From IMG/VR virus record IMGVR_UViG_3300045988_154248: 64,000 nt of DNA; one strand, written 5' to 3'. Made by a program: the position numbers and the translations under genes. The notes under the pieces were generated by a model. It had not been told where the DNA came from, did no database searches, and was given only the letters and a program-made list of their open reading frames with translations. Positions within the stretch are counted from its first letter, which is position 1. Every line of letters starts with the position of its first letter. This stretch comes from a virus. Shown here piece by piece: positions 1-64,000 of the stretch.

Positions 1-1
1 A

Positions 2-610
2 TATGTTCTTTATAATACGAAAAATCCATTTTTAGAACTTAAAAATAATGAAAAGAAAACTTTTGATAATTACGAAGTCATCTATAAAGATGTTTTACAG
101 ATGATATATGACGATCCTGACAAAATTTTATCAGAAAATTTAAAAGAAAAAGTTAGAAAAAATTTGAATGAAAAGGGAATTCATGAAACGCCTGAGACAA
201 AACAAAAAAAGAAACATAGTCATTCAAAAAGCAGAGAATATATTGGTGTTGATACGGAAAATGGAACATATGAATATAACAATAAAACATATCCACTGTG
301 TCCTGGTGAAAAATATAGTTTTACGAGTTTGACTGAATCACTTTGTGATAATGGAATTCTACTTTCAAGAGAAGAACATGATTATTTGTTATTCAAAAAG
401 ACATTGGTGTACGAAAATCTATTAAATGTGGATAACAGCAATAGGTTTTTTGCCAGGGAATCTTCTTTAACTGACGGATATTTAGAATTAAAGCATTTTA
501 AAACATGCAATTCTGATTTATATAGATATCAAATAACAGAAAAAGGTAAAGATAGAATTTTAGAAATTATCAATCAGTATGGAAAAGATTACTTTAAAAG
601 ACAAGATTAG
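2..610 (+). CDS. hypothetical protein, 5' end cut by window edge
   Basis: Frame is open from nt 2 to TAG 608-610, so track ORF 101-610 is only the part after the first Met. No recognisable motif. Directly abuts the helicase-fragment ORF. Confidence 0.4.
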
Positions 611-612
611 CA

Positions 613-885
613 ATGGAGAATAATGATAAAGTACATCTCTCAACAATTCATAGAGCAAAAGGGTTGGAATATCCAATCGTGTTCATTGTTGGATTGAATG
701 ATGGACTGCTCCCACATGCAAAAAGTGACAATCTCGATGATGAACGCAGGTTATTATATGTCGGAATTACAAGAGCAGAGAATGAATTATATCTCTCTTC
801 TACTGCATCATACAATGATAATCTTATGACTCCTAGCCCGTTCATTGATGAACTTGGAGATAGCGTTAAAAAGATGAAGTGTTAA
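613..885 (+). CDS. SF1 (UvrD/PcrA/Rep-type) helicase C-terminal fragment
   Basis: [29 protein letters not shown]...[19 protein letters not shown] matches SF1 motif VI and the C-terminal block. Only 90 aa; the ATG lies 2 nt after the upstream stop. Confidence 0.6.
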
Positions 886-989
886 TGAATGTTTAGAGAA
901 TATAAAATTAGGAACTATTAATCATCCCTATAGTCAAGGAGTGATAAAAATGTATTTAAAAATTATGAAAATCAAAGGAGATACTAATT

Positions 990-1235
990 ATGAAAGAGAA
1001 CACAAGATTTTGCACCAGAAGTTTAAGAGATAATACAAGATTTGGAGGAGTAATTCAGTTTACAGAACTTTCTCCATATCCGAATTCTACTACCCTATCA
1101 CATGGATCGCACTTCGCAGAAAAGATTATTGCAGACAGAAAGTTTGATGAACAGTGTCATCGAAATATTATTCAAACACAAAAATTAAAAGCAAAACAGT
1201 CCACAGTAAAGGAAGTGGATGAGTTTGTTTACTAA
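990..1235 (+). CDS. hypothetical protein
   Basis: 81-aa ORF with an upstream AAAGGAG-like RBS; no motif recognised. Confidence 0.3.
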   Translation: MKENTRFCTRSLRDNTRFGGVIQFTELSPYPNSTTLSHGSHFAEKIIADRKFDEQCHRNIIQTQKLKAKQSTVKEVDEFVY

Positions 1236-1659
1236 AACTGATCGTAGATATTTATCTAAAGCGAGACAGGCTGCAGATATTTCTGATTATAAAAACGTAC
1301 ATATCGGTTGTGTGGCAGTATACAAAGGAAATATTGTTGGTATTGGTTGTAATACTAATAAAACTCATCCAGTACAGAAATATTATAACAAATATAGAAA
1401 TACTGACGTTGATCAGGAAACACTTCTTCCTAAAATACATGCGGAAATTAGCTGTATCAATTCCATCCGACATCTGGATATAGATTTTTCCAAAGTAAAA
1501 TTATATATATATCGAAAACGAAATGATAAACCTTATGGTATGTCTAGGCCATGTCCGTCATGTATGGCTGCCATCAAGGATTTAGGCATAAAACACATTT
1601 ATTATACTACAAATGAAGGCTTTGCTTATGAATGTGTAACACAGGAGGATTTAGTATGA
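1219..1659 (+). CDS. dCMP/cytidine deaminase-family zinc enzyme
   Basis: HAE (IHAEISCI) and PCPSC zinc-ligand motifs with the spacing typical of deoxycytidylate deaminases. Confidence 0.7.
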   Translation: MSLFTKTDRRYLSKARQAADISDYKNVHIGCVAVYKGNIVGIGCNTNKTHPVQKYYNKYRNTDVDQETLLPKIHAEISCINSIRHLDIDFSKVKLYIYRKRNDKPYGMSRPCPSCMAAIKDLGIKHIYYTTNEGFAYECVTQEDLV

Positions 1660-2060
1660 ATATTAATACAAATATTATAGATTTTGTATGGAATTTTAAA
1701 AATTTTAAACTTAATGATTTTGGATTAGATCCTGAATATAACATGTTATGTGCGCCAGTTTGTGAATGCGGATGTGGTGAGAAGATGAATGTTTTACTTG
1801 AAAGTGATGATGACATCTATGATTTTTGTTATGAGCTTGTAGATACTCAAGATTGCAATTATTGTGTTGCTTTTGCAATCAATGAAAAGAATGAAATGCT
1901 TGGTGCAATTAAATATGATGGTGAAATTCATTGTATTAAATTGAAAAACATTTCTGAAGACTATCTTCAAGTTGGTGGCATGTTTAATGATTTAGAGCTA
2001 CATCAGTATGGAATTATTGTCTGTGTTGGCGATGGAGAATATAAGATTTTGGAGGAATAA
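1656..2060 (+). CDS. hypothetical protein
   Basis: ATG 1656 follows GGAGG (1643-1647) and overlaps the upstream stop. The track ORF's earlier start at 1632 is less likely. Confidence 0.4.
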   Translation: MNINTNIIDFVWNFKNFKLNDFGLDPEYNMLCAPVCECGCGEKMNVLLESDDDIYDFCYELVDTQDCNYCVAFAINEKNEMLGAIKYDGEIHCIKLKNISEDYLQVGGMFNDLELHQYGIIVCVGDGEYKILEE

Positions 2061-2067
2061 AAAATAT

Positions 2068-4581
2068 ATGGCAGGTATTAATGTACCTCAGTATGAGATT
2101 TTTAAAATTGGAACAGATAAATTAAAATATTCTAAATGGAATTTGAATATTGATAAAAAAGAAGCATTTAAATACCAAGAATCTGTTTCATTATTTGAAG
2201 GTCAGCAATTTCGAATTATGGCAAAGAAAATCATGAAGAAAGCAAAATGGAAATGTGATTTTTCGAAACTTTTTATGCAAGTCGTTATTGATCAGAAAAC
2301 AGATTTTGCAAGAGCGACAAACAGAAAAGGTGTTACTGTAAATGGTATAAATTATAGACGTTTTGTTGGAACAACAGGTGGTTTGAAGAATAATACTCTT
2401 CTATTTTGTAATTCGGAATACATAGATAAACTAAATGAATTATGTGAGTGTAGGCGAAACAAAGAAGTGCCATTAGTTCCAGCAAAATATGAAGCATATA
2501 AAGCGTTAACTTGCTCTGCATCGCAGCCAATTTGCGAACCACATGGAATTTTAGTTGTAAAAGATTGCATTACTCAATACGAAGATGATGTAATTTCTCT
2601 CGATAGTGGAGTTGGAGACGGTGAGCCAATTCGTGAAAAAAAACATAAAGTAATGGAAAATACAGTGTCTGATGGGTTTAATTTATGTACTATTGGATAC
2701 ATGCAAAGAGTTGCTGAATCTCTTGGATTAGATTATACTCCTGCAGGTGTATGTTTGCGAAATGCCTGGTTAAAAGGTATGCTCTATCCTTTCCCAATTA
2801 TAGAGTTTATTGAAAAATATAATGGTGGGAATTATTTTATCAAGGATATTTGGGGTAATGTGCAGGACATTCGAGAGTGTGAAATGATTCTCACGGAATC
2901 TTCATTGAAATTATGGTCGGCATATGAAAGTATTGACGAATATATTGCAGCATATAGAGAGTGTGGATATGAATTTGCAGTTACGAAAATTTCTCCTCAT
3001 ATCTTAGATGAAGAACGTGAATTAAATTATCAATATTTACAGTCTTATGAATTCACTGATGATGATATTAAAGAATTGTGTAATCCTACCATTCAGCATT
3101 TAAAAGATGCGATGTGTGGAAACTACGAATCCACTATTAAATTTCTTGGAATTAATGAAAATACAGACGTGAATTCATGGCAACGTGCATTATATACAAG
3201 CCAATATATGCTTGGCGATCCGTATATTATCGATTCAACTCATAGGTATATTAAGAAGAAAATAAATGATGCAAAAATTGGTAAATTAATTGTAAATGGT
3301 AATTATCAAATTGCTAGTGGTGATCCGTTTGCGTTAATGCAATCAATTTGTGGCCTAGAAATAACTGGCTTATTAAAAGCTGATCAATGCTACTCAAAAT
3401 TCTGGATTGACAAATCTGTAGATTCTGTAGTTATCTTTCGAAGTCCAATGACTTCTCACAATAATATTCGAAAATGCAATGTAATTTCAAATGAAGAGTG
3501 TTTGTATTGGTATCAGTATATGGATACTATTATGATTATCAATGCATGGGATTCTTTTTGTGTGGCGGAAAACGGTTGTGATTGGGATGGCGATCTTTTA
3601 TATTCAACCAATAATAAAGTCTTACTTCGTTGTTTTAGAAAACTATTAGCAATTGAATGTGTTCAAAGAAAAGCCAATAAGATTATTATTAATGAAAAAG
3701 AAGTCAAAAAAACAAATAAAAACGGCATGGGAAATCAGGTTGGACAGATTACAAACCGTGTTACTTCGATGATCGAAGTTTTGTCACGATTTGAAGAGGG
3801 GTCTAATGAATATAATGATTTATTATATCGTATTGAATGTGGACAGCTTCACCAACAGGATGAATTGGATAAAATCAAAGGAATTATTGCAAAGCCAATG
3901 GCAAAATATTGGTATAATCTTGGTGCTTGTAAAGATAATCATTATTTACAATCAATTTGTGCTTATCGAAAACCGTATTTTATGATCTATATTTATGATG
4001 AGATTAAACGTAAGTATAAGAACTATATCAAGGAAAGCGAGATAAAATGCGCTGCATTATATGATTGCAGTATTCAAGATTTATATAGTAAAAAGGATAA
4101 TTTAACTGACGAACAAAAAGATTTTTTATTTTGGTATGAGTATAAAATGCCGGTTGGCATTGGAGCTTGTGCAATGAATAAAATCTGCTGGTATGTTGAA
4201 AGTCAATTAGACGGATATAAATCACAATTACATCATGATTCTACTTTTGATTACAATCGTTTAAAAGTTAAACGTCGATGTACAGAAGAACATCGGAAAG
4301 CTTTACATGATCTTGAACAAGAGTATCGTGAATGTATTAAGGAGTATAAAGCAAACAGGTCTTCCGACAAAGAACAATCAAATAATAACAGAAAATATTT
4401 ATGCGAAAAATTTAGGCAAGCGGCTATTGAACTTTGCCCAAATGATGAAGAGCGCATGAATATTATCCTTGATATCACCTATGGTTATAAGGGAAATCGA
4501 CAGTTTTGTTGGGACTGTATTGGTGACTTGCTTATTAAACGTTTGGAAGAAATGGAGAATGAAAATGTATATACTGAATGA
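2068..4581 (+). CDS. YonO-like / RdRP-like single-subunit two-barrel RNA polymerase (putative)
   Basis: 837 aa from ATG 2068 (GGAGG at 2051-2055). Contains FRSPMTSHNNIRK followed by ENGCDWDGDLLYS, i.e. the DxDGD metal loop of YonO/QDE-1-type polymerases. Size is similar to SPbeta YonO. Confidence 0.5.
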   Translation: MAGINVPQYEIFKIGTDKLKYSKWNLNIDKKEAFKYQESVSLFEGQQFRIMAKKIMKKAKWKCDFSKLFMQVVIDQKTDFARATNRKGVTVNGINYRRFVGTTGGLKNNTLLFCNSEYIDKLNELCECRRNKEVPLVPAKYEAYKALTCSASQPICEPHGILVVKDCITQYEDDVISLDSGVGDGEPIREKKHKVMENTVSDGFNLCTIGYMQRVAESLGLDYTPAGVCLRNAWLKGMLYPFPIIEFIEKYNGGNYFIKDIWGNVQDIRECEMILTESSLKLWSAYESIDEYIAAYRECGYEFAVTKISPHILDEERELNYQYLQSYEFTDDDIKELCNPTIQHLKDAMCGNYESTIKFLGINENTDVNSWQRALYTSQYMLGDPYIIDSTHRYIKKKINDAKIGKLIVNGNYQIASGDPFALMQSICGLEITGLLKADQCYSKFWIDKSVDSVVIFRSPMTSHNNIRKCNVISNEECLYWYQYMDTIMIINAWDSFCVAENGCDWDGDLLYSTNNKVLLRCFRKLLAIECVQRKANKIIINEKEVKKTNKNGMGNQVGQITNRVTSMIEVLSRFEEGSNEYNDLLYRIECGQLHQQDELDKIKGIIAKPMAKYWYNLGACKDNHYLQSICAYRKPYFMIYIYDEIKRKYKNYIKESEIKCAALYDCSIQDLYSKKDNLTDEQKDFLFWYEYKMPVGIGACAMNKICWYVESQLDGYKSQLHHDSTFDYNRLKVKRRCTEEHRKALHDLEQEYRECIKEYKANRSSDKEQSNNNRKYLCEKFRQAAIELCPNDEERMNIILDITYGYKGNRQFCWDCIGDLLIKRLEEMENENVYTE

Positions 4582-5410
4582 GAAGGATTATATTAGATCT
4601 GTTCTGGCTTCAAAAAAGAAGCCAGAAGATCTATCTATTGGCTATTTGATTGTTTTAACAGCAAAATATTATTATATTAACAATGAAAATATAGAAAAAG
4701 AACAGTTAGTTGAAATCGTTACAAATAAGATTTCTGATATGATGATTTATGGCTATCAGGAATATAAATGGATTCGCAAAATTGAGAAAGTATGTGATAT
4801 TTTTTATGATAACGAGAAAGATAAAAAGTCAAATAAAAAGGAAGAAATTAACGAAAAGGACAAACAACTCAGAGAATTAAAATATGTTCCAATTTATCAA
4901 GAAGAAATTGATCTTATTAACTCACTTCCTAATGACAGACAAAAGAAATTTATGTTTACTTTATATGCCGTAGCTCGTTATATGGATTCTGATGGATGGA
5001 TTAATAAAAAGGATCTTAGAGGATTGTCTGAAATTTTTAAATTGGCAAATATTACTCTTACGTCGGATAAAAAAAACGAACTGCTTCATGAGTTATATAA
5101 AAATGGTTATATTTATTTTGGTAAACAAATAGATAACCTGAATATTAGAGTTAATTTAGCTGAATCTGATAATGTGGTATATAAGATAAAAGAATTTTCT
5201 AATTTAGGGAATCAATATATCGGTAACTTTAAAAAAGGATATAGACAATGTGCAAATCCATCATGTGGAAAAAGAGTTAAAATGACTGCACCAAATAGGA
5301 TTTATTGTAGTAAGTGTGCCGAAGAAATTGATCGAGAAAAAGCAAAAGATCGTATGAAGAAATTGAGAAACCATAAAATGTTCGAAGCTGACAGTATGAA
5401 AAATGCCTAA
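4565..5410 (+). CDS. hypothetical protein with C-terminal zinc ribbon
   Basis: ATG 4565 lies 7 nt after GGAG. C-terminus CANPSCGKRV...YCSKCAEE. Overlaps the upstream stop. Confidence 0.4.
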   Translation: MYILNEKDYIRSVLASKKKPEDLSIGYLIVLTAKYYYINNENIEKEQLVEIVTNKISDMMIYGYQEYKWIRKIEKVCDIFYDNEKDKKSNKKEEINEKDKQLRELKYVPIYQEEIDLINSLPNDRQKKFMFTLYAVARYMDSDGWINKKDLRGLSEIFKLANITLTSDKKNELLHELYKNGYIYFGKQIDNLNIRVNLAESDNVVYKIKEFSNLGNQYIGNFKKGYRQCANPSCGKRVKMTAPNRIYCSKCAEEIDREKAKDRMKKLRNHKMFEADSMKNA

Positions 5411-5526
5411 TTTTGTTGGGATTTTTGTTTCTTTTTCAAAAAAAATTGTTTTTCTTTGAAGGGAATAAATAATCATTTTTTATTTCTGACTATACCGGAA
5501 GAAACAAAACCTGTAGTCTATTCAAC

Positions 5527-5552
5527 GGGCGGTTACTCTCTGCCGCCCTTTC
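5527..5552 (+). terminator. weak stem-loop terminator
   Basis: GGGCGG-ttactctct-g-CCGCCC followed by TTTC. Confidence 0.35.
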
Positions 5553-5599
5553 AAAAGGTTAATTCTTTATGTTAATTTCATAATTATCTCCTCTTTCTT

Positions 5600-6590
5600 T
5601 TATGTTTTATTTTTTACTGGCAGATATAATAGTTTGCCAGTATTATCGCGGGATATGCTGGATCGGTTCCACGAGAGATTCATGTTCTCTAAAGCTACGT
5701 TCGACTCGTAGTCCCGCAACTCGTGGCATAGCACAGATAGATGCGTGTGAGCGTATTAAAGGCGAATTTACAACTCGTCGCCATGAAAATTGGTCAATCT
5801 ATGCAAAACTAACATCCCAGGCACTCAAAAAGTGCTGTTTCATACCGGTAAAACGAGTAAGTCCTGTGTGGAAATAGTGTCAGGAAATAGGGAGTAACAA
5901 GGTGATTCAGGGGCAACCGCTGAGAATCATTTTTCTGCGCAACAGAATAGCTCACGCGAACCTATGAAGATATGATGGGGAATTAGGAGGATATATAGTG
6001 CGAGTCCTTATTAGACAAGTGCGATGTCCATTTGGGTAAGTGAATTGGTAGAGATGCCAAATTAGCTTATGCAGGATGCGAGTAGGGATTATAACCGAAA
6101 GCTACGAAGGCGTGATGGATTTTGTTATCCAAAAGATAACGAAACATCTGGTGCAGCGCGTCTTCTGTATTCAATTTCGTTTCTATTAATTAGTATATTC
6201 AGGAAGAATGTAAAAATTGGTTTGATGCAAAAGGTAAACAAATTATAAAGCGAAAGTCTGTACCTCTGTATGGTGTAAGCAGCCAAAATGTGTAATCTCT
6301 TTTGAGGTAATACACACACTGAAAGATACGCAATATCTGGATGTGTTAAGCGGATTCTGCACAGTTCTCTTAGCGGAGATTTATAGCACGGCAGTGTTAA
6401 TGGAACGATGAAACTTGAGTAGTCATACAGCAAAGAAGATAAGCCTCTTCTCAAAAGGCGGTTGTGGAAGATACTATATGTGTGCGCAAGCAACATATAG
6501 TGGATAACCGAAGAAAAAATAATGTCGGTAAAGGTTTCTGAAAATACGTATAATCTCAGCGTATTTATTTTGCTACTTCTGTAGCATTAT
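5600..6590 (+). ncRNA. large structured non-coding region (candidate ROOL/GOLLD-class RNA; strand uncertain)
   Basis: About 1 kb with no credible ORF and visibly more G+C than its flanks. Many local hairpins and GNRA-like loops (e.g. TACTGGCA..TGCCAGTA at 5617-5645, ccGAAAgc). Immediately 5' of a tRNA. Confidence 0.35.
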
Positions 6591-6664
6591 TGCGGTGTAG
6601 CTCAGTTGGTGAGAGCATTCGGCTTATATCCGAACGGTCGTGGGTTCGAGTCCTACCACCCCAA
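6591..6664 (+). tRNA. tRNA-Ile (anticodon TAT)
   Basis: Manual cloverleaf: D arm GCTC/GAGC, anticodon stem TTCGG/CCGAA with loop CTTATAT, T arm GTGGG-TTCGAGT-CCTAC. One C:C mismatch in the acceptor stem. Confidence 0.8.
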
Positions 6665-6705
6665 CTATTTATCTTTGTTGTATACAAAGAAATTTAAAAC
6701 GAAAG

Positions 6706-6894
6706 GTGTGTATTAATATAGTACTCATTACTAAACAAGAGAAAGAATATTTAGTAAAGCATGGAGTTCCTTATGCGGAAGGCGGCGTATCCCATTCGGA
6801 ATCATGTCATAAACGTAAAAAATTCTATTTGTGTGAGACTTCTCATAATATGAGACTACTCGAAAATTATAGAAAAAAATTATATCATCGCTAA
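6706..6894 (+). CDS. hypothetical small protein
   Basis: The listed ORF 6640-6894 starts inside the tRNA. GTG 6706 (or a nearby start) after GAAAGG is more plausible. Confidence 0.3.
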   Translation: MCINIVLITKQEKEYLVKHGVPYAEGGVSHSESCHKRKKFYLCETSHNMRLLENYRKKLYHR

Positions 6895-6927
6895 TGCGAA
6901 ATTTAATGAGAAAGGTGGTTTGGAGCC

Positions 6928-8139
6928 ATCAAAACTAAATTTTATGATACTAACGCTCTTCTATTACTACAGGATAAAATTTTAGAAGACAGTTTTTACA
7001 TTAGTTCTACTACTCTAGAAGAACTAGAAAACATTAAAACAAGTTCTCGAAAAGATGAAGAGACAAAATACAAAGCAAGAAAATTATTACATATTTTAGA
7101 TGAAAATGATGATAAATATAAAGTTGTTATTACCACCAAAGATATTATCTCAATTATAGATGCTTTTGGATTAGAAAACACTCCTGATAATCAGATTTGT
7201 GCATGTGCATATTCTACTCCTGATATTTTATTTATTACAAACGATATTTCTTGTAAAACCATTGCAAAATGGATTTTTGGATTAGATGTTTCCAGTATTT
7301 CTACTATTCAAGAAGATCTATATAAAGGATATAGAGATATTACATTGTCTGAAAATGATATGGCATATTTCTATGAACATTTAAATGAAAATGTTTTCAA
7401 TTTATTAACAAATGAATATGTTATTATTCGAAATGCAGACAATGAAGTTGTAGATAAATTAAAATGGGATGGCGGAATGTATCAGACTATTAGAAATAAA
7501 CCATTTAAATCTAATATGTTTGGTACATTAAAACCATTAGACGACATTCAATCATTCGCTATGGATTCGATTAATACAAATGACATTACCGTATTGTATG
7601 GTAAAGCTGGTAGTGGTAAAACTACTCTTCCGCTTAATTATATCATGCAAGAAATCGAAAAAGGAAAATATAAAAAATGCTATATGGTTTACTCTTATGA
7701 ACCATTAAAAGGAGCAAAAACTCTCGGCTACGAAAAGGGTGATCATGTCACAAAATTGATCTATTCTGCATCTATCGGAAATATTTTAGCATCAAAATTT
7801 GGCGATCTACAGCAAGTTGAATACATGCTTGATCGTGGAATGCTAGATATTATTCCAACTGCAAATATTCGAGGTGTCGAATTTGAATCTGATAGCATCT
7901 GTATGGTTACAGAAAGTCAGAATTTGGATGTTTATACTCTAAAAACAATTATTCAACGTTGTAAATCTGGATGTAAACAAATATATGAGGGTGACATTAT
8001 TGAACAAAAGGATACAAACGTCCAAAATGTTGGTATTAATAGACTGATTGACGTATTCAAAGGACATAAAAGCTTTGGGTGTGTCAAACTTAAAAATAAT
8101 TACAGATCTGAATTGAGCGAATTAGCAGATTTGATGTAA
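6928..8139 (+). CDS. PIN-domain + PhoH-like ATPase (YlaK-like)
   Basis: Walker A GKAGSGKTT lies in track ORF 7345-8139. The same frame is open back to 6910 and encodes a PIN-like N-terminus (IKTKFYDTNALLLL...). No ATG/GTG/TTG is available; ATC 6928 sits 9 nt after AAAGGTGG. Confidence 0.65.
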   Translation: MKTKFYDTNALLLLQDKILEDSFYISSTTLEELENIKTSSRKDEETKYKARKLLHILDENDDKYKVVITTKDIISIIDAFGLENTPDNQICACAYSTPDILFITNDISCKTIAKWIFGLDVSSISTIQEDLYKGYRDITLSENDMAYFYEHLNENVFNLLTNEYVIIRNADNEVVDKLKWDGGMYQTIRNKPFKSNMFGTLKPLDDIQSFAMDSINTNDITVLYGKAGSGKTTLPLNYIMQEIEKGKYKKCYMVYSYEPLKGAKTLGYEKGDHVTKLIYSASIGNILASKFGDLQQVEYMLDRGMLDIIPTANIRGVEFESDSICMVTESQNLDVYTLKTIIQRCKSGCKQIYEGDIIEQKDTNVQNVGINRLIDVFKGHKSFGCVKLKNNYRSELSELADLM

Positions 8140-8157
8140 GAAAGGATTTATATATTA

Positions 8158-8337
8158 GTGATTAAAAAATTTGATAAAGAATACAGTACTCAATACGTAC
8201 CTGAGATGAAATATCTTCAATCAAAAGGTATTGAATATTCTTTTGTAAAAGATATTCAAGGAGTGACGACATATAAATATACGAAGACACCAGAGTTATT
8301 TTTGGCTTTGGTGTCTTTTTATATGGAAAATAAATAA
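8158..8337 (+). CDS. small protein (59 aa), DUF5659-like; paralog of 43110-43286
   Basis: GTG start. Absent from the ORF track because it is under 60 aa. Protein is essentially identical to 43110-43286 (KFDKEYSTQYVPEMKYLQSKGIEYSFVKD...TPELFLALVSFY). Confidence 0.5.
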   Translation: MIKKFDKEYSTQYVPEMKYLQSKGIEYSFVKDIQGVTTYKYTKTPELFLALVSFYMENK

Positions 8338-8373
8338 AAATACGAAAGGATAAATAATAGGTGATAAATAATG
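8164..8373 (+). repeat. 210-bp direct repeat, copy A (1 mismatch to 43113-43322)
   Basis: Read directly. Identity runs through the small ORF, the intergenic RBS and the ATG of the downstream endonuclease gene. Confidence 0.9.
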
Positions 8374-9360
8374 AGCCAAAAAAGAATTTATTCAAAAGAT
8401 GAAACTGAATTAATGCTTGAAATGTACAAAGATGGAGAAACATATTCGGACATAGGGAAAGCTTTACATACTAAAGCACAAAAAGTTTCAAAATATTTAA
8501 AAGAACTGGGGTATGGCGTCAGGCCACATAACCAATTAAAAAATCATGAATATTTATCTGCATCACGAAAAAACTCTTTAAATGAAAATTTCTTTAAAAC
8601 TATTGATACAGAATCAAAGGCCTATTGGCTTGGATTTTTATATGCAGATGGATATATATGTAAAAAGTATGATAAATCGGGGCATGAAAAAGGTGGATCA
8701 GTAGAGTTAACTTTAAAATCAGATGATAAATATCATATTCAAAATTTTTTAAGTGATATACAATCTACTGCGCCGATTGCAGATAGGAAAATAAAATTAA
8801 ATGGTAAAGAATATTTTGCAAACAGAGCTTGTATAACGTCTATTAAAATGGTGAATGATTTAATTAGTCATGGATGCGTAGAAAATAAATCTTTGATTTT
8901 AGAACCACCTACCTCTGTTCCTGATGGTTTAATTTCGCACTTTATACGCGGATACTTTGATGGCGATGGATGTGTATGTTTTTATCCTGAAAACTATTCA
9001 TATACGTATAGTATATTGGGTACTAAAGCATTTCTTGAGTTTGTTGCAACCAAAGCACAATTACCGTCTTTTAATATTATCTCTTTTGAACACAAAAAAT
9101 GTTATGAATTAAGAACTCATTCCAAAAAATCAGCAGAATTATTTCATAATTACATTTATAAAGACAAAACAATTTATCTCGAAAGAAAATATCAAAAATC
9201 TCTTGCGATGATGAAGTGGTGTTTTATGGAAGATAATAGAACTGAAACACAGAAAATAGCAGATTTATTAGACGATATGTTATTTTTTGATGATAGTAAT
9301 ATAGAAAATTTTATAAAGTATGTCAAGAACACCCGTGACTTTAGTCATGGGATGAATTGA
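8371..9360 (+). CDS. LAGLIDADG homing endonuclease with N-terminal HTH
   Basis: Two LAGLIDADG motifs: WLGFLYADGY and IRGYFDGDGC. The last ~15 codons run into the IS left end. Confidence 0.85.
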   Translation: MSQKRIYSKDETELMLEMYKDGETYSDIGKALHTKAQKVSKYLKELGYGVRPHNQLKNHEYLSASRKNSLNENFFKTIDTESKAYWLGFLYADGYICKKYDKSGHEKGGSVELTLKSDDKYHIQNFLSDIQSTAPIADRKIKLNGKEYFANRACITSIKMVNDLISHGCVENKSLILEPPTSVPDGLISHFIRGYFDGDGCVCFYPENYSYTYSILGTKAFLEFVATKAQLPSFNIISFEHKKCYELRTHSKKSAELFHNYIYKDKTIYLERKYQKSLAMMKWCFMEDNRTETQKIADLLDDMLFFDDSNIENFIKYVKNTRDFSHGMN

Positions 9361-9453
9361 CATACATATGTTAAACAGAAATACGCTGTAATATATTGAA
9401 AACACTAGATTTTGTAATATACATATGTTATCATAGTCATGAGGTGATAATAT

Positions 9454-9855
9454 ATGGAAGTGACTCATGGTCGTGGATATGTATATTCGATACAATATCA
9501 TATTGTTTGGTGTGTTAAATACAGACACAAAATAATTACAGAAAAAATAGAGAATAGATTAATAGAGATACTTAATAAAATAGCTGATGATAATGGATTT
9601 CAAATATTAGAATGTAATACAGATAAAGACCATATTCATCTTCTCGTTAATTGTTCTCCGCAACATTATATCCCAGACATGATAAAAGCATTAAAAGGCG
9701 TGTCAGCAAGGTTACTTATGAAAGAATTTGGAGAAGAATTAAAAAGAAAATTATGGGGTGGTCACTTGTGGAATCCATCATATTTCGTGGCAACCGTATC
9801 AGAAAATACAGAAGAACAAATTAGAAAATATATTCAAAATCAGAAAAGAAAGTGA
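9454..9855 (+). CDS. tnpA: IS200/IS605 Y1 (HUH) transposase TnpA
   Basis: HUH motif (DHIHLLV), catalytic Tyr region (PSYFVATV) and typical ~130-aa size. Confidence 0.9.
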
Positions 9856-9865
9856 GGTGAAGTCA

Positions 9866-10969
9866 GTGGAAAAAGCTTATAAGTACAGGATTTATCCAAA
9901 TAAAAAGCAGAAAGAAATAATTGCAAAGACTTTTGGGTGTTGCAGATTTATATATAATAAGTATCTTGCAAAGCGAATTGAAATGTATGAACAGAATAAA
10001 GAAACATTTTCATATGTTCAATGTGCAAATGATATGAAGAAACTAAAATCAGAGTTAGAATGGCTTAAAGAAGTCGATTCTACTGCTCTTCAATCTTCAC
10101 TTAAAGATTTAGATTCAGCTTATCAAAAATTCTTTAAAGAACACACAGGATATCCTAAGTTCAAATCAAAGAAAACACATAGATTTTCTTATAAATCAAA
10201 GTGTGTAAATGGCAATATTCAGTATTGTGATAAATATATTAAGTTACCTAAACTTGGAATGGTAAAAACGAAAAACAAGTTAGTACCAAAAGGAATGATT
10301 CTTAATGCTACTGTGTCACAAGAACCAAGTGGCAAATATTATGTGTCAATTTGTTGTACTGATATTGATATTCAACCACTAAATAAAACTGGTAATAACA
10401 TTGGTATTGATTTAGGCATTAAAGAATTTTGTATTACAAGTGATGGAGAATTAATTCCAAATCCACATTACTTAAAGAAGTCTTTAGATAAACTTGCTAA
10501 GTTACAAAGAGAATTATCTCGAAAATCAAAAGGTAGTTCTAATCGTAATAAAGCAAGAATAAAGGTTGCAAGACTTCAGGAACATATTGCAAATCAGAGA
10601 AAAGATTTCTTGCATAAGTTATCTACTGAAACAATCAGAAGTAATGATATTGTATGTATCGAAGACCTTCAAGTAAAGAATATGATTAAAAATCATAAAC
10701 TTGCACAGTCTATCGCAGATGTATCATGGTCTGAATTTGTAAGACAACTTGAATATAAAGCAAATTGGTATGGTAAACAAGTTGTGAAAGTAGATAAATT
10801 CTATGCAAGTTCTCAAACTTGTAATGTATGTGGGTATATAAATAAGGATACAAAAAATCTTTCAGTAAGAGAATGGGAATGTCCTTGTTGTCATACACAT
10901 CATGACAGAGATATGAACGCAGCCATCAATATTCTTAATGAAGGATTGAGAATATTAGAAGTGGCATAG
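9866..10969 (+). CDS. tnpB: TnpB (OrfB) RNA-guided nuclease
   Basis: [10 protein letters not shown]-terminus; RuvC motifs [28 protein letters not shown]; zinc finger CNVCGY...[11 protein letters not shown] 9866 follows GAGGTGA. Confidence 0.9.
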
Positions 10970-11071
10970 ACGAATAAAGAACGGTAGGAACTATCGGGAT
11001 AGCTTGGTAAATATCTTTTCAGTAGAAATGAGTTCCCAAGAATCTCGTGGCTTTAGCCATGAGAGGTTCAA
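10860..11071 (+). ncRNA. putative TnpB omega/reRNA scaffold (extent approximate)
   Basis: By analogy with characterised IS200/IS605 TnpB systems, the guide scaffold overlaps the tnpB 3' end and stops at the RE. The region contains the RE hairpin and other stems. Confidence 0.4.
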
Positions 11072-11150
11072 ATGTGATTCATATAAAACAGAACGAAGTG
11101 AAACTGCAGCTATGGCAGATTTATTAGATTAATCCTTTTATGGAAATATT

Positions 11151-11828
11151 ATGAAAGCACGAGGCATATTGCCAATGGAGAAAAAGGAACTCAAGCAAAA
11201 ATTAGAAACAACATATTTAGACATTGCAATTCCAAGTAATGTAGAAAATTTACAGTTGCCAGATCCTACGCTATTACAATTTTATAAAAATTACGATGAT
11301 AGAATTATTTGGATTGATGATGAAATTACAACCATGACTTTGGAATATGCAAAGATGATTATGCAGTGGAATTCAGAAGATAAGAAAAATAATATTCCAG
11401 CAGAAGAACGTAAGCCAATTAAAGTAATCTTCTTTAGTCCTGGTGGCGATTTAGAGGTAAATAACTGTTTGGTTGATACAATTCAACTAAGTCAAACAAA
11501 AGTTATTGGAATCAATGTTGGTATGGCTGCATCAAGTGGATGCTTTATTTATTTAGCATGTCATGAGCGTTTTACATTTCCAACGGCAGAATTCCTCATC
11601 CATAAGGGAGCTGGTCAATTTGCTGGGACATACAATGATGTAGTTGCAGCAATTTTAAATTATCAACGACAAATCGAAGAACTTGGTGACTTTGTTTTAT
11701 CTAGAACAAAGATTCCAGAAGATGTATTTAATGAAAACTTTGAAAATGACTGGTATTTATCTGCGAAAGAAGCTATTAAATATGGTGTTGCAGATAAAAT
11801 TATTACAAGTTTAGACGAAATCATTTAA
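11151..11828 (+). CDS. clpP: ClpP-family serine protease
   Basis: FFSPGGDLEVNN...GMAASSGCFIY...FLIHKGAG matches the ClpP Ser and His regions. The start could instead be ATG 11175. Confidence 0.75.
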   Translation: MKARGILPMEKKELKQKLETTYLDIAIPSNVENLQLPDPTLLQFYKNYDDRIIWIDDEITTMTLEYAKMIMQWNSEDKKNNIPAEERKPIKVIFFSPGGDLEVNNCLVDTIQLSQTKVIGINVGMAASSGCFIYLACHERFTFPTAEFLIHKGAGQFAGTYNDVVAAILNYQRQIEELGDFVLSRTKIPEDVFNENFENDWYLSAKEAIKYGVADKIITSLDEII

Positions 11829-11855
11829 GGAAGAGTTCAATACTCTTCTATTTTT
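11829..11855 (+). terminator. rho-independent terminator
   Basis: GGAAGAGT-tcaat-ACTCTTC followed by TATTTTT. Confidence 0.6.
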
Positions 11856-11892
11856 ATACAAATTTTTAGGATTAAAAGGAGAATTATACGAT

Positions 11893-12096
11893 ATGGCAGC
11901 ATTTACTTATAAGAAAACATCGACAACTTCAATGAAAGTTACTGGTATTTTAAATCCACAAACTATGGTAATCAATGTTGACGGTGAAGATAAGCAACTT
12001 TCTACTCTTCTACGTGACTTCGCAGACCTACCAGTAGAAATTAATATTAAGGTCAAGGACGAGGAAGAACTGGATGAACCAGTTGATGTTGAGTAA
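11893..12096 (+). CDS. hypothetical protein (acidic C-terminus)
   Basis: 67-aa ORF after AAAGGAG. Confidence 0.4.
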   Translation: MAAFTYKKTSTTSMKVTGILNPQTMVINVDGEDKQLSTLLRDFADLPVEINIKVKDEEELDEPVDVE

Positions 12097-12131
12097 GAAG
12101 GGAGTGATCTACTATTACTTCCTATACAAGA

Positions 12132-13316
12132 TTGCCTGGTGAAACAGATGATCAACTTATATATAGAGTTACTAAAGATAAGGATATAATCGGTTCATGG
12201 AATGATGTAGCTGATGTACTCAATCAGTTACTTGGAACTCATTATGGAGAATCAAAATTTCGGAAGGATAAAGCGACATTTGATCGAATGCTGAATGCAA
12301 ATCGTGATATGTTTGTTGATTCTGATAAACAGTTGCAGGATATCCGGATCGCGCAAAGAGAATTAGAAAAAACTCGTAAGAAAATCCAAACAGAAAAACT
12401 AGAATATTCAAAATGGCTACGCGAAGATGCGAGAGCTGAAATGGTTACAGAAAAAATTTGCAATGCAGTTCGTGAATTAAAAACATTGGATATTCCGGAA
12501 TACATTCCACCTATACATGATCATAAATCATATCTTCTGTGTTTAGCTGATGCTCATTATGGGATTGAATTTGAGATTAAAGATTTGTTTGGAAATATTA
12601 TCAATGAATATAGTCCAGAGATCTTCGAAACACGTATGTGGGATCTTTTAAATAAAGTTGTTCAGATTGTGAATAAAGAACATATTACAGAATTAAATGT
12701 TTGGGAGTTAGGCGATGGACTGCAGGGTGTCTTGCGTTTAAATTCCCAACTTATGAAGCTTAGATATGGTATTATCGACTCTTCTATTCTGTATGCCAAT
12801 TTCCTTGCAAATTGGTTAAATGAACTTAGTAAATATGTACGAATTAAATTTCAAATGGTGATTGATTCAAATCATAATCAGCTTAGAATTTGCGGTGCGC
12901 CGAAAAATGCATTCGTAGATGAAAATATGAGTAAATCAATGCTTGTATTAATTAAAGCACGGCTTAAAGACAATAAGAATATTGTAATTCTTGAAAATCC
13001 AACTGGAATGGATTATTCCGTACTAAGCACATATGCAGTATTAGGTATTCATGGCGAAGTTCCGAACATTAAAACCGCAATTGATGAATATGCGCGAGCT
13101 TATCAAACACATTTTGATTATTTGATTGGCGCTCATTGCCATCATAAAACAAATGTGGAAGTTGGAATTGATGCAGAATGTCTTACTGTCAGATCTATTA
13201 TTGGCGTCGATCCATATGGGATGTCTCTAAGGAAAACATCTAACCCTGGCGCGAGTTTATTTGAGTTCGAGCTTGGACAAGGGCTTACAACACAACATTC
13301 AATTAAGCTTAATTAA
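12132..13316 (+). CDS. calcineurin-like metallophosphoesterase (putative)
   Basis: Motifs in order: LADAHYG (DxH), LGDGLQG (GD), DSNHNQ (GNH-like), GIHGE, GAHCHH (GHxH). Confidence 0.55.
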   Translation: MPGETDDQLIYRVTKDKDIIGSWNDVADVLNQLLGTHYGESKFRKDKATFDRMLNANRDMFVDSDKQLQDIRIAQRELEKTRKKIQTEKLEYSKWLREDARAEMVTEKICNAVRELKTLDIPEYIPPIHDHKSYLLCLADAHYGIEFEIKDLFGNIINEYSPEIFETRMWDLLNKVVQIVNKEHITELNVWELGDGLQGVLRLNSQLMKLRYGIIDSSILYANFLANWLNELSKYVRIKFQMVIDSNHNQLRICGAPKNAFVDENMSKSMLVLIKARLKDNKNIVILENPTGMDYSVLSTYAVLGIHGEVPNIKTAIDEYARAYQTHFDYLIGAHCHHKTNVEVGIDAECLTVRSIIGVDPYGMSLRKTSNPGASLFEFELGQGLTTQHSIKLN

Positions 13317-13504
13317 TGGAGAATACAATTATGGGAGAAATTGACGAAAATCCAGTGTTGGATTATGACGAACTTAATTCATACATTCAAGGTCGAACTG
13401 GTTTAGATTATGACACGGTAGCTAATGTACTGGATCTTGAAACAGAATACATGATCAAAGTAGGAATTATTGAATCACAAAATCCTGCTGAAGTAGAAAA
13501 ATAA
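13316..13504 (+). CDS. hypothetical protein
   Basis: 62-aa ORF whose start overlaps the upstream stop. Confidence 0.4.
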   Translation: MENTIMGEIDENPVLDYDELNSYIQGRTGLDYDTVANVLDLETEYMIKVGIIESQNPAEVEK

Positions 13505-13522
13505 GTACAGATACATCTGTAC

Positions 13523-13960
13523 TTACATATAAAGAAGGCCATCGGCTACCTAAAATTTCTTTCTTTATGTTGCTATACAACAAATGTACAAACTCGTGGA
13601 AGCCGATGATCAAAAATACAGAAGAAGGACTGACGGCTATCTCGATTTCTAGAAGTGAACTTTATCAGAGAATTCAATCCTGTCATCAGGATGCAGGTAT
13701 CATAACCTAACGGTTACGTTCGTGCCGCCAATACTGTCTCACTCGTTCCCATTTATTATAACGGAAACGTGAGTAGCTATTGACATACACTGGTGTTTCT
13801 GGTGAATAAAACATCGCCATACTAAATCACCTGCCTTCCGTTGATAAACTTTCTATCATTGGAAAAACCGGCAGTCCAAGAATACGGAAGATGCTCCGTA
13901 CTTATAAAGAATAACATATTATAAAAAATTAGACAAGCACTTCATAAGTGCAAAATTTAT
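13523..13960 (+). other. ~430-nt non-coding, hairpin-rich region (possible ncRNA/regulatory; strand unknown)
   Basis: No ORF and more G+C than the flanks. Stems include CATCGGCT..AGCCGATG, ATCCTG-tcat-CAGGAT, ACGGA-agatgc-TCCGT and the palindrome GCACTT-cat-AAGTGC just before hup. Confidence 0.3.
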
Positions 13961-13984
13961 TTGAACAAAAAGGAGAATATTAAA

Positions 13985-14260
13985 ATGATGAACAAACAAG
14001 ATATTTTTAAAACCGTAGCAGCAAACCTAGAAGTAACCCAGAAAGATGCAGCAAAATATGTAGATGCTGTTTTCGTTACCATCAAAGATGCAATGGCTGA
14101 TGGAGAATCTGTAAATATCGCAGGATTTGGAAAATTCGAGGTTGTAGAAAAGGCAGAATCTAAGAGACGTAATCCTCAGACTGGTGAAACAATTATGGTT
14201 GCTGCTCATAAAGCACCGAAATTCAAGGCAGCTACTGCTCTTAAAGAGGCTGTTCTCTAA
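13985..14260 (+). CDS. hup: HU/IHF-family DNA-binding protein
   Basis: MNKQDIFKTVA...GFGKFEVVEKAESKRRNPQTGETIMVAAHKAPKFKA is the canonical HU signature. ATG follows AAAGGAG. Confidence 0.85.
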   Translation: MMNKQDIFKTVAANLEVTQKDAAKYVDAVFVTIKDAMADGESVNIAGFGKFEVVEKAESKRRNPQTGETIMVAAHKAPKFKAATALKEAVL

Positions 14261-14278
14261 TAGATCGGTGGTGATTAT

Positions 14279-14845
14279 ATGCATACACTGAAATGCAAAA
14301 GTATTGAAGAATTAGTCGAAGTAGTTGTCGAGACTTATGAGCTACTACATGATTGTGATCGAAACGTAAGTTTTGTTGCTAAGTATGATCATGCAAAAGA
14401 AATTTTGAGAGAATTGGTATTTTACGATTATGATCTAAAATTTGTTGAGTTAGCAGATCCTGAGTGGGATAACTATGAAGACGAATATGTTATCAGTATT
14501 GTGTGTGATGAAATATTTTGCGAGAAGCTAAAATTGGACGGAAGATATTGTATACTATCTCCAAAATTTGTATTTTTTGATGAAAATGCAAATTCTAAAT
14601 GCGTTAAATATTTTGAGTCGGATATGAAATATGAATTTGAAATCACGGAAGAAGAATCTAGTGGTGACTCTGATCAGGAGTTGAATTGTCATGACGATTC
14701 TATGGATGTAGATTTCTCTGATGATGGACATGGATTTACATGTAGCAAGCATGATAAGAATGGATATAGTTCTATTTCATATTGGTCATCTGAACAGGTT
14801 GATAAGGATCGTTTATCTGAGATTTTGAAAAGTTTTTATTTATAA
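14279..14845 (+). CDS. hypothetical acidic protein
   Basis: 188-aa ORF; no motif recognised. Confidence 0.45.
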   Translation: MHTLKCKSIEELVEVVVETYELLHDCDRNVSFVAKYDHAKEILRELVFYDYDLKFVELADPEWDNYEDEYVISIVCDEIFCEKLKLDGRYCILSPKFVFFDENANSKCVKYFESDMKYEFEITEEESSGDSDQELNCHDDSMDVDFSDDGHGFTCSKHDKNGYSSISYWSSEQVDKDRLSEILKSFYL

Positions 14846-14887
14846 TTTTGTTGAGTGTGTAAGACTGCAGCTTACGCACTCAACTAC

Positions 14888-14959
14888 AGGTCGTTAGTGT
14901 AATTGGCAACACGGCAGTCTCCAAAACTGTTAATCAGGGTTCGAATCCCTGGCTTCCTG
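14888..14959 (+). tRNA. tRNA-Trp-like (anticodon CCA) with degenerate acceptor stem
   Basis: Good D arm (GTGT/ACAC), anticodon arm (GCAGT-CTCCAAA-ACTGT) and T arm (CAGGG-TTCGAAT-CCCTG). The acceptor stem has two internal mismatches (T:T, C:T). Confidence 0.5.
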
Positions 14960-15222
14960 TTTGCAATTTTCTGCAAACGAGCGCAGAGAATAAATGATTA
15001 GAGACGGGTGGATAACCTGGTTTCTATCTTTCATACCAATATTTATGATTCGTTATTTTATGTGAGGTGATTACACCTCTCATTCATGAGATCTTTCTCG
15101 CTTTACGAGATGATTGTTGCCGCAGTCATCTCACATAAGATAACGACGGAAGTTATCGGCAAATAACTATAAATATTAAAAATGGCGAACGCTGCCATAG
15201 TGCGAGAAAGTGGAAAAAGTAT

Positions 15223-15939
15223 ATGAGTGATATTATTAAATTTGACTATGATAAACAAACAGTATCTGCAAGAGATTTGTTCGATGCAGTAAACGAAGGA
15301 AAAGAAAGATTTAGTAAGTGGTTTGCGAGGCAGTTACAATTTGGGTTTGAAATTGGAATTGATTATTCCAACCCGTACCAAAAAGTACGGGTTCAAAAAG
15401 AAGGCAAACGTACTGTTGAACGTGAAGTTGAAGATTATGACCTTTCTATAGATATGGCAAAACATATCTGTATGGTTCAGAAGACGGAAAAAGCAAAACA
15501 AGTTCGTCAGCGTTTAATTGAATTAGAAAATGCATGGAACACACCAGAGCAGGTAATGGCTCGTGCTTTAAAGTTTGCTGATAAAACCATTTCTGACTTA
15601 AAGCATCAAATCGAGGAACAACAGCCAAAAGTAGAATATCATGATGCGGTCCTTAATAAGAAAGGATTGATTACTACTACAGTTGTAGCAAAGGATCTTG
15701 GTTATAGAAGTGCTCAAAAACTTAATGAGATTATGAATCTTAATCATATTATTTTTAAGAATCAATCTGGAACATGGTGTCCATATGCTGAATATGAATG
15801 GCTAATTATAGAAGGATATGCAGATTATCAGAGTTATACTGCAAAGAATGCTGCTCCATGTCTGAAATGGACTGAAAAAGGTAGAAAATGGATCATCGAA
15901 AATTATGATCAGTGGGTAAAGAATATTACTGCAGCATAA
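15223..15939 (+). CDS. antirepressor (AntA/ORF6N N-terminal + KilAC C-terminal domain)
   Basis: SARDLFDAV..ERFSKWFARQLQFGFEIGIDY (AntA-like), and LITTTVVAKDLGYRSAQKLNEIM in the C-terminal half (KilAC-like). Confidence 0.65.
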   Translation: MSDIIKFDYDKQTVSARDLFDAVNEGKERFSKWFARQLQFGFEIGIDYSNPYQKVRVQKEGKRTVEREVEDYDLSIDMAKHICMVQKTEKAKQVRQRLIELENAWNTPEQVMARALKFADKTISDLKHQIEEQQPKVEYHDAVLNKKGLITTTVVAKDLGYRSAQKLNEIMNLNHIIFKNQSGTWCPYAEYEWLIIEGYADYQSYTAKNAAPCLKWTEKGRKWIIENYDQWVKNITAA

Positions 15940-16013
15940 TAATGTGCTATTTGTAACGGAGAATAAAATATAGAGATCTCTCGATCTGTGTCATAGCTGG
16001 TCGAGAGAATTAA

Positions 16014-16074
16014 TGGAATGGGACTATTGGAAGTCATGAGCCAATAGAGTAGAGTCACCTACCTCTCTCCCATT
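16014..16074 (+). promoter_or_regulatory. two-hairpin motif with GAAGTCATGAGC loop, copy A (upstream of the integrase gene)
   Basis: P1 GAATGGGA/TCCCATTC. Hairpin 1 CTATTG-[GAAGTCATGAGC]-CAATAG. Hairpin 2 GTAG-agtcac-CTAC. Confidence 0.5.
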
Positions 16075-16106
16075 CTATTTTACGCAGACAAGAAAGGAGA
16101 GAAATA

Positions 16107-17159
16107 TTGTCAAAAGAAAAAATTACAAGAGTGAAATATTTCACTCCTGACAAAGAGAAATATATTTATGAAGAAAATTGGAAGAAATATAAAAAATATT
16201 TACAGTCCAATATTATTAAAAATAAAGATGTAAAAGATACGACATACAAGAGATATGAAGCCTTATTCCGACATTTTCTTATATGGCTTGGTGAAAGTTA
16301 TGGTGAACTTGATTTATATTCTGATGAATTTATGGAAAATGCCGTAGATATAATGGAAGGATACATGCTATTTTGTCAAGAAGTATTACAAAACCATAAA
16401 AAAATTATTAATATGAAAGTATCTGCAGTAAGTTCTTTTTATATTTGGTCAATGAAACGTGGTTTTGTTAAATATCACCCATTTGATGGAAAACTTGATC
16501 GCATGAAAAAGGCAAACGAGGAACAGATTTTAAATCATTATTTTCTTTCTGATGAGCAAATCAATCAGATCAGAAATGATTTATACCAAACGGAGAATAA
16601 TAAATGGAGCATACAAGATCAATTATTATTTGAAGTTTCTTTATTTTCCGCTAACCGGTTAGGAGCATTGGAGAGATTAACAATTTCTTCTCTTGATCTT
16701 GACAATATGGTATTTGAAGGAATTAGAGAAAAGGAAGGTTATAGAGTCGAAGTGTCATTTGATGATACATGTCGAGATATGATCGAAACATGGTTGTCTA
16801 TGCGAAAGGACGATTATGATCATCTTGAATGTGATGCCTTATTTATACATAAATATAAGGATGAATGGAAGCCATGGACAAGAAGTATGATTACTGATCG
16901 AATGCATAAATTCGGAGAAATTATTGGAATAGAAGATTTTCATCCTCACTGCATGAGAAAAACAGCGATTAATAAAATATATGAAGATACTGGCGATCTT
17001 AATCTTGCATCACAATGGGCTAATCACAAGTCAAGCGCAACCACTCAAGCTGCATATCTGAAACCAGTTTCTAAATCAGAACTTAGAGACAAACTAAAAT
17101 TATTAAAATTCAAGCAGCAGGAAATCGAAAAAGAAGTAAAAATGCAAGAAAATAATTAG
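16107..17159 (+). CDS. int: tyrosine recombinase / phage integrase
   Basis: SANRLGALERL (box I Arg), HPHCMRKTAI (HxxR) and HKSSATTQAAYL (His/Tyr). TTG start follows AAAGGAGAG. Confidence 0.85.
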   Translation: MSKEKITRVKYFTPDKEKYIYEENWKKYKKYLQSNIIKNKDVKDTTYKRYEALFRHFLIWLGESYGELDLYSDEFMENAVDIMEGYMLFCQEVLQNHKKIINMKVSAVSSFYIWSMKRGFVKYHPFDGKLDRMKKANEEQILNHYFLSDEQINQIRNDLYQTENNKWSIQDQLLFEVSLFSANRLGALERLTISSLDLDNMVFEGIREKEGYRVEVSFDDTCRDMIETWLSMRKDDYDHLECDALFIHKYKDEWKPWTRSMITDRMHKFGEIIGIEDFHPHCMRKTAINKIYEDTGDLNLASQWANHKSSATTQAAYLKPVSKSELRDKLKLLKFKQQEIEKEVKMQENN

Positions 17160-17207
17160 ATGTTGCTTGTATTAGCAACTGTGTTATTTTACTACAAATT
17201 TGTCATT

Positions 17208-17250
17208 TGTCAAGACTTAACTTGACATTCCTCAAAAATTAAGGTATATT
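17208..17250 (+). promoter_or_regulatory. sigma-A-type promoter with overlapping palindromic operator
   Basis: TTGACA (17222-17227), a 17-nt spacer, then TATATT (17245-17250). The palindrome TGTCAAG-acttaa-CTTGACA (17208-17227) overlaps the -35. Confidence 0.6.
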
Positions 17251-17260
17251 ACATTTGTAA

Positions 17261-17310
17261 GTAAGACAAAGTAGACCTGAGTAGAACGATGTAGAGTGAT
17301 ATAGTAGTCT
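17261..17310 (+). repeat. helically phased GTAGA repeats (iteron/arm-site-like)
   Basis: GTAAGAcaaa GTAGAcctga GTAGAacgat GTAGAgtgat ataGTAGTct. Exact 10-nt register, starting a few nt downstream of the promoter. Confidence 0.6.
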
Positions 17311-17445
17311 ATATAATTATTTAAATAAAATAACCACTTGCTAATCAAGTGGCTTTCAATAAATCGAATATATAGAATTGGGATATTCACCCAAGTGGAT
17401 TTCTCAGAGCCGAAGGGGTATCGGCTGATTTCAACTTACGAAAAG

Positions 17446-17470
17446 GATCGCTTATTTAGCGGTCTTTTTT
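17446..17470 (+). terminator. rho-independent terminator
   Basis: GATCGCT-tattt-AGCGGTC followed by TTTTTT. Confidence 0.7.
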
Positions 17471-17966
17471 CGTTGGGACAATATTCTGTAAAAACATTAG
17501 AATTGTCCCGGCAACAATAGTAGATAGTAAATTACTATCATTCACAATTGTGTATGTATCTTTAAAAAATCTTAGAAACGTATCTATGTCGCATCACCCT
17601 CCTTTCTTAGCAAGGGTATCTATATAACGAAGCATCGCTGCTTCGATGCGACTCTGAAAAATCCTTGACATTGCATCCAGCCGTAAATGAACGCCTGGGT
17701 GAATTCCTACATATAGATTATATGTCAACAGGAAAAATCTGTCAACCATAACATATGGACAATCTATAGATAGATCGTGTAGCAACACGTAAACTGCAAT
17801 CTCCGACCGACGTCTAGGAATCGGTATTGGCACAAACCTGAGAAAATGTGCGACGTCAAAAAATACAAAAAATCGCAAAAATATTTATAAAAAGGACGTG
17901 CTGTACCTTTACAAAATTTTCCTATTGTGATAATGTGAAATTATCAAATACAGGAGGTAATTTTGT

Positions 17967-18944
17967 ATGGACTATGTAGTAAAAAGCCAGAGTGCAAAGA
18001 ACTTTACTAAAGATATCGTAAAAGGAAAATACAGTATGAAACACAAGTTTCAACGCCAGGAAAATCAGTGGGGCAATCGTCAGAAAAGTTTACTGATTGA
18101 CTCTATGCTTCGTCCGTATCCAATCGATCCAATTAGATGCGAAGTCGGATCTGACGATGTAAGAAGAATTTTTGATGGCGTTCAGCGCGCTACCACAGTA
18201 AGAGACTTTTTTAAGAAAGATGGTTTTAGATTGGCTAAAAATTTAAAACCAGTTACAGTTGATGGCGAGGTATATGAAATTGCTGGTAAAAAATATGCAC
18301 AGCTCGATGAAGCCGTACAAGATAAGCTGAATGATTATGAGATGACAATCTATGTGTTTACTGATTGTACTGGAGAAGATATTCGAGAAATGTTTACTCG
18401 TCAGAACAATGGTAAACCATTGAACAATACTCAAAAACGTACAGCAATCGAGAGTGAAAAAGTAAGTGATGTTATCTTTAATTTTGCAGATCATGAGTTC
18501 TTTGAGAAAGTCCTTACTGATGCACAATATAAGAAAGATGTTCAGCGTGATCTGATCCGCGAAACCCTTATGCTGATTAATACAAATGAAGAAAATGATT
18601 TTACATCATTTAGAGCGAAAGATATCGACAGTTTTGTTGTTTGGTATGATGAAAATATCAATGCTACTGATATCAGTATATTAACAGATGTATTAGATAC
18701 TTTCAATACAGGAGATGAAGTAATCAAGGTAAAATCTACTTCTATTCCAATGATCCTGTATGGCGGTTATAAATGTATTAAAGACGGAAAAGATTTTAGA
18801 AAATTCGAAGCTGCAGTAAATGAGTTTGTTGAGAATTATGATTCTAACGAAGCATATAAACAACTTGTACAATCTGGTACTACTGCTTCTGCTGGTGTTA
18901 AAGCTCGTCTACAGTATTGGAATAACGTCGTAGATAATTTATAA
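17967..18944 (+). CDS. DUF262 (ParB/Srx-like nuclease-fold) protein
   Basis: KFQRQENQWGNRQKSLLIDSML..PIDPI....FDGVQRATTV matches the DUF262 FQR..W / DGQQR signature. No DUF1524/HNH half is present. Confidence 0.65.
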   Translation: MDYVVKSQSAKNFTKDIVKGKYSMKHKFQRQENQWGNRQKSLLIDSMLRPYPIDPIRCEVGSDDVRRIFDGVQRATTVRDFFKKDGFRLAKNLKPVTVDGEVYEIAGKKYAQLDEAVQDKLNDYEMTIYVFTDCTGEDIREMFTRQNNGKPLNNTQKRTAIESEKVSDVIFNFADHEFFEKVLTDAQYKKDVQRDLIRETLMLINTNEENDFTSFRAKDIDSFVVWYDENINATDISILTDVLDTFNTGDEVIKVKSTSIPMILYGGYKCIKDGKDFRKFEAAVNEFVENYDSNEAYKQLVQSGTTASAGVKARLQYWNNVVDNL

Positions 18945-18980
18945 TTTTTTGTGAAATAATTTGATATGATTTTTATTATG

Positions 18981-19010
18981 GAGAGTGGAGCAATCTACTC
19001 TCCATTTTTG
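18981..19010 (+). terminator. rho-independent terminator
   Basis: GGAGAGT-ggagcaatct-ACTCTCC followed by ATTTTTG. Confidence 0.65.
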
Positions 19011-19013
19011 TAT

Positions 19014-19097
19014 GGGCAGATGTGCTTAGTGGCGATAGCAGTGGGCCGTAACCCCACCACATTAGAAACACCGTAGGTTCGACTCCTACTCTGCTCA
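19014..19097 (+). tRNA. tRNA-Tyr (anticodon GTA), long variable arm
   Basis: Acceptor GGGCAGA/TCTGCTC, anticodon stem GTGGG/CCCAC with loop CCGTAAC, T arm GTAGG-TTCGACT-CCTAC. Confidence 0.85.
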
Positions 19098-19107
19098 TTT
19101 TTGTTTT

Positions 19108-19197
19108 GGAGCTTTACTCAAGTTGGATGAAGAGATCAGTCCTGAAAACTGACAGGCCGTTAACAACGGCGCGTGGGTTCGAATCCTACAGGCTCCG
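19108..19197 (+). tRNA. tRNA-Ser (anticodon TGA), long variable arm
   Basis: Acceptor GGAGCTT/AGGCTCC, anticodon stem TCAGT/ACTGA with loop CCTGAAA, variable stem GCCGTT/AACGGC, T arm GTGGG-TTCGAAT-CCTAC. Confidence 0.85.
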
Positions 19198-19232
19198 TAT
19201 ATAATTAGTGAATGGAGGCAGTGCCTCCGTAT

Positions 19233-19315
19233 GCCGGTATGGTGGAATTGGTAGACACATCTGGTTTAAGCCCAGATTGCTATGAGCAGTGCGAGTTCGA
19301 GTCTCGCTGCCGGTA
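19233..19315 (+). tRNA. tRNA-Leu (anticodon TAA), long variable arm
   Basis: GCCGGTATGGTGGAATTGGTAGACAC 5' half, anticodon stem TCTGG/CCAGA with loop TTTAAGC, T arm GCGAG-TTCGAGT-CTCGC. Confidence 0.8.
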
Positions 19316-19343
19316 TTATTTTTTGTAAAAAGGAGACATACAT

Positions 19344-19442
19344 ATGAAAGGTATGACCGGAATTTACAGGATCAATCCTGCATTGTTTGGTGGAATTCTT
19401 GGTGGATGCACTGGTATTCTACTTCGGATTCTATTGTTTTAA
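19344..19442 (+). CDS. 32-aa hydrophobic peptide (putative)
   Basis: AAAGGAG RBS then ATG: MKGMTGIYRINPALFGGILGGCTGILLRILLF. Not in the track (under 60 aa). Its 3' end overlaps the convergent - strand gene by 4 nt. Confidence 0.3.
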   Translation: MKGMTGIYRINPALFGGILGGCTGILLRILLF

Positions 19443-19921
19443 GGCGTTATGAATCCTAATAAATAAAATATTAAAGCAACTACAAATGAAACAATTGCGG
19501 TATTTCTCCAATAGTGTCTATTACTATTTTCAAGGTTTTTATTCACCGCTTTTAATTCTGCATTTACATTTCTTAAAGTATTCAATTCTTCTAAATTTGA
19601 ATCAATCGTTTTGTTTTGTATTTCAATTTGTGCATTCAATTTCATGTTTTCGTACTGAATTTTTCTCATAGCTTCTGTCTGACTTTCAAGCTCAGATTGC
19701 ATAGAATCCATTTTGTCAGTAAGGAATTTTAAACGTTCTTCTGGAGATTGGAATTTTGGCATGTAATCAAATATATTCATGCTGGCATTATTGTTCAGCA
19801 TTTGCTGATAGCTTGCATCTGATATTAGTTTTTCAGAAAATTCCTGTAGTTTTTGGAGATTTTTAGATAGAGCTACTGGTTCCAATATTTTTCCATCTGG
19901 TGTGGTTATAGTTTTACACAT
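19439..19921 (-). CDS. coiled-coil protein with C-terminal transmembrane anchor
   Basis: 160-aa - strand ORF. Long heptad-like region, then IVSFVVALIFYLLGFI. RBS AAAGAAAGGTG lies upstream on the - strand. Confidence 0.5.
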   Translation of the reverse strand: MCKTITTPDGKILEPVALSKNLQKLQEFSEKLISDASYQQMLNNNASMNIFDYMPKFQSPEERLKFLTDKMDSMQSELESQTEAMRKIQYENMKLNAQIEIQNKTIDSNLEELNTLRNVNAELKAVNKNLENSNRHYWRNTAIVSFVVALIFYLLGFITP

Positions 19922-20047
19922 TTAAATCACCTTTCTTTATTTTGTTTCATGTTTTATATTTTTATTCTCTTTAAATTCATTGGAGAATAAGTAATCATAA
20001 GCAGTTTGGTGCTTATTGCTCTGTCAGTGGAGCGTGATTAATTTTTT

Positions 20048-20111
20048 GGAGTAGGAAACCAGAGAAGTCATGAGCTTTGGCATAGTAGACACTCGCACTA
20101 CTCTCCTACTC
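20048..20111 (+). promoter_or_regulatory. two-hairpin motif with GAAGTCATGAGC loop, copy B (upstream of the HNH gene)
   Basis: P1 GAGTAGGA/TCCTACTC. Hairpin 1 CCAGA-[GAAGTCATGAGC]-TTTGG. Hairpin 2 AGTAG-acactcgca-CTACT. Stems covary with copy A and the loop is identical. Confidence 0.5.
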
Positions 20112-20150
20112 TTTTTTAATTGTTATGCGAGTGGAAAGCGAGAAATAAAA

Positions 20151-21407
20151 ATGGGATATACTCATGGAACAAGTATTGAATCAAAAACAAGAATTTGTAC
20201 AAAATGTGGAAAAGAATTCCCGAATACAAATAAATTCTTTTCTTATGCAAATAAAAAACTTGGACGATTAAATGCTTTATGTAAAGAATGTCAAAAAATA
20301 ATTAGTAAAGAAAAGCGCCTGAAGATTATTGAGAAAAATAAAAATAAAGATTTATTTTATTCAGGGACACGACATTGTAAAAAATGCAATAGAGATTTAC
20401 CAAATAATAAATTATATTTTCCTATCGATCTATCTTGTATTGATGGTTTAAGAAATGTATGTAGAGAATGCAGCAAAAAGGAATCTGGTTTTCTTGATCC
20501 CAATTATACAGTTTCCGAAAAATGGACGGATGAAGAAAATAATGTATTGTTAGAAAAATATAAAGATTTTACTGGCGAAGAATTGCATAATTTATTTTTG
20601 CCAAATAGAACCGTTAGATCTATAGAATGTCATGCAGCGCTTCTTGGTCTGCAAGGCAAGAATTACGATGCACAAGTTAGAGCTAATTTGTCTAGAAGTA
20701 TAAAAAATAGTGAAAAGTTGAAAGGGCGAGCATTATCTGAAGAATCCAGAAAGAAAATTTCTGAAACAAAAAGAGAATATTTTAAGACTCATAATGGATG
20801 GTGGAAAGGTAAAAGACGTAGCCCAGAACAATGCAAAATGATAAGCGAAAGGCAAAAGGGAAAATGGGCTGGAGATAAAAATCCAAGACATTTAAATCCA
20901 TTAGTTGGCGAAGAAAATGGTCGTTGGAAAGGTGGAATTAATTCTACTTATGTCGAGTTAAGATCTGATACAAAAAGTTGGTTCAATGATTCAATGGGAT
21001 TTTGTAATTATAAATGTGTTATAACTGGCGGTGAATTTGATAATGTACATCATACAACAGCATTTAGAGATATCGTTGATGAAGTTTTTAAAATAACAGG
21101 AATAGAAGTAAAACAGCAAGTATGTGATTATAACAAAGAAGATTTCGATGAATTAAGATTAACATTAAAAGATTTGCATATGTTATATGGGTATGGAGCA
21201 TGTATAAACAAAGAGGTACATAAATTATTCCATGACAATTATGGATATACAAAATTCTCTCCATTTGACTTTTTGGATTTTTTATACAGAATCGATACTG
21301 GAGAATTTGATACTTGGTTCACGGAAAATAATTTGAAAATAAATATAAATTATGAATATGTAGAATATTTAGAAAGCACTTTGTCAGTTCTTGCGGAAAG
21401 TGCTTAA
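20151..21407 (+). CDS. HNH homing endonuclease with NUMOD3-like repeats and N-terminal zinc ribbons
   Basis: Two CxxC...CxxC modules (CTKCGKEF..CKECQK; CKKCNRDL..CRECSK). Repeated S.E.R.KIS/GK..G NUMOD-like motifs. HNH core NVHHTTAF...NKEVHKLFH. The ATG 20070 extension lies inside the structured motif. Confidence 0.8.
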   Translation: MGYTHGTSIESKTRICTKCGKEFPNTNKFFSYANKKLGRLNALCKECQKIISKEKRLKIIEKNKNKDLFYSGTRHCKKCNRDLPNNKLYFPIDLSCIDGLRNVCRECSKKESGFLDPNYTVSEKWTDEENNVLLEKYKDFTGEELHNLFLPNRTVRSIECHAALLGLQGKNYDAQVRANLSRSIKNSEKLKGRALSEESRKKISETKREYFKTHNGWWKGKRRSPEQCKMISERQKGKWAGDKNPRHLNPLVGEENGRWKGGINSTYVELRSDTKSWFNDSMGFCNYKCVITGGEFDNVHHTTAFRDIVDEVFKITGIEVKQQVCDYNKEDFDELRLTLKDLHMLYGYGACINKEVHKLFHDNYGYTKFSPFDFLDFLYRIDTGEFDTWFTENNLKININYEYVEYLESTLSVLAESA

Positions 21408-21437
21408 TTTATTGAAATAAAAGGAGGTGGCTGTTAA

Positions 21438-22646
21438 TTGGCTACAAAAGCAACTGCACCGAAATTAACGGCTGCTCAAGCAAGAGAAAAAGTTGTTGAA
21501 TTACAAAATAAATTAGATAACTATAACAAAACAGCACAATGTCCGATGTGTAGGAAGCATAAGGATGTAAAAATCGGATTTTATATGGACACAGACCCAA
21601 TTCTTGGCGGGGATAGTTTTAGTAGAATATGCCGTGACTGTGCAAGGAAAATTGCATTGCGTGTGGATAAAAATGGAATTGAGCATGACCCAACTAAAGA
21701 ATCCGCACAAAAAGCACTATATTATTTAAATAAACCTTTTATTGAGTCATTGTGGAATTCAAGTATACAAGAGTCTGAAAATTTAGTAACAGGAAAAGGG
21801 AAAAGCAACGCCTGGAATGCTTATATTAAAAATATAAGTATGGTTAACTATAACGGGCAAGGTTATATGGATTCTGATATGTTTAAAGAAAAAATTGTTT
21901 ATGCTGACGAAGAGAAAAAGCAAAATACAAAAGAGGAATTGTCTGAAGATGTTGTTGAAATGTACAAAATAAACAAACGTACAGTTCTTCGTTTTTTAGG
22001 TTATGATCCATTTGAAAATGAACCAGAAGAAGAAAAACCTCTTTTATATTCCAAACTTGTAGGATATTTTGATGAATCAGTAAAAGATGATGGGTTAAAA
22101 CTTGAAGCAGTTATAGAGATAGTGCAAAGTTTTAAAGATGTCAAGACAATTAACGATGCAATTTCACAATATAAAAAGCAGCTAGGTAGCAATCCAGGCG
22201 TTATTTCCACAATTAAATCTCTTGCTGACACAAAACAAAAAATGATTAATTCTGCACTTGCTCTAGCAAAAGATAATGGGATCTCAGAGAATAATAATAA
22301 CAGAAAAAGTAAAGGTGCTGGAACATTGACAGGTATTATAAAGGAACTTCAGGAAATGAATCTAAATGGTTCAGAAGTTAATACTTTTGATTATGAAACA
22401 AATTTGGCGATCGAAGATATTATGACTAGAAATCATCAGAACCAATTAAGACAATTGAATCCAGACGAGAATGATTGGGAAAAAGAAGTAGTTCATCAAA
22501 AAGAACTACTTTTTAATTTGCAAAAAGAACGGGATAACGCCGTTGAATTTAGTAGGTTATTAAAAAAAGAAAATAAAGATTTAAAAGATTTTCTTTTAGA
22601 AAAAGGATTAATTAATGAAAAGGGACAAGTAATCGAAGATGAATGA
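21438..22646 (+). CDS. hypothetical protein (positional candidate for small terminase / DNA-recognition subunit)
   Basis: TTG start after AAAGGAGGTG. Zinc-ribbon CPMCRK...CRDCARK. Overlaps the terL start. Function is inferred from position only. Confidence 0.3.
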   Translation: MATKATAPKLTAAQAREKVVELQNKLDNYNKTAQCPMCRKHKDVKIGFYMDTDPILGGDSFSRICRDCARKIALRVDKNGIEHDPTKESAQKALYYLNKPFIESLWNSSIQESENLVTGKGKSNAWNAYIKNISMVNYNGQGYMDSDMFKEKIVYADEEKKQNTKEELSEDVVEMYKINKRTVLRFLGYDPFENEPEEEKPLLYSKLVGYFDESVKDDGLKLEAVIEIVQSFKDVKTINDAISQYKKQLGSNPGVISTIKSLADTKQKMINSALALAKDNGISENNNNRKSKGAGTLTGIIKELQEMNLNGSEVNTFDYETNLAIEDIMTRNHQNQLRQLNPDENDWEKEVVHQKELLFNLQKERDNAVEFSRLLKKENKDLKDFLLEKGLINEKGQVIEDE

Positions 22647-24573
22647 AAATAAAAATATTGTCCTAATGGGGGATAAAATTAACGAATTTACCCCAAAGAA
22701 TTTTACTTTTTTTACAAAACCTACGTATTATGATATGTCTGAACTGAAATTGGAAGGATTAAAGAAATTTGCTGAAATCATTCAATGGGGGAGGCGCAAT
22801 CCCGTCAAATTCTGCGAAAGATTCTTTGGGATAGAATTTCTTGATTATCAAAAATACGTATTTATGATGTCGTGGATAACCCCAAACGTTGTATGGTGTA
22901 TGAGTCGTAATGCTGGAAAAACAACATTAGGTAGCCCATTTCTTATGGCAAAGACAATGTTATTGCCTAAATTTGAAGCATATATTTTAAGTTCAACTGG
23001 TTCACAAAGTATTGGTATGATGAAAAAGATTGAATCAATTGCCAAAAAAGAAATTGCTTCATTTACGGGTTTAACAGATGTTTTTCTTAATGAACTTGTT
23101 AAAAGTGCAAATTCTGAAGGGTTCCGGCATGATCCAGCATCTTATTCATTTAAGCTTTATTCAGGATCAAGTTTGGCTACAGTAAATTCAAATTTTGATG
23201 GATCTCGTGGACGTCGAAGTAGACTAAATTTTTATGATGAAGCATCCTATGTGTCAGAAGATATGTTTGCTGCTACTCTTCCATTTGTCACACAAAATAG
23301 TGATTTTGCCCTTGGAGGAGATGTTGACGTAACTTTACTTCCTCCAAATTTCCCGAATCAAGTTATTTGTGCTAGTTCTGCAGGTTCGATGGATGACGTT
23401 TTTTATAAAAGATATAAAGAAGCAGCTATGCATTCCATGGCGGGAGACAAAAATTATTTTTGTGCAGATATTGATTGCGAAGTTATTCTTCATGCTACAT
23501 ATAATGGAAAAATTTACCCTGTACCACTTCTTACTCAAGCAAAAATTGATTCTGAGATGAAAATGAATCCAACAAAAGCAACAAGAGAATACATGAATAA
23601 GTTCGATTCCGATCTTGGCGATGATATTGCAGTCAAGAAATCACAGGTATTAAGGAACAGTGTAGTAAGACCACCTATGTTGGTTAATGAAGATAATTCA
23701 TATATGGTAATTTGCTTCGATCCAGCCAAAAAACGCGATAATAGTTTTGTATTAATTGGTAAATTACATAGGGATGATCGGCGCGGATGGTTATTGGATG
23801 TTGTAAACGGAATAAACCTCATTGATAAAGAAACGAAAAAACCATTGACAACTCCAGAACAGATAAAAATGTTACAAGATATTATTGTTCGATACAACGG
23901 ATATGGCGTTCCCGATTATAAAAATATACATGGTATATATATAGACGCTGGTTCTGGTGGAGGAGCTACCCAAATGTGCGATCTTCTTTTTGATAATTTT
24001 TATGAATCAGGACATAAAGGAGAAAAAGATTATGAACATCATGGTTTAATAGATGCAAATTATGATTATGCAGCTCCATATGTGAAAAGATATCCTGATG
24101 CTATAGATATCATTCGAATGAGAGAACCGTCAAAATATAAAACAATTATGTATTCACAATTATGTGAGATGATTGATCAAGATTTAATAAGTTTTACCGC
24201 AGAATATGATTATCATGGCAATCTTACAATACTATCAGAAGAAAATGGCGAAGTCAAAGAGCAAGTTTATAACCTTACATTGGAAGAGGAAGTCGGATTA
24301 AAACAATTGGATGCAATGAAAGAAGAAGTTACCCATATGTATAAATACAAAGCTTCGAATGGCAATGTAAGATATGACTTAGCTCCTGGATTTGAAAGTA
24401 TTTTGCATGATGATAGAAGTTACTGTCTCGCTCTTATGGCTCATAGTCTCTTCGAGTTAAGAAGTAAGGACAAGGTAAGGCAAAAACGCCCACAAGAGTC
24501 CACTCAATCTCTCCTCTCTAAACTTTCAATCAATCAACCAAAACGTATCTCTTCGTTTTCCAAAACAATCTAA
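22639..24573 (+). CDS. terL: terminase large subunit
   Basis: Walker A MSRNAGKTTL, Walker B-like LNFYDEASYV, 644 aa, located upstream of the portal candidate. Confidence 0.8.
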   Translation: MNENKNIVLMGDKINEFTPKNFTFFTKPTYYDMSELKLEGLKKFAEIIQWGRRNPVKFCERFFGIEFLDYQKYVFMMSWITPNVVWCMSRNAGKTTLGSPFLMAKTMLLPKFEAYILSSTGSQSIGMMKKIESIAKKEIASFTGLTDVFLNELVKSANSEGFRHDPASYSFKLYSGSSLATVNSNFDGSRGRRSRLNFYDEASYVSEDMFAATLPFVTQNSDFALGGDVDVTLLPPNFPNQVICASSAGSMDDVFYKRYKEAAMHSMAGDKNYFCADIDCEVILHATYNGKIYPVPLLTQAKIDSEMKMNPTKATREYMNKFDSDLGDDIAVKKSQVLRNSVVRPPMLVNEDNSYMVICFDPAKKRDNSFVLIGKLHRDDRRGWLLDVVNGINLIDKETKKPLTTPEQIKMLQDIIVRYNGYGVPDYKNIHGIYIDAGSGGGATQMCDLLFDNFYESGHKGEKDYEHHGLIDANYDYAAPYVKRYPDAIDIIRMREPSKYKTIMYSQLCEMIDQDLISFTAEYDYHGNLTILSEENGEVKEQVYNLTLEEEVGLKQLDAMKEEVTHMYKYKASNGNVRYDLAPGFESILHDDRSYCLALMAHSLFELRSKDKVRQKRPQESTQSLLSKLSINQPKRISSFSKTI

Positions 24574-24623
24574 ATAAAAATCCAAAACACAACTAAATAG
24601 AAAAGGAGGTGTTCTCGTCAAAA

Positions 24624-26156
24624 ATGACACAATCCAAAAAAGAGATGGCAGAAACATCTCCAACACGTAAAAAACAACCAACAGCTGCAGAACGAAAATT
24701 GTATATGCAAAGTCTTGAACGTCAGCAAAAGAGATTTGCAGAAACGCAGAATGCATTTAAACAAGTTCGTGATGTTACAAAAACGACAAGACAAATTCCT
24801 ATAAGTTCATATAACAAGGGAAATGTAATTAAATATCTTCAAAATATAGACAGTTATGAAGATGAATTGCGTGGTTTATCTCGTTACTTATTTTATCGTT
24901 GTCAGATATATTTTAGATTAATTATGTATAATGCAACTATGTTTGACCTAAATGCAAGGTACGTAGTTCCTACATATGATCCAACTGGTGACAACGACAA
25001 GGAAAGTATATTAAAAGATTATTATGACACTTTGGTATGGCTAGATAGAATGTCTTTACAAGGGAACTTCTTACAGGTATTAATTAATAACTTTATAGAA
25101 GATGTATTCTATGGATGCTGTTGGCTGGACGAAACCGGAATGTTTATTTTAAAAATTCCACCAGATTATTGCAGAATTTCTGGTAAATATTTTACTGGCG
25201 ATTATTCTTTCTCTGTAGATATGAGTAAATATAAAAAATTCGAAGACGTGCTTGAATACCTTGGTGATCCATTATTATCAATGTATAAAAAATACGGTGG
25301 CAATAATCAAAATAAATGGCAACCTATGCCTGATGAATATGCTTTGTGTACAAAGTCAAGAGTTGAGACATGGGAAACTATTGTTCCAATTTACAGTGGA
25401 TTATTTATTGATTTAATTGGTCTTTTAAATCTTGGTGATGTACAAGCTGTTGCGGATGAACAACAAATTTATAAATTAATTACAGCTACTATACCGACAT
25501 TATCTGGTGCTGATGAACCAGATCAATGGGCTGTAAACATTGATTTTGCCGTAGATTATTATAATAAATTGGTTGATAGCCTTCCACCTTATATTGGTTC
25601 TGTGATAAGTCCATTGCCACTTAATACAATATCTTTTTCTGATGATCAAACAACAGACACGACGAAGGTACAAAAAGCCACAAAAGAAGTGTTGAATACT
25701 TCTGGTGGAGCGCAAATACTTAATTCTTCTAGTATTTCTGGTGCTGAAGCATTTCGAGCTGCTACAAAGGCAGATACTGAATTAGCAATTTCTGCACTTT
25801 TAGGTCAGATTCAAGGATGGGTAAATAGAATGCTATCATACCAAGTCAAAAATGCGGCGAAGGTTAAATTTTTTGAAGTGTCTTCTTATACAAAAGATAC
25901 TCTTAGAGAAGCCATGCAAAAAGATCTGCAATATGATAGTTCTAAAATGATATTAATAAATGCATTAAATGGGATTAGTGAACTTGATACCCTTTCGATG
26001 ACTTTCTTAGCCAATGATGTATTAGATTTAAAGAATAAATTTGTTCCACTCGTATCAGCAAATACAGTATCCAACGCAAGTGACGAAGGTGGCAGACCAG
26101 AGGTTTCTGATTCAGAAATAAGTGACGATGGAGCTAAAACGAGAGACAGAAAATAA
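24624..26156 (+). CDS. portal protein (putative)
   Basis: ~510 aa immediately after terL, with an acidic C-terminus. Start choice (ATG 24624 vs GTG 24609) is uncertain. Confidence 0.55.
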   Translation: MTQSKKEMAETSPTRKKQPTAAERKLYMQSLERQQKRFAETQNAFKQVRDVTKTTRQIPISSYNKGNVIKYLQNIDSYEDELRGLSRYLFYRCQIYFRLIMYNATMFDLNARYVVPTYDPTGDNDKESILKDYYDTLVWLDRMSLQGNFLQVLINNFIEDVFYGCCWLDETGMFILKIPPDYCRISGKYFTGDYSFSVDMSKYKKFEDVLEYLGDPLLSMYKKYGGNNQNKWQPMPDEYALCTKSRVETWETIVPIYSGLFIDLIGLLNLGDVQAVADEQQIYKLITATIPTLSGADEPDQWAVNIDFAVDYYNKLVDSLPPYIGSVISPLPLNTISFSDDQTTDTTKVQKATKEVLNTSGGAQILNSSSISGAEAFRAATKADTELAISALLGQIQGWVNRMLSYQVKNAAKVKFFEVSSYTKDTLREAMQKDLQYDSSKMILINALNGISELDTLSMTFLANDVLDLKNKFVPLVSANTVSNASDEGGRPEVSDSEISDDGAKTRDRK

Positions 26157-26168
26157 TGAGGTGGTTAT

Positions 26169-26345
26169 ATGAAAGAAAAGTTTTTAAAAACAACAGACAC
26201 TACTACCTCTGAAAACTTAAAGAAACTTGGATTTCAAGTAGTAAGTGAATTGAATGGAATGTATATATTTTTGAATACTGACAAACTTCAGTTTTCAAAT
26301 ATAGATAAATCAAAAATACAGTATAGCAATATACTTACTTTTTAG
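26169..26345 (+). CDS. 58-aa protein (possible distant relative of the 8158/43110/35270 small-protein family)
   Basis: GAGGTGG RBS then ATG: MKEKFLKTTDTTTSENLKKLGFQVVSELNGMYIFLNTDKL... Not in the track (under 60 aa). Confidence 0.35.
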   Translation: MKEKFLKTTDTTTSENLKKLGFQVVSELNGMYIFLNTDKLQFSNIDKSKIQYSNILTF

Positions 26346-26378
26346 CCACTCTTCTATTTCTTGAGTGGTATTTTTTAT
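26346..26378 (+). terminator. rho-independent terminator
   Basis: CCACTC-ttctatttctt-GAGTGG followed by TATTTTTT. Confidence 0.6.
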
Positions 26379-26415
26379 ACCTAATATTTAAGGAAAGGAG
26401 GAATCGCTAAATATC

Positions 26416-28071
26416 ATGTCAAAAAAAAGACTTCTTTTTATAGAAGATTTATATGATTTTTATTTAAACAAATATAAAAGATCTACACATTTTAGTAGCG
26501 AAAAAAATGGAGAACCTTTGGTTGTTCAAGTACATGGCAAAGTTAATTTTGATCAGTCTGACAAAAATAAAGATGGACTACTTCCAGTTCACCTCCAATC
26601 TTGTCACACAGATTTAAATGTAAATGGATCAAATATTAACAAAACTGTTATGGAAGCAGCATTGCCATCATTCAGCAATCGTCCGATTCTTGGTTATATC
26701 CATAAGGTAGTTACAGATGAAAATCCGGATGGTCAGTGGGAGTTTTACAGTCACAATATGCATGAAAATGAAAATGGAGAGCTTGTTTATGACGAATATC
26801 CGATTGGAATCATTCCGGAGAGCTGTAATGCACAACTTGTTTACGATGAAGAAAAAGAAAAAACCTATTGTGAAGTTGATGGATATATCTTTGAAGAGTA
26901 TTCAAAAGCTGCTGAGATTTTAGAGCGTGAAGGTGAATGCTTTGTATCGGTTGAACTTTCAATTCGAGAATTAAGCTATGATGCAAAATCAAAGTATTTA
27001 AACATCGAAGACTTTTTCTTTAGTGGAGTAACAATTTTGGGAAAAACTCCACAGGGAGAAACCGTAAAGCCTGGAATGTCCGGATCAAATATTAAACTTA
27101 CTGATTTTAAAGCAAAAAATAACAGTTTATTTGAAAATTATGAATCAAAAATGGATGAGTTGCAAGAACGACTAAATAAATTAGAGTCTACTTGCTTCAG
27201 TATTAAGGAGCAAACTTCTGCTCTACTATTACAAAAGGAAGGAGGAAATGAAAGTAAAATGAATAAATTTGAAGAGTTATTAGAGAAATACAATAAAACT
27301 GTAGAAGACATTACATTTGAATATTCTAATTTATCAGATGAAGAATTAGAAGTTAAATTTAAAGAAGTTTTCGAAGATAGTTCTATTGGCAAAGGGGAGG
27401 CATCTAGTGACGGTGAAAATAACAAAGGACAGGGATTTGAAAAACTTGTTCGTACATATGAAATTTCACATGAAGATGTTCGATACGCATTGTATAATTT
27501 ATTAACTCCATACGAGGAACTAGACGATGATTATTATTACATCTCAAATGTTTATGATTCTTATTTTGTATATGAAGGATGGTGTACAGATAAGATTTAT
27601 CGTCAGGGTTATGTAAAAGATGGTGACAATGTTTCATTTGATGGAGAACGTACAGAATTATTCCGTGAACTTTTAACAGCAAGTGAAAAAGCAGAATTAG
27701 AAGAAATGCGTTCAAACTATGCAGAATTAAAAGTGTTCAAAGAAGAAATTGAATTAAATGAACTTCGTGAAAAAAAGAAAGAAATTCTTGATTCTGAGAA
27801 ATATGAAATTCTTGCACAGAAAGATGAAGAAGGAAAATTCGTAAATAAAGATTATGAGAAACTTGTTTCTGAAATGGATAACTACTCTCTCGCTGATCTT
27901 GAGACAGAAATTAAAGTTCTTCATTCTGATTATGTTTCTGAGCATGGTAACTTTGCACTTTCTAATAACAAAGAAAAGACAGCTACATCAAAGAAACAAT
28001 TTGTAAATGTAAATAAAAAAGCTTCGAAACCTAGCAGATATGGAAAACTGTTTGCTGAAGAAGAAAAATAA
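26416..28071 (+). CDS. head scaffolding / maturation protein (putative)
   Basis: 551 aa between the portal and capsid candidates. The C-terminal half is strongly coiled-coil and acidic. Function is positional. Confidence 0.4.
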   Translation: MSKKRLLFIEDLYDFYLNKYKRSTHFSSEKNGEPLVVQVHGKVNFDQSDKNKDGLLPVHLQSCHTDLNVNGSNINKTVMEAALPSFSNRPILGYIHKVVTDENPDGQWEFYSHNMHENENGELVYDEYPIGIIPESCNAQLVYDEEKEKTYCEVDGYIFEEYSKAAEILEREGECFVSVELSIRELSYDAKSKYLNIEDFFFSGVTILGKTPQGETVKPGMSGSNIKLTDFKAKNNSLFENYESKMDELQERLNKLESTCFSIKEQTSALLLQKEGGNESKMNKFEELLEKYNKTVEDITFEYSNLSDEELEVKFKEVFEDSSIGKGEASSDGENNKGQGFEKLVRTYEISHEDVRYALYNLLTPYEELDDDYYYISNVYDSYFVYEGWCTDKIYRQGYVKDGDNVSFDGERTELFRELLTASEKAELEEMRSNYAELKVFKEEIELNELREKKKEILDSEKYEILAQKDEEGKFVNKDYEKLVSEMDNYSLADLETEIKVLHSDYVSEHGNFALSNNKEKTATSKKQFVNVNKKASKPSRYGKLFAEEEK

Positions 28072-28097
28072 ATAAACAAAATAACTTTTAATTTTAA

Positions 28098-28125
28098 AGA
28101 TCGCAACAAGCGGTCTTTTTATTTT
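28098..28125 (+). terminator. rho-independent terminator
   Basis: AGATCGC-aacaa-GCGGTCT followed by TTTTTATTTT. Confidence 0.65.
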
Positions 28126-28153
28126 GTAAAAAAACAAAAGGAGGAAAAATCAA

Positions 28154-28648
28154 ATGGCTATTAAATATAAAATTGATCAGCATCATGTATGCTTCCCAAC
28201 CAAAGTCCTTTCTGACAAAGTTGGTCGTGTATTAAACATGGTTATCAAAGAAGATACGGATAACGGTACAGTTTGCGGCAAAGGAAAATATGTAAGCTTT
28301 GACCAATATGAGGTTGCAGATGCACCAGCTGGTTTTGAAGGAGAAATTCTTGAGCAAGCTGCTGACGGAAACTGGTATGTAGAGGTTAAGAAAGTCGATC
28401 CAAATGCACCAGCAATTCTTATTTATGAAGTTCCTGAAATTGCAGAAACCTATAATAGTGAATTTACCAAAACTTCTAACTTCTTCAACGCAGCAACAGC
28501 CGAAAGAACAAAAACAGTTAGAGGACTTGTGCTTACAGTAACAGACGTTTATGAGCTTAGTGAAGATACATTTGACGGAACACCTGTAGCTGGTAAGAAA
28601 GTAACTGTTGAAGCTGGAAGTCAGAAACACAAAGTTTCAGAACTATAA
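28154..28648 (+). CDS. hypothetical head-module protein
   Basis: 164-aa ORF after AAAGGAGGAAAA. Confidence 0.4.
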   Translation: MAIKYKIDQHHVCFPTKVLSDKVGRVLNMVIKEDTDNGTVCGKGKYVSFDQYEVADAPAGFEGEILEQAADGNWYVEVKKVDPNAPAILIYEVPEIAETYNSEFTKTSNFFNAATAERTKTVRGLVLTVTDVYELSEDTFDGTPVAGKKVTVEAGSQKHKVSEL

Positions 28649-28666
28649 AGAAGGGAGGAATAAGCA

Positions 28667-29776
28667 ATGAATAAGATGAATTTTAGCGCACATGTGCTTA
28701 ATGTATTCGATGAAATGAAAACTTCTTATGAAGAAGTAAAAAATCTGATGTTCGATTTATATAAAAATGAACTCGACGATGGAATTTCTAAGAGAGAGGC
28801 TGAAGATAAACTTAGAGAAGTATCTCTAAAAATTTTCGGTCTTACCAAAGACTCTTCTCGTAGAGAAAGAGAACGTGCTTACAGAGATCATGCTCGTCAG
28901 TATTTCGATGTAATTGAAGAAGTAACTGATTGGACAGTTTCTACAGGACTTAAAGAAAATGAGTGGTTCAACGCACTTGTTAATTACAGAAACCTTAAAG
29001 AGGGAGATACTAATCTTTTCGTTAATGAGCATGAGGAAGTAATTCTTTCTATAGCAAGAATGGGTAAGAGACATCACGATACAATGCTTCAGAGATTACC
29101 AGAGAACACAACATATTCTGTAGAGACGGATGTTTATGGTGCTGCTGTTGGTGCTGATATTGATAGATATCTTATTGGACAAGAGGATTGGACAAAACTT
29201 GTAGACGCTATCACTAAAGCATTTGTTGTAAAGATTCAAGAGCTTATCTTTGCTGAGATTCTTGAAGCACCAAAGAAACTTCCGGCACAGTCCGAGTTCG
29301 TACAAACAGGTGCGCTCAACACAACAAATAGAAAGAAATTCAATAAAGTTCTTCAAAATGTATCTGTTGCAAATGATAATGCAGATGTAGTTATCATGGG
29401 AACAATGGTTGCACTTCAGGAGCTTGAAAACCTTATCGATGTTAAATGGGTTGCTGATTCTCAGAAAGAAGATATTGCAAAGATGGGTCGCCTTGGAAAT
29501 TACGGACGTTACACGCTTGTTGAAATTCCACAGAGATTTGCAAGAAACGATGTAACTAAGTCCATGTACAAGGATGACACTCTTTTCGTATTTGCAACTG
29601 GTGACAACAAACTTGTTGATATGGTTGATGTTGGTGAGACTCTTATCGAGGAAATCACAGAGCGTGGAACAGCTAATAGTAACATCGCTGATATCATGAA
29701 ATACGAAGTTCAGAGAGAGCTTGGAGTATCTACAAGAATTGGTCGTTACTTTGGTTCATGGACCATTACTGACTAA
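28667..29776 (+). CDS. major capsid protein (putative)
   Basis: 369 aa after GAAGGGAGG, downstream of the scaffold candidate and followed by a terminator. Assignment rests on position and size only. Confidence 0.45.
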   Translation: MNKMNFSAHVLNVFDEMKTSYEEVKNLMFDLYKNELDDGISKREAEDKLREVSLKIFGLTKDSSRRERERAYRDHARQYFDVIEEVTDWTVSTGLKENEWFNALVNYRNLKEGDTNLFVNEHEEVILSIARMGKRHHDTMLQRLPENTTYSVETDVYGAAVGADIDRYLIGQEDWTKLVDAITKAFVVKIQELIFAEILEAPKKLPAQSEFVQTGALNTTNRKKFNKVLQNVSVANDNADVVIMGTMVALQELENLIDVKWVADSQKEDIAKMGRLGNYGRYTLVEIPQRFARNDVTKSMYKDDTLFVFATGDNKLVDMVDVGETLIEEITERGTANSNIADIMKYEVQRELGVSTRIGRYFGSWTITD

Positions 29777-29799
29777 TCTAAGTAATAAAAATATATTAG

Positions 29800-29832
29800 A
29801 GGAGTAGTTTAACCGCTACTCTTCTATTTTTT
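29800..29832 (+). terminator. rho-independent terminator
   Basis: GGAGTAG-tttaaccg-CTACTCT followed by TCTATTTTTT. Confidence 0.6.
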
Positions 29833-29847
29833 AATGGAGGGAAAGCC

Positions 29848-30426
29848 ATGCCGACAGCACGAGCAAAAAAGGAAACCGCTACTGCAACTAGAAAAGTAGC
29901 TACTAAAGTTGAGACAAAAACAACCGTAGAAGAACCAATTGAAGAAAAAATCGAAAAAGAGAAAAAGGTATTTACAGATTCAGATTATATTCTGTGTCGA
30001 TCAGTATGTTATGGTGGATTAAACATCACGTCTCAATCTGGAAATGTTTATGAATTCAAAGATTATGGATATGATTGCGAAATCAATTATCGTGACCTGG
30101 TTTCTTTGATTAGAAAAGGTTCAGACCATGTATTCTTACCAAGATTTGTTATCCTGGATGACGATTTACTGGAAGATTTTCCTACTGTAAAAAAAGTATA
30201 TGAGAAAATGTATACAAGAAATGATTTGCTCAAAATTCTTGATATGTCTACAAGACAGATGGAAATGGAAATCAAAGAGCTGCCAGAAGCTACAAGAACC
30301 ATCCTGGAACAGATGATTGCTACAGAGATTGCTAATGGTCATCTTGACAGTATTGCAAAAGTAAGAAAACTCAGTGAAATCTTTGATTCGGATTTTAATC
30401 TTCTAAGTGAATTATTTGTTAAATAA
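29848..30426 (+). CDS. hypothetical structural-module protein
   Basis: 192 aa with a Lys/Thr/Glu-rich N-terminus; GGAGGG RBS. Confidence 0.45.
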   Translation: MPTARAKKETATATRKVATKVETKTTVEEPIEEKIEKEKKVFTDSDYILCRSVCYGGLNITSQSGNVYEFKDYGYDCEINYRDLVSLIRKGSDHVFLPRFVILDDDLLEDFPTVKKVYEKMYTRNDLLKILDMSTRQMEMEIKELPEATRTILEQMIATEIANGHLDSIAKVRKLSEIFDSDFNLLSELFVK

Positions 30427-30437
30427 AGGAGGTTAAG

Positions 30438-30893
30438 ATGATACTTCCTTATGAAACTATCTTTTCAAGGGCATTGGGAAAAATTGATGATCCGAAAGAA
30501 TTAGCATTAAACTCTAATGATTTTTATGAGATTTACACCGAAAGACTACACAATGTACTTGGAGATGCAAGAATCAGAAGACTCTTCTCTTCTATTGTAT
30601 TGGACGATGAATTTCAAGAAGTTTCTTTTAATCTTGTAAATACAATAGATGAAAGTTCTGATATTGAATATGTGTGCAAATTATTTGTTTTAGGGATTAC
30701 AATTGAATGGCTCAGTCCAAGAGTCGATTCTTTGAATTATACCATTATGATGGTTGGTGGAAAAGAAGAAAAAATGCTAAACAATCCATACAGATTGCTT
30801 CAGACAAGATTAGAAAATGTACAGAAGGAATTAAGTAAGACTATTAGAGATCATGGTTATCTTTATAACTCTTATATTAATAAGGGTACATAA
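30438..30893 (+). CDS. hypothetical structural-module protein
   Basis: 151 aa after AAGGAGG. Confidence 0.45.
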   Translation: MILPYETIFSRALGKIDDPKELALNSNDFYEIYTERLHNVLGDARIRRLFSSIVLDDEFQEVSFNLVNTIDESSDIEYVCKLFVLGITIEWLSPRVDSLNYTIMMVGGKEEKMLNNPYRLLQTRLENVQKELSKTIRDHGYLYNSYINKGT

Positions 30894-30894
30894 T

Positions 30895-31260
30895 ATGGAT
30901 TATTTATATGGAACTTTTTCTGACGAACAAATAAAAAACGCAGCATGTTTAATGCACAAAAATATTCATAGATTACTTTTATATAAAGATAAGCTAGTGA
31001 CAGACAGAATTTTTAATTCAGATGATGATTTCAAAAAATACTTTGAAGATATTCTATTTAAATTCGGTGGACTTAATACATTATTAGGTTATCCAAATGA
31101 TATGCTGCTTTTAATTTCGACATTACAGGCGGCATACGATCTAATAGATAGTCCAAAATATAGTTATAGAATATTTAGAAAAGCTATTCTAGATTCTCAT
31201 GGATATATTAAAGCTATGTTAGAGGAGGTAAATAGTCATGCCAAACCTATCAACAGCTAG
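30895..31260 (+). CDS. hypothetical structural-module protein
   Basis: ATG 30895 directly follows the upstream stop, so the track's start at 30853 is an overlap artefact. Confidence 0.45.
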   Translation: MDYLYGTFSDEQIKNAACLMHKNIHRLLLYKDKLVTDRIFNSDDDFKKYFEDILFKFGGLNTLLGYPNDMLLLISTLQAAYDLIDSPKYSYRIFRKAILDSHGYIKAMLEEVNSHAKPINS

Positions 31261-32485
31261 ACGTATATCAAGCATACGATCAAATGATGCAAAAACAATT
31301 GGTGAAATAACAAAAGAAAACTCAGATTTTCTTATGGAACAAACATTTGATCATGACATCCAGGCAAAAAAGTGTTATATATATGATTTTTACCATGATG
31401 ATCAGCCAGATAAAAATCAGAATATGACTTATGACAATACAACCAAAACTCCAATTGATGCAAAGTTTATTATTAATTCTTATCAGTCTATAGATAAGGA
31501 TCAGGTTCCTTATTATCTACAATTTCGTCCGTCTCAAAAATATTCTTTTTCCGAGAATGATGATTTGTATTATTATGAAACAGATTATCACGAACGGTAT
31601 CTAGCCGATTTTCCGATTGGGTTATTCGTCGATATCCCAGATGATAATAAAATTTATCATAAATGGTTAATTGTTGGAAGAGAAATTGCAAACCAATTTC
31701 GAAAGTATTTAATTCTTCCATGTGATTATAATTTGACATGGATTGAAAAAACTGGTCAAAACAGAATTAAGCGGAAAATGTGGGGTGTGCTTCGAAACCA
31801 GAATTCGTACACAACTGGAAAATACAGAGACCACTACTTTGCCCACCCAGACAACCAGGATAAAATTTGGTTCCCATTAAATCCGATCACAGAAAAGTTT
31901 TGGTACAACGATGACGTTAGTAAAACAATGCGTCTTATTATTAGCGCGCCAACAGAACATCCTTTGGCATGGTCTGTAACAAAAATAGAAAACACAAAAC
32001 CTGTCGGAATCCAAAAACTTACAATTTATCAAGATTTTTGGGATGAACATAGAGATTATATTGAACGTGACGAAAATGGCAAGATTATTGGTATGTATGC
32101 TGATTATTATGATTCGTCTGTTATCCCAGTCGAACCATCAACACCTGGAGAAATTGCCGGTATAAATAAAAAAATTATAGCATCTTCTACCAATGTAAAA
32201 GTTGGTGGCAGTTATAAATTGTTTACTATAAAAATACTAGACGAGGATCACAATGACATATCTGATCAATATAAAGGCGGAGAATTTACTTGGAAATGCT
32301 CCGTAGAAAATAATGAATTATCTGATTATGTATCGTGGTCAAAATCTGGTTGTAAATATAATCAAATTAAAATGAAATTTATCAACGATCGAAATTATTT
32401 AGGGAAATTATTATTAATATCATGTGATGTTTCTTTAAATAATAACATTATTCGAGTAGCTGAAAATTTTGAAATTACTGTATAG
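31238..32485 (+). CDS. hypothetical structural-module protein
   Basis: 415 aa after GAGGAGG. Confidence 0.45.
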   Translation: MPNLSTARRISSIRSNDAKTIGEITKENSDFLMEQTFDHDIQAKKCYIYDFYHDDQPDKNQNMTYDNTTKTPIDAKFIINSYQSIDKDQVPYYLQFRPSQKYSFSENDDLYYYETDYHERYLADFPIGLFVDIPDDNKIYHKWLIVGREIANQFRKYLILPCDYNLTWIEKTGQNRIKRKMWGVLRNQNSYTTGKYRDHYFAHPDNQDKIWFPLNPITEKFWYNDDVSKTMRLIISAPTEHPLAWSVTKIENTKPVGIQKLTIYQDFWDEHRDYIERDENGKIIGMYADYYDSSVIPVEPSTPGEIAGINKKIIASSTNVKVGGSYKLFTIKILDEDHNDISDQYKGGEFTWKCSVENNELSDYVSWSKSGCKYNQIKMKFINDRNYLGKLLLISCDVSLNNNIIRVAENFEITV

Positions 32486-32496
32486 GGGGTATCTGA

Positions 32497-33138
32497 ATGA
32501 ATAAAATAAATGAATACTCCTTTCATACAAAAGATGATATGCTTAATAAATTACGCGCATATACACATAATCCAGATGATGATAATATTCGTATCAAAAA
32601 TCAAGTATATCAAATATTATTACACTGTCCAGAATTACTGTATGCAATTCATGATGCAGAGTTGGAATCCGAATTATTTGACGATGATGGAAATTTAAAC
32701 GTTGATGCAGATGGAGAACCATTGGGTGAGTGGGATCGTTATTTTGGTGAAAATGCCCATATCCGTCCATACATATTTTTCCCAGAAACAGAAACAGATT
32801 CTAGGAATTATGTATGTTATCAAACAAGTTTTAGTGACTTAGCAAGATATAATAATTCTGTAAAAACACTTCTTCTTACTTTTACAATATTTATCCATGA
32901 AAAAGATGTTATAGATGATCTTACTGGTTTACCAAGACATGATCTAATTGCTGCAATATTGCGAGATAGATTTGCATGGATTGGAACTGAGGTTGAAAAT
33001 CCGATTCCATCTTTGGATAAAGAATCAACGATGGATAATAATTATCTTGTGCGTACTTTGCAATATCAAATTATTACACCAAACAATATTACAAAAACAG
33101 AGAATGGTAAATCCTTCTATAGTAATAAAAGGTGGTAA
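32497..33138 (+). CDS. hypothetical structural-module protein
   Basis: 213 aa after AGGGGG. Confidence 0.45.
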   Translation: MNKINEYSFHTKDDMLNKLRAYTHNPDDDNIRIKNQVYQILLHCPELLYAIHDAELESELFDDDGNLNVDADGEPLGEWDRYFGENAHIRPYIFFPETETDSRNYVCYQTSFSDLARYNNSVKTLLLTFTIFIHEKDVIDDLTGLPRHDLIAAILRDRFAWIGTEVENPIPSLDKESTMDNNYLVRTLQYQIITPNNITKTENGKSFYSNKRW

Positions 33139-33141
33139 ATT

Positions 33142-33975
33142 ATGGGGTTTGCGAATAATGATCTTGTACAAAGTGCAATTGAAGCACAGATAGCAAATGA
33201 AGAAAATAAAGAAGAAGAATATTTAGATTTTAATCCTCTTCAACTATATTTTGGAGATGATTATGTAGTGAATGATAAAATCACAATTCATCAGCCATCA
33301 ATTCAAGACTATATAACATACGGAGAAGAAAATATACAATCTGTTATTTATCCATTTATTTCAAATACAACAAAATGTCGTTTACAACTTTGGAACAATG
33401 GAATTGACTGGAATGATATCACAAATCAGCAATTGTTTTCCATTTTAATCAAAAGTATTGATTTGGAATATTCAAAACTGATGTTTGGTGACATTGATTT
33501 TCATGGTTTTTCTTTCTTTACCGAGGAAAAAGATGGAAAAGAAAGTGTTATTTTATATAATCCTATTCAAGACATAAAGATTGACGAACCAACACGAATT
33601 AAAATGTGTAAATATATTCAATATATGTTTCATACATTTCCGCCAGAAGAGGAATTTACTTCTAGTAAGACTCTCAAAAGAGATCTCATTAATAGAGACA
33701 AACAGAATTTGCTGGCGATGAAAAGAGACAGTTCTTTAAAACCACCAAGTCTATTATCCATGATTTCTTTCTATCTGAATCACCCTGGATCGAAATATAA
33801 AAAGAATGAACTACGCAATGTTGGAATTGTGGAATTCTATGATAGTGTACAAAGACTTCAAATTTATGAATCAACACATGCTGTCATTAATGGCAGTTAT
33901 TCTGGATTTGTTGATACATCAAAAATTCCAAAAAATGAATTTAATTTCATGCGAGATCTTAAAGGATCTGCATGA
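33142..33975 (+). CDS. hypothetical structural-module protein
   Basis: 277 aa, tightly packed after the upstream gene. Confidence 0.45.
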   Translation: MGFANNDLVQSAIEAQIANEENKEEEYLDFNPLQLYFGDDYVVNDKITIHQPSIQDYITYGEENIQSVIYPFISNTTKCRLQLWNNGIDWNDITNQQLFSILIKSIDLEYSKLMFGDIDFHGFSFFTEEKDGKESVILYNPIQDIKIDEPTRIKMCKYIQYMFHTFPPEEEFTSSKTLKRDLINRDKQNLLAMKRDSSLKPPSLLSMISFYLNHPGSKYKKNELRNVGIVEFYDSVQRLQIYESTHAVINGSYSGFVDTSKIPKNEFNFMRDLKGSA

Positions 33976-34009
33976 TTTTTTTATACAAAATTTTAAGGAG
34001 GAAAAACAA

Positions 34010-34804
34010 ATGAGTTTTAAATTAGGTGACAAAATCTATAAAGAGATTCTATACTTTTATGCAGAAGATAAAGGTACTGGTATTCCACAATATGTACTCA
34101 CTCAATTAAGTGATGCAAATATTGAAATCACTGCTGAATCTACAGATGTTACCGATAAAAATGGTAATCTTGTAAAGAAGATTTGGAAGTCTAAAGCAGG
34201 TACTTTTTCTGCAACAAATGCTTTTGTTAACACCAATATCATTGCTGCATCTTCTGGATCTCAGCCAATCTTCGCATCCAAAAGTGGTAAAGTTAAAATG
34301 CCAAGACTGATGCATGTTAAAAATGGTGTTAAAACCGTTACGATTACCGGATATGTAGAAGGTTCTGTAAAAGTAGCTCAGTATTTTGGCGATGGTTCTA
34401 TTGGAAAAACATATACTATGGATACGACTGCTGCTGCAGATAAATTTTCTATTGCGAAAGAAGATGCTGTACTAACTCTTCCACTAGATGAAGACGCAGA
34501 AATGTTCTTTATTCGTTATGATCGTGAAGTAGAGACAGGTGCCGTAATCCACAATAGAGCAGATAAATTCCCAACATCTGTATACGCAATTATGAAAGCT
34601 ACATACTACAATCCATGTAAGAAAAATGATCTAAAAGCAGATTATATTGTAATGCCATCATTCCAGGTATCCCCGGAAACCACTGTTCCAGTTAGTGCTG
34701 ACACTGCAACCATGGATTTCAAAGGCGATCTAGAGATCGAATATTGTGGAGATGACAAGATTCTGTATAGCGTTTACGATGCTGATGAGGTCGACGAAGA
34801 CTGA
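34010..34804 (+). CDS. major tail (tube) protein (putative)
   Basis: ATG 34010 after AAGGAGGAAAA. 264 aa with alternating beta-like sequence, upstream of the tape-measure region. The track's start at 33806 overlaps the previous gene. Confidence 0.4.
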   Translation: MSFKLGDKIYKEILYFYAEDKGTGIPQYVLTQLSDANIEITAESTDVTDKNGNLVKKIWKSKAGTFSATNAFVNTNIIAASSGSQPIFASKSGKVKMPRLMHVKNGVKTVTITGYVEGSVKVAQYFGDGSIGKTYTMDTTAAADKFSIAKEDAVLTLPLDEDAEMFFIRYDREVETGAVIHNRADKFPTSVYAIMKATYYNPCKKNDLKADYIVMPSFQVSPETTVPVSADTATMDFKGDLEIEYCGDDKILYSVYDADEVDED

Positions 34805-34827
34805 TTCTAATCAGAAGGGAGAAACAA

Positions 34828-35181
34828 ATGGCAAATAACAGAGTATGCCTTACTTGTGGTAAGGCTTATGAGTATTGCGGATATTGTCCTACGAGCAAGA
34901 ATCTCCCGATGTGGATGAATCTGTTTGATACAGAAAATTGCAAAAATGTTTTTGAAACTGTAAGCGATTACGCTCAAGGTGCAATAAGTAAAGAAATAGC
35001 AGCTACAAATCTATCATTGTGTGATTTATCAAAAGTTTCTACCTACAAGGAAAATATCAAAAAACTTGTATCAGAAATTATTGATAATAAGAATGATAAA
35101 AAAGTTACTGCGACTAAAAAAAGAGAACAAGCTGTAAAGATTGTTCCAAAATCTAAAGTGAATAAAAATAGTGTTGATTGA
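34828..35181 (+). CDS. hypothetical protein with N-terminal zinc ribbon
   Basis: CLTCGKAYEYCGYCP motif; 117 aa. Confidence 0.45.
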   Translation: MANNRVCLTCGKAYEYCGYCPTSKNLPMWMNLFDTENCKNVFETVSDYAQGAISKEIAATNLSLCDLSKVSTYKENIKKLVSEIIDNKNDKKVTATKKREQAVKIVPKSKVNKNSVD

Positions 35182-35195
35182 TATATGAGAATTAT

Positions 35196-35240
35196 AGGGG
35201 TACGTATATATCAATTATACGCACCCCTATTTTTTACGCT
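35196..35240 (+). terminator. rho-independent terminator
   Basis: GGGGTACGTATA-tatcaat-TATACGCACCCC followed by TATTTTTT. Confidence 0.65.
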
Positions 35241-35269
35241 TATATATCAGGAAGGAATAAAAGGAAAAA

Positions 35270-35455
35270 ATGAAGTTTGACAAAGAATACGCGACTTCTT
35301 TTGTTGACGAGTATAAATATCTAAAAGAATACGGTATTCGTTATGAATTCGTAAAGGTCGATGATACCGGAAAAACTGTTTGGAAATATAAAAAGACACC
35401 GGAATTATTTGAAGCATTGAAAAATTTTTACATCAACAATGAATATTATGATTAG
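35270..35455 (+). CDS. small protein, diverged paralog of 8158-8337 / 43110-43286
   Basis: MKFDKEYATSFVDEYKYLKEYGIRYEFVK...WKYKKTPELFEALKNFY aligns along its length with the repeated 59-aa protein. Confidence 0.5.
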   Translation: MKFDKEYATSFVDEYKYLKEYGIRYEFVKVDDTGKTVWKYKKTPELFEALKNFYINNEYYD

Positions 35456-35466
35456 CAGGTGTGACT

Positions 35467-36573
35467 ATGAAAATTTATTTAGATAATGCTGCCACTACTC
35501 CATTAAATCAAGAGACAAAAGATTATATTATATCTATTTTAGACGATTATTATAATCCATCCAGTGCTTATCAGGAAGGAAGAAATATTCGAAACAAGAT
35601 TAACGAAGCAAGAAAAAATATTGCTGATTTTATTCATGCAGATGAAAGTAATATTTTGTTTACTTCTGGAGGATCGGCTTCTAATGCGTTAGCAGTCAAA
35701 GGATATAAAGACCAAAATGACTGTGTTATTCTGTACTCTCCTATTGCACATAAATCAATTTTAAATTATGTAAAAACAGTTAGAAATGCTATTCCATTAA
35801 AAGTAGATACGCATGGATTTATTGATCTTATGGATTTGAAAGAATTGTTAGCTATATATAATAAAAGAAGTTTTGTAGTTATTGACTATGCCAATAGCGA
35901 GATAGGAACAATTCAATATGTAAAAAAGATAATTGATTTAGTCCATTTTTATAACGGGACAATTTATGTTGATTGTACTGGATCTATTAGTCAAATTCCA
36001 CTGGATGTCAAGAAATTGGATATTGATATTGCAGGGTTTTCTGCGCATAAATTAGGATCTTTAAAAGGGTGTGGGGTTTTATATAAAAAGGATAATATTC
36101 AATTGTCTCCTATTATATATGGTTCACAAGAACATGGACTTTTTGGTGGAACAGAGAACACACTTGGCATCTTAACTCTAGGATACGTTGTAAAGCATTA
36201 TAATTATGATCACTGTACATCAGAAAAACGAAATTATCTCGTGCAAACACTATCAGGATTAGTTCCAAATTTTTTTGTTGTTGGCTCTTATAATAATAGA
36301 CTACCATATAATTTATTTTTGTGTTTTGAAGGAGTATCTGGCGAAGCATTAATGACCTTACTTCATGAATATGGTGTAATTGTATCTACTGGGTCTGCTT
36401 GTAATTCCGGAAGTTTGAAATCATCTGATACCTTACTTGCCATCGGAATGAAAGAAAAATATATTCATAATGGTATCCGTTTAACTTTGTGCGGATCAGA
36501 AACAAAAGAAGAATTAGATTACATATGTAACCAAATAAAAAATTGTGTCATGACATTGAGGAACTTAACGTAG
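35467..36573 (+). CDS. cysteine desulfurase (NifS/IscS-like class V aminotransferase)
   Basis: MKIYLDNAATTP N-terminus, PLP-Lys motif FSAHKLGSLKG, active-site Cys loop GSACNSG. Confidence 0.8.
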   Translation: MKIYLDNAATTPLNQETKDYIISILDDYYNPSSAYQEGRNIRNKINEARKNIADFIHADESNILFTSGGSASNALAVKGYKDQNDCVILYSPIAHKSILNYVKTVRNAIPLKVDTHGFIDLMDLKELLAIYNKRSFVVIDYANSEIGTIQYVKKIIDLVHFYNGTIYVDCTGSISQIPLDVKKLDIDIAGFSAHKLGSLKGCGVLYKKDNIQLSPIIYGSQEHGLFGGTENTLGILTLGYVVKHYNYDHCTSEKRNYLVQTLSGLVPNFFVVGSYNNRLPYNLFLCFEGVSGEALMTLLHEYGVIVSTGSACNSGSLKSSDTLLAIGMKEKYIHNGIRLTLCGSETKEELDYICNQIKNCVMTLRNLT

Positions 36574-36645
36574 GTTGCTCATGGTTATGGGCGTAAAAGT
36601 GTATTATCACTCTCCTATCATATCAAAATTATGGAGGGTAAAACT

Positions 36646-36906
36646 ATGAGAAATATTAATTGGCTCGTTAGAGTAAAAAATAAAATGTTCTGGATTTCAT
36701 TAATTCCAGCGGTAATCGTACTTATTCAAACTATTGCTGCAGTATTTGGTTTCACAATTGACTTGAGCGAGTTTGGAGACAATTTAGTTAACGTTGTTAA
36801 TGCAGTGTTCGTAGTATTGGCAATTTTAGGTATTGTAATTGATCCTACGACAGCAGGTGCTGGTGATTCAGAGAATGCTATGACTTATACAGAGCCAAAG
36901 GCTTAG
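36646..36906 (+). CDS. holin (phi-LC3-type)
   Basis: MRNINWLVRVKNKMFWISLIPA...ILGIVIDPTTAGAGDSENAMTY is the LC3-family holin signature with two TM segments. Confidence 0.8.
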   Translation: MRNINWLVRVKNKMFWISLIPAVIVLIQTIAAVFGFTIDLSEFGDNLVNVVNAVFVVLAILGIVIDPTTAGAGDSENAMTYTEPKA

Positions 36907-36922
36907 AAAGTGTAGGTGTAAC

Positions 36923-37600
36923 GTGGAACCTATACGTGATTTTTTTGGCATAGACTGGAAGGCGTTCGGAATAACAATCTTTGTAGCGTTGCTAGGATTC
37001 CAGGCAATTATTCAAGTATTACATTGGTTTTTATTTGAATTCTTGGGCATTGAAACAAAAGCAATGCGCGAGAAAAAAGAAGAACATGAATTGCTTATAA
37101 ATACAGCAAAAGAGGTAAAAGAACTTTCAAAACAACGTGAAGAAGATGTTGGACAGTCAATAAAACATGATAAAAAAATACAAGAAAATTTAGATCAATA
37201 TATGGAAGAGATCCGTAAAGCTATCACGGATACACAAAATATTGTGAATACATATTCTGAGAATAGAATCCATGATAGAAAGCAAAGTATACAAATCCAG
37301 CAGGAATTAAAAGATAACATATCTCAAATTGTTAAGTCAGACGAAGAAGAACAAGAGCAAATAAAAAATTTAATTCAGGCCCAAAAAGAATCTTTAGCGA
37401 ATCACATTAATCAAAAATATAAATCCTATCTTTCTAATAATGGAATACCAGAAGATGAGGTTGAAGAATTTATTAGCCTTCATGCGACATATAACGCCAT
37501 AGGCGGAAACCATACGGGAGATGCAAAGTTTAATTATTGTATGGAACATCTTCCTGTTGTACCAGTTGAGGTAAAATTAAGATTTAACGAAAAGAAATAA
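36923..37600 (+). CDS. membrane-anchored coiled-coil protein
   Basis: GTG start, N-terminal TM segment (ITIFVALLGFQAIIQVLHWFLF), then a charged coiled coil. Confidence 0.45.
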   Translation: MEPIRDFFGIDWKAFGITIFVALLGFQAIIQVLHWFLFEFLGIETKAMREKKEEHELLINTAKEVKELSKQREEDVGQSIKHDKKIQENLDQYMEEIRKAITDTQNIVNTYSENRIHDRKQSIQIQQELKDNISQIVKSDEEEQEQIKNLIQAQKESLANHINQKYKSYLSNNGIPEDEVEEFISLHATYNAIGGNHTGDAKFNYCMEHLPVVPVEVKLRFNEKK

Positions 37601-37632
37601 TTTGAAAGATGAATTTCATCGAAAGTAAAAAG

Positions 37633-37670
37633 TGACCGTGAACTATTAAAATGCTCACGGTCATTAAAAG
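37633..37670 (+). terminator. stem-loop terminator
   Basis: GTGACCGTGA-actattaaaatgc-TCACGGTCAT followed by T-poor sequence. Confidence 0.4.
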
Positions 37671-38051
37671 AAAGAAGGTCTTATATGTTTCGAAAATTAT
37701 ACAACAAATTTATAAACATGATTGTTGAAAAAATAAAACAATCAATATATAAAGACATGAAAAGTGATTATGATAAGTTGTTAATCAAAGATTAATCACC
37801 GTTTGTTTGAGAGGTGAAACAATATATTTGGATTTATAATATGCTTAAAATTTGGAGAAAAAGCAAAAACATTAGGATTTGGAAAAATCCTTAGATATAC
37901 TAACGCTTGCATCCGTAATATGTAAATTAACAGCGGAGAAGATTTCTATAAAAAAAGAATATGTCATATGAAAAAGCTGTAAATTTTATAACAGATAGTA
38001 TCAATGAAGTAAATCTTAAAATAAAAGAATAATTATAATATTTAAAAGGAA

Positions 38052-38522
38052 GTGATTACAATCGCTAGATCTAAATTTAACGTAGATAAGGACACAAGCA
38101 AACGTACTTATAATAACATAACTTTTGATTCAATTTTAGAAATGAAATATTATCGAGATGTGCTTTGCCCATTAGTGGAGAGTGGCGATGTGGTGGATTA
38201 TGAATTACAGAAGCCATATGAGCTACAACCAAAGTTCAAACACGACGGAAAAACTGTTCAGCCAATAAAATATGTGGCTGATTTTTTTATTGTCTATAAG
38301 GATGGACATGAAGAAGTTATTGACACTAAGGGATGCCCTGACAGTGTTGCACTGATTAAAAGAAAACTATTCTGGTACTGCTATCCAGATGTTAACTATA
38401 AATGGATTTGTTATTCCAAGATCGACGGAGGATGGCAGGAATACGAGATCGTGAAAAAGAATCGGGCAGAAAGGAAACGTAAGAAAAAAGAAACTCAAGA
38501 GGTAAACAATGTACTCCAGTGA
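38052..38522 (+). CDS. DUF1064-type PD-(D/E)XK nuclease-like protein (putative resolvase)
   Basis: FDSILEMKYY....IKYVADFFIVYKDGHEEVIDTKG...LIKRKLF matches the DUF1064 pattern (F.S..E..Y / Y.pDF.v / DvKG / K.kl). Confidence 0.55.
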   Translation: MITIARSKFNVDKDTSKRTYNNITFDSILEMKYYRDVLCPLVESGDVVDYELQKPYELQPKFKHDGKTVQPIKYVADFFIVYKDGHEEVIDTKGCPDSVALIKRKLFWYCYPDVNYKWICYSKIDGGWQEYEIVKKNRAERKRKKKETQEVNNVLQ

Positions 38523-38694
38523 AATAGATGATATTTTAAAAAAGAGAAATTATTGTTTGCCGTCACACTTGTATTTCAAAATAGTAGATAATTCTTCTCA
38601 AATTTGTCAGGTGAAGTATGATGCTTATTCTGATAAATATAGTATTCATACAGATGACGGATATCATTGGGAAGTTAGAGTTTATCAGGAATAA
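38509..38694 (+). CDS. hypothetical protein
   Basis: 61-aa ORF overlapping the upstream stop. Confidence 0.35.
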   Translation: MYSSEIDDILKKRNYCLPSHLYFKIVDNSSQICQVKYDAYSDKYSIHTDDGYHWEVRVYQE

Positions 38695-38708
38695 AAAGGA
38701 GAAAATAA

Positions 38709-39311
38709 ATGATTACAAAATATGTAAAAATTAAACCGGTTATTACACTTGCAGATGAGAAAAAAGCAATTGACTTCATTGTAGATTATATGTTTGAAGG
38801 CGGTGAGTATACACCGTGGAATAAGGAAGCTGCACTTATTACTGCTATTGCTGTTTATTTTATTGACGGTGTTGAATTTGAAAAAGACGATGTAATCTAT
38901 GATTGTGTTATGCAAGATCAAAATCTTCATGCGCATGTAAATAAATTTTTCTATAATGTAGATAAATCAGATAAGAAAAATGATATTAATTTTACGTATA
39001 TCAATACCAAAAACCATGTGATGGAAAGTGTACAAAAGATTGTAGATTTTAAACTACAAAAAATGATTCATTGTACGGATGAAAAACATGAAATGTATAC
39101 GGAAATTGCAGAAATGGCAAATGCTGTAGCAAATATTGGACGAAATGTTCAGATTGCTGCAAAACCTGTTCTTGAAAATCCAGAAAGCATTGGAATGATT
39201 ATGAATATTCTTAAAAAAATGAATGAAAGTAAAATGCTTAACGCAAAAGCAATTCGAGATGTGATGGTTGATACCGTAATGGATGTACAGAAAAGAATGA
39301 CAGGAAAATAA
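38709..39311 (+). CDS. hypothetical protein (positional candidate tail assembly chaperone)
   Basis: 200 aa after AAAGGAG, followed by a terminator at 39338-39367 (CTGGCA-gtcaaa-TGCCAG..ATTTTTT). Confidence 0.35.
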   Translation: MITKYVKIKPVITLADEKKAIDFIVDYMFEGGEYTPWNKEAALITAIAVYFIDGVEFEKDDVIYDCVMQDQNLHAHVNKFFYNVDKSDKKNDINFTYINTKNHVMESVQKIVDFKLQKMIHCTDEKHEMYTEIAEMANAVANIGRNVQIAAKPVLENPESIGMIMNILKKMNESKMLNAKAIRDVMVDTVMDVQKRMTGK

Positions 39312-39396
39312 TAAATAAAGCAAGAATACATTAAATCTTCTGGCAGTCAAATGCCAGGAGATTTTTTAATTTATCAATATGGAGGTGGTGGTAAAA

Positions 39397-39864
39397 ATGG
39401 GTAATATAACAAAGGAACTACAAAAGCTACTGAAAGATTACAATAAAAAAGTATTACAATCTGTTCCTACAATGGCACGTCAAATTGCAACTGATACAGA
39501 ACCAGAATATAGAAAAATTATTAATGAATCAATTAATCAATATTATGCAACACACAAAGGAGACTTTAGTGAGGGTAGATTAGAAAACATGACTGGCAAT
39601 ATAAGTGCTGAAGGTTCATCTATAATTTTTGAAGATACAGAAGAAAACGTTCCAAATTATCACGGATTCTGGGGACAAGAACTAACAAACGAAGGTGTGT
39701 TTGATTTGATGTATTTAAAGGGTGAACATGGTAATGGTAAGTGGCATCTTGTAGATACTACTCCTCCACCATTTGATTATGTTGAGCAAGAACTGGTCAA
39801 TGGTAGATTAGATAAAATCATTGATAATTCAGTACATAAAGTGCTTGATAATATAGAATTATAA
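39397..39864 (+). CDS. hypothetical protein (positional candidate tail assembly chaperone)
   Basis: ATG 39397 after GGAGGTGGTGG; directly upstream of the tape-measure gene. Confidence 0.35.
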   Translation: MGNITKELQKLLKDYNKKVLQSVPTMARQIATDTEPEYRKIINESINQYYATHKGDFSEGRLENMTGNISAEGSSIIFEDTEENVPNYHGFWGQELTNEGVFDLMYLKGEHGNGKWHLVDTTPPPFDYVEQELVNGRLDKIIDNSVHKVLDNIEL

Positions 39865-39877
39865 AGGTGGTGAAAAA

Positions 39878-42718
39878 ATGCCAAAACAACATACAATTAA
39901 CCTCGAAGCTGTTATAAAAGCTGCACTGGATAAAAATAGCGAAAAAATAATCGATGATTTTGAGAAGAAAATCACTGAACCAAAAGAGATTAATATCAAA
40001 ACAGATAAAGCATCTAAACAGGTTAAGAAGCTGTCTGATGAGATTGAAAAAGAACAAAAGAAACATACTCAAACGTCTAGAAAAAGAAATAAAACTAAAA
40101 CAGCTACTGAACAAAGTACTCCAAAAAACGCAGATAAGTATGTACAATCAACAATATATGATAAAAAAGGACGTCCATCTACTTCTCATTCGTATACGTA
40201 TGCTGATGGAAAACAACAATCTTATAACAAGAATGGTAAGTTAACATCTGAGAAGCAGACCGTTGTTGATCTTCAAAAAGCATATTCTCAGTTAAATAAA
40301 GACGTAACAGAATATTATTCATTAAAGACAAAAGAAGCAAAAGGCAAAGTAGCCACAGAGGATAAACAGTATGTTAAAGGTCGGATTTCTGATTTAGTTA
40401 ATGAAATGTCTGCAAACCGAAAATATATTGCAGATGTAAAAAAGCAAGGTTTTTACAATGATGAATTGGAGCAAAAAGCTTTTAATCATTTTCGTAGAAA
40501 AGCTAATGGCTACAACACGTATGTCGATGAGAAAAATGCTACAATCAAAGCTTATGGAAATGATGACAATACTGCTATTCGTCAGGGACAGCGTTCGAAA
40601 CAACTAAGTAATTATGCTGGACAATCCACAGATGCAATTGAAAGAGCAAGAACGCTTGATACAACTATAACAGGTTTGGAAAAAGAATTATCAAACCTTG
40701 TTTCTTCTGGCGCATCAATGGATCAAATTAAGTCAAAATTTGATGAATGCACTTCTGCTGGTAAAGAATTTAAAAATGTCATGACCCTAGTCAATAGCAC
40801 TATGGAGAAAACATCTAAAAAAGATACCGTTGTTGGAGATTCAAATGCCGCAAAGCTTCAAAATGCCATTGATAAAAAAGTAGCTCAAGCAAAAACACTT
40901 GTATCAGATAGTTCTATAAAACAATTTGACGCAAAAATTGAAAAGATTAAATCTCAGTACGCTGGACAAGATGGTTCTGCAGACGTTTTATCATCTTTAG
41001 AAAAAACAGTGAATACCATACATGACAAACAGGCTAGTATAAAAGCAGAATTAGCAAAAGGATCTTCTGGAAATTTAACACAAATTGCTTCGGATGCTGA
41101 TATTTTGAATGCAAAGCTTAATGAAGTTGAAACTACCGCGAAAACGCTTGGAACTTCACTTTCAAAAAATCTAGATGGTACCACACTTCAGAGAACTATT
41201 GATAAAATTGATAATCTTGTAAAAAATTCCGACGGTTTTGCAAGCAAATCGCAATTAGAAAAATTAAAAACTCTACGAGATTCTTATACTAATAGTGATT
41301 CTGGAATTACAAAAGCTGTCAACTATGATAATTCTAAAATTATTTCTGGCATCGAGCAGGAAATTAATGCTCGTAAAAAATTAGCAGAAGCTCAGAAAGA
41401 ATTGCAAACTGGTACATATTCTGCGAATGAAGCCAATTATAAAAATGCTCTTTCCAAATATGAAGGGCAAACTTCTGAATCTCTAACTCGTGCAAGAGAA
41501 AGTTTAAAACAATTCAAAGAGATCCGTGAAGACTTTGAAAAGTCTATGAAAGACATTAAGGTTTCTGATCTTAGTGACGAAGAGTTTGAACGTTTAAGTA
41601 AGAATCTTCAGAATATGACTGAAGAGGAAGAAAAATATAAGACAGCGATGAAACAGGTCAAGGCAGAGGAAACTGCTACTCTAGCACCTGGTGTCGCCCT
41701 TCGTGCGTCAAACGAGATGCAGTCTTATATTAACAACAACAGCAAGGCATGGAAGAAATATAAGGCACAACTCGAAGAAGTTCGTGATGCCTATAAAAAT
41801 GTAACAACAGAAGGACAAAAGTTAGAAGTTGACGCTAAAGCTAGGGATTTGAAAGCAAAAATTTCTGCTGATGGATTAACAGGTGCAAGTTTTTGGCAAG
41901 ATACAAAACGTGCTGTTAATCAAATTGCTCAATTCACTGGAATTTACGGCATGTTGCAGAATGTCGTTATGGAAATTCCATCAAAGGTTGTTTCTAATGT
42001 AAAGGAAATTAATGATGCTCAAATTGAATTAGCAAAAGTTGCAAGTGATGCATCGGAGAGTCAATTAAGTCAGTACTGGGATAAGGCTGCTGAAAGTGCC
42101 AAGAAATATGGTGCTACAGTTAGTGATGTAATTAGCAGTACTGCGGATTGGAAACGTCTCGGAGCTTCTCTTGATGACGCAAAAGAATTGTCTGACATGA
42201 CTACTCTTCTGCAACGTGTCGGAGATAACATGACCCAGGAAACATCCTCTTCTGGTCTAATTAGTGCATTGAAAGGTTTTCAACTAAAAGCAGATCAAGC
42301 ACAACATATCGTAGATGTGGCAAATGAGGTAGCCAATACGCAGCCTATTGATACAGCAGGTATTTTTGAAGCAATTGAAAGATCTGCATCATCTCTAAAA
42401 GCCGCTGGCAATACGTATGAACAGGGTGTTGCGCTTGCCAGTGCAGCGAATAGTGTAATTCAAAATCCGGAAAAAATCGGGACAGCACTAAAAACGATCT
42501 CAATGCGCATAAGAAGCGCCGAAACAGATCTTGAAGAAGCCGGTCTTGACACTGAAGGAATGGTAACTTCTACTGCCAAGCTTCGAAAAGAAATGCTTGC
42601 ACTTAGTGGCGTAGATATTCTGAAAGACAAAGATACTTTTAAGTCTACTTATCAAATTCTTGATGAGTTAGCAAATAAATGGTCTGATTTAACAGACATC
42701 CAGCAGGCAGACTACACT
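39878..42718 (+). CDS. tail tape measure protein, exon 1 of 4 (3' boundary approximate, 42713-42729)
   Basis: Long alpha-helical, Ala/Lys/Ser-rich protein containing the conserved TMP core (...ILDELANKWSDLTDIQQA). The frame then runs into an intron-encoded tail and a stop at 42745. Confidence 0.7.
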
Positions 42719-43109
42719 TGCCTGTATGTACAGAAATGTGCATAAGAGAACACATCTAAAACCAGTAAAACCTAATGCTCTATCACTACAATATGGATGA
42801 AACATGCTGATATGAATGTAACGAAAGTAAAACAACGATAGAGATTCTATATGGTCAAAAGCCTAAGTAGAAATTTTGCTAATTATTTTAAATTAGAAAT
42901 GGTAGCTTGGTCGCAAAGTCCCGAATAGGGATGTGTCAAACGAGTACCCCAACGTCAGGGGGGAGAAATCCTTAATGTAGGGCTTAATCGCTAAATGAAG
43001 TCTGAAATGGTGTGACTGCTATTATTCTTAAGATGAATAATGTGGTTAAAAAGTACTCTGATCTTATATGCGAGTATAAGAATTATTATTGAAAAGAGAA
43101 TTTTATTTT

Positions 43110-43286
43110 ATGAAAAAATTTGATAAAGAATACAGTACTCAATACGTACCTGAGATGAAATATCTTCAATCAAAAGGTATTGAATATTCTTTTGTAAAAG
43201 ATATTCAAGGAGTGACGACATATAAATATACGAAGACACCAGAGTTATTTTTGGCTTTGGTGTCTTTTTATATGGAGAATAAATAA
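43110..43286 (+). CDS. small protein (58 aa), near-identical paralog of 8158-8337
   Basis: MKKFDKEYSTQYVPEMKYLQSKGIEYSFVKDIQGVTTYKYTKTPELFLALVSFYMENK. Part of the 210-bp repeat. Confidence 0.5.
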   Translation: MKKFDKEYSTQYVPEMKYLQSKGIEYSFVKDIQGVTTYKYTKTPELFLALVSFYMENK

Positions 43287-43322
43287 AAATACGAAAGGAT
43301 AAATAATAGGTGATAAATAATG
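43113..43322 (+). repeat. 210-bp direct repeat, copy B (1 mismatch to 8164-8373)
   Basis: Read directly; the single difference is gagaat vs gaaaat near the small-ORF stop. Confidence 0.9.
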
Positions 43323-44687
43323 GCAAGACAAAAATATACATATGAACAAGTTTACAATGAATTTGACAAAAGAGGTTATGATTTAGTATCAGAAGAATAC
43401 CATAACGTTTCTGAACATCTGGAATATATCTGCAGAAAACATAAAGACAAAGGTATCCAGAAGATAACATTTTCAAAACTTCATTCAGTGAATAGAGGTT
43501 GTTATTATTGTGGTAGAGAACGAACTGAAAATGCGCATGTGAAAGAATTAGATCCTGAATATGACAAACAATTGTGTGAATCGAAAAATTTTACATATAT
43601 TGGATCGAGAAAAGAAAATCATATTTTTGTTATTGATTTTATTTGTAATAATCATAAAGATCTTGGGATTCAGTCTATGCGTCGCAATAATATGAAAAGG
43701 CAAATTAAAGGATGTCAGTATTGTTCAGGGAAAAATTTACCAGAATGGTATATTATGAAAAAGAAAGATGAAGTAAATCCAAATATTATATTAATTGATC
43801 CATATAAAAACATGACTACAAGAATGAAATGTCTTTGCAAGAAACATAATTTTTTGCATAATAAAACCATGCAGGAAATTTTAGGTGGAAAAGGTTGCTA
43901 TTATTGTGGTCTTGAAAAACTAAGTAAACAAATGTTTTTGTCAGATGATCAAGTCAATGAAAATATTCATAAGAAAAATCCACATGTTGATGTTATAAAA
44001 TATAATGGCGCAGATATTATTTCTGAATGGTACTGTAATAAGCACCAAAAATCATTCAGTAAGTGCTATGTTACTTTGCTTTATTGTGATAGTGGATGCG
44101 ATGAATGTTATAAAGAATTAATTAGAGATAGATATGGTTTGGGTCAGTTAGAGTTTAAGAAAAAAATAAAAGAAATTCATCCAACATTACAAGTTATAGG
44201 CAAATATATAAATAATACCACTCCAGTAGATTTATATTGTCAAAAACATGATTGTTATTTTTCAACAGATCCATCTTCTGCATACAAAAGATTATCTTGT
44301 TGTCCTAAATCTAGAGTCACTTATAAAGAAGAATATGTATGTAGTTTGTTAGAAAAATGGGGTTATTCTATTACTAGACAAAAGAAATTTGATGACTGTA
44401 AGGATAAAAACGTTCTTCCGTTTGATTGTTATTTAAATGATTTTAATGTATTGGTGGAATATGATGGAGAAGGGCATTACAAACCTGTAATGTTTGGAGA
44501 AGAATCCTATGAAGAAGCCGTAGAAAAATTTCATTATACGCAAAAACATGATCAAATGAAGAATGAATATTGTGAAGTAAATAATATTCCTCTTATTAGA
44601 ATTCCTTATTATGAGTTCGATGATGTAGAATATTATCTATATGATAATTTATGTAAACTTGGTGTTATAGAAGAAAATTTTCAATAA
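43320..44687 (+). CDS. intron-encoded endonuclease: five tandem zinc-finger modules + Vsr-like/PD-(D/E)XK (EDxHD-type) C-terminal nuclease domain
   Basis: Five repeats of C..(K/N)H...(~15-20 aa)...C..C (e.g. YICRKHKDKGIQ..GCYYCG; FICNNHKDLGIQ..GCQYCSG). C-terminus VLPFDCYL..NVLVEYDGEGHYKP....QKHDQMKNEYC..NIPLIRIPY resembles Vsr/DUF559-type nucleases as in I-Bth0305I-like enzymes. Confidence 0.6.
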   Translation: MARQKYTYEQVYNEFDKRGYDLVSEEYHNVSEHLEYICRKHKDKGIQKITFSKLHSVNRGCYYCGRERTENAHVKELDPEYDKQLCESKNFTYIGSRKENHIFVIDFICNNHKDLGIQSMRRNNMKRQIKGCQYCSGKNLPEWYIMKKKDEVNPNIILIDPYKNMTTRMKCLCKKHNFLHNKTMQEILGGKGCYYCGLEKLSKQMFLSDDQVNENIHKKNPHVDVIKYNGADIISEWYCNKHQKSFSKCYVTLLYCDSGCDECYKELIRDRYGLGQLEFKKKIKEIHPTLQVIGKYINNTTPVDLYCQKHDCYFSTDPSSAYKRLSCCPKSRVTYKEEYVCSLLEKWGYSITRQKKFDDCKDKNVLPFDCYLNDFNVLVEYDGEGHYKPVMFGEESYEEAVEKFHYTQKHDQMKNEYCEVNNIPLIRIPYYEFDDVEYYLYDNLCKLGVIEENFQ

Positions 44688-44747
44688 TAATTGGTATAGC
44701 TTTAAGCGAGGGCTATATTAACAAAAGAAATATGAAGTGTAACTGAG

Positions 44748-45083
44748 TTGATCGCCGGTAAAAATCAAGGCAATGTAATGAGCGCCCTTATGAGCCAGTA
44801 CGATATTGCTCGTCAAGCGCTTAATACTGCTATGAATGATTCCGAAGGCTCCGCCGAAAGGGAATTAACTAATTACCAAAAGGGTATCGATTACAGTCTT
44901 GAAAGATTCAAGGCTACATTTCAAGAATTTTCAACTTCTGTTCTATCATCAGACACTTTCAAGGCTGTCATAGATAGCGGAACACAATTCTTAGAAATTC
45001 TTACTAAAATTACTGAAACACTTGGGCCACTTGGCACAGCTTTAACAGCACTTGGTGGTTTCAAATTTATATCAAGCATAGGT
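44748..45083 (+). CDS. tail tape measure protein, exon 2 of 4
   Basis: LIAGKNQGNVMSALMSQYD... continues the TMP core. Ends ...GGFKFISSIG (GGT 45081-45083) immediately before TAG. Confidence 0.65.
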
Positions 45084-45571
45084 TAGCCAAAATCCTGGCT
45101 ATAGTTTATCGTAAACTGGCTTATCAATGCGGAGAATATCATAGCAATGGAATGATATTTCAACGTAGGGAGATTAGTGCTTGTAAAAAATAAATAGAGG
45201 ATTAATTCGTCGAATTCGCTATTCTGCAATAATGCAGTGAAATGGATGAAAATTCCGCGAGAACGCACGAGCCAACCTGACTACGTATAGTAATATGTGA
45301 AACGTTAGCAGCAATTATGGAATTAAAGATAATATCATAATGACGAGCGAAACATATGAAAGTTAGGAGGAGTAGAGAGAACACCCTTCCTCCAGCGTAT
45401 ATAATGCCATAGTTTATATGCGTTGAATGCATGTTCCACGGTACGCGAAAGTTGTGATGCTTTCTCATCACACGCCAGCTTCTATCCTATTTCTGGCGTT
45501 GTTGGAAAATAATAGGAAAATTATATAGATATTTATCGTCAAATTACAATAACAATGGGGGATGTGAAAGT

Positions 45572-45688
45572 ATGGGATCTAAATCTAAATTAGTATTTGA
45601 AACATTAGAATCTGATCCAGATGGTATTATTGATGCAAGCGAGCAAATATTAAATGTTCAAGGTACTCAGTTTTTACCGTTTACCTGA
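45572..45688 (+). CDS. 38-aa ORF (putative)
   Basis: GGGGGATGTGAAAGT then ATG: MGSKSKLVFETLESDPDGIIDASEQILNVQGTQFLPFT. Followed by the hairpin GAGGAGAGT..ACTCTCCTC. Confidence 0.25.
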   Translation: MGSKSKLVFETLESDPDGIIDASEQILNVQGTQFLPFT

Positions 45689-45758
45689 AATGTGCCAGTA
45701 AACATTGCATTGAGGAGAGTATGGAAATACAACTTCCCAGCACTCTCCTCTTCCACTT

Positions 45759-45857
45759 CTATAACATTTTCAACAAAAATGCCACAAAGAATAACAACGC
45801 TATCGCCCACCAGGGCCATGGCTGCATACTTCTTCTGACTCTACCTTTCCATGACAT
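45759..45857 (-). CDS. 32-aa hydrophobic peptide (putative), last gene of the antisense operon
   Basis: MSWKGRVRRSMQPWPWWAIALLFFVAFLLKML. Lies downstream (- strand) of conserved-element copy 1. Confidence 0.2.
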   Translation of the reverse strand: MSWKGRVRRSMQPWPWWAIALLFFVAFLLKML

Positions 45858-45896
45858 ATCTTTTATTTTTTCCTTTGTCTAAAAATAAGTTTTAAT

Positions 45897-45939
45897 GAAA
45901 GCAGGTGATTATTATCAATATTCAGCAAACAGCAAACAA
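45897..45939 (+). repeat. conserved 37-nt element, copy 1 (with 6-nt in-frame insertion)
   Basis: GAAAGCAGGTGATTATTATCAAT[attcag]CAAACAGCAAACAA. Contains the GTG start of ORF 45905. Confidence 0.85.
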
Positions 45940-46228
45940 GATAGAAACAAGAATTGTGTCTTCAGATAAATTAAATTCACAAAATATGTCATATGTATAT
46001 ATTGATTCAGATAATCAAATATATGTACGAGAAGGAATACTGCAGAATGATATTGATATATTATCTGCTGTATTAATGCAAAGAAAAGTCGATAGTCGTA
46101 TTAAAAAAACATATTTTGATATTGTAGACTCATTGAAAACGAATCAAGTATCTAAAAATCAATTTGAGTCTCTATATAAGATGGTTCTTGTAAAATATTA
46201 TGGTAAGAATGAAGAAAGTACATTGTAG
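45905..46228 (+). CDS. hypothetical 107-aa protein, convergent partner of protease 1
   Basis: GTG start inside the conserved element. N-terminus MIIINIQQTANK. The 3' end overlaps the protease gene by 31 nt. Confidence 0.4.
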   Translation: MIIINIQQTANKIETRIVSSDKLNSQNMSYVYIDSDNQIYVREGILQNDIDILSAVLMQRKVDSRIKKTYFDIVDSLKTNQVSKNQFESLYKMVLVKYYGKNEESTL

Positions 46229-46866
46229 TTTTCGCATTCTCCAAGACCAACTTCTTTTTCTTTATATGAATAGCTTGATTGTTCAATCCCTACTAAATAA
46301 TATTGGCTATCACGATTAATAAATATCGGTGATCCGCTTGATCCACTAAAGCATTCCATATCCACAAGGAAACGTTCCAATCCATTAAATTTTGATTTTA
46401 GAGGTGTCGCAATAACGCCACTTCGAATAAGTGGAGTGATAAAATTATCAGACTGAAATGATAACGGATATCCAATCATTAACGCATATTCAATTGAAGA
46501 TATTGGAAAATCTTCCGTTATAATATCTTCTTTTGTAATCCAAGATATTTTTAGCTTTCCTACATATTCTGGTGAATCGATTAGATCATTTATTCCAATT
46601 ACTGCAACGTCATATTGTGGATGTAAATATGGTTGGATACGTATTTCATTGTTTAGAAGATTCACTTGATCGTTTTGCTCAATAGGGACAGAAAACAAAG
46701 CGTTTTTCATATTCTCAAATATATGCCTATTCGAGACTAATGCATAATTTTCTCGATTATTTGCATGGTATTTATAGAAAAATCCTGTACCAATTTTACA
46801 TTCATCATTTTCTTTTAATACAGTAATTTTTGTTACAGTATGAATCAAATTCTCTTTTGTAAGCAT
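46198..46866 (-). CDS. trypsin-like (S1/chymotrypsin-fold) serine protease 1
   Basis: Catalytic triad context: VSNRHIF (His), YDVAVIGI (Asp), FSGSSGSPIF (Ser). RBS TAAGGAGAAG on the - strand. No signal peptide. Confidence 0.7.
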   Translation of the reverse strand: MLTKENLIHTVTKITVLKENDECKIGTGFFYKYHANNRENYALVSNRHIFENMKNALFSVPIEQNDQVNLLNNEIRIQPYLHPQYDVAVIGINDLIDSPEYVGKLKISWITKEDIITEDFPISSIEYALMIGYPLSFQSDNFITPLIRSGVIATPLKSKFNGLERFLVDMECFSGSSGSPIFINRDSQYYLVGIEQSSYSYKEKEVGLGECENYNVLSSFLP

Positions 46867-46886
46867 ATTTTACTTCTCCTTAATTA

Positions 46887-46923
46887 GAAAGCAGGTGATT
46901 ATTATCAATCAAACAGCAAACAA
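46887..46923 (+). repeat. conserved 37-nt element, copy 2
   Basis: GAAAGCAGGTGATTATTATCAATCAAACAGCAAACAA. Contains the GTG start of ORF 46895. Confidence 0.85.
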
Positions 46924-47236
46924 AACAGATCATCAGGAATCTATACAAACAATACACACAATAGAATTAACCACTAATGAGTATAATACAATCAAATATT
47001 TTTTTGAAAATATGGAGTCTTTATATAACTATGGACTGATTGATAAGGAAATTGTCCCATATAAAATTTTCTCCAATGCAAAAAATCATTTTATGAAAAA
47101 GCCAAAAATTACAATTACTAATTTAAAAATGACAAAAGCTTCAGATACTATTACTCATCTAGTTTGTGGTGATCAAAGTGTTAAATCTGTTTATCAAATA
47201 GCTACTTCTCCGTCACAAGAGGATATTGTTCTCTAA
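46895..47236 (+). CDS. hypothetical 113-aa protein, convergent partner of protease 2
   Basis: GTG start inside the conserved element. N-terminus MIIINQTANK. The 3' end overlaps the protease gene by 35 nt. Confidence 0.4.
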   Translation: MIIINQTANKTDHQESIQTIHTIELTTNEYNTIKYFFENMESLYNYGLIDKEIVPYKIFSNAKNHFMKKPKITITNLKMTKASDTITHLVCGDQSVKSVYQIATSPSQEDIVL

Positions 47237-47936
47237 TAAAATCAAGTATATAAAACGCATATACTTCCTGAGAAAGACCAAGACTTTCTTCATACTTCTT
47301 TTCAAATTCGTCTGTAGTAATTTTAAGAGAACGTATTTTAGCAGAATGATGTATGCCAAGTAGTTTGTATTTTTCATTAACTTTGATATAAACTGGGCAT
47401 CCACTTAAACCTTCTTTGGTATTGGCATAAGTGAAGAATCCGTTTTGAAAGTTGAACTGAATAGATGATGCAGTATTTCCTTTAATAATAAAAGGATACG
47501 CTAAGATTGTGTACCCTAATGCTGCTTGATAGCCAACGAGATAGACATCTTCCAAATCATTAAAACTTGATCTGTCATCATTTAAAATAATGTCTGATTC
47601 TTCTATAAAATGAAAAATTATATTGTATTTATTCAAGGCCTTGATTATTGTATTTGTTATATCGACATAGGCGATATCAAGAGAAGGATGTTTTATAGGA
47701 GAGACAGTTATATTAAAAGTTATACCTGACATTTCTTCGTTTTCGTCTATAGTGGATATAACAAAAGATATATTCATAATATTTTTGTCAAAACAATGAC
47801 CGCAAGAACAAAGGAAATATGATTCTCCTTGAGATGTTGCTAATTTTATGATAAAACCAGTAAAAGAGTGTCTTGGTTCTTCAGTATTATCAGCAATAAA
47901 TACTGTTGTATATTTCAAGTCATTTACACTAATCAT
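47202..47936 (-). CDS. trypsin-like serine protease 2 (diverged paralog)
   Basis: SCGHCF (His), LDIAYVDI (Asp), EGLSGCPVY (GxSGxP Ser). RBS AGAGAGGAAAA. Follows the zinc-ribbon gene by 33 nt. Confidence 0.6.
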   Translation of the reverse strand: MISVNDLKYTTVFIADNTEEPRHSFTGFIIKLATSQGESYFLCSCGHCFDKNIMNISFVISTIDENEEMSGITFNITVSPIKHPSLDIAYVDITNTIIKALNKYNIIFHFIEESDIILNDDRSSFNDLEDVYLVGYQAALGYTILAYPFIIKGNTASSIQFNFQNGFFTYANTKEGLSGCPVYIKVNEKYKLLGIHHSAKIRSLKITTDEFEKKYEESLGLSQEVYAFYILDFIREQYPLVTEK

Positions 47937-47969
47937 ATCAATTTTCCTCTCTTATGTTTTATGGTTATC

Positions 47970-48533
47970 TTAAAAATCATACCCACAATTCTTACAGTGA
48001 AATTGTTTGCCGATTTTCTCTGATGCAATGCCAAACATATTTGTAGACAGCATACGTTTGAATATACCGATTTTCTCGATATTTGTAGATTGACACACTG
48101 GACAGTGAGGTTGGTTGGCAGATGTTGGATTTTGATAGTTGTTCTTTTCTCTATATTGTTTTAACCGCTCTTCTTCTTCATGACGTCTTTTGTTATATGC
48201 ATTCTCATCAAATTGATTTTCCACATTAAGATCTTTTAGGTCATTAAGAATGCTTTCTTTGTCACACCCGTGATGATTTAACAAATCTACCATTTCATAC
48301 TTAGTTTGTATAAATGGAACGCGACAATATTTACAGTTAACTCTTCTACAATGACCAGCATAATTAATTTCATGAACCCCACATCTCGGACAGATAAAAC
48401 CTCTAGTAAAATCATTAATATTATTTTCTTCTAGATATTTTTTGATTGGTCGTCCACAATGAGGACAAGTTTCAGCATAGATGCTAACTTCTCTATCACA
48501 ATCTGGGCAATATATCAAATTTTGAAATCCCAT
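47970..48533 (-). CDS. multi-zinc-ribbon protein
   Basis: Start at the internal Met (GGAGG then 7 nt then ATG on the - strand). Four CxxC pairs: CPDCD..CPHCG, CPRCG..CKYC, CPVCQ..CKNCG. - strand promoter-like TATAAT/TGATATAAT motifs at 48560-48610. Confidence 0.55.
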   Translation of the reverse strand: MGFQNLIYCPDCDREVSIYAETCPHCGRPIKKYLEENNINDFTRGFICPRCGVHEINYAGHCRRVNCKYCRVPFIQTKYEMVDLLNHHGCDKESILNDLKDLNVENQFDENAYNKRRHEEEERLKQYREKNNYQNPTSANQPHCPVCQSTNIEKIGIFKRMLSTNMFGIASEKIGKQFHCKNCGYDF

Positions 48534-48620
48534 ATTACATCCTCCAATGCACATTAAATTAATTACATTATATCATAATTATTATATAAATCCAACATTA
48601 TACAATAATTTTATTCGCAG

Positions 48621-51600
48621 TTAAAAAATTTAGGTGATTTATTTGGTAGTTTTGGAGAATTAAACTTACTGAGAAATAAATATGGAAAAAACGCAACATT
48701 TGATACATTAAGCAGTACACTACAACAGTCTTTTAACGAGTCTTTTAAAGTTGGGAAAAATGGAATTAGTGAATTTTCCACAGAGCAAATTAAAACTAAA
48801 GCATCTGTAATGGGATTAAATGATGCGTTGACAAAACAAGCATTATCTCTTGCGAATGACGCTGGTTTATATCAAAAAGCTGCGGCAGGTAATCTTACAT
48901 TTAGTAAGGCTATAGAATTAAATATAAATAATGCAAGCGATTTAGTTGATGCCTTGATGAGTAGTAATTCTGAAGTCTTAAAAAAATATAAAGATAACGA
49001 TATTGCTGATATGATAGCTAATTCAGGTGAAAAAGGCAGCGCGGCATATAATGAGTTTGTTAAAGATCTCATCGATAAAAATCAAGATTTAGGGGACTCA
49101 ATCGTTGAATTAGCACCCAAAGTAGAAACTACAAAATCCGCATTTTCTGGTTTATCAAACTATTTTAAAGGACTTTTTGCTACATTTACAAATCCGATTT
49201 TCCTTTTAACGACAGCCGTTACCGTAGGGGTTGCGGCATGGCAAGGCTATAACCAATCTGTCCAGGAATCCATCCAGCACACGAAAGACTCAATAGCAGA
49301 AATAGAGGAACGTAATAAGTCTATTGACGACAATATCAGTAAAGCACAGGAACTAAGGGATTCCCTTGATTCCGGTACTCTTACAGAGCAAGAAGCTTAT
49401 AACACGAAGAGTCAATTGCTTGATATCCAAAGTCAATTATCTGATTCTTATGGAGAACAGGCGGATGGAATTGATCTGGTAAATGGTAAGCTGGATGAGC
49501 AGATCGAGAAGATGCAGCAGCTCAAAGTTGAAAATGCGAAAAGCTGGCTGAATGATTCGGATAATGAGAAGAATTACGAAAAAGCTAAGAAGAAGATGAC
49601 CAAAGATGATTATGAGTCATTCTTTGGAAATACACCTACTTTATCTTTACTTGGTAATGCACCAGAAAAAGCCGACTATACAAATTCAGACGTATATAAA
49701 GATGCACTGAAACGTTATCAAAATAGCAAATCCCAGATCGAAGAAATCCAGAAAGCAGCAGAAAAAGCCGGACTAAAACAGTATACAAGTACAAGCACAG
49801 GTCAGTTCCAGCTTGGTTTTGAAAATGAAACAGTAACAGGAGCAGATGAAAAATTAAACTCCTTCCTCGCTACTGTTAAAGAACTGAAACGGCAGTTTGA
49901 TGATGAGGGTAAAAATACTGATTACTTTGATAATATCATCAGTTCCGCCGAAGATGCCGAATCTTCTTATAAGGATATTTTAGACAAGCATCAAGAAGTA
50001 TATCAAGAGTATCTGAAAAACTCCATGCTTGCAGAGGGTTATGGTAATAATAAGCCAGCCACAGTATACCAGCAATATGCGGATGCTGTAGATAAATATA
50101 ATGAAGCCCTGCAAAGTGGAGATACATCTAAGGTCGAAGCAGCGAAAACTGCATTAGATGGCGTAAAAGATTCCGTAGATAATATTGTCAGTAGAGATTC
50201 CGGAAAAAAATACAAGGAACTGTTTGATGAGATTGCAGATGGTATTGACACAGCATCCGAAAAAACTTATGAGTTCAAAGAACGCTTATCCGGTAAAGGT
50301 ACAGATAAATTAAACAATACTGTGCTTTCTAAGCTCAAAGAGTTGAAGAATTACACAGATATTGACCTCAAGAGTATCAATCTTGATACAAGTGATGTTG
50401 TTGCTGGTAAAGATGCTCTACGCATGGCAGTAAACGAAGCAATGGATCTTGACATTGTTTCCGATGATTCTGCTGAAAGTGTGGCAAAAGTTGTTGATCT
50501 CTTAACGGATATGGGTATGACGGCAACCGTATCCATGAATCAAGTGGATGATTCCTTCTCAGAAGTCAATACTACCATTCAGCAAGCACAAGCAAATCTG
50601 GAAACGCTCAAGACGATTATGTCTGAATCTGTTTCGGGAGCAGGTATTTCTGCCGATAATGTGAAAGCATTTAAAGAAATGTTCGGAGATGATGCTGCGC
50701 GTGCTTTGGAGAAAACCGCAGACGGTTACCATATCAATCGTGAAGAGCTTGCAAAATTACAGGCGCAACAGTCAGAAATGAACAAAGCGGATTATCTTTC
50801 CGGTTTGGCAGATCAGCAGGAAGCTCTGAGACAAATCGAGGAGCAGATCGCCGATGCAATGGTAAAAGGTCAAGATGTCAGCGGCTTACAGGCACAGCGC
50901 GAAGGTATTTTGGATAATATTTCCTCTCTGGAGGATCTAGCATATCAGTATCAAACTGCTACTTCTGCTTATCAACAATGGCAGGATGCTATGTCCGGTG
51001 GTGAAGAAGGTAATATGTATGATTCCATCCAGGGTAACATGGAATCCATCAAAGATCTCTACGACAAAGGACTTGTGGGAGAAAACAAATTCCGAGAGTT
51101 TGTTGACCTTATGTCCAATAAGGATCTGACCAATGCCAGTGTGGATGAAATCGTTGCGGCTTATGAAGAATCCTATCCGAAGATGGAACGTTATTTTACA
51201 GAAGGACAGGAAGGATGTCAAGCATTCTTACAAGATATATCCAACCTTAATTCTGAATGGGCGCACATGAATGAAGATGGTTCATGGGAGATTAATTTCG
51301 GAGTCGGAAACGATCAAGAGATTGCGGATGCATTAGGAATTGATGTGGAAGCTGTACAATCAGTACTAAGAAAACTGCATGATTTTGGCTTTGACATCGA
51401 CCTCGATCAGCCGGTTAAATCTTTGGAACAACTAAAGACAGAAGCTCAATCAGCCAAAGAAGCTCTTGATGGAATGGGTGAAACTTCTCTTGATAGCATC
51501 AATTTGGACACAGATTCATTCAGTGAAATCACAGATGATATTGACAAGGTTAAGGAATATATTCAGCAGATCAATGATGCTGATTTGGAGCCAGAAGTTC

Positions 51601-54487
51601 GGACAGAGAGACTGGAGCAAGCCAATAATATTCTTGATTATCTGGTACAGAAACAGCAAGAGGCTGGACATACAGATATTATCATTGATGCGGATGCAAG
51701 TTCTGTCGATCAAAAGATCTCTGATCTGAAGAGTCAACTGGAGCAATTCAGAAACGAAGACGGTACGATTCCTGTTAATGCCGATACACAAGATGCTGTC
51801 AACAGTCTGCAATCTTTGTATGCTACGAAGCAAAATCTTGAAAATACACCAGCTATTCTACAGGTTGATACTTCGCAGGTTGACGGAGAACTGGGCAATG
51901 CGATCGGAAAATTACAGGAATATCAGAATGCTGTAGAGATTCTGAATGCACAGAACACGATGAAAACACAGGGCATCGACATTGATACCACAGATGCACA
52001 GCAGAAAGTACAACAGTTGGCAGGACAGCTACAGAATCTTGATGCTGATACGACAGCAAAGTTAGGTCTTGACGATACTGATTTTCAGTCGAAACTTTCT
52101 AATATTGCTACTCATCCGATTGATGTAGGAATAGGGGTAAATCTTGATCCGAATGCTCTTGCCGACGTCTCTGCAAAGATTTCTGGAATTACGCCAGAAT
52201 TACTTGTAAAAGCTGGTGTAAACGAAGAGGCGATTGTAAATTATACGCCGAAAGATAAGGACGCTACGGTCAAATACAAAGTTGACCATAGTGCGATTGA
52301 CAGTTATGATCCGGAAGACAAAAATGCTACGGTTACTTACGGTGTGGTTGTTTCTGGACTTGAAAATCTACCAGGTAATAAAACAAGAAGTCTGACTTAC
52401 AATATTAAGACTAATGGTACGGCTCCAAAAGTAAATGGTACGGCACATGCTATAGGAACAGCTCATGCGGCAGGTACTGCAAGCCGTAATTGGGGGCTTG
52501 CTCACAATGAACCACATGCGCTTGTAAATGAATTGAAACCAGAAGCAATCGTTCGGGATGGTAAGGCGTTTATCTTGAATGGCGGAGATCCTACTTTTGC
52601 AAATCTGAAGAAAGATGATGTTGTATTCAACGGTGATCAGACGGAGCAGTTGCTTGAACATGGTTATGTTACCGGTTCTCATGCACAACTTGCAGGTGGT
52701 GGTTATTCTTTAGGTAGTGCGTTCTCTGGAGGATCGGGAAGATTTAATGTTGGAAGTTCTGGAACAAAAGCTGATTCTTCCACATGGGAAGACGAAAAGA
52801 AACAGAATAATACCAGCCCTAACTCATCTTCTGGTAGCAGTAGTCGTAAAAACAGTGGATCATCTTCTGGTGGTTCAACTCGATCACCTTCCGGTGGAAG
52901 TTCTGGTGGCTCTTCATCCTCTTCTGATGCAAAGTCAACAACAGAAGAAGTAGTTGATTTTATCAAAATTATGCTCTCCCGTCTGTCCCGTATGACAGAG
53001 CTTGCAACTAATGCAATCGAACGTGCAGTAGGTCTTGCAAATAAACAAGCAGCCGCAGCAGATGCAATCGGTAAAGCAACGAATGAAATGGTTCATAACC
53101 AACGTGCAGCAGATGCTTATTTGGCAAAAGCTAATAGCATTAGTTTGTCTGATGCTTATAAGAACCAGATCATGAATGGTAGTATTAATATAGATACCAT
53201 CACAGATGAAGATCTGAAAAAGAAAATTAGTGACTTCCAAAGCTATTATGAATCTTACTTATCTGCAAGAGACAATGCGTTAAAGCTCGAAGATAAAATT
53301 ACCGAACTCGCTGAAAAACGTCTGGAAATCATTGAAAAAGAATATGATGCGATCGTAGACATCAACGATGCGATAAAAACCGTAGCCGATTCCAAAATTT
53401 CTCTCAACGATGCGCTGGGCGTGGCGATTGACAATCCAGACAATTATGCTAATCTGAATAATTCAATCAAAGCACAGGAAGATACTTATAATCAGCTGAC
53501 GAAAAAGCTTTCCGATTATCAGAAAGAGATGGAGTCTCAACTTTCCAGCGGCTTGATGCAAAAGGGTTCTGATGCCTATAATTCTGCGCTAAAAAATATT
53601 CAAGATTTTACAGCTAAGATTTATGATGCTTCTACCAGCCTTCTTGAACTACGGGATAAATTGGATCAGATTAAAATTGATACTATCCAGAATGTAATTG
53701 ACGGAATCAAACGTAATTCGGATATTACGGAGAAATATATTTCTTACCTGCAATCTCAGAATCGTGATGTGCCAGAGAATCTATACACTGACCGTATAGA
53801 TAATAATAACGCTCAGGTACAGCAGAATCTAAAGCAGATGGAAATATACCGGAAGAAACAGGCGGTTCTTGATGTCAATTCTAAATCGTATCAAGATTAT
53901 GCAGAAAAGATTCAAACGCTAAAAGAAAATACTTTGGAACTGATTACGGACAATGAATCTCTTCAAGATAGTATCTATGAGCTACGATTTAAGCCACTTG
54001 ACGATGCTATCCAGAAGTACAGTGACCTTGAAGATGAGCTGAAAAGTTTCCGTGACCTTCTGAATGATGATGCATTCCTTGATAAGCAAGGACGTATCAC
54101 GGAAGATGGATTGGCACAGATTGCTCTCTTACAACAGAGTATTGGTACGGCAAAACAAAAAATTGCAGATTATACCACGGGCCTGCAAAAACTAAAAGAG
54201 TCTTATGACAATGGGGTTATTTCCTTAACGGAATATAATGACAAGTCAAAAGATTACCGTGAAGGTATTCAAGGTTCGATTGCAGATGTGAAATCATATC
54301 AGGACAGTCTGGTTGATCTGTATAAGAATGCTATGAGTACAGAGGTTGATTATCTAACCTCTATTGTAACGAAGAGACAAGAGGCGCTTCAAGCAAAAGC
54401 TGACTATTATTCCTATGATAAATCAATATCCAAAAAGAGCAATGATATTAATGTTATTAAAGCACAAATCATGGCTTTAGAAGGGGT
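48621..54487 (+). CDS. tail tape measure protein, exon 3 of 4 (5' boundary 48618 or 48621)
   Basis: ~1955 codons of helical TMP-like sequence, with the GTAHAIGTAHAAGTA..LVNELKPEAIVRDGKAFIL motif typical of Bacillota TMPs and a Ser/Gly-rich linker. Ends ...IMALEG-V at U 54487. Confidence 0.7.
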
Positions 54488-55075
54488 GAAATATTTGCTC
54501 CTATAAAATCTATTTAATTGCGGGAAGTCCCCATAAGGTTTAATTGGCTACAACGTAACCAGAAACGGTAGGCGTGAATGCGGTAGAGTTTTAAACTTAC
54601 AGTCCATTATTAGATAGAAACCATAAAAATAATTAAACTAGGGATAACCGAGTGTGCAAGTCACTCAGACGCAGCGAACTTCCTAAGTCAGAAATGATAT
54701 GGAAGACGTTCAGAGACTAACCCATATTGGGTGGCGCAATGCCTTAATGGAAGACTGCAAGCGATTGGCGGTCGAAAAAATATAGACTATTTGAATATTA
54801 AGTGATATTATAATTTTGAGGTGTGTTCTTTCCTATAATTAGTGATGAACAGATAGAACACAGTGTAGATACAACCAAAGAGACTCTCGAACACACATAT
54901 GAGAGAAGTAAGTAGAAGAAAAGACAACGAAATAGAACAATAAAGAAGATTGTGCAAGTTTGTAGAAGTTATACGAACCATCGTTCGCATGTTTGTGAAT
55001 TTTGCGAATAGATTTTTCTCTTGGGATTGCATATAATAAAGTCAAGAAAACCGTAAAGTTTTCTTATAATTAGTG

Positions 55076-55173
55076 GTTACGAAGCCATAAAATCGTATTA
55101 ATAGATGTTACGAAGCATGTAAAAAATCGTATTAATAGATGTTACGAAGCATGTAAAAAATCGTATTAATAGC
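55076..55173 (+). ncRNA. toxI: ToxI/AntiQ-like antitoxin RNA: ~2.9 tandem repeats of 31-34 nt
   Basis: GTTACGAAGCcATAAAATCGTATTAATAGAT / GTTACGAAGCATGTAAAAAATCGTATTAATAGAT / GTTACGAAGCATGTAAAAAATCGTATTAATAG. TATAAT (55065-55070) lies 5 nt upstream of the first repeat. Confidence 0.75.
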
Positions 55174-55197
55174 GGAGCTGGTTACAGCTCCTTTATT
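55174..55197 (+). terminator. rho-independent terminator between the antitoxin repeats and toxN
   Basis: GGAGCTG-gtta-CAGCTCC followed by TTTATT. Same placement as in characterised ToxIN/AbiQ loci. Confidence 0.7.
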
Positions 55198-55213
55198 ACT
55201 ATTAGGAGAAAAT

Positions 55214-55774
55214 ATGAAGTGGATTAATGTAGACGAAAAGTATACAGATTATCTTAGAAGTCACGAAGGAAGAATTCCTATGACCAATTATGGCACAGAT
55301 AAATACAAGCCATTTTTCGGTGTGCTGTTTGAAACAAATGGTTTGTATTATATTACACAGGTATCACATCCACGGGAAAAACATAAACGCTTGACACAAC
55401 AAAAAGATTTTTACAAAATATTTGATCCAGATAATACAACAAGATTAATAGCGGTTGTTAATCTTAATTACATGTTCCCAATTCCAAAAGAATGTACAAG
55501 TGCATTTGTTAAAAAGAATATAGGAACATATCGTACATTTAAATCAGAGAAAGCAAAAAGTCAATATATTAATTTGCTTGATAAAGAATTAAAAGTAATC
55601 AATAAAATGGATTTAGGAACAAAAGCATTGCAGTTGTATCATTTAAAATATACAGATCCTAACAGTACCGTTTCAAAAAGATGTATTGATTTTAAGGATA
55701 TGGAAAAATGGGCAAAGTTATATATTGAAACGTTAAATAATACAGAAACTACAGAACAACCCAAGGAGCAGTAA
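55214..55774 (+). CDS. toxN: ToxN/AbiQ-family type III toxin endoribonuclease
   Basis: MKWINVDEKYTDYLRSHEGRIP...YKPFFGVLFETNGLYYITQVSHPREKH...IAVVNLNYMFPIP...RCIDFKDME follows the ToxN/AbiQ pattern (F..v...Y..YL / KP..GV..e..g..Y.a.lsSPK.KH / i.l..MiPv / C.nF..lE). RBS AGGAGAAAAT. Confidence 0.8.
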   Translation: MKWINVDEKYTDYLRSHEGRIPMTNYGTDKYKPFFGVLFETNGLYYITQVSHPREKHKRLTQQKDFYKIFDPDNTTRLIAVVNLNYMFPIPKECTSAFVKKNIGTYRTFKSEKAKSQYINLLDKELKVINKMDLGTKALQLYHLKYTDPNSTVSKRCIDFKDMEKWAKLYIETLNNTETTEQPKEQ

Positions 55775-55790
55775 ATCTACTGCTCTTTTC
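55766..55790 (+). terminator. rho-independent terminator after toxN
   Basis: GAGCAGTA-aatc-TACTGCTC followed by TTTTC; overlaps the toxN stop codon. Confidence 0.6.
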
Positions 55791-55917
55791 TTATACCTCA
55801 AATCTTAATTACAATCCCTCAAATAAAATTCAAATAGAAGATATAGTCCCATGCCATACGAAAGTATGGGGAGCAGTTATGCTCTTGTCCACGTAGCGAG
55901 TGGATGAAAAGAAAATG

Positions 55918-57409
55918 AAATAACCTCGATGCTCAATCTCAAGTTAAGAAATTGAAGCAACAGCTTTCAGAAGCAGAGCAAGATTTAGCCGATACTAAGC
56001 GTGACCATGCAAATGATATGCAGTCTCAAGGTTACGATAAGCTCAGTGAAGATCTGAAAACTTCTCTTGATGATACCGAGTACGAAATTAGTCATAATGC
56101 TGACAAACAGCTTGAGATCATCAATTCTATGCTTGACAAAGCCGTGTCCTCTTATCAAGAAGCATATGGCAAAATCAACTCTATCATCAAAAATACTGGC
56201 TGGGTAGGTAGTACGGATTTTAACAATACCCAGTCTGATCTAAGCACAGAGACAGGTGTTAAGAATCAAAATTCCAACGCATCACAGTCTCAGTCCAGTG
56301 CAAATAAAAATCCATCCAGTACCGCATCTGGTACAAAAACTGATCCAATCAACAGTAATTCAAAAGCAAACAGTGATCTTGCGGATCAATTAGTTAAACC
56401 GGAAGATACAACGAATCGTAAGGTTGCGGAACTAAAGGTGTCTCCTACTTCTACTACACTGAAAGAGGGTAAATCCACAAGTATTACTGCTACAATCAGA
56501 CCGAACGATGCAGCTAATAAGACTCTTGCTTGGAAATCAAGTAATGAATCCATTGCTACTGTATCCAATGGTACGGTAAAAGCAAAGAAAGCAGGTTCCT
56601 GCACGATCACTGCTACTACTACTGACGGCAGCGGTTTATCTGCGAAAGTATCTGTTAAAGTCAATGCGAAACCAAAACCACCAAAGCCACAGCCGAAACC
56701 ACAACCAGCAAAAACTGGTGGAGATGGAATTCCTCGTGTTGGCGATGTCGTAACGTTCACAGGATCTTATTATAATGATTCCTGGGGTATGGCTCCAAAA
56801 GGTAGTAGATTTTCCGGTCAGCCTGGTGCTGTTGTTATTGACTCTTACACGGCTAGGGAATATGGCGGAAATGGACGTACTACTGGTGATTTTAAGATCC
56901 ATATCAAGAGTGCGCATGATCCTAATTATAGTGATCTTGGATGGGTGCGTCTTAGCCAGATTAGTGGTTATGAAAAGGGTACGGATCGTATTCATGGTGA
57001 TCAGCTTGTATGGACAAATGAAAATAAAGACACCAAACATCATGGCGTTTCAGAATTAATCTATCGCAAGAAAGATGGTGCTGTCCTTACACCTGTTCAA
57101 GATGGAGATTCTATTCTACCAGCAGATTTTGTAAGTAATTTGATTAAATTAAGTGCAATTGATCCTAAAGAATTCGGTATGAATGTAAGTACTACGCCAA
57201 ATCTGGTACAGACGAACATTCCTCAAAATATCAGCAATGTTGGAAATGTAACGGTAAAAAATCATTATGATTCATTACTCACAGTTGAAGGTAATGTTGA
57301 TAGGGATGCTCTGCCTGGATTACAGGAAATTCTTGAAAAGTCTTATCAGTATACAAGTAAACAGATCGTGAAAGATGCAAGAAAAGTTGGTATTAGACCA
57401 TCAAGATGA
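55918..57409 (+). CDS. tail tape measure protein, exon 4 of 4 (Big_2 Ig-like + SH3-like C-terminal domains)
   Basis: In-frame continuation NNLDAQSQVKKLKQQL... Contains the Big_2-like VAELKVSPTSTTLKEGKSTSITATIRPNDAANKTLAWKSSNESIATVS..GTVKAKKAGSCTITATT, a PKPPKPQPKPQP linker and a beta-rich C-terminal domain. Confidence 0.7.
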
Positions 57410-57484
57410 CAAGCTATGGGAGGGTACTGTCAAAGGTACTCTCCTATTTCTATAACTATAACAAAATTTTTTGGAGGTGAGAAA

Positions 57485-58573
57485 ATGGCAAAAGAATTTA
57501 AAGATTTTACGTTTATGGGAAAGAAACTGAGTGATTTAAGTGTGAAATACGTATCTGTGGATTTTGATGGTGATGCAGATGTGAATATGGCAATGGAGAG
57601 GGATATGGAGACTGGAGATGCAAATCGTTATAAAGTGGAGCCGAATTACTTTTACGATAAGTGGAACGATACATTAGAATTCGAGCTTGATATTATTAAA
57701 GATCCATGCAAATTCACGAATCAAAATGATGCAGTAATTACAAAATCCGAACGTCGTGAAATCACGAGATGGCTAACTTCTTCTCACTTTCCAGAATGGT
57801 TAACTTTTTCGGGAACGGGCGATTCAGCAGATGATACAATTCGCTATTTTGGCTGGTTTAATAATATCGAATCTTACTCCGTTAATGCTCAAACATTTGG
57901 ATTAAAATTATATTTTAAATGCACAACGCCCTTTGGTTATACTGATAGTCTCGTAACAAGTGTATCATGTACCACATATAAAAATATTTTAATTGCCAAC
58001 AATAGTGACGAACTGAATAGTTATATCTATCCATCAATTGACATTATTCCAAAAGCAAATGGAGAAATATATATCTGTAATATGTCTGATGCGACAATTA
58101 ATCAGACGGGAACTCTCTCCTCTTCTAATACGAATTATCAGAGTCAACTGGTATCGCTGGTAAACACATATGCAAAATCAAACGCTTGTACCGTAGAATT
58201 CACGATTTCAGATTCTACAAAAGATATCGATTGGCATTGTAATAATACGCTCGCAAATTTTAAATTGGTTGATGTCTATGGTAACGAAACTTATCACACA
58301 GTATTTTACCGTACTGATTCCAAAGTATATTACATAATTGAAAATGGATTAATGCGGATGTCTGTATCCAAAGATTTAAAAGTATATCTTGATTGTCAGA
58401 AACTTACTATTAACGATGAATTAGGGAGAATGGTAACTTACGATAAATTAGGTATTACTGATGTAGCTTATATGTATTGGCTGCAGCTTTTGAACGGGAA
58501 CAATTCTCTTCTATTTTATGGTAATTGTGATTTTAAAGTTAAACATATTGAGTCTCGAAAGGTTGGTGGATAA
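57485..58573 (+). CDS. distal tail protein (Dit) (putative)
   Basis: ATG 57485 after GGAGGTGAG. MAKEFKDFTFMGKKLSDLSVKYVSVD is a typical Dit-like N-terminus. Lies between the TMP and Tal genes. Confidence 0.55.
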   Translation: MAKEFKDFTFMGKKLSDLSVKYVSVDFDGDADVNMAMERDMETGDANRYKVEPNYFYDKWNDTLEFELDIIKDPCKFTNQNDAVITKSERREITRWLTSSHFPEWLTFSGTGDSADDTIRYFGWFNNIESYSVNAQTFGLKLYFKCTTPFGYTDSLVTSVSCTTYKNILIANNSDELNSYIYPSIDIIPKANGEIYICNMSDATINQTGTLSSSNTNYQSQLVSLVNTYAKSNACTVEFTISDSTKDIDWHCNNTLANFKLVDVYGNETYHTVFYRTDSKVYYIIENGLMRMSVSKDLKVYLDCQKLTINDELGRMVTYDKLGITDVAYMYWLQLLNGNNSLLFYGNCDFKVKHIESRKVGG

Positions 58574-58575
58574 AC

Positions 58576-61500
58576 GTGAATATAATTTTTAATCGTTATA
58601 ATGAGCCGATCCAGGGACATGTATATTTAGGAACACCAAATGGTAAAATTCTATGTGCTATTAATGGAATTGAAGAGAGTACGTTTAAGCTCACGTCAAA
58701 ATTTAATAATACATTTGAATTGACGTTTGACTTGAATGAAAATATTCTTATTCAAGATGGAAAAGGTCTTTCTAAATTAGTTCATTCCAATGTATATGAT
58801 CTTGTTGGATGGCTTATGCGTGTTTATGTCGAAAATGTTGGTTGGTTCATCATGGAACATCCGAAAATTACTGACGATGGTATGAAGCAAATCAAAACAA
58901 TCACATGTCAATCCGCAGAAATCGAGATGCAACAACACGATCTCAAGAATTTTAAAATCAACCAGGGAACAACAGATTCCTACGAGATGTTAGCAGATAA
59001 TAATGTGGAGAAAATAGATGATGTAGAATTTGCTAAAGAACAAATCAAATTTCACAATCCTCAAAATCCGCAACTTAGTTTGATTGATTTAGCCCTAAAA
59101 GCCGCTGGCATGAAAGGCTGGTCTGTTGGGGAAATTGATTCAACCCCAAAAACATATCGGACATATAAAGATGGAAAATATGTCGAAACTACTACTCTTC
59201 TATCTAACGAAATTGGTGCGTTTGATGTTGAGAGTCAGGACTTGTATTCTTTCTTTACACAAGATATGGCTAAATATTTTCAGTGTGTATTTGTATTCGA
59301 CTTTTTGCATATGAAAATAAGTGCTTATCATCCTGAGAATTATGGCAAGAGTACAAACGTAAATATTAATTTTCGAAACCTGCAACAATCTCAAGAAATA
59401 ACAGTTGATGATAGCACTTTATTTACACGATATTATGTACAAGGTGCAGATGATCTTGGCATTACTTATGTCAATTTTGGTTCAAATTATATTGAAAATA
59501 TTGATTATTACTTAAACGAAAAATACTTCTCTCCTCTTTTAATTATTAAATATAAACTGTGGAAAGAAGACTATGAAGAAGCTCGTATATTATATATAGA
59601 AGCAACTCGTCAATATAATGAACAAATGAAAGTCGTAACAGAGCTATATGATCGCGTTCCATTGGATGATTGTTCTACGGATTGGAGTACTTTTACAGAT
59701 GATGAATTGAAAGAAGCTCAGGCTAATTACCAGGCACAACTTAAAGGATATGAACAATTTTACGTTGATGACGATGGAAATTTCGATGAGAATGCATTAA
59801 AAAATTCTTCTGATGCTAATGACTATTATCAGATTAAAAATGTTATTCTTCCATCCATTCAGATTGAAATGGATAATCGTCAACTACCAACAGATGATGA
59901 TAATGCCGATTATGTGGATTCTTACAAAACAAATTGGAAATTATATGGTTTGGATGAATTGAAAGTCAAATTGCAAGAATATAAAAACACTATCGAAACT
60001 TGTAAAAAAGGCGGATATGATCAACCATATACAGAGGATTCATCTCATACTAAAGATGTTCACGACACAATGTACGCAAAATATCTTGATGCTCAAAACC
60101 AATTAGATTCAAATTATGTTGGAGGATGTCAAGAGGCATATGATCAGCGACAATCTGAAATTGATGCAGCAAACGAGATATTAAATAGTTATAACAAAAC
60201 TCGTACAGATCTAGTAAAACAGATTTCAAAGGAAACCTGGAGTGGTGTTGTTGCTGCTGATAATTCGGGATATATTCTCGATGAGGCGGGGAATTATATA
60301 ACGGATGAAGCCGGTAGAAGAATATATTGCGACACACAAAAGTTACAATTTACAGAGCGTGATCTTACCGAGTTGTCAAAAGTGTATTATGACGGAGATT
60401 ACTCAAATGAGAATATGTTTTTAACAGATTCAGACGACCAAGTATCTGCTATTGATGAGCAACTTAAGCTTCTAGATGCTGCTATTGACGATTTGTACAT
60501 AGCATCTCATCCCCAATATCAGTTTACCACATCTCTTGATAATTTCTTAGCCTTGGCTGATTACGAAGATTATATAAAAAATATAAATCAGGGTGACTAT
60601 CTATGGTTGACCGTAGATAATAAGGTAGTAAAACTTCGTGTAGTTGAAATACAATATAATCCGCTTATAGCAGATAATAGTATTCAAATAACATTTTCTA
60701 ATATGATACAAGGACGTAGTAGTAGAAATGACTTATCATACGTTCTAAACACACCATCAAATGCAAGTAAATCTTCCGCATCTGGTTCATCTAATAATTT
60801 CTTAAACAATGAAGGGATCACTCTTACAGCAGGCCTCATTCAAAAACTCATTTCCAATGGCGCATTTAAAAATGGCGTTTCTCAAATAATCAATAATGAA
60901 TTTGCTGGTATGTTGGCTGGCGGTTCTATTTCGCTAGAAGAACTTAATGCAAAAATCATTAAAGTAACCGATTTGTACGGTAAAAATGGATATTTCGAAT
61001 ACCTACAAGCAAAACTTATTACAGCAGGAAGAGTCGTTGCCGACAGTGCTGATTTTAAAGAATTATCTGCTCTTGCTGCTACCATCAAATCTGCTATCAT
61101 TGGTGCTTCATCCACGGAGACAGGTATCGTAATTAATCTTACAACTGAAAATGCCACGATGAGCGAAGCGATGATCAAGGATCTTATTGCCAAATATATC
61201 ACCGTTAATGAACTTAAAGCTGGCGACATCTATACAAATAAAATCAAGATTTTATCTGAAAATGGTACGCTCAGAATTCAAGATAATACGTTCTCAATCT
61301 ATGATGAAGATGGTAATGTAGTAGTTCAGCTTGGAGAAGATAAAAACGGAAATTACGGATTAATCATATCAGATTCCAAAGGATCTGTCTTGTTAGATTC
61401 ACAAGGGCTGCACGAGGGTATTGTTCCTGATGATTTCATTAAAACGGATATGATTGCAGATGGTCAAATTACAGAATCTAAGATTGACAAGACCACCATG

Positions 61501-64000
61501 CGTGACTGGACTATGCCTGACGGATCTAAAGTGTTTGATGTATCACATCTTTGGGACGGCGATGATAGTTTCGGAAAATCTTATAACACGATCAAATCAA
61601 CCGTATCTGCGACATCTAAAGAACTTGGAGATTTATCGGACAAAGTAGATCAATTAGGAAATGGTTATACTGTTGTTTTATCTAACGAAACCCAAAATAT
61701 CCCATGTACATCTGACGGAATAACTGCGACTAGTTTTCTTATCGAAATTCCATTCTATGGTTATGAGGGAATTAAACAGGCAGTATGTACCGTGACTGTT
61801 GGTGAATTACCAGATGGAATTACTCTCGCGGAAAATACTGCTGCTACTTCTACTGCACCAGGTAAAATCACCTTGAATGTAGCAAAAGGTAAAACACTTG
61901 GTAACAAATCTCTTCTAACAGGAACGATTGTTTTTACATGTATCGTTTCAGGAAAGAAAATTTCTAAAAAATTCACATGGATTAAATCTCTCGCTGGTAA
62001 AGATGGATCGCAAGGTATTCCAGCGCCTACATACTATACGTGGATTCGTTATGCAGATACTCCGACCAGTGGAATATCATCTGATCCAACCAATAAAACA
62101 TATATTGGTATTGCGTATAATCAGACTTCTCAAACACCTAGTTCAAACTATTCTGATTATCAATGGTCAAAATTTCGCGGAGATGACGGTGCAAGTATAA
62201 AAGGCGATGACGGAAAAACGCTATATGTATGGATTAAATATGCAGATGACGCAAAAGGTACAAATATGTCAGATGCTCCCGAAGGTAAAACTTACATGGG
62301 TATGGCATGGAATAAATCCACATCAAAAGAGAGTACTAATGCTGCGGATTATTCCTGGTCACTAATTAAAGGCGCAGACGGTAAAGATGGAAAAACCCCA
62401 GTAAAAGGCGTTGACTATTTCGATGGCGTGTCTTCCTATGTATGGATTAGATATGCAACGGACGCTAAAGGAACTGGGATGACAGCTATTCCATCCACAA
62501 CAACGGGCTATATCGGAACAGCTACTACTACAACAGCTGTTGCTCCAACAAATGCTAGTGCGTATGTGTGGGCTAAATATATTGGAGAAAAAGGCGCTAA
62601 AGGTGATGGTGGTTATATTCATATTGCTTATGCTAACTCTGCTGATGGAAAGACAGGATTCGATACGACAATCGGTACTGGGAAATCTTATATTGGACAG
62701 TATACGGATAACATCGAAGATGATAGCACGAATCCAAGCAAATATACATGGAGTTTGATCAAAGGTGCTGACGGAAAGACATTATATACATGGCTAAAAT
62801 ATGCTGACTCTCCTACTTCTGGTATGTCAGACAGTCCGGCTGGAAAGACGTACATGGGTATTGCTGTTAATAAAACATCTATAACTGAAAGCAGTAACTA
62901 TTCTGATTATACTTGGTCGCTGATCAAAGGTACAGATGGAATTAGTGTTAAGGGCGATAAAGGTGATACGGTATATATCTGGGTTAAATATGCAGATGAC
63001 GCAAAAGGTAATGGCATGTCTGAATATCCAGATGGCAAAAAATATATTGGTCTTGCCTATAACAAAACCACCGCAACAGAAAGTAATAATGCTTCTGATT
63101 ACATCTGGTCGTTAATTCAGGGTGAAGATGCTGTTCTTTATGAAATCGAACCATCTGTTGCAGTAATCAAAAAATGCACTCTTGATGTATGTTCTATTAC
63201 TGACGAATCTGGAAATCGAATTGTTGATGAACAAGGAAGATTTCTCTCTGCTTATTTCTTGACTGATTCTCTTTCACCGAACAAAATCACATTTACGGCC
63301 TATAAACAAGTCGGAAGTAAAACTCGTGCCATATATGCATGTAGATTTATTATCCAGGAATCTTTAAATGGATTATCTTGGTCAACAAAATACACGTCTT
63401 CCGAAGACGAAACGAGTGTGTCATACACTCCAAGCACCCTTAAATTACAACAAATTAAGTGTGTAATGTATCGTGCTGGCGGCATAACTGAACAGTTAGA
63501 TTCTCAGACTGTGCCTGTTATTCAAGATGCTGAAGGCTATGATTCTGTGATTCAGACATTTACGGATACTTTTGCATCTGTTGAGTTAAAAGTTGATAAC
63601 AATACAAAAGCTATTACATTAAAAGCAGAGCAAAAAGATATAACTAATGCTATTAATAATTATGATAACACAACAGTTAAGGACATTCGCAATCGCCAAA
63701 CAGAACAAAAAGTCAATATCGACGGTATTTCAACAAAAGTATCTGATATTGAAACAACTATTAATGGATCTGTCGATGGCACAAAAACAGGTCTTATAGA
63801 AAAGGTTACGCAAGTAACAACCAAGGCCGGAACAATTGAAGCTAATCTCAAAAATAATTATACCACAACTGCAGGTATGAATACACAGATCAGCAACTCA
63901 ATTGCTGCTAGTGCAGATAAGATTAAGGTCACTCTTGCTGATGGAAAGACGGAATCTACTCTCAAAGCCGCTTTAGGAGAAATTCAGAAGAGTGTAAAAG
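58576..64000 (+). CDS. tail-associated / host-specificity protein (Tal-like N-terminus, repeat-rich C-terminal part), 3' end beyond window
   Basis: GTG 58576 lies 3 nt after the Dit stop. The frame stays open to the window end, so it is absent from the ORF track (no stop). N-terminus NIIFNRYNEPIQGHVYLGTPNGKILCAINGIEEST is typical of siphovirus Tal proteins. Confidence 0.7.
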   Translation, partial: MNIIFNRYNEPIQGHVYLGTPNGKILCAINGIEESTFKLTSKFNNTFELTFDLNENILIQDGKGLSKLVHSNVYDLVGWLMRVYVENVGWFIMEHPKITDDGMKQIKTITCQSAEIEMQQHDLKNFKINQGTTDSYEMLADNNVEKIDDVEFAKEQIKFHNPQNPQLSLIDLALKAAGMKGWSVGEIDSTPKTYRTYKDGKYVETTTLLSNEIGAFDVESQDLYSFFTQDMAKYFQCVFVFDFLHMKISAYHPENYGKSTNVNINFRNLQQSQEITVDDSTLFTRYYVQGADDLGITYVNFGSNYIENIDYYLNEKYFSPLLIIKYKLWKEDYEEARILYIEATRQYNEQMKVVTELYDRVPLDDCSTDWSTFTDDELKEAQANYQAQLKGYEQFYVDDDGNFDENALKNSSDANDYYQIKNVILPSIQIEMDNRQLPTDDDNADYVDSYKTNWKLYGLDELKVKLQEYKNTIETCKKGGYDQPYTEDSSHTKDVHDTMYAKYLDAQNQLDSNYVGGCQEAYDQRQSEIDAANEILNSYNKTRTDLVKQISKETWSGVVAADNSGYILDEAGNYITDEAGRRIYCDTQKLQFTERDLTELSKVYYDGDYSNENMFLTDSDDQVSAIDEQLKLLDAAIDDLYIASHPQYQFTTSLDNFLALADYEDYIKNINQGDYLWLTVDNKVVKLRVVEIQYNPLIADNSIQITFSNMIQGRSSRNDLSYVLNTPSNASKSSASGSSNNFLNNEGITLTAGLIQKLISNGAFKNGVSQIINNEFAGMLAGGSISLEELNAKIIKVTDLYGKNGYFEYLQAKLITAGRVVADSADFKELSALAATIKSAIIGASSTETGIVINLTTENATMSEAMIKDLIAKYITVNELKAGDIYTNKIKILSENGTLRIQDNTFSIYDEDGNVVVQLGEDKNGNYGLIISDSKGSVLLDSQGLHEGIVPDDFIKTDMIADGQITESKIDKTTMRDWTMPDGSKVFDVSHLWDGDDSFGKSYNTIKSTVSATSKELGDLSDKVDQLGNGYTVVLSNETQNIPCTSDGITATSFLIEIPFYGYEGIKQAVCTVTVGELPDGITLAENTAATSTAPGKITLNVAKGKTLGNKSLLTGTIVFTCIVSGKKISKKFTWIKSLAGKDGSQGIPAPTYYTWIRYADTPTSGISSDPTNKTYIGIAYNQTSQTPSSNYSDYQWSKFRGDDGASIKGDDGKTLYVWIKYADDAKGTNMSDAPEGKTYMGMAWNKSTSKESTNAADYSWSLIKGADGKDGKTPVKGVDYFDGVSSYVWIRYATDAKGTGMTAIPSTTTGYIGTATTTTAVAPTNASAYVWAKYIGEKGAKGDGGYIHIAYANSADGKTGFDTTIGTGKSYIGQYTDNIEDDSTNPSKYTWSLIKGADGKTLYTWLKYADSPTSGMSDSPAGKTYMGIAVNKTSITESSNYSDYTWSLIKGTDGISVKGDKGDTVYIWVKYADDAKGNGMSEYPDGKKYIGLAYNKTTATESNNASDYIWSLIQGEDAVLYEIEPSVAVIKKCTLDVCSITDESGNRIVDEQGRFLSAYFLTDSLSPNKITFTAYKQVGSKTRAIYACRFIIQESLNGLSWSTKYTSSEDETSVSYTPSTLKLQQIKCVMYRAGGITEQLDSQTVPVIQDAEGYDSVIQTFTDTFASVELKVDNNTKAITLKAEQKDITNAINNYDNTTVKDIRNRQTEQKVNIDGISTKVSDIETTINGSVDGTKTGLIEKVTQVTTKAGTIEANLKNNYTTTAGMNTQISNSIAASADKIKVTLADGKTESTLKAALGEIQKSVK
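62029..63130 (+). repeat. six tandem ~55-70-aa coding repeats separated by collagen-like G-x-x triplets
   Basis: Repeat consensus: (T)xYxWxKYADxxxGxxMSxxPxGKxYxGxAxNKxxxxESxNxSDYxWSLIKGxDG. Up to 26-nt identical blocks occur between units (taaatatgcagatgacgcaaaaggta). Confidence 0.8.

Follow-up and report, generated by a model that had tools for sequence, protein, structure and literature searches.

A variable, mostly antisense accessory gene island within a probable group I intron of a phage tape-measure gene

How can the tape-measure protein (TMP) gene of a phage accommodate 3.5 kb of inserted DNA, and what might genes that run against it be doing there? This question is raised by insertion 2 of the TMP gene in the window, i.e., the whole 64,000-nt stretch of viral DNA analyzed here (Table 1). 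Our preferred reading, to which we assign a probability of roughly 0.6, is that insertion 2 is an intervening sequence with a cargo of variable accessory genes, most probably a group I intron, and that it has become fixed in the TMP gene. It would thus belong to known kinds of elements, an intron with cargo and a moron island, although the inside of a TMP intron is an unusual place for phage accessory genes, including proteases that run in the reverse direction behind a promoter of their own.

Table 1. Features of insertion 2 and of the adjoining TMP exons (positions in the window).
Feature	Position	Strand	Remarks
TMP exon 2, last six bases (AUAGGU)	45078..45083	+	Proposed 5′ strand of P1
Insertion 2	45084..48617	+	3,534 nt
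Conserved non-coding 5′ block	45084..45521	+	438 nt; candidate ribozyme core
Candidate internal guide sequence (AACUG/GCUUAU)	45114..45124	+	P10 part, then P1 part
Remnant of a 77-aa sense ORF	45572..45688	+	38 aa; full-length ORF in relatives
Basic/Trp-rich transmembrane peptide (MSWKGRVRRSMQPWPWWAIALLFFVAFLLKML)	45759..45857	-	32 aa; last gene of the antisense operon
23-nt repeat, copy 1 (GAAAGCAGGTGATTATTATCAAT)	45897..45919	+	Shine-Dalgarno AGGTGAT and start position
Sense ORF107	45905..46228	+	104 aa from ATC 45914; 80 aa from ATG 45986
Protease 1	46198..46866	-	222 aa; S1/PA-clan serine protease; H48, D86, S177
23-nt repeat, copy 2	46887..46909	+	Start codon of protease 1 lies 21 nt away, on the opposite strand
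Sense ORF113	46895..47236	+	ATC at 46904
Protease 2	47202..47936	-	244 aa; divergent paralogue; triad retained
Zinc-ribbon protein	47970..48533	-	187 aa; first gene of the antisense operon
Sigma-70-type promoter-like site, extended -10	48567..48595	-	Within the terminal 50 nt at the 3′ end
TMP exon 3	48618..54506	+	Frame open from 48609, 201 nt before the first ATG

The original prediction placed the insertion within a TMP gene, and this is borne out by the homologous proteins. An alignment of the spliced-exon chimera to Tsamsa-like and 949-like TMPs runs in one piece through both junctions; the gene is continuous in these relatives, the Tsamsa TMP being a single CDS of 9,372 nt, and GGFKLFKNLDLF runs uninterrupted through the junction region in P0185 and P0188. 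The proposed 5′ start at 45084 stands, whereas the 3′ end, given as 48620, is most likely at 48617/48618, where G/CAGTT is kept in all relatives. Other insertions of the same TMP gene show clear group I hallmarks, and the neighboring insertion 1 encodes an HNH homing endonuclease.

Insertion 2 itself is likely intron-like, and probably self-splicing. Its conserved boundaries fit a group I intron, with a U before the 5′ splice site, directly after U45083, and a G before the 3′ site. The P1 part of the candidate guide (GCUUAU, 45119-45124) pairs with the 5′ exon AUAGGU, including U45083-G45119, and the P10 part pairs with the 3′ exon CAGUU (48618-48622); this contiguous 11-nt pairing to both exons was equalled in 72 of 20,000 shuffles. 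Relatives have only two constant parts of the insertion in common, namely the 5′ block of 438 nt and some 65 nt at the 3′ terminus. Identity within the 5′ block is 93-100% throughout the relatives, and it stays this high where that of the exon-2 protein drops to 72%. Within this block we observed variation of a GNRA loop (45229-45232), one compensatory pair (G45086-C45099 to A-U), a G-U to G-C change in a candidate P7 (45276-45282/45361-45367) and wobble-compatible changes. Against the fold, five of the seven distinct sequences have G-U as the candidate guanosine-binding pair. Covariation among the seven near-identical sequences was not significant, as one compensatory pair was reached in 69 of 500 shuffles; the minimum free energy z-score was only -1.46, and a complete canonical P3-P9 core could not be assembled. 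The Rfam group I and group II models did not match insertion 2 at E-values up to 10, a result that weighs little either way because the same model missed a canonical-looking intron in the related locus L006.

The absence of an Rfam match and of significant covariation, together with a search that found no intron-less TMP allele, would also suit a gene without any intron, in which the TMP is made as at least two polypeptides whose genes flank an ordinary intergenic moron island and exon 3 is translated from a TTG that precedes its CAG. Indeed, the exon-2 protein ends in SSIG followed by an in-frame TAG in every related sequence, and a TTG lies directly before exon 3 in all eight relatives for which the 3′ junction was read, where gene callers start the ORF, so that separate translation of exon 3 is possible. 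Nevertheless, we consider this arrangement unlikely. The window has TCG instead of TTG and thus no start codon at this place, and a Shine-Dalgarno sequence is absent upstream of exon 3 in any variant, whereas a crude motif test found a Shine-Dalgarno-like sequence before 17 of 24 other genes. Furthermore, the non-coding block right after the stop codon is conserved above its coding flanks, guide pairing to both exons is improbable by chance, the homologous TMPs are single chains, and an established case of a TMP made as two chains is not known to us. Under the preferred group I reading, the ribozyme would sit in the conserved 5′ block, the 3′ splice site, kilobases away, would be recognized by a guide sequence paired with both exons, and splicing would give back a TMP of Tsamsa length (>3,000 aa).

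The antisense genes form a cassette with its own promoter-like site, as had been proposed, and the coordinates given for all features of the original prediction proved correct. The hexamers can be read directly on the minus strand: TTGGAT (48595-48590), a 17-nt spacer, TG and TATAAT (48572-48567), with a second promoter-like site, TTAACT-16-TATAAT, at 48624-48597. Both hexamers and the TG are retained in the L004-type 3′ block, which has otherwise diverged. The first ORF (48554-47970) likely starts at ATG 48533, preceded by GGAGGA. Its product, described earlier as a four-CxxC protein, instead has six CxxC pairs arranged as three CxxC...CxxC ribbons with a helical linker between them; its AF2 model (pLDDT 82) gave no fold match. 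In the complete cassettes that were examined, a zinc-ribbon homologue is the leading gene, and a homologue with 44% identity is cargo of a Tn7-like transposon.

The two proteases, which share 27% identity, are predicted to be chymotrypsin-fold serine proteases with intact His/Asp/Ser triads, in agreement with the initial assignment. Both triads align with the invariant residues of a 71-sequence alignment that includes them, and no signal peptide is visible in either protein, as claimed. Protease 1 matches Pfam Trypsin_2 (29.6 bits; cut-off 27.6), and its AF2 model (pLDDT 93) has a chymotrypsin/HtrA-like fold that Foldseek relates to DegP/DegS with a probability of 1.0. Protease 1 and protease 2 match phrog_7688 (9.6e-33 and 6.8e-11, respectively) and the PADLOC profile PDC-S45 (3.2e-40 and 7.6e-19), and PADLOC also relates the protease domain to effector domains of LmuA (Lamassu), Avs2 and RT-protease systems. 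PDC-S45 is a PADLOC candidate system only, for which we found a single mention in the literature.

The last gene of the operon, cautiously listed at first as a possible hydrophobic peptide of 32 aa, turned out to be the best conserved gene of the cassette. It is kept at 94-100% identity in 17 of the 18 loci listed, including L012 and L013, where the DNA is 85% identical, and is broken in L009 only; its codon changes are 10 synonymous vs. 1 non-synonymous in four comparisons that are not independent.

The sense ORFs are also unlikely to be fortuitous, since open runs at least as long as ORF107 and ORF113 occurred in 7 and 0, respectively, of 5000 shuffles of the local sequence. ORF107 and ORF113 are unrelated (BLASTP, E = 22), and their shared N-terminal stretch arises because the underlying DNA is an exact 23-nt repeat. 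Judging from its sequence, this repeat is a shared translation-start element of the sense ORFs: it ends in ATC here and in ATG in L009, L010 and L011, and it also starts sense ORFs without any link to a protease. The 38-aa remnant near the 5′ block resembles the 77-aa ORFs of L003 and L004 (67% identity over 27 aa, BLASTP).

Both convergent overlaps with the protease 3′ ends are real, 31 nt for ORF107/protease 1 and 35 nt for ORF113/protease 2, and had led to the proposal of two tandem modules, each consisting of a protease and a small sense ORF. In such a unit the small protein would be an inhibitor, antitoxin or substrate, and the overlap would be regulatory. In keeping with it, every locus with the protease 1 variant also has ORF80/107 beside it, overlapping by the same 31 nt; L003-L008 encode an identical 80-aa form, the region of this ORF diverges by 5% at the nucleotide level vs. 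16% in protease 1, and the diverged proteases of L012 and L009 likewise have a convergent small ORF behind them. However, the pairing is kept among near-identical cassettes only, the ratio of synonymous to non-synonymous changes in ORF80 does not decide the matter, and ORF107 has no relatives beyond the clade among 1.84 billion representatives. The ORF113 homologue of L009 (10935-11267; 84% nucleotide identity) lies between other sense ORFs, away from any protease, and the part in which it diverges is precisely the C-terminal tail that forms the overlap with protease 2 in the window, so that this overlap looks like a recombination joint. No overlap occurs in L009. Moreover, the sense ORFs behind different protease variants have no detectable similarity to one another, and the same start element and convergent layout occur beside zinc-ribbon genes, also in a transposon. 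The modular proposal thus finds no support here, and functional protease/small-ORF units seem to us distinctly improbable; the overlaps would rather be by-products of module shuffling.

The same insertion occurs at the same site in more than 30 related contigs, with the cassette always antisense to TMP. Its content ranges from 2.6 to about 8.2 kb and comprises at least six gene sets between identical flanks, which include one or two serine proteases, HExxH proteins, extra zinc-ribbon proteins, DUF5067 and a HigB-like toxin-antitoxin pair in which the toxin has an HTH/ImmA partner. The smallest cassettes (L003 and L008) lack protease 2 and retain a constant trio of zinc-ribbon protein, protease 1 and peptide, and in L004, L005 and L007 an HExxH protein takes the place of protease 2. 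We propose that in this clade of roughly 100-130-kb gut siphophages the space between the intron core and the 3′ end would be a safe harbor, a hotspot in which accessory genes are swapped among related phages. A host-type promoter at the 3′ end of the intron would drive most of this cargo, against the direction of TMP, and a few small genes in the TMP sense would have the 23-nt translation-start element in common.

The accessory character ascribed earlier to this gene content is supported: besides the PDC-S45, LmuA and Avs2 domain matches, the same slot harbors the toxin-antitoxin pair and DUF5067, the bacterial homologues of the protease are prophage morons, and the zinc-ribbon family extends to Tn7-like transposon cargo. 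The antisense operon would act as a moron that is expressed while the late genes are silent, either at the start of an infection or in a lysogen; afterwards, late transcription converging on it and the complementary intron RNA, kilobases long, would oppose it. The proteases, presumably cytoplasmic, would have proteins of the host or of rival phages as targets and serve defence, counter-defence or takeover. A further and tentative possibility is that we are dealing with a minimal system for abortive infection or exclusion, aimed at competing phages rather than at host defences, in which the zinc-ribbon protein might be the sensor or regulator, the protease the effector and the 32-aa peptide a second effector. 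The constant trio, the moron homologues and the kinship of the protease domain with known effectors are consistent with it, as are known defence systems in which trypsin-like domains switch on toxic partners (bioRxiv 10.1101/2025.09.03.673762). On the other hand, of the 293 positions in the PDC-S45 profile the phage proteases match only 17-215, and the C-terminal ~75 residues are missing from them. They share the domain family and intact triad of PDC-S45, Lamassu LmuA, Avs2 and the Hachiman trypsin-MBL, but have neither a fused sensor nor an MBL or other known partner. Likewise, no fold or family match of the zinc-ribbon protein points to sensing, the peptide is disrupted in L009, and the evidence does not tell defence, counter-defence and host takeover apart.

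Phage group I introns with homing endonuclease genes are familiar from T4 (td, nrdB and nrdD), Twort (orf142) and SPO1 (DNA polymerase); they interrupt essential genes, sometimes several per gene, with the ORF looped out from the core and with the same boundary nucleotides, U before the 5′ and G before the 3′ splice site, and guide sequence. Insertion 2 likewise splits an essential gene with such boundaries and guide, and its neighbor insertion 1 has the HNH endonuclease, but in this window insertion 2 itself has no recognizable homing endonuclease and such insertions carry 2.6-8.2 kb of unrelated accessory genes, mostly on the opposite strand. Like morons and prophage accessory islands, which are often reversed within the late structural region, it has an autonomous promoter, a presence that varies between close relatives and conflict-type content (toxin-antitoxin pair, proteases, DUF5067). 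Unlike morons, which lie between genes, it is inside one and, if an intron, would be harmless only through RNA splicing. IStrons of Clostridia, in which a group I intron is fused to an IS200/605 or IS607 element (PMC10690162), would share with it a compact 5′ ribozyme block followed by kilobases of cargo other than homing endonucleases, a 3′ splice site at the far end, splicing that masks the insertion from the interrupted gene and a low-GC Firmicutes host range. By contrast, insertion 2 lacks tnpA, tnpB and omega-RNA, most of its cargo is antisense and has a promoter of its own, it occupies a single, invariable site within a structural gene of the phage, and it does not match the Rfam group I model that IStron introns are reported to match (PMC10690162). 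Precedents for the remaining features are eukaryotic: nuclear rDNA group I introns carry antisense genes, which are homing endonuclease genes (PMC9548176), and the giant mitochondrial ND5-717 group I intron has a large embedded cargo, which consists of sense-strand housekeeping genes rather than a variable accessory island (PMC6545197).

Insertion 2 (45084-48617), which lies between exons 2 and 3 of the tape-measure protein (TMP) gene, interrupts a single gene, as originally predicted. The chimera of the three TMP pieces gives one tblastn alignment that runs unbroken over both junctions with the single-chain TMPs of Tsamsa-like Bacillus and 949-like Lactococcus phages, the Tsamsa TMP being one CDS of 9,372 nt, and more distant TMP relatives continuously read GGFKLFKNLDLF where the window has GGFKFISSIG|QLKNLGDLF. 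P0146, a related TMP protein that lacks the upstream insertion (insertion 1), reads DIQRADLLETLAGK at junction 1; because relatives without insertion 1 read so, this junction is placed at 42713|44740. The promoter-like motifs predicted on the minus strand of insertion 2 were also found, at two sites.

Coordinates of the interrupted TMP gene and of the features of insertion 2
Feature	Position	Strand	Basis or remark
TMP piece 1	39878-42745	+	ORF map
TMP piece 2	44748-45086	+	ORF map
TMP piece 3	frame open 48609-54506	+	ORF map
Zinc-ribbon ORF, 194 aa	47970-48554	-	likely start ATG 48533 behind GGAGGA
Protease 2, 244 aa	47202-47936	-	ORF map
Protease 1, 222 aa	46198-46866	-	ORF map
32-aa peptide ORF	45759-45857	-	ORF map
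Small sense ORF107	45905-46228	+	overlaps protease 1 stop by 31 nt
Small sense ORF113	46895-47236	+	overlaps protease 2 stop by 35 nt
Promoter-like site TTAACT-16-TATAAT	48624-48597	-	sequence
Promoter-like site TTGGAT-17-TATAAT with TG extension	48595-48567	-	read from sequence

Sequence comparison argues that insertion 2 is probably a group I intron (probability about 0.7). The 5′ splice site falls after U45083, and the U45083-G45119 wobble within the helix AUAGGU/GCUUAU (P1) is invariant in seven sequences. The insertion ends in G48617, and the CAGUU of the 3′ exon pairs with AACUG at 45114-45118 (P10), so that an 11-nt guide at 45114-45124 (AACUG|GCUUAU) pairs contiguously with CAGUU of the 3′ exon and AUAGGU of the 5′ exon; such a combined P1 and P10 pairing was reached in 72 of 20,000 shuffles. 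G|CAGTT is retained in all relatives, including those whose exon 3 is too diverged for blastn. The 438-nt non-coding block at 45084-45521 is 93-100% identical everywhere, and is conserved in the related locus L012 although the exon-2 protein is only 72% identical there. Within it, GNRA-type variation is seen in a loop (AUAA/GUAA/GCAA/GAAA), one pair is compensatory, and changes compatible with wobble pairing fall in a P2-like hairpin and in a candidate P7 (CCUGACU/AGU(U/C)AGG), which resembles R/S elements and whose key pair is G-U in five of the seven sequences and G-C in the other two. ORFs are placed directly after this block in relatives (e.g., a 332-aa phrog_30306 protein), other insertions in the same TMP gene carry group I hallmarks, and insertion 1 encodes an HNH homing endonuclease. 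Splicing at 45083|48618 would create the exon 2-exon 3 junction ...TCAAGCATAGGT|CAGTTAAAAAA.

A TMP gene that is simply split, its RNA remaining unspliced, is rather unlikely: the TTG found just before exon 3 in all eight relatives whose 3′ junction was read would favor such an arrangement, but exon 3 lacks a Shine-Dalgarno motif and, in the window, any start codon ahead of 48810. A Shine-Dalgarno-like motif precedes 17 of 24 other genes by a crude motif test. A group II intron was rejected, as the insertion starts with UAGCC and not GUGYG, a domain V-like hairpin is missing from its AT-rich last 60 nt, and neither a reverse transcriptase nor an Rfam match was found.

Several results count against a group I intron. 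Rfam RF00028 gave no match for insertion 2 at E up to 10, and Rfam searches, which covered the 18-kb neighborhood, the insertions taken singly, three related loci and a control region of L006, recognized neither insertion 1 nor insertion 2 as group I or II. This negative has low power because RF00028 also misses a 311-nt canonical-looking intron in L006 with GAGACUAC...AUAUAGUCC. Covariation in the seven sequences reached no significance, a test made powerless by the availability of only near-identical copies of the intron core and no paralog: apart from chance matches, all copies from IMG/VR and metagenome scans were at least 97.9% identical, and the window and related loci held no paralog. 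Several P3/P4/P6/P7 models built by hand from the helix list were discarded, P3, P4 and P6 having no consistent assignment; only P1, P10, P2 and the candidate P7 are reported since no model reproduced the full group I topology. The MFE z-score, only -1.46, speaks against an intron. A DNA junction pattern for an intron-less allele retrieved one chance match, and a spliced-junction query found no protein spanning the exon 2-exon 3 junction in a collection of 5.8 billion sequences. Near the end of the conserved 5′ block, UGUUGGA (45500-45506) is complementary to UCCAACA (48592-48598) in the conserved 3′ block, a pairing that could draw the distant 3′ splice site to the core; these 3′-block bases also make up the -35 hexamer of the promoter on the minus strand.

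In this clade, the TMP gene is a predicted intron hotspot. Insertion 1 (42714-44739; junction gacT|...gtG|taact) has a 5′ block of 376 nt, encodes an HNH-type homing endonuclease of 455 aa (phrog_559, 3e-51), and is closed by an inverted repeat of 21 nt (43075/44678). Copies lacking the ORF occur in L003 and L006 and 75%-identical copies at other TMP sites; Rfam did not recognize it and no canonical P1 was found. The same 22 bases, GATAAATAATAGGTGATAAATA, stand at 43298-43319 before the ATG of the homing endonuclease ORF (43320-44687) and at 8349-8370 before that of ORF 8371-9360, which suggests that the latter is a second endonuclease paralog with a common start region. Right at the end of TMP exon 3, 54478-54810 gives a weak Rfam group I match (19.7 bits) with good P/Q/R/S-like elements. 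This element is absent from L003 and L006, where the continuous ORF is longer, and the window TMP therefore probably has a further exon. L006 bears extra TMP insertions at 15322-15633, 12649-14478 and 11980-12523, corresponding to window positions 42331, 44760 and 44886, which are uninterrupted; its 311-nt ORF-less element shows clear group I hallmarks, including a GAGGU|...GCCUC guide.

Close relatives of protease 1 are confined to one phage clade. In all contigs examined (L003-L013 and L030-L033 from Logan/ENA, L014-L024 from IMG/VR, and ten metagenome contigs), they are located within this one TMP insertion and run antisense to TMP; the cassette thus recurs, always at this site. Megablast and blastn of the region gave no match among GenBank phages, and the one relative that a GTDB scan for the host turned up, at 39%, is in a Clostridiales MAG. 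Identity among loci is 95-99% in the flanks, but the content of the island differs, which makes the region a hotspot of exchangeable accessory genes. L017, L023 and L031 have the same arrangement as the window, and L003 and L008 carry the zinc-ribbon protein and protease 1. An HExxH protein (HELIH) occupies the protease 2 slot in L004, L005 and L007, L006 holds DUF5067 and three more zinc-ribbon proteins, and L030 a 40%-identical protease 2 variant with another HExxH protein. The cargo of L009, about 8.2 kb, comprises an HExxH protein, two zinc-ribbon proteins, DUF6864 and a HigB-like toxin with an HTH/ImmA-type partner. These exchangeable gene sets, toxin pair included, bear out the accessory character proposed for the cassette. 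The three HExxH proteins (L004 8616-9368, HELIH; L009 7835-8593, HELCH; L030 13603-14364, HEFTH), each of about 250 aa and mutually dissimilar, match no family in Pfam, PHROGs or PADLOC, and adjoin or replace the serine proteases; the island is notably enriched in putative proteases.

Protease 1 scores 29.6 bits against Pfam Trypsin_2 (gathering cut-off 27.6) and matches phrog_7688 (9.6e-33) and PDC-S45 (3.2e-40), a PADLOC candidate single-gene defence profile; LmuA, RT-protease and Avs2 are matched more weakly, through their protease effector domains. For protease 2, Pfam gives no match, and its placement depends only on PHROG and PADLOC profiles (PDC-S45, 7.6e-19) and on 27% identity to protease 1. 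The identification of both as trypsin-like proteases held: the triad H48, D86 and S177 is invariant in an alignment of 71 sequences that includes both window proteases, and the AlphaFold2 model of protease 1 (pLDDT 93.2) predicts a double β-barrel chymotrypsin fold. Foldseek relates this model to DegP/DegS/DegQ with probability 1.0 (TM 0.60-0.67) and also to viral trypsin-like and 3C proteases, and among solved structures staphylococcal glutamyl endopeptidase and Spl proteases are closest in sequence. No match was obtained by tblastn of protease 1 against GenBank phages. The phage proteases, 222 and 244 aa vs. 270-300 aa in bacterial PDC-S45 members, cover just positions 17-215 of the 293-position profile, short of a full-length match. 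The two bacterial members examined are prophage morons adjoining tail and lysis genes, and no experimental report of protection against phage by PDC-S45 was found in the literature searched. These family links point to putative functions in defence, counter-defence or takeover, a connection that for the trypsin-like family also rests on published work (bioRxiv 10.1101/2025.09.03.673762).

The zinc-ribbon protein is of the predicted CxxC type, with six CxxC pairs in place of four, forming three ribbons joined by a helical linker, the C-terminal one being very strongly conserved. Its model (pLDDT 82) gave no fold match, and its sequence matches to McsA and zinc fingers were set aside as probable cysteine-pattern matches. 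A 44%-identical homolog lies in the cargo of a Tn7-like transposon (TnsB, TniB, TniQ; L034 1727-9807 and L035) attributed to Fusicatenibacter saccharivorans. This cargo shares a 314-aa zinc-ribbon protein, 66-aa convergent ORFs and DUF5067 with the phage island, and the gene set apparently travels between very different mobile elements. The possible 32-aa hydrophobic peptide, MSWKGRVRRSMQPWPWWAIALLFFVAFLLKML, gained support: of the 18 loci listed, 17 retain it at 94-100% conservation, even where DNA identity is 85%, and it is disrupted in L009 only. Four comparisons, not independent of one another, together gave 10 synonymous codon changes and 1 non-synonymous change.

Open runs as long as the two sense ORFs arose in 7 and 0 of 5000 shuffles of the local sequence (26% G+C), and these ORFs are therefore not due to chance. 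ORF107 and ORF113 are unrelated and have only their first residues in common, because both start in an exact 23-nt repeat, GAAAGCAGGTGATTATTATCAAT. Since this element heads many unrelated sense ORFs across loci, it is taken as a common Shine-Dalgarno-plus-start element; it reads ...AGGTGATTATT-ATG in L009, L010 and L011 and ...ATC in the window, where its start codon would be weak. As a minus-strand promoter, the repeat has a poor -10 and was rejected in favor of the sense-strand role. The original prediction combined each small ORF with its antisense protease in a module. The overlaps stand, but an 84%-identical ORF113 homolog in L009 lies among other sense ORFs, far from any protease, and its divergence falls precisely on the tail which, in the window, overlaps protease 2; this overlap is best read as a putative recombination joint. 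ORF107, or its 80-aa form ORF80, accompanies protease 1 wherever that variant occurs, a co-inheritance seen only in near-identical cassettes, and its region is more conserved than protease 1 (5 vs. 16% nucleotide divergence). An exhaustive search of 1.84 billion representatives found no ORF107 relatives outside the clade. ORF80/107 has no relation to the small ORFs located after the 50%- and 44%-identical proteases of L009 and L012, so the module finds no support as a general rule; a specific pairing of ORF80 as inhibitor with protease 1 is possible.

A host-type promoter conserved in the last 50 nt of insertion 2 would express the zinc-ribbon/protease/peptide operon for as long as late transcription is silent. 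Once TMP is transcribed late, this transcription would run into that of the antisense operon and supply complementary RNA, and the sense ORFs would be translated from the pre-mRNA or the excised intron. In a more speculative and unlikely reading, the TMP intron would serve conflict genes as a dedicated landing platform. Recombination would swap modules that begin with the 23-nt start element, splicing would render the cargo harmless to an essential gene, and the mobile intron would move it between diverged phages; kilobases of late TMP RNA complementary to the antisense operon, membrane-peptide mRNA included, would enforce an early/late or lysogenic/lytic switch, and the serine and HExxH proteases would form a diversifying arsenal against host defence or rival-phage proteins.

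Morons are a known precedent for such cargo. The succession of 5′ core, cargo and distant 3′ splice site resembles that of IStrons (PMC10690162), which join a group I intron to IS200/605 or IS607 genes (tnpA/tnpB) and an omega-RNA, whereas the cargo of insertion 2 is moron-like, mostly antisense and devoid of transposase or TnpB, the zinc-ribbon similarity to the TnpB TNB domain being sub-threshold only. Nuclear group I introns with antisense homing endonuclease genes (PMC9548176) and gene-laden mitochondrial group I introns (PMC6545197) also provide precedents; no description of a phage intron with a variable, mainly antisense accessory island was found in the literature. If splicing is true, this would be a phage group I intron with a payload other than a homing endonuclease, namely a set of exchangeable accessory genes, as large as about 8 kb, most of which are read in the direction opposite to the host gene. 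Self-splicing introns could then serve as safe harbors for morons or conflict genes inside essential genes, extending the IStron idea to phage accessory genomes, and would offer a natural system for the use of a distant 3′ splice site and for how convergent transcription and sense/antisense RNA shape accessory-gene timing. The small cytoplasmic serine proteases (phrog_7688/PDC-S45-like) and co-occurring HExxH proteins are candidate phage-borne effectors.

Elsewhere in the window, a 403-aa protein at 9758-10969 (+) matches a phage ‘transposase’ family (phrog_506, 2.5e-141), from which an IS-type element in the phage genome is proposed; the protein may be TnpB-like. Immediately ahead of tRNA-Ile(TAT) (6591-6665, +) is a GOLLD RNA (6105-6562, +; Rfam RF02032, 193 bits, exceeding the gathering score), and the minus-strand ORF overlapping this RNA (6125-6496) is probably spurious. 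A tRNA-Trp (14887-14960) and then a Tyr-Ser-Leu tRNA cluster (19013-19316) occupy gaps between plus-strand ORFs. Downstream of the TMP region of L004, a drum RNA was found at 1384-1490 (-; Rfam RF02958, 71 bits, above the gathering score).

Follow-up and report, generated by a model that had tools for sequence, protein, structure and literature searches.

How does what looks like a complete type III toxin-antitoxin (TA) locus come to lie inside the tape-measure gene of a phage, and what could it do there? The question was raised by the window, a 64,000-nt stretch of viral DNA (IMG/VR record IMGVR_UViG_3300045988_154248), in which a sequence-only reading had described such a locus as cargo of a group I intron, an observation that our analysis confirmed nearly to the base.

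The interrupted gene belongs to a temperate, uncultured phage that is known only from metagenomes; an integrase about 9 kb downstream in related contigs was counted toward the temperate lifestyle. The gene consists of two exons:

48810..54487, plus strand: tape-measure gene exon 1, a long ORF of 1892 codons plus 2 nt
55918..57409, plus strand: tape-measure gene exon 2, which includes a Big_2 Ig-like domain

The tape-measure assignment was made by size, by coiled-coil character, and by location just ahead of a DUF6558 phage-tail gene in the tail region; neither exon matched a tape-measure family in Pfam or PHROG. When 50,697 GenBank phages were searched with the region (megablast) and with the spliced junction (tblastn), no match was obtained, so the phage has no cultured relative among those genomes.

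The cassette has the layout of a type III locus

The ToxIN cassette spans positions 55028-55795 and comprises the following features:

55032..55037, plus strand: probable -10 box TATAAT, whose position is conserved among other intron cassettes and free-standing relatives of toxIN
55044..55065, plus strand: 5′ leader hairpin AAGAAAAC-CGUAAA-GUUUUCUU (fold z = -6.4)
55076..55172, plus strand: ToxI-type antitoxin array, 2.9 copies of a 31/34-nt repeat (TRF, 34-nt period)
55174..55200, plus strand: intrinsic terminator between toxI and toxN, GGAGCTG-GTTA-CAGCTCC plus a T tract (terminator scan; -15.4 kcal/mol, z = -5.5)
55214..55774, plus strand: toxN, 186 aa, with AGGAGA ahead of it at 55204-55209
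55763..55795, plus strand: second intrinsic terminator (hairpin 55763-55788, -14.2 kcal/mol, z = -6.1)

Type III loci have been defined by tandem short repeats that lie directly upstream of a toxin gene on the same strand, with a palindromic terminator in between (Blower 2012). The same order of repeats, terminator, and toxin is found here, as the sequence-only reading had stated, and its individual elements held up as well: the tandem repeats were recovered by TRF, the GGAGCTG/CAGCTCC terminator by the terminator scan, and the 186-aa ORF at its expected place. The two full repeat copies are 100% identical, each repeat carries an A-run, and copy number is polymorphic, with either 1.9 or 2.9 repeats. 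The stem of the toxI/toxN terminator is invariant across five loci, with a variable loop, while the 5′ arm of the second terminator is formed by the last toxN codons and the stop codon (GAG CAG TAA).

The promoter had been placed at a TATAAT 5 nt before the first repeat. This motif does exist (55065-55070), but it lies in the 3′ arm of the leader hairpin, is not conserved in homologous cassettes, and is probably not the promoter used. Its position conservation makes the upstream TATAAT at 55032-55037 the probable promoter of the cassette, even though it is paired with a weak -35 element only and was not listed by a generic promoter scan. The leader hairpin itself is present in nine other loci (L030-L033, L011, L016, L025, L037, and L068), which differ in the sequences of both stem and loop.

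Rfam families gave no match over the ToxI array. Comparison with homologous repeats nonetheless showed, at the level of covariation, that the ToxI repeats are under RNA-level constraint: the repeat hairpin UUACGA/UCGUA covaries with UACAG/CUGUA, 98% of cells being paired versus 10-62% in slid controls. This 5-bp hairpin has two double-compensatory pairs, and a third variant occurs in L037. A ToxI-type pseudoknot, which the sequence-only reading had named as something to check, was not demonstrated by this comparison.

Unrelated loci show the same cassette layout and homologous repeats, which argues that the arrangement did not arise by chance. In free-standing relatives with ToxN proteins 68-77% identical to that of the window, we found a matching putative promoter, leader hairpin, about three repeats, terminator stem, and toxN, which shows that the cassette was captured as a whole.

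Profile searches and predicted fold point to a ToxN/AbiQ-family toxin

Assignment of the 186-aa ORF to the ToxN/AbiQ family of endoribonuclease toxins, as had been proposed from sequence blocks, is supported by profile searches, by sequence comparison with solved structures, and by its predicted fold. The protein matches Pfam PF13958 over its full length (residues 1-170, 5.8e-43) as well as the AbiQ profile of PADLOC (5.5e-21), and its best sequence match in the PDB is 4ATO. Its AF2 model (pLDDT 91) aligned in Foldseek with the ToxN/AbiQ crystal structures 2XD0, 4ATO, 7D8O, and 4GLK at target-normalized TM scores of 0.79-0.81, at a sequence identity to characterized proteins of about 18-22%. 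A GenBank record already names the ORF ToxN.

The dN/dS values of 0.08-0.17 versus relatives indicate that toxN is under purifying selection, and it is intact, full length, and invariant over more than 200 contigs. Exact copies of the ToxN protein were present in 270 blocks of the collection, with identical context in 10 of 10 places inspected. A tblastn search of the 50,697 GenBank phages returned only a 27%-identical match in a Clostridioides plasmid-phage, and among GTDB representative genomes ToxN relatives were seen only at 68-77% identity (Lachnospiraceae and other gut MAGs).

The cassette sits in the P8 loop of a predicted group I intron

The cassette lies in sense orientation in the terminal loop of P8 (L8) of the surrounding element, whose parts are:

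54488..55917, plus strand: predicted group I intron, 1430 nt, with a core of about 400 nt and 1031 nt of L8 cargo
54482..54502, plus strand: P1, AGGGGU/GAA (slash, splice site) pairing with the internal guide UUUGCUCCU (Rfam alignment)
54708..54720, plus strand: R element and P7 5′ strand GUUCAGAGACUAA, which fits the Rfam consensus GUUCAaAGACUA
54787..54796, plus strand: P8 5′ strand CUAUUUGAAU, an inverted repeat with 55828-55837
54797..55027, plus strand: conserved L8 segment 5′ of the cassette, with a hairpin at 54822-54862 and a terminator-like hairpin at 54974-54987
55828..55837, plus strand: P8 3′ strand AUUCAAAUAG, directly before S as in the Rfam model
55838..55849, plus strand: S element and P7 3′ strand AAGAUAUAGUCC, which fits the Rfam consensus gAAGAUAUAGUCu
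55850..55917, plus strand: P9, P9.1, and P9.2 hairpins (compensatory changes in 3/3) and the terminal ωG (55917)

Several lines of sequence evidence support the view that this element behaves as a group I intron, tentatively of the IA type. Rfam Intron_gpI (RF00028) matched 54478-54810 at 19.7 bits and 55761-55870 at 27.6 bits, in the correct order; both half-matches fall below the gathering score of 50 bits because the L8 insert of about 1 kb splits the covariance model. The R element GTTCAGAGACTAA and the S element AAGATATAGTCC, which had been marked at 54708-54720 and 55838-55849, both fit the Intron_gpI consensus. The 5′ splice site carries the expected wobble, U54487·G, within P1, and UAUUU (54492-54496) is able to form P10 with AAAUA of exon 2. 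P1 and P10 are complementary to the exons and covary with them, P1 pairing being kept in five exon/guide variants (GGGGU/GCUCC, GGUGU/GCACC, UCGGU/GCCGA, GCGU/GCGC, and GUGGU/GCCAC), and the ωG is invariant across all intron variants. In a comparison of nine intron variants, 18 of the 91 predicted core pairs showed compensatory changes, falling in P1, P6, P7.x, P8, P9, P9.1, and P9.2; in P8, for example, an A-U pair is replaced by G-C in a sister intron.

Splicing would also repair the gene. Joining 54487 to 55918 creates a single open tape-measure frame of 2389 codons, and the spliced junction aligns without a gap over 157 aa with the intron-less homologue L018 (62% identical). The U·G wobble, the ωG, the exon covariation, the compensatory changes from P6 to P9.2, and this exact in-frame junction together bear out the original intron call. 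IMG/VR held neither a cargo-less intron copy (P8 with a 3-30-nt loop) nor, in a search with the exact spliced junction, a close intron-less allele; the only intron-less homologue found was the 62%-identical L018.

The L8 segment between P8 and the cassette (54797-55027) is 100% conserved among ToxN-type introns, common to introns with a 188-aa cargo, and partly shared with a PBECR4 type. Examined as a structured RNA, its 230 nt yielded one conserved hairpin and no convincing covariation. Two minus-strand ORFs in it (74 and 68 aa) were rejected as genes, being lost in a more diverged variant.

Cargo turnover in sister introns

The intron is 99-100% identical between phages in which exon 1 is only 86-94% identical, a difference that points to recent spread of the intron; the first ∼300 nt of exon 2 are conserved along with it, resembling a co-conversion tract. 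The ToxN-carrying allele contains no homing endonuclease ORF, so its mode of spread is one that we infer. That L8 is the usual place of an endonuclease gene, as the sequence-only reading had held, is nevertheless borne out at the very same insertion site, where a sister intron encodes a 499-aa HNH homing endonuclease in L8 (phrog_559, 8e-48); PHROGs provided this identification, Pfam returning nothing useful for the ORF. Composite introns such as L003 also encode the 499-aa HNH enzyme.

Other cargos are plentiful. Intron cores 93-98% identical hold a 188-aa, an NYN, or a PBECR4+drum cargo in L8, and more diverged relatives hold PemK/MazF-like, DUF3990, or 167-aa cargos. The ToxIN cassette is one of some ten toxin cassettes that alternate in this loop. 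The proposed search for introns with a like cargo was productive too: besides the ToxN-type introns, it revealed a second ToxIN as L8 cargo in a more diverged relative, only 52% identical to that of the window. The motif GAGCAGTAA...TACTGCTC-TTTT closes the cassettes of L011, L016, L037, L064, and L068, with a divergent copy in L055; judged by this motif, the second terminator forms a right-hand edge that is conserved across all cargo cassettes. The slot may be bounded by the shared promoter and leader hairpin on one side and by the shared terminator on the other.

The drum RNA was observed directly upstream of PBECR4 nuclease genes in 4/4 unrelated loci as well as in introns; in some relatives, PBECR4+drum lies between the tape-measure and Dit genes and no intron is present. 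From its place in all four loci, this orphan RNA class, described in 2017, gains a testable candidate function as an antitoxin RNA. More broadly, drum, Fusobacteriales-1, and perhaps skipping-rope, which take the place of ToxI in sister cassettes, are candidate RNA antitoxins for new type III-like systems in which PBECR4 and other nucleases would be the partners. We see about even chances that the P8 loop is a dedicated, exchangeable slot for RNase toxins, with the intron as its vehicle and the orphan RNAs as antitoxins in the sister cassettes.

What the intron-borne ToxIN might do

We consider it likely that the cassette is expressed from the prophage and serves in abortive infection, in addiction, or in both; a role of ToxN in anti-phage defense may be inferred from its homology to AbiQ. 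The following steps are drawn from ToxIN(Pa), ToxIN(Bt), and AbiQ. In a lysogen, the late tail genes would be silent, the cassette would be driven by a promoter of its own, and the first terminator would hold ToxI RNA in excess over toxN mRNA. ToxN would cleave the precursor in the A-run to yield 34-nt units, which would bind and inhibit it. Upon loss of the prophage, or shutoff of transcription by a superinfecting phage, the labile ToxI would decay, leaving ToxN to degrade cellular and viral RNA. The second terminator would keep transcription that starts at the cassette promoter from running into exon 2 and the tail genes beyond it. Splicing during lytic growth would remove the intron, so that an insertion of 1.4 kb would have no phenotype even though it interrupts an essential structural gene. 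The intron would thereby offer the cassette a safe landing site and, through homing or recombination, also a vehicle, whether in trans or by way of composite introns that bear the HNH gene as well. One difficulty is that the two sense-strand terminators within the intron should impede lytic transcription of exon 2 unless the late transcription complex is antiterminated.

Might the RNA matter more than the toxin? ToxI could mainly neutralize a related host ToxN, with the phage toxN secondary (compare the pseudo-ToxI of Pectobacterium phage PhiTE). Gut Lachnospiraceae-type toxIN loci do have identical or nearly identical repeat units, with units u1 and u2/u3 of the window being the same as units one and three of L033 (ToxN 77% identical), and late lytic transcription across the intron would yield abundant ToxI-containing RNA. 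Yet an antitoxin-only function would not maintain a toxN that is intact, invariant in more than 200 contigs, and under purifying selection, and the slot holds many other toxins without an obvious matching host system. We therefore regard counter-defense as the main function as rather unlikely, although such a role is compatible with the prophage-expressed abortive infection or addiction that we favor.

Pure addiction, in which the TA system kills cells or genomes that lose the intron or the prophage and gives no protection from other phages, likewise strikes us as improbable. The ToxN/AbiQ family is best known for abortive infection, the diversity and turnover of cargo in the slot are closer to defense hotspots than to a single addiction module, and exact loss of the intron from a prophage is rare in any case. 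These points weigh against the facts that the intron is nearly invariant and widespread, that an element without its own endonuclease would profit from post-segregational killing, and that type III systems stabilize plasmids, as is reported for ToxIN(Bt) (PMC4615649).

Because the repeats belong to the pre-mRNA intron, their processing by ToxN would, on anatomical grounds, necessarily sever the transcript within the intron. A group I intron that is split in a peripheral loop is still able to trans-splice, as known from T4 td, and one could imagine that cleavage in L8 regulates splicing or tape-measure expression. This we hold to be very unlikely: unrelated toxins and a homing endonuclease share the slot, which leaves no need for a splicing role peculiar to ToxN, and free-standing relatives of the cassette do without an intron. 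Finally, a dead relic intron, with the tape measure made as two separately translated proteins and the TA locus an ordinary intergenic moron, is scarcely credible despite the sub-threshold Rfam matches, the two ORFs annotated by gene callers, and the intron-free PBECR4+drum between tape-measure and Dit genes of some relatives, given that P1/P10 and the exons covary across five variants, U·G and ωG being invariant, that the intron has 18 compensatory pairs, that the junction is exact and gapless against the intron-less homologue, and that exon 2 starts with neither an ATG nor a Shine-Dalgarno sequence.

Relation to known systems

To our knowledge, group I introns have hitherto been associated almost exclusively with homing endonucleases and maturases as cargo, whereas the cargo in the window is a complete, separately regulated RNA-protein TA operon. 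In line with the initial impression that no TA module had been described as intron cargo, a full-text literature search found no published description of a TA or defense cassette inside a group I intron; introns in tape-measure genes were already known, and so, separately, were type III TA loci from prophages or viral MAGs. With its varied cargos, the intron seems to serve as a carrier of toxin or defense genes. A phage could in this way keep defense or addiction genes at a cost-free site, the insert being spliced from an essential gene, and the site travels with the intron between diverged phages. The arrangement also raises the questions of how late transcription gets past two terminators inside an intron, and whether cutting of the pre-mRNA by ToxN forces trans-splicing.

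The cassette resembles ToxIN of Pectobacterium atrosepticum and Bacillus thuringiensis and AbiQ of Lactococcus in combining a probable promoter, tandem RNA repeats with an A-run in each, an attenuating terminator, and a ToxN-fold endoribonuclease, and its repeat number and length are like those of ToxIN(Bt) (2.9 x 34-nt repeats) and AbiQ. It departs from them in its location, as it occupies the P8 loop of a group I intron that interrupts an essential structural gene of a phage. Further differences are the conserved leader hairpin at its 5′ end and the second terminator, which is fused to the toxN stop codon.

Phage group I introns with homing-endonuclease genes (HEGs) in peripheral loops are familiar from T4 td, nrdB, and sunY and from the SPO1 DNA polymerase gene. 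Introns in tape-measure genes are known from ICP1 and Bacillus phages, and in ICP1 cargo turnover within an otherwise constant intron has been described for HEGs. With such introns the element in the window shares a probable IA-type core, R and S elements, an ORF looped out from a peripheral helix, residence in a conserved essential gene, conservation far exceeding that of the exons, a co-conversion tract, and cargo turnover. The differences lie in the cargo, a complete TA operon with its own probable promoter and terminators rather than a DNA endonuclease or maturase, and in the ToxN-carrying allele being without an endonuclease.

Prophage morons and defense hotspots, such as the P2/P4 hotspots and lambdoid morons, hold prophage-expressed defense genes at fixed variable slots. 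The slot described here has in common with them a terminator and a probable promoter of its own, contents that vary between conserved flanks, and cargo from toxin or defense families. It is not intergenic, however, but lies inside an intron inside a gene, flanked by the putative cassette promoter and leader, the terminator, and the P8 stem.

Intron architecture and splice sites

Rfam searches at gathering thresholds reported no intron. A permissive Rfam search of positions 54300 to 56100 matched RF00028 twice, in order on the + strand, each half falling below threshold because 1 kb of cargo parts them.

Intron features
54478-54810, +, 5′ half of RF00028 (below threshold), including P1 and GUUCAGAGACUA
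54787-54796/55828-55837, P8, a 10-bp stem directly before the S element
55761-55870, +, 3′ half of RF00028 (below threshold), including the P8 3′ strand, GAAGAUAUAGUCC, and P9

Given this P8 stem, the cargo occupies its terminal loop (L8), 54797-55827. Joining 54487 to 55918 yields an uninterrupted 2389-aa frame, and an intron-less homologue (locus L018, 62% identity) aligns without gaps over 157 residues across the junction. The 5′ splice site follows a U paired with G in P1, and a G is the last base of the intron; across five intron variants, exon and internal guide co-vary with the U.G pair retained. In addition, a UAUUU beside the guide could form P10 with the opening bases of exon 2.

Paired 5′ exon ends and internal guides
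GGGGU, GCUCC
GGUGU, GCACC
UCGGU, GCCGA
GCGU, GCGC
GUGGU, GCCAC

Alignment of nine cargo-stripped cores gave 91 consensus pairs, 18 with compensatory changes, mostly in P6, a P7.x hairpin, P8, P9, P9.1, and P9.2. The P8 stem, the RF00028 halves, the covariation, and the in-frame junction bear out the sequence-only reading, which had placed the cassette in a P8-type loop, and identify the surrounding element, on sequence grounds, as a group I intron. The interrupted gene was assigned as tape measure from its length, composition, and location upstream of a DUF6558 phage-tail gene; in profile searches, no tape-measure profile matched either exon.

An ∼230-nt segment (54797-55027) separates the P8 5′ strand from the cassette promoter; it is 100% conserved in ToxN-type introns and also accompanies two further cargo types. 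Within it lie a conserved hairpin (54822-54862), one copy of motif TTTCYTATAATTAGTG (the second is at 55060), and a terminator-like hairpin (54974-54987); covariation and a conserved ORF were sought there, and neither was found.

Sequence places the cargo among type III toxin-antitoxin loci

Cassette features
55032-55037, +, TATAAT, the likelier −10 box
55065-55070, +, second TATAAT
55076-55172, +, ToxI repeat array
55174-55191, +, first terminator hairpin
55204-55209, +, AGGAGA ribosome-binding site
55214-55774, +, toxN ORF, 186 codons
55763-55788, +, second terminator hairpin

The ORF, in which a ToxN/AbiQ pattern had been noticed by eye, matches Pfam ToxN_toxin end to end over residues 1 to 170 (E = 5.8e-43) and PADLOC AbiQ (5.5e-21), which confirms that pattern. 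Its top sequence matches among solved structures are the ToxN proteins of B. thuringiensis (4ATO), P. atrosepticum (2XD0), and E. coli (7D8O). The proposed structural comparison gave the same answer: with an AlphaFold2 model built from 31 homologues (mean pLDDT 91), the top four Foldseek matches in the PDB were these three plus AbiQ 4GLK (target-normalised TM-scores 0.79-0.81, E ∼1e-9), with CptN and MazF far behind. Sequence and modelled fold thus both identify the ORF as ToxN. Its dN/dS against free-standing relatives is 0.08-0.17, and the identical protein is already named ToxN by GenBank automatic annotation of uncultured-phage MAGs (UVX82473.1, DAO81412.1, DAZ43492.1).

Tandem Repeats Finder recovered the claimed tandem repeats as an array of period 34 with 2.9 copies, both complete copies being identical; otherwise identical introns differ in carrying 1.9 or 2.9 copies. 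Directly after the array, a terminator scan found the GGAGCTG/CAGCTCC terminator also claimed earlier, a 7-bp G+C-rich hairpin (GGAGCTG GTTA CAGCTCC) with a T-rich tail and a fold of −15.4 kcal/mol (z = −5.5 versus shuffles). The second strong terminator (z = −6.1, fold versus shuffles) holds the final two toxN codons and the stop in its 5′ arm. A TATAAT does stand 5 nt ahead of the first repeat, but it is the less likely promoter: it forms part of a hairpin's 3′ arm, and homologous cassettes lack it. All homologous cassettes compared keep the one at 55032-55037, which is therefore more likely the −10 box.

Across the arrays of the window and its free-standing relatives, a 5-bp hairpin inside each repeat unit alternates between UUACGA/UCGUA and UACAG/CUGUA, and a third variant, UAUAG/CUAUA, occurs in the repeats of another intron (L037). 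The hairpin is paired in 98% of cells, versus 10-62% with the partner slid, and both sides have changed in two pairs; this covariation argues that the repeats are constrained as RNA. The suggested fold check of the repeat unit thus yielded a covarying hairpin without showing a ToxI-type pseudoknot. The order of parts, tandem repeats followed by a palindromic terminator and a toxin gene, is that of the type III working definition (Blower 2012).

A captured cassette in a modular slot

ToxN relatives with 68-77% identity occur outside introns in Lachnospiraceae and other gut MAGs (loci L030-L033), with the parts ordered as in the window: −10 box, leader hairpin, repeats, terminator, toxN. Their 5′ leader hairpin, AAGAAAnn...nnTTTCTT, is shared with the window although stems and loops differ, and their approximately three 31-34-nt repeats are homologous to the window's, whose units are identical to the first and third of L033. 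The GGAGCTG/CAGCTCC stem is the same across loci, whereas its loop differs in almost every one (four variants among five). These correspondences indicate that the whole ToxIN cassette is a captured unit.

Introns whose cores are 93-98% identical to the window's have different cargos in L8, again on the same strand, and further cargos occur in more diverged relatives, some of them inserted at another site.

Alternative cargos in the L8 slot
188-aa protein, family unknown: L011
NYN RNase: L012 (Pfam 1.3e-13; PADLOC HEC-09 7e-18)
PBECR4 nucleases, 199-215 aa: L016, L025, L035 (2e-20; drum RNA ahead of each)
167-aa protein, family unknown: L068 (after Fusobacteriales-1 RNA)
PemK/MazF-like proteins: L055 (7e-22) and L028 (drum and skipping-rope RNAs also present)
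DUF3990 protein and small ORF: L064
Second ToxIN, 3.1 × 31-nt repeats: L037 (ToxN only 52% identical to the window's)

The search for introns with the same cargo thus returned a second ToxIN along with other toxins in the same slot. Most cassettes start with a shared −10 box and leader hairpin and finish with a shared terminator, GAGCAGTAA...TACTGCTC-TTTT, so that the ORFs end ...EQ*. Given the variety of cargos and the shared cassette ends, the window's ToxIN appears to be one allele of a modular slot and no accident. The related introns of L037 (1889-3215) and L064 (7106-8600) share the P8 motif and interrupt a coiled-coil, tape-measure-like gene at a different site (exon ...GUGGU|, guide GCCAC); the small ORF of L064 lies downstream of its DUF3990 gene.

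Cassettes also lie near tail genes without an intron: a toxIN just upstream of the apparent N-terminus of a tape-measure-like ORF (L031, 2865-3510 and downstream), and a drum-PBECR4 pair between tape-measure and DUF6558 genes (L069/L070, 2343-3094). Free-standing RNA-toxin cassettes seem to favour the tail-module region.

Spread of the intron

In the assembly collection, 270 blocks index the exact ToxN, and its context was the same in 10/10 places inspected; apart from repeat copy number, the introns of these contigs vary at just three positions. Seven of them were compared with the window.

Identity to the window along the locus
Exon 1, further upstream: 92-94%
Exon 1, last 50 nt: 86%
Intron: 99-100%
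Exon 2, first ∼300 nt: 99-100%
Exon 2, distal part: 88-89%

Such a profile is what intron spread with one-sided co-conversion usually leaves behind, and it indicates an intron that is, or recently was, mobile. The window allele has no endonuclease gene in its intron. At the same codon, a related intron (L015, L024) has an L8 of its own with a 427-499-aa ORF (PHROG HNH/homing endonuclease, 8e-48), and composites recur in which an endonuclease-bearing 5′ part precedes a second P8-cargo-S-P9 module, with the window's ToxIN (L003), another cargo (L013), or yet another (L027-29, L041/43). These composites (L003, 7705-10704; L013, L027-L029, L041, L043) contain the sister intron's 5′ domain, HNH gene, and first S/P9; their sole 3′ splice site follows the second module, leaving two alternative P7 3′ strands.

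Structured RNAs beside other cargos

Four non-intronic PBECR4 homologues (45-49% identity) lie in unrelated contexts, one between phage tape-measure and distal tail (DUF6558) genes and one on a chromosome beside a tRNA gene, and drum is directly upstream on the same strand in 4/4. The same holds for every PBECR4 gene examined, in sister introns and at these four loci.

drum (RF02958) matches
In introns: L016 3095-3201; L025 3034-3142; L035 2165-2275 (−); L050 5274-5384 (−); L028 5703-5810 and 5880-5981
Non-intronic: L069 2343-2449; L071 2368-2479; L073 2335-2446; L074 2344-2449

Drum RNAs were described as associated with a nearby protein gene and as having terminators, their function being left open (Weinberg et al. 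2017). Its place in the ToxI position makes drum a candidate antitoxin RNA for a type III-like system that would be new, and suggests, by analogy, that it is the RNA partner of PBECR4, probably an antitoxin.

Other intron cassettes hold a Fusobacteriales-1 RNA (L068, 1786-1904; 77.5 bits) upstream of the 167-aa ORF and a skipping-rope RNA (L028, 6835-6915; 71 bits) downstream of the PemK/MazF-like ORF. The window itself has a GOLLD RNA (RF02032; 6105-6562, 193 bits, E 7e-53) immediately upstream of a tRNA gene (6591-6664), and four further phage tRNA genes (14888-14959, 19014-19097, 19108-19197, 19233-19315).

Proposed mechanism

To the anatomy, family memberships, RNA and protein constraints, mobility signature, and cargo exchange observed here may be added a scheme borrowed from characterised ToxIN/AbiQ systems. 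The cassette's own promoter would drive its transcription in the lysogen, the first terminator holding ToxI in excess; ToxN would cleave the precursor in the A-run, and the processed units would keep it inactive until superinfection or prophage loss ended transcription and freed it. Pure addiction, or a ToxI supply against a host ToxIN, would be compatible with this scheme. From the layout, the second terminator may keep transcription started at the cassette promoter out of exon 2 and the tail genes in the lysogen, and splicing would strip the entire insert from late mRNA. As a consequence, late transcription has to pass two intrinsic terminators, and ToxN processing would sever the pre-mRNA inside the intron, so that exons would have to be ligated before cleavage or in trans; a role of ToxN in splicing, or a dead intron, would be a rival to this scheme.

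Comparison with known systems

Lachnospiraceae and viral MAGs are documented carriers of type III loci, as is a plasmid prophage (Blower 2012, among others). A full-text literature search turned up no group I intron described as carrying a toxin-antitoxin or defence cassette, consistent with the earlier statement of knowing no such description. Group I introns in tape-measure genes are likewise documented, including some with variable endonuclease content, whereas the cargo here is a ToxIN. With each part known and no report found of the two together, the window therefore holds a new member of the toxIN family in a group I intron, and the novelty lies in their combination as a mobile intron.
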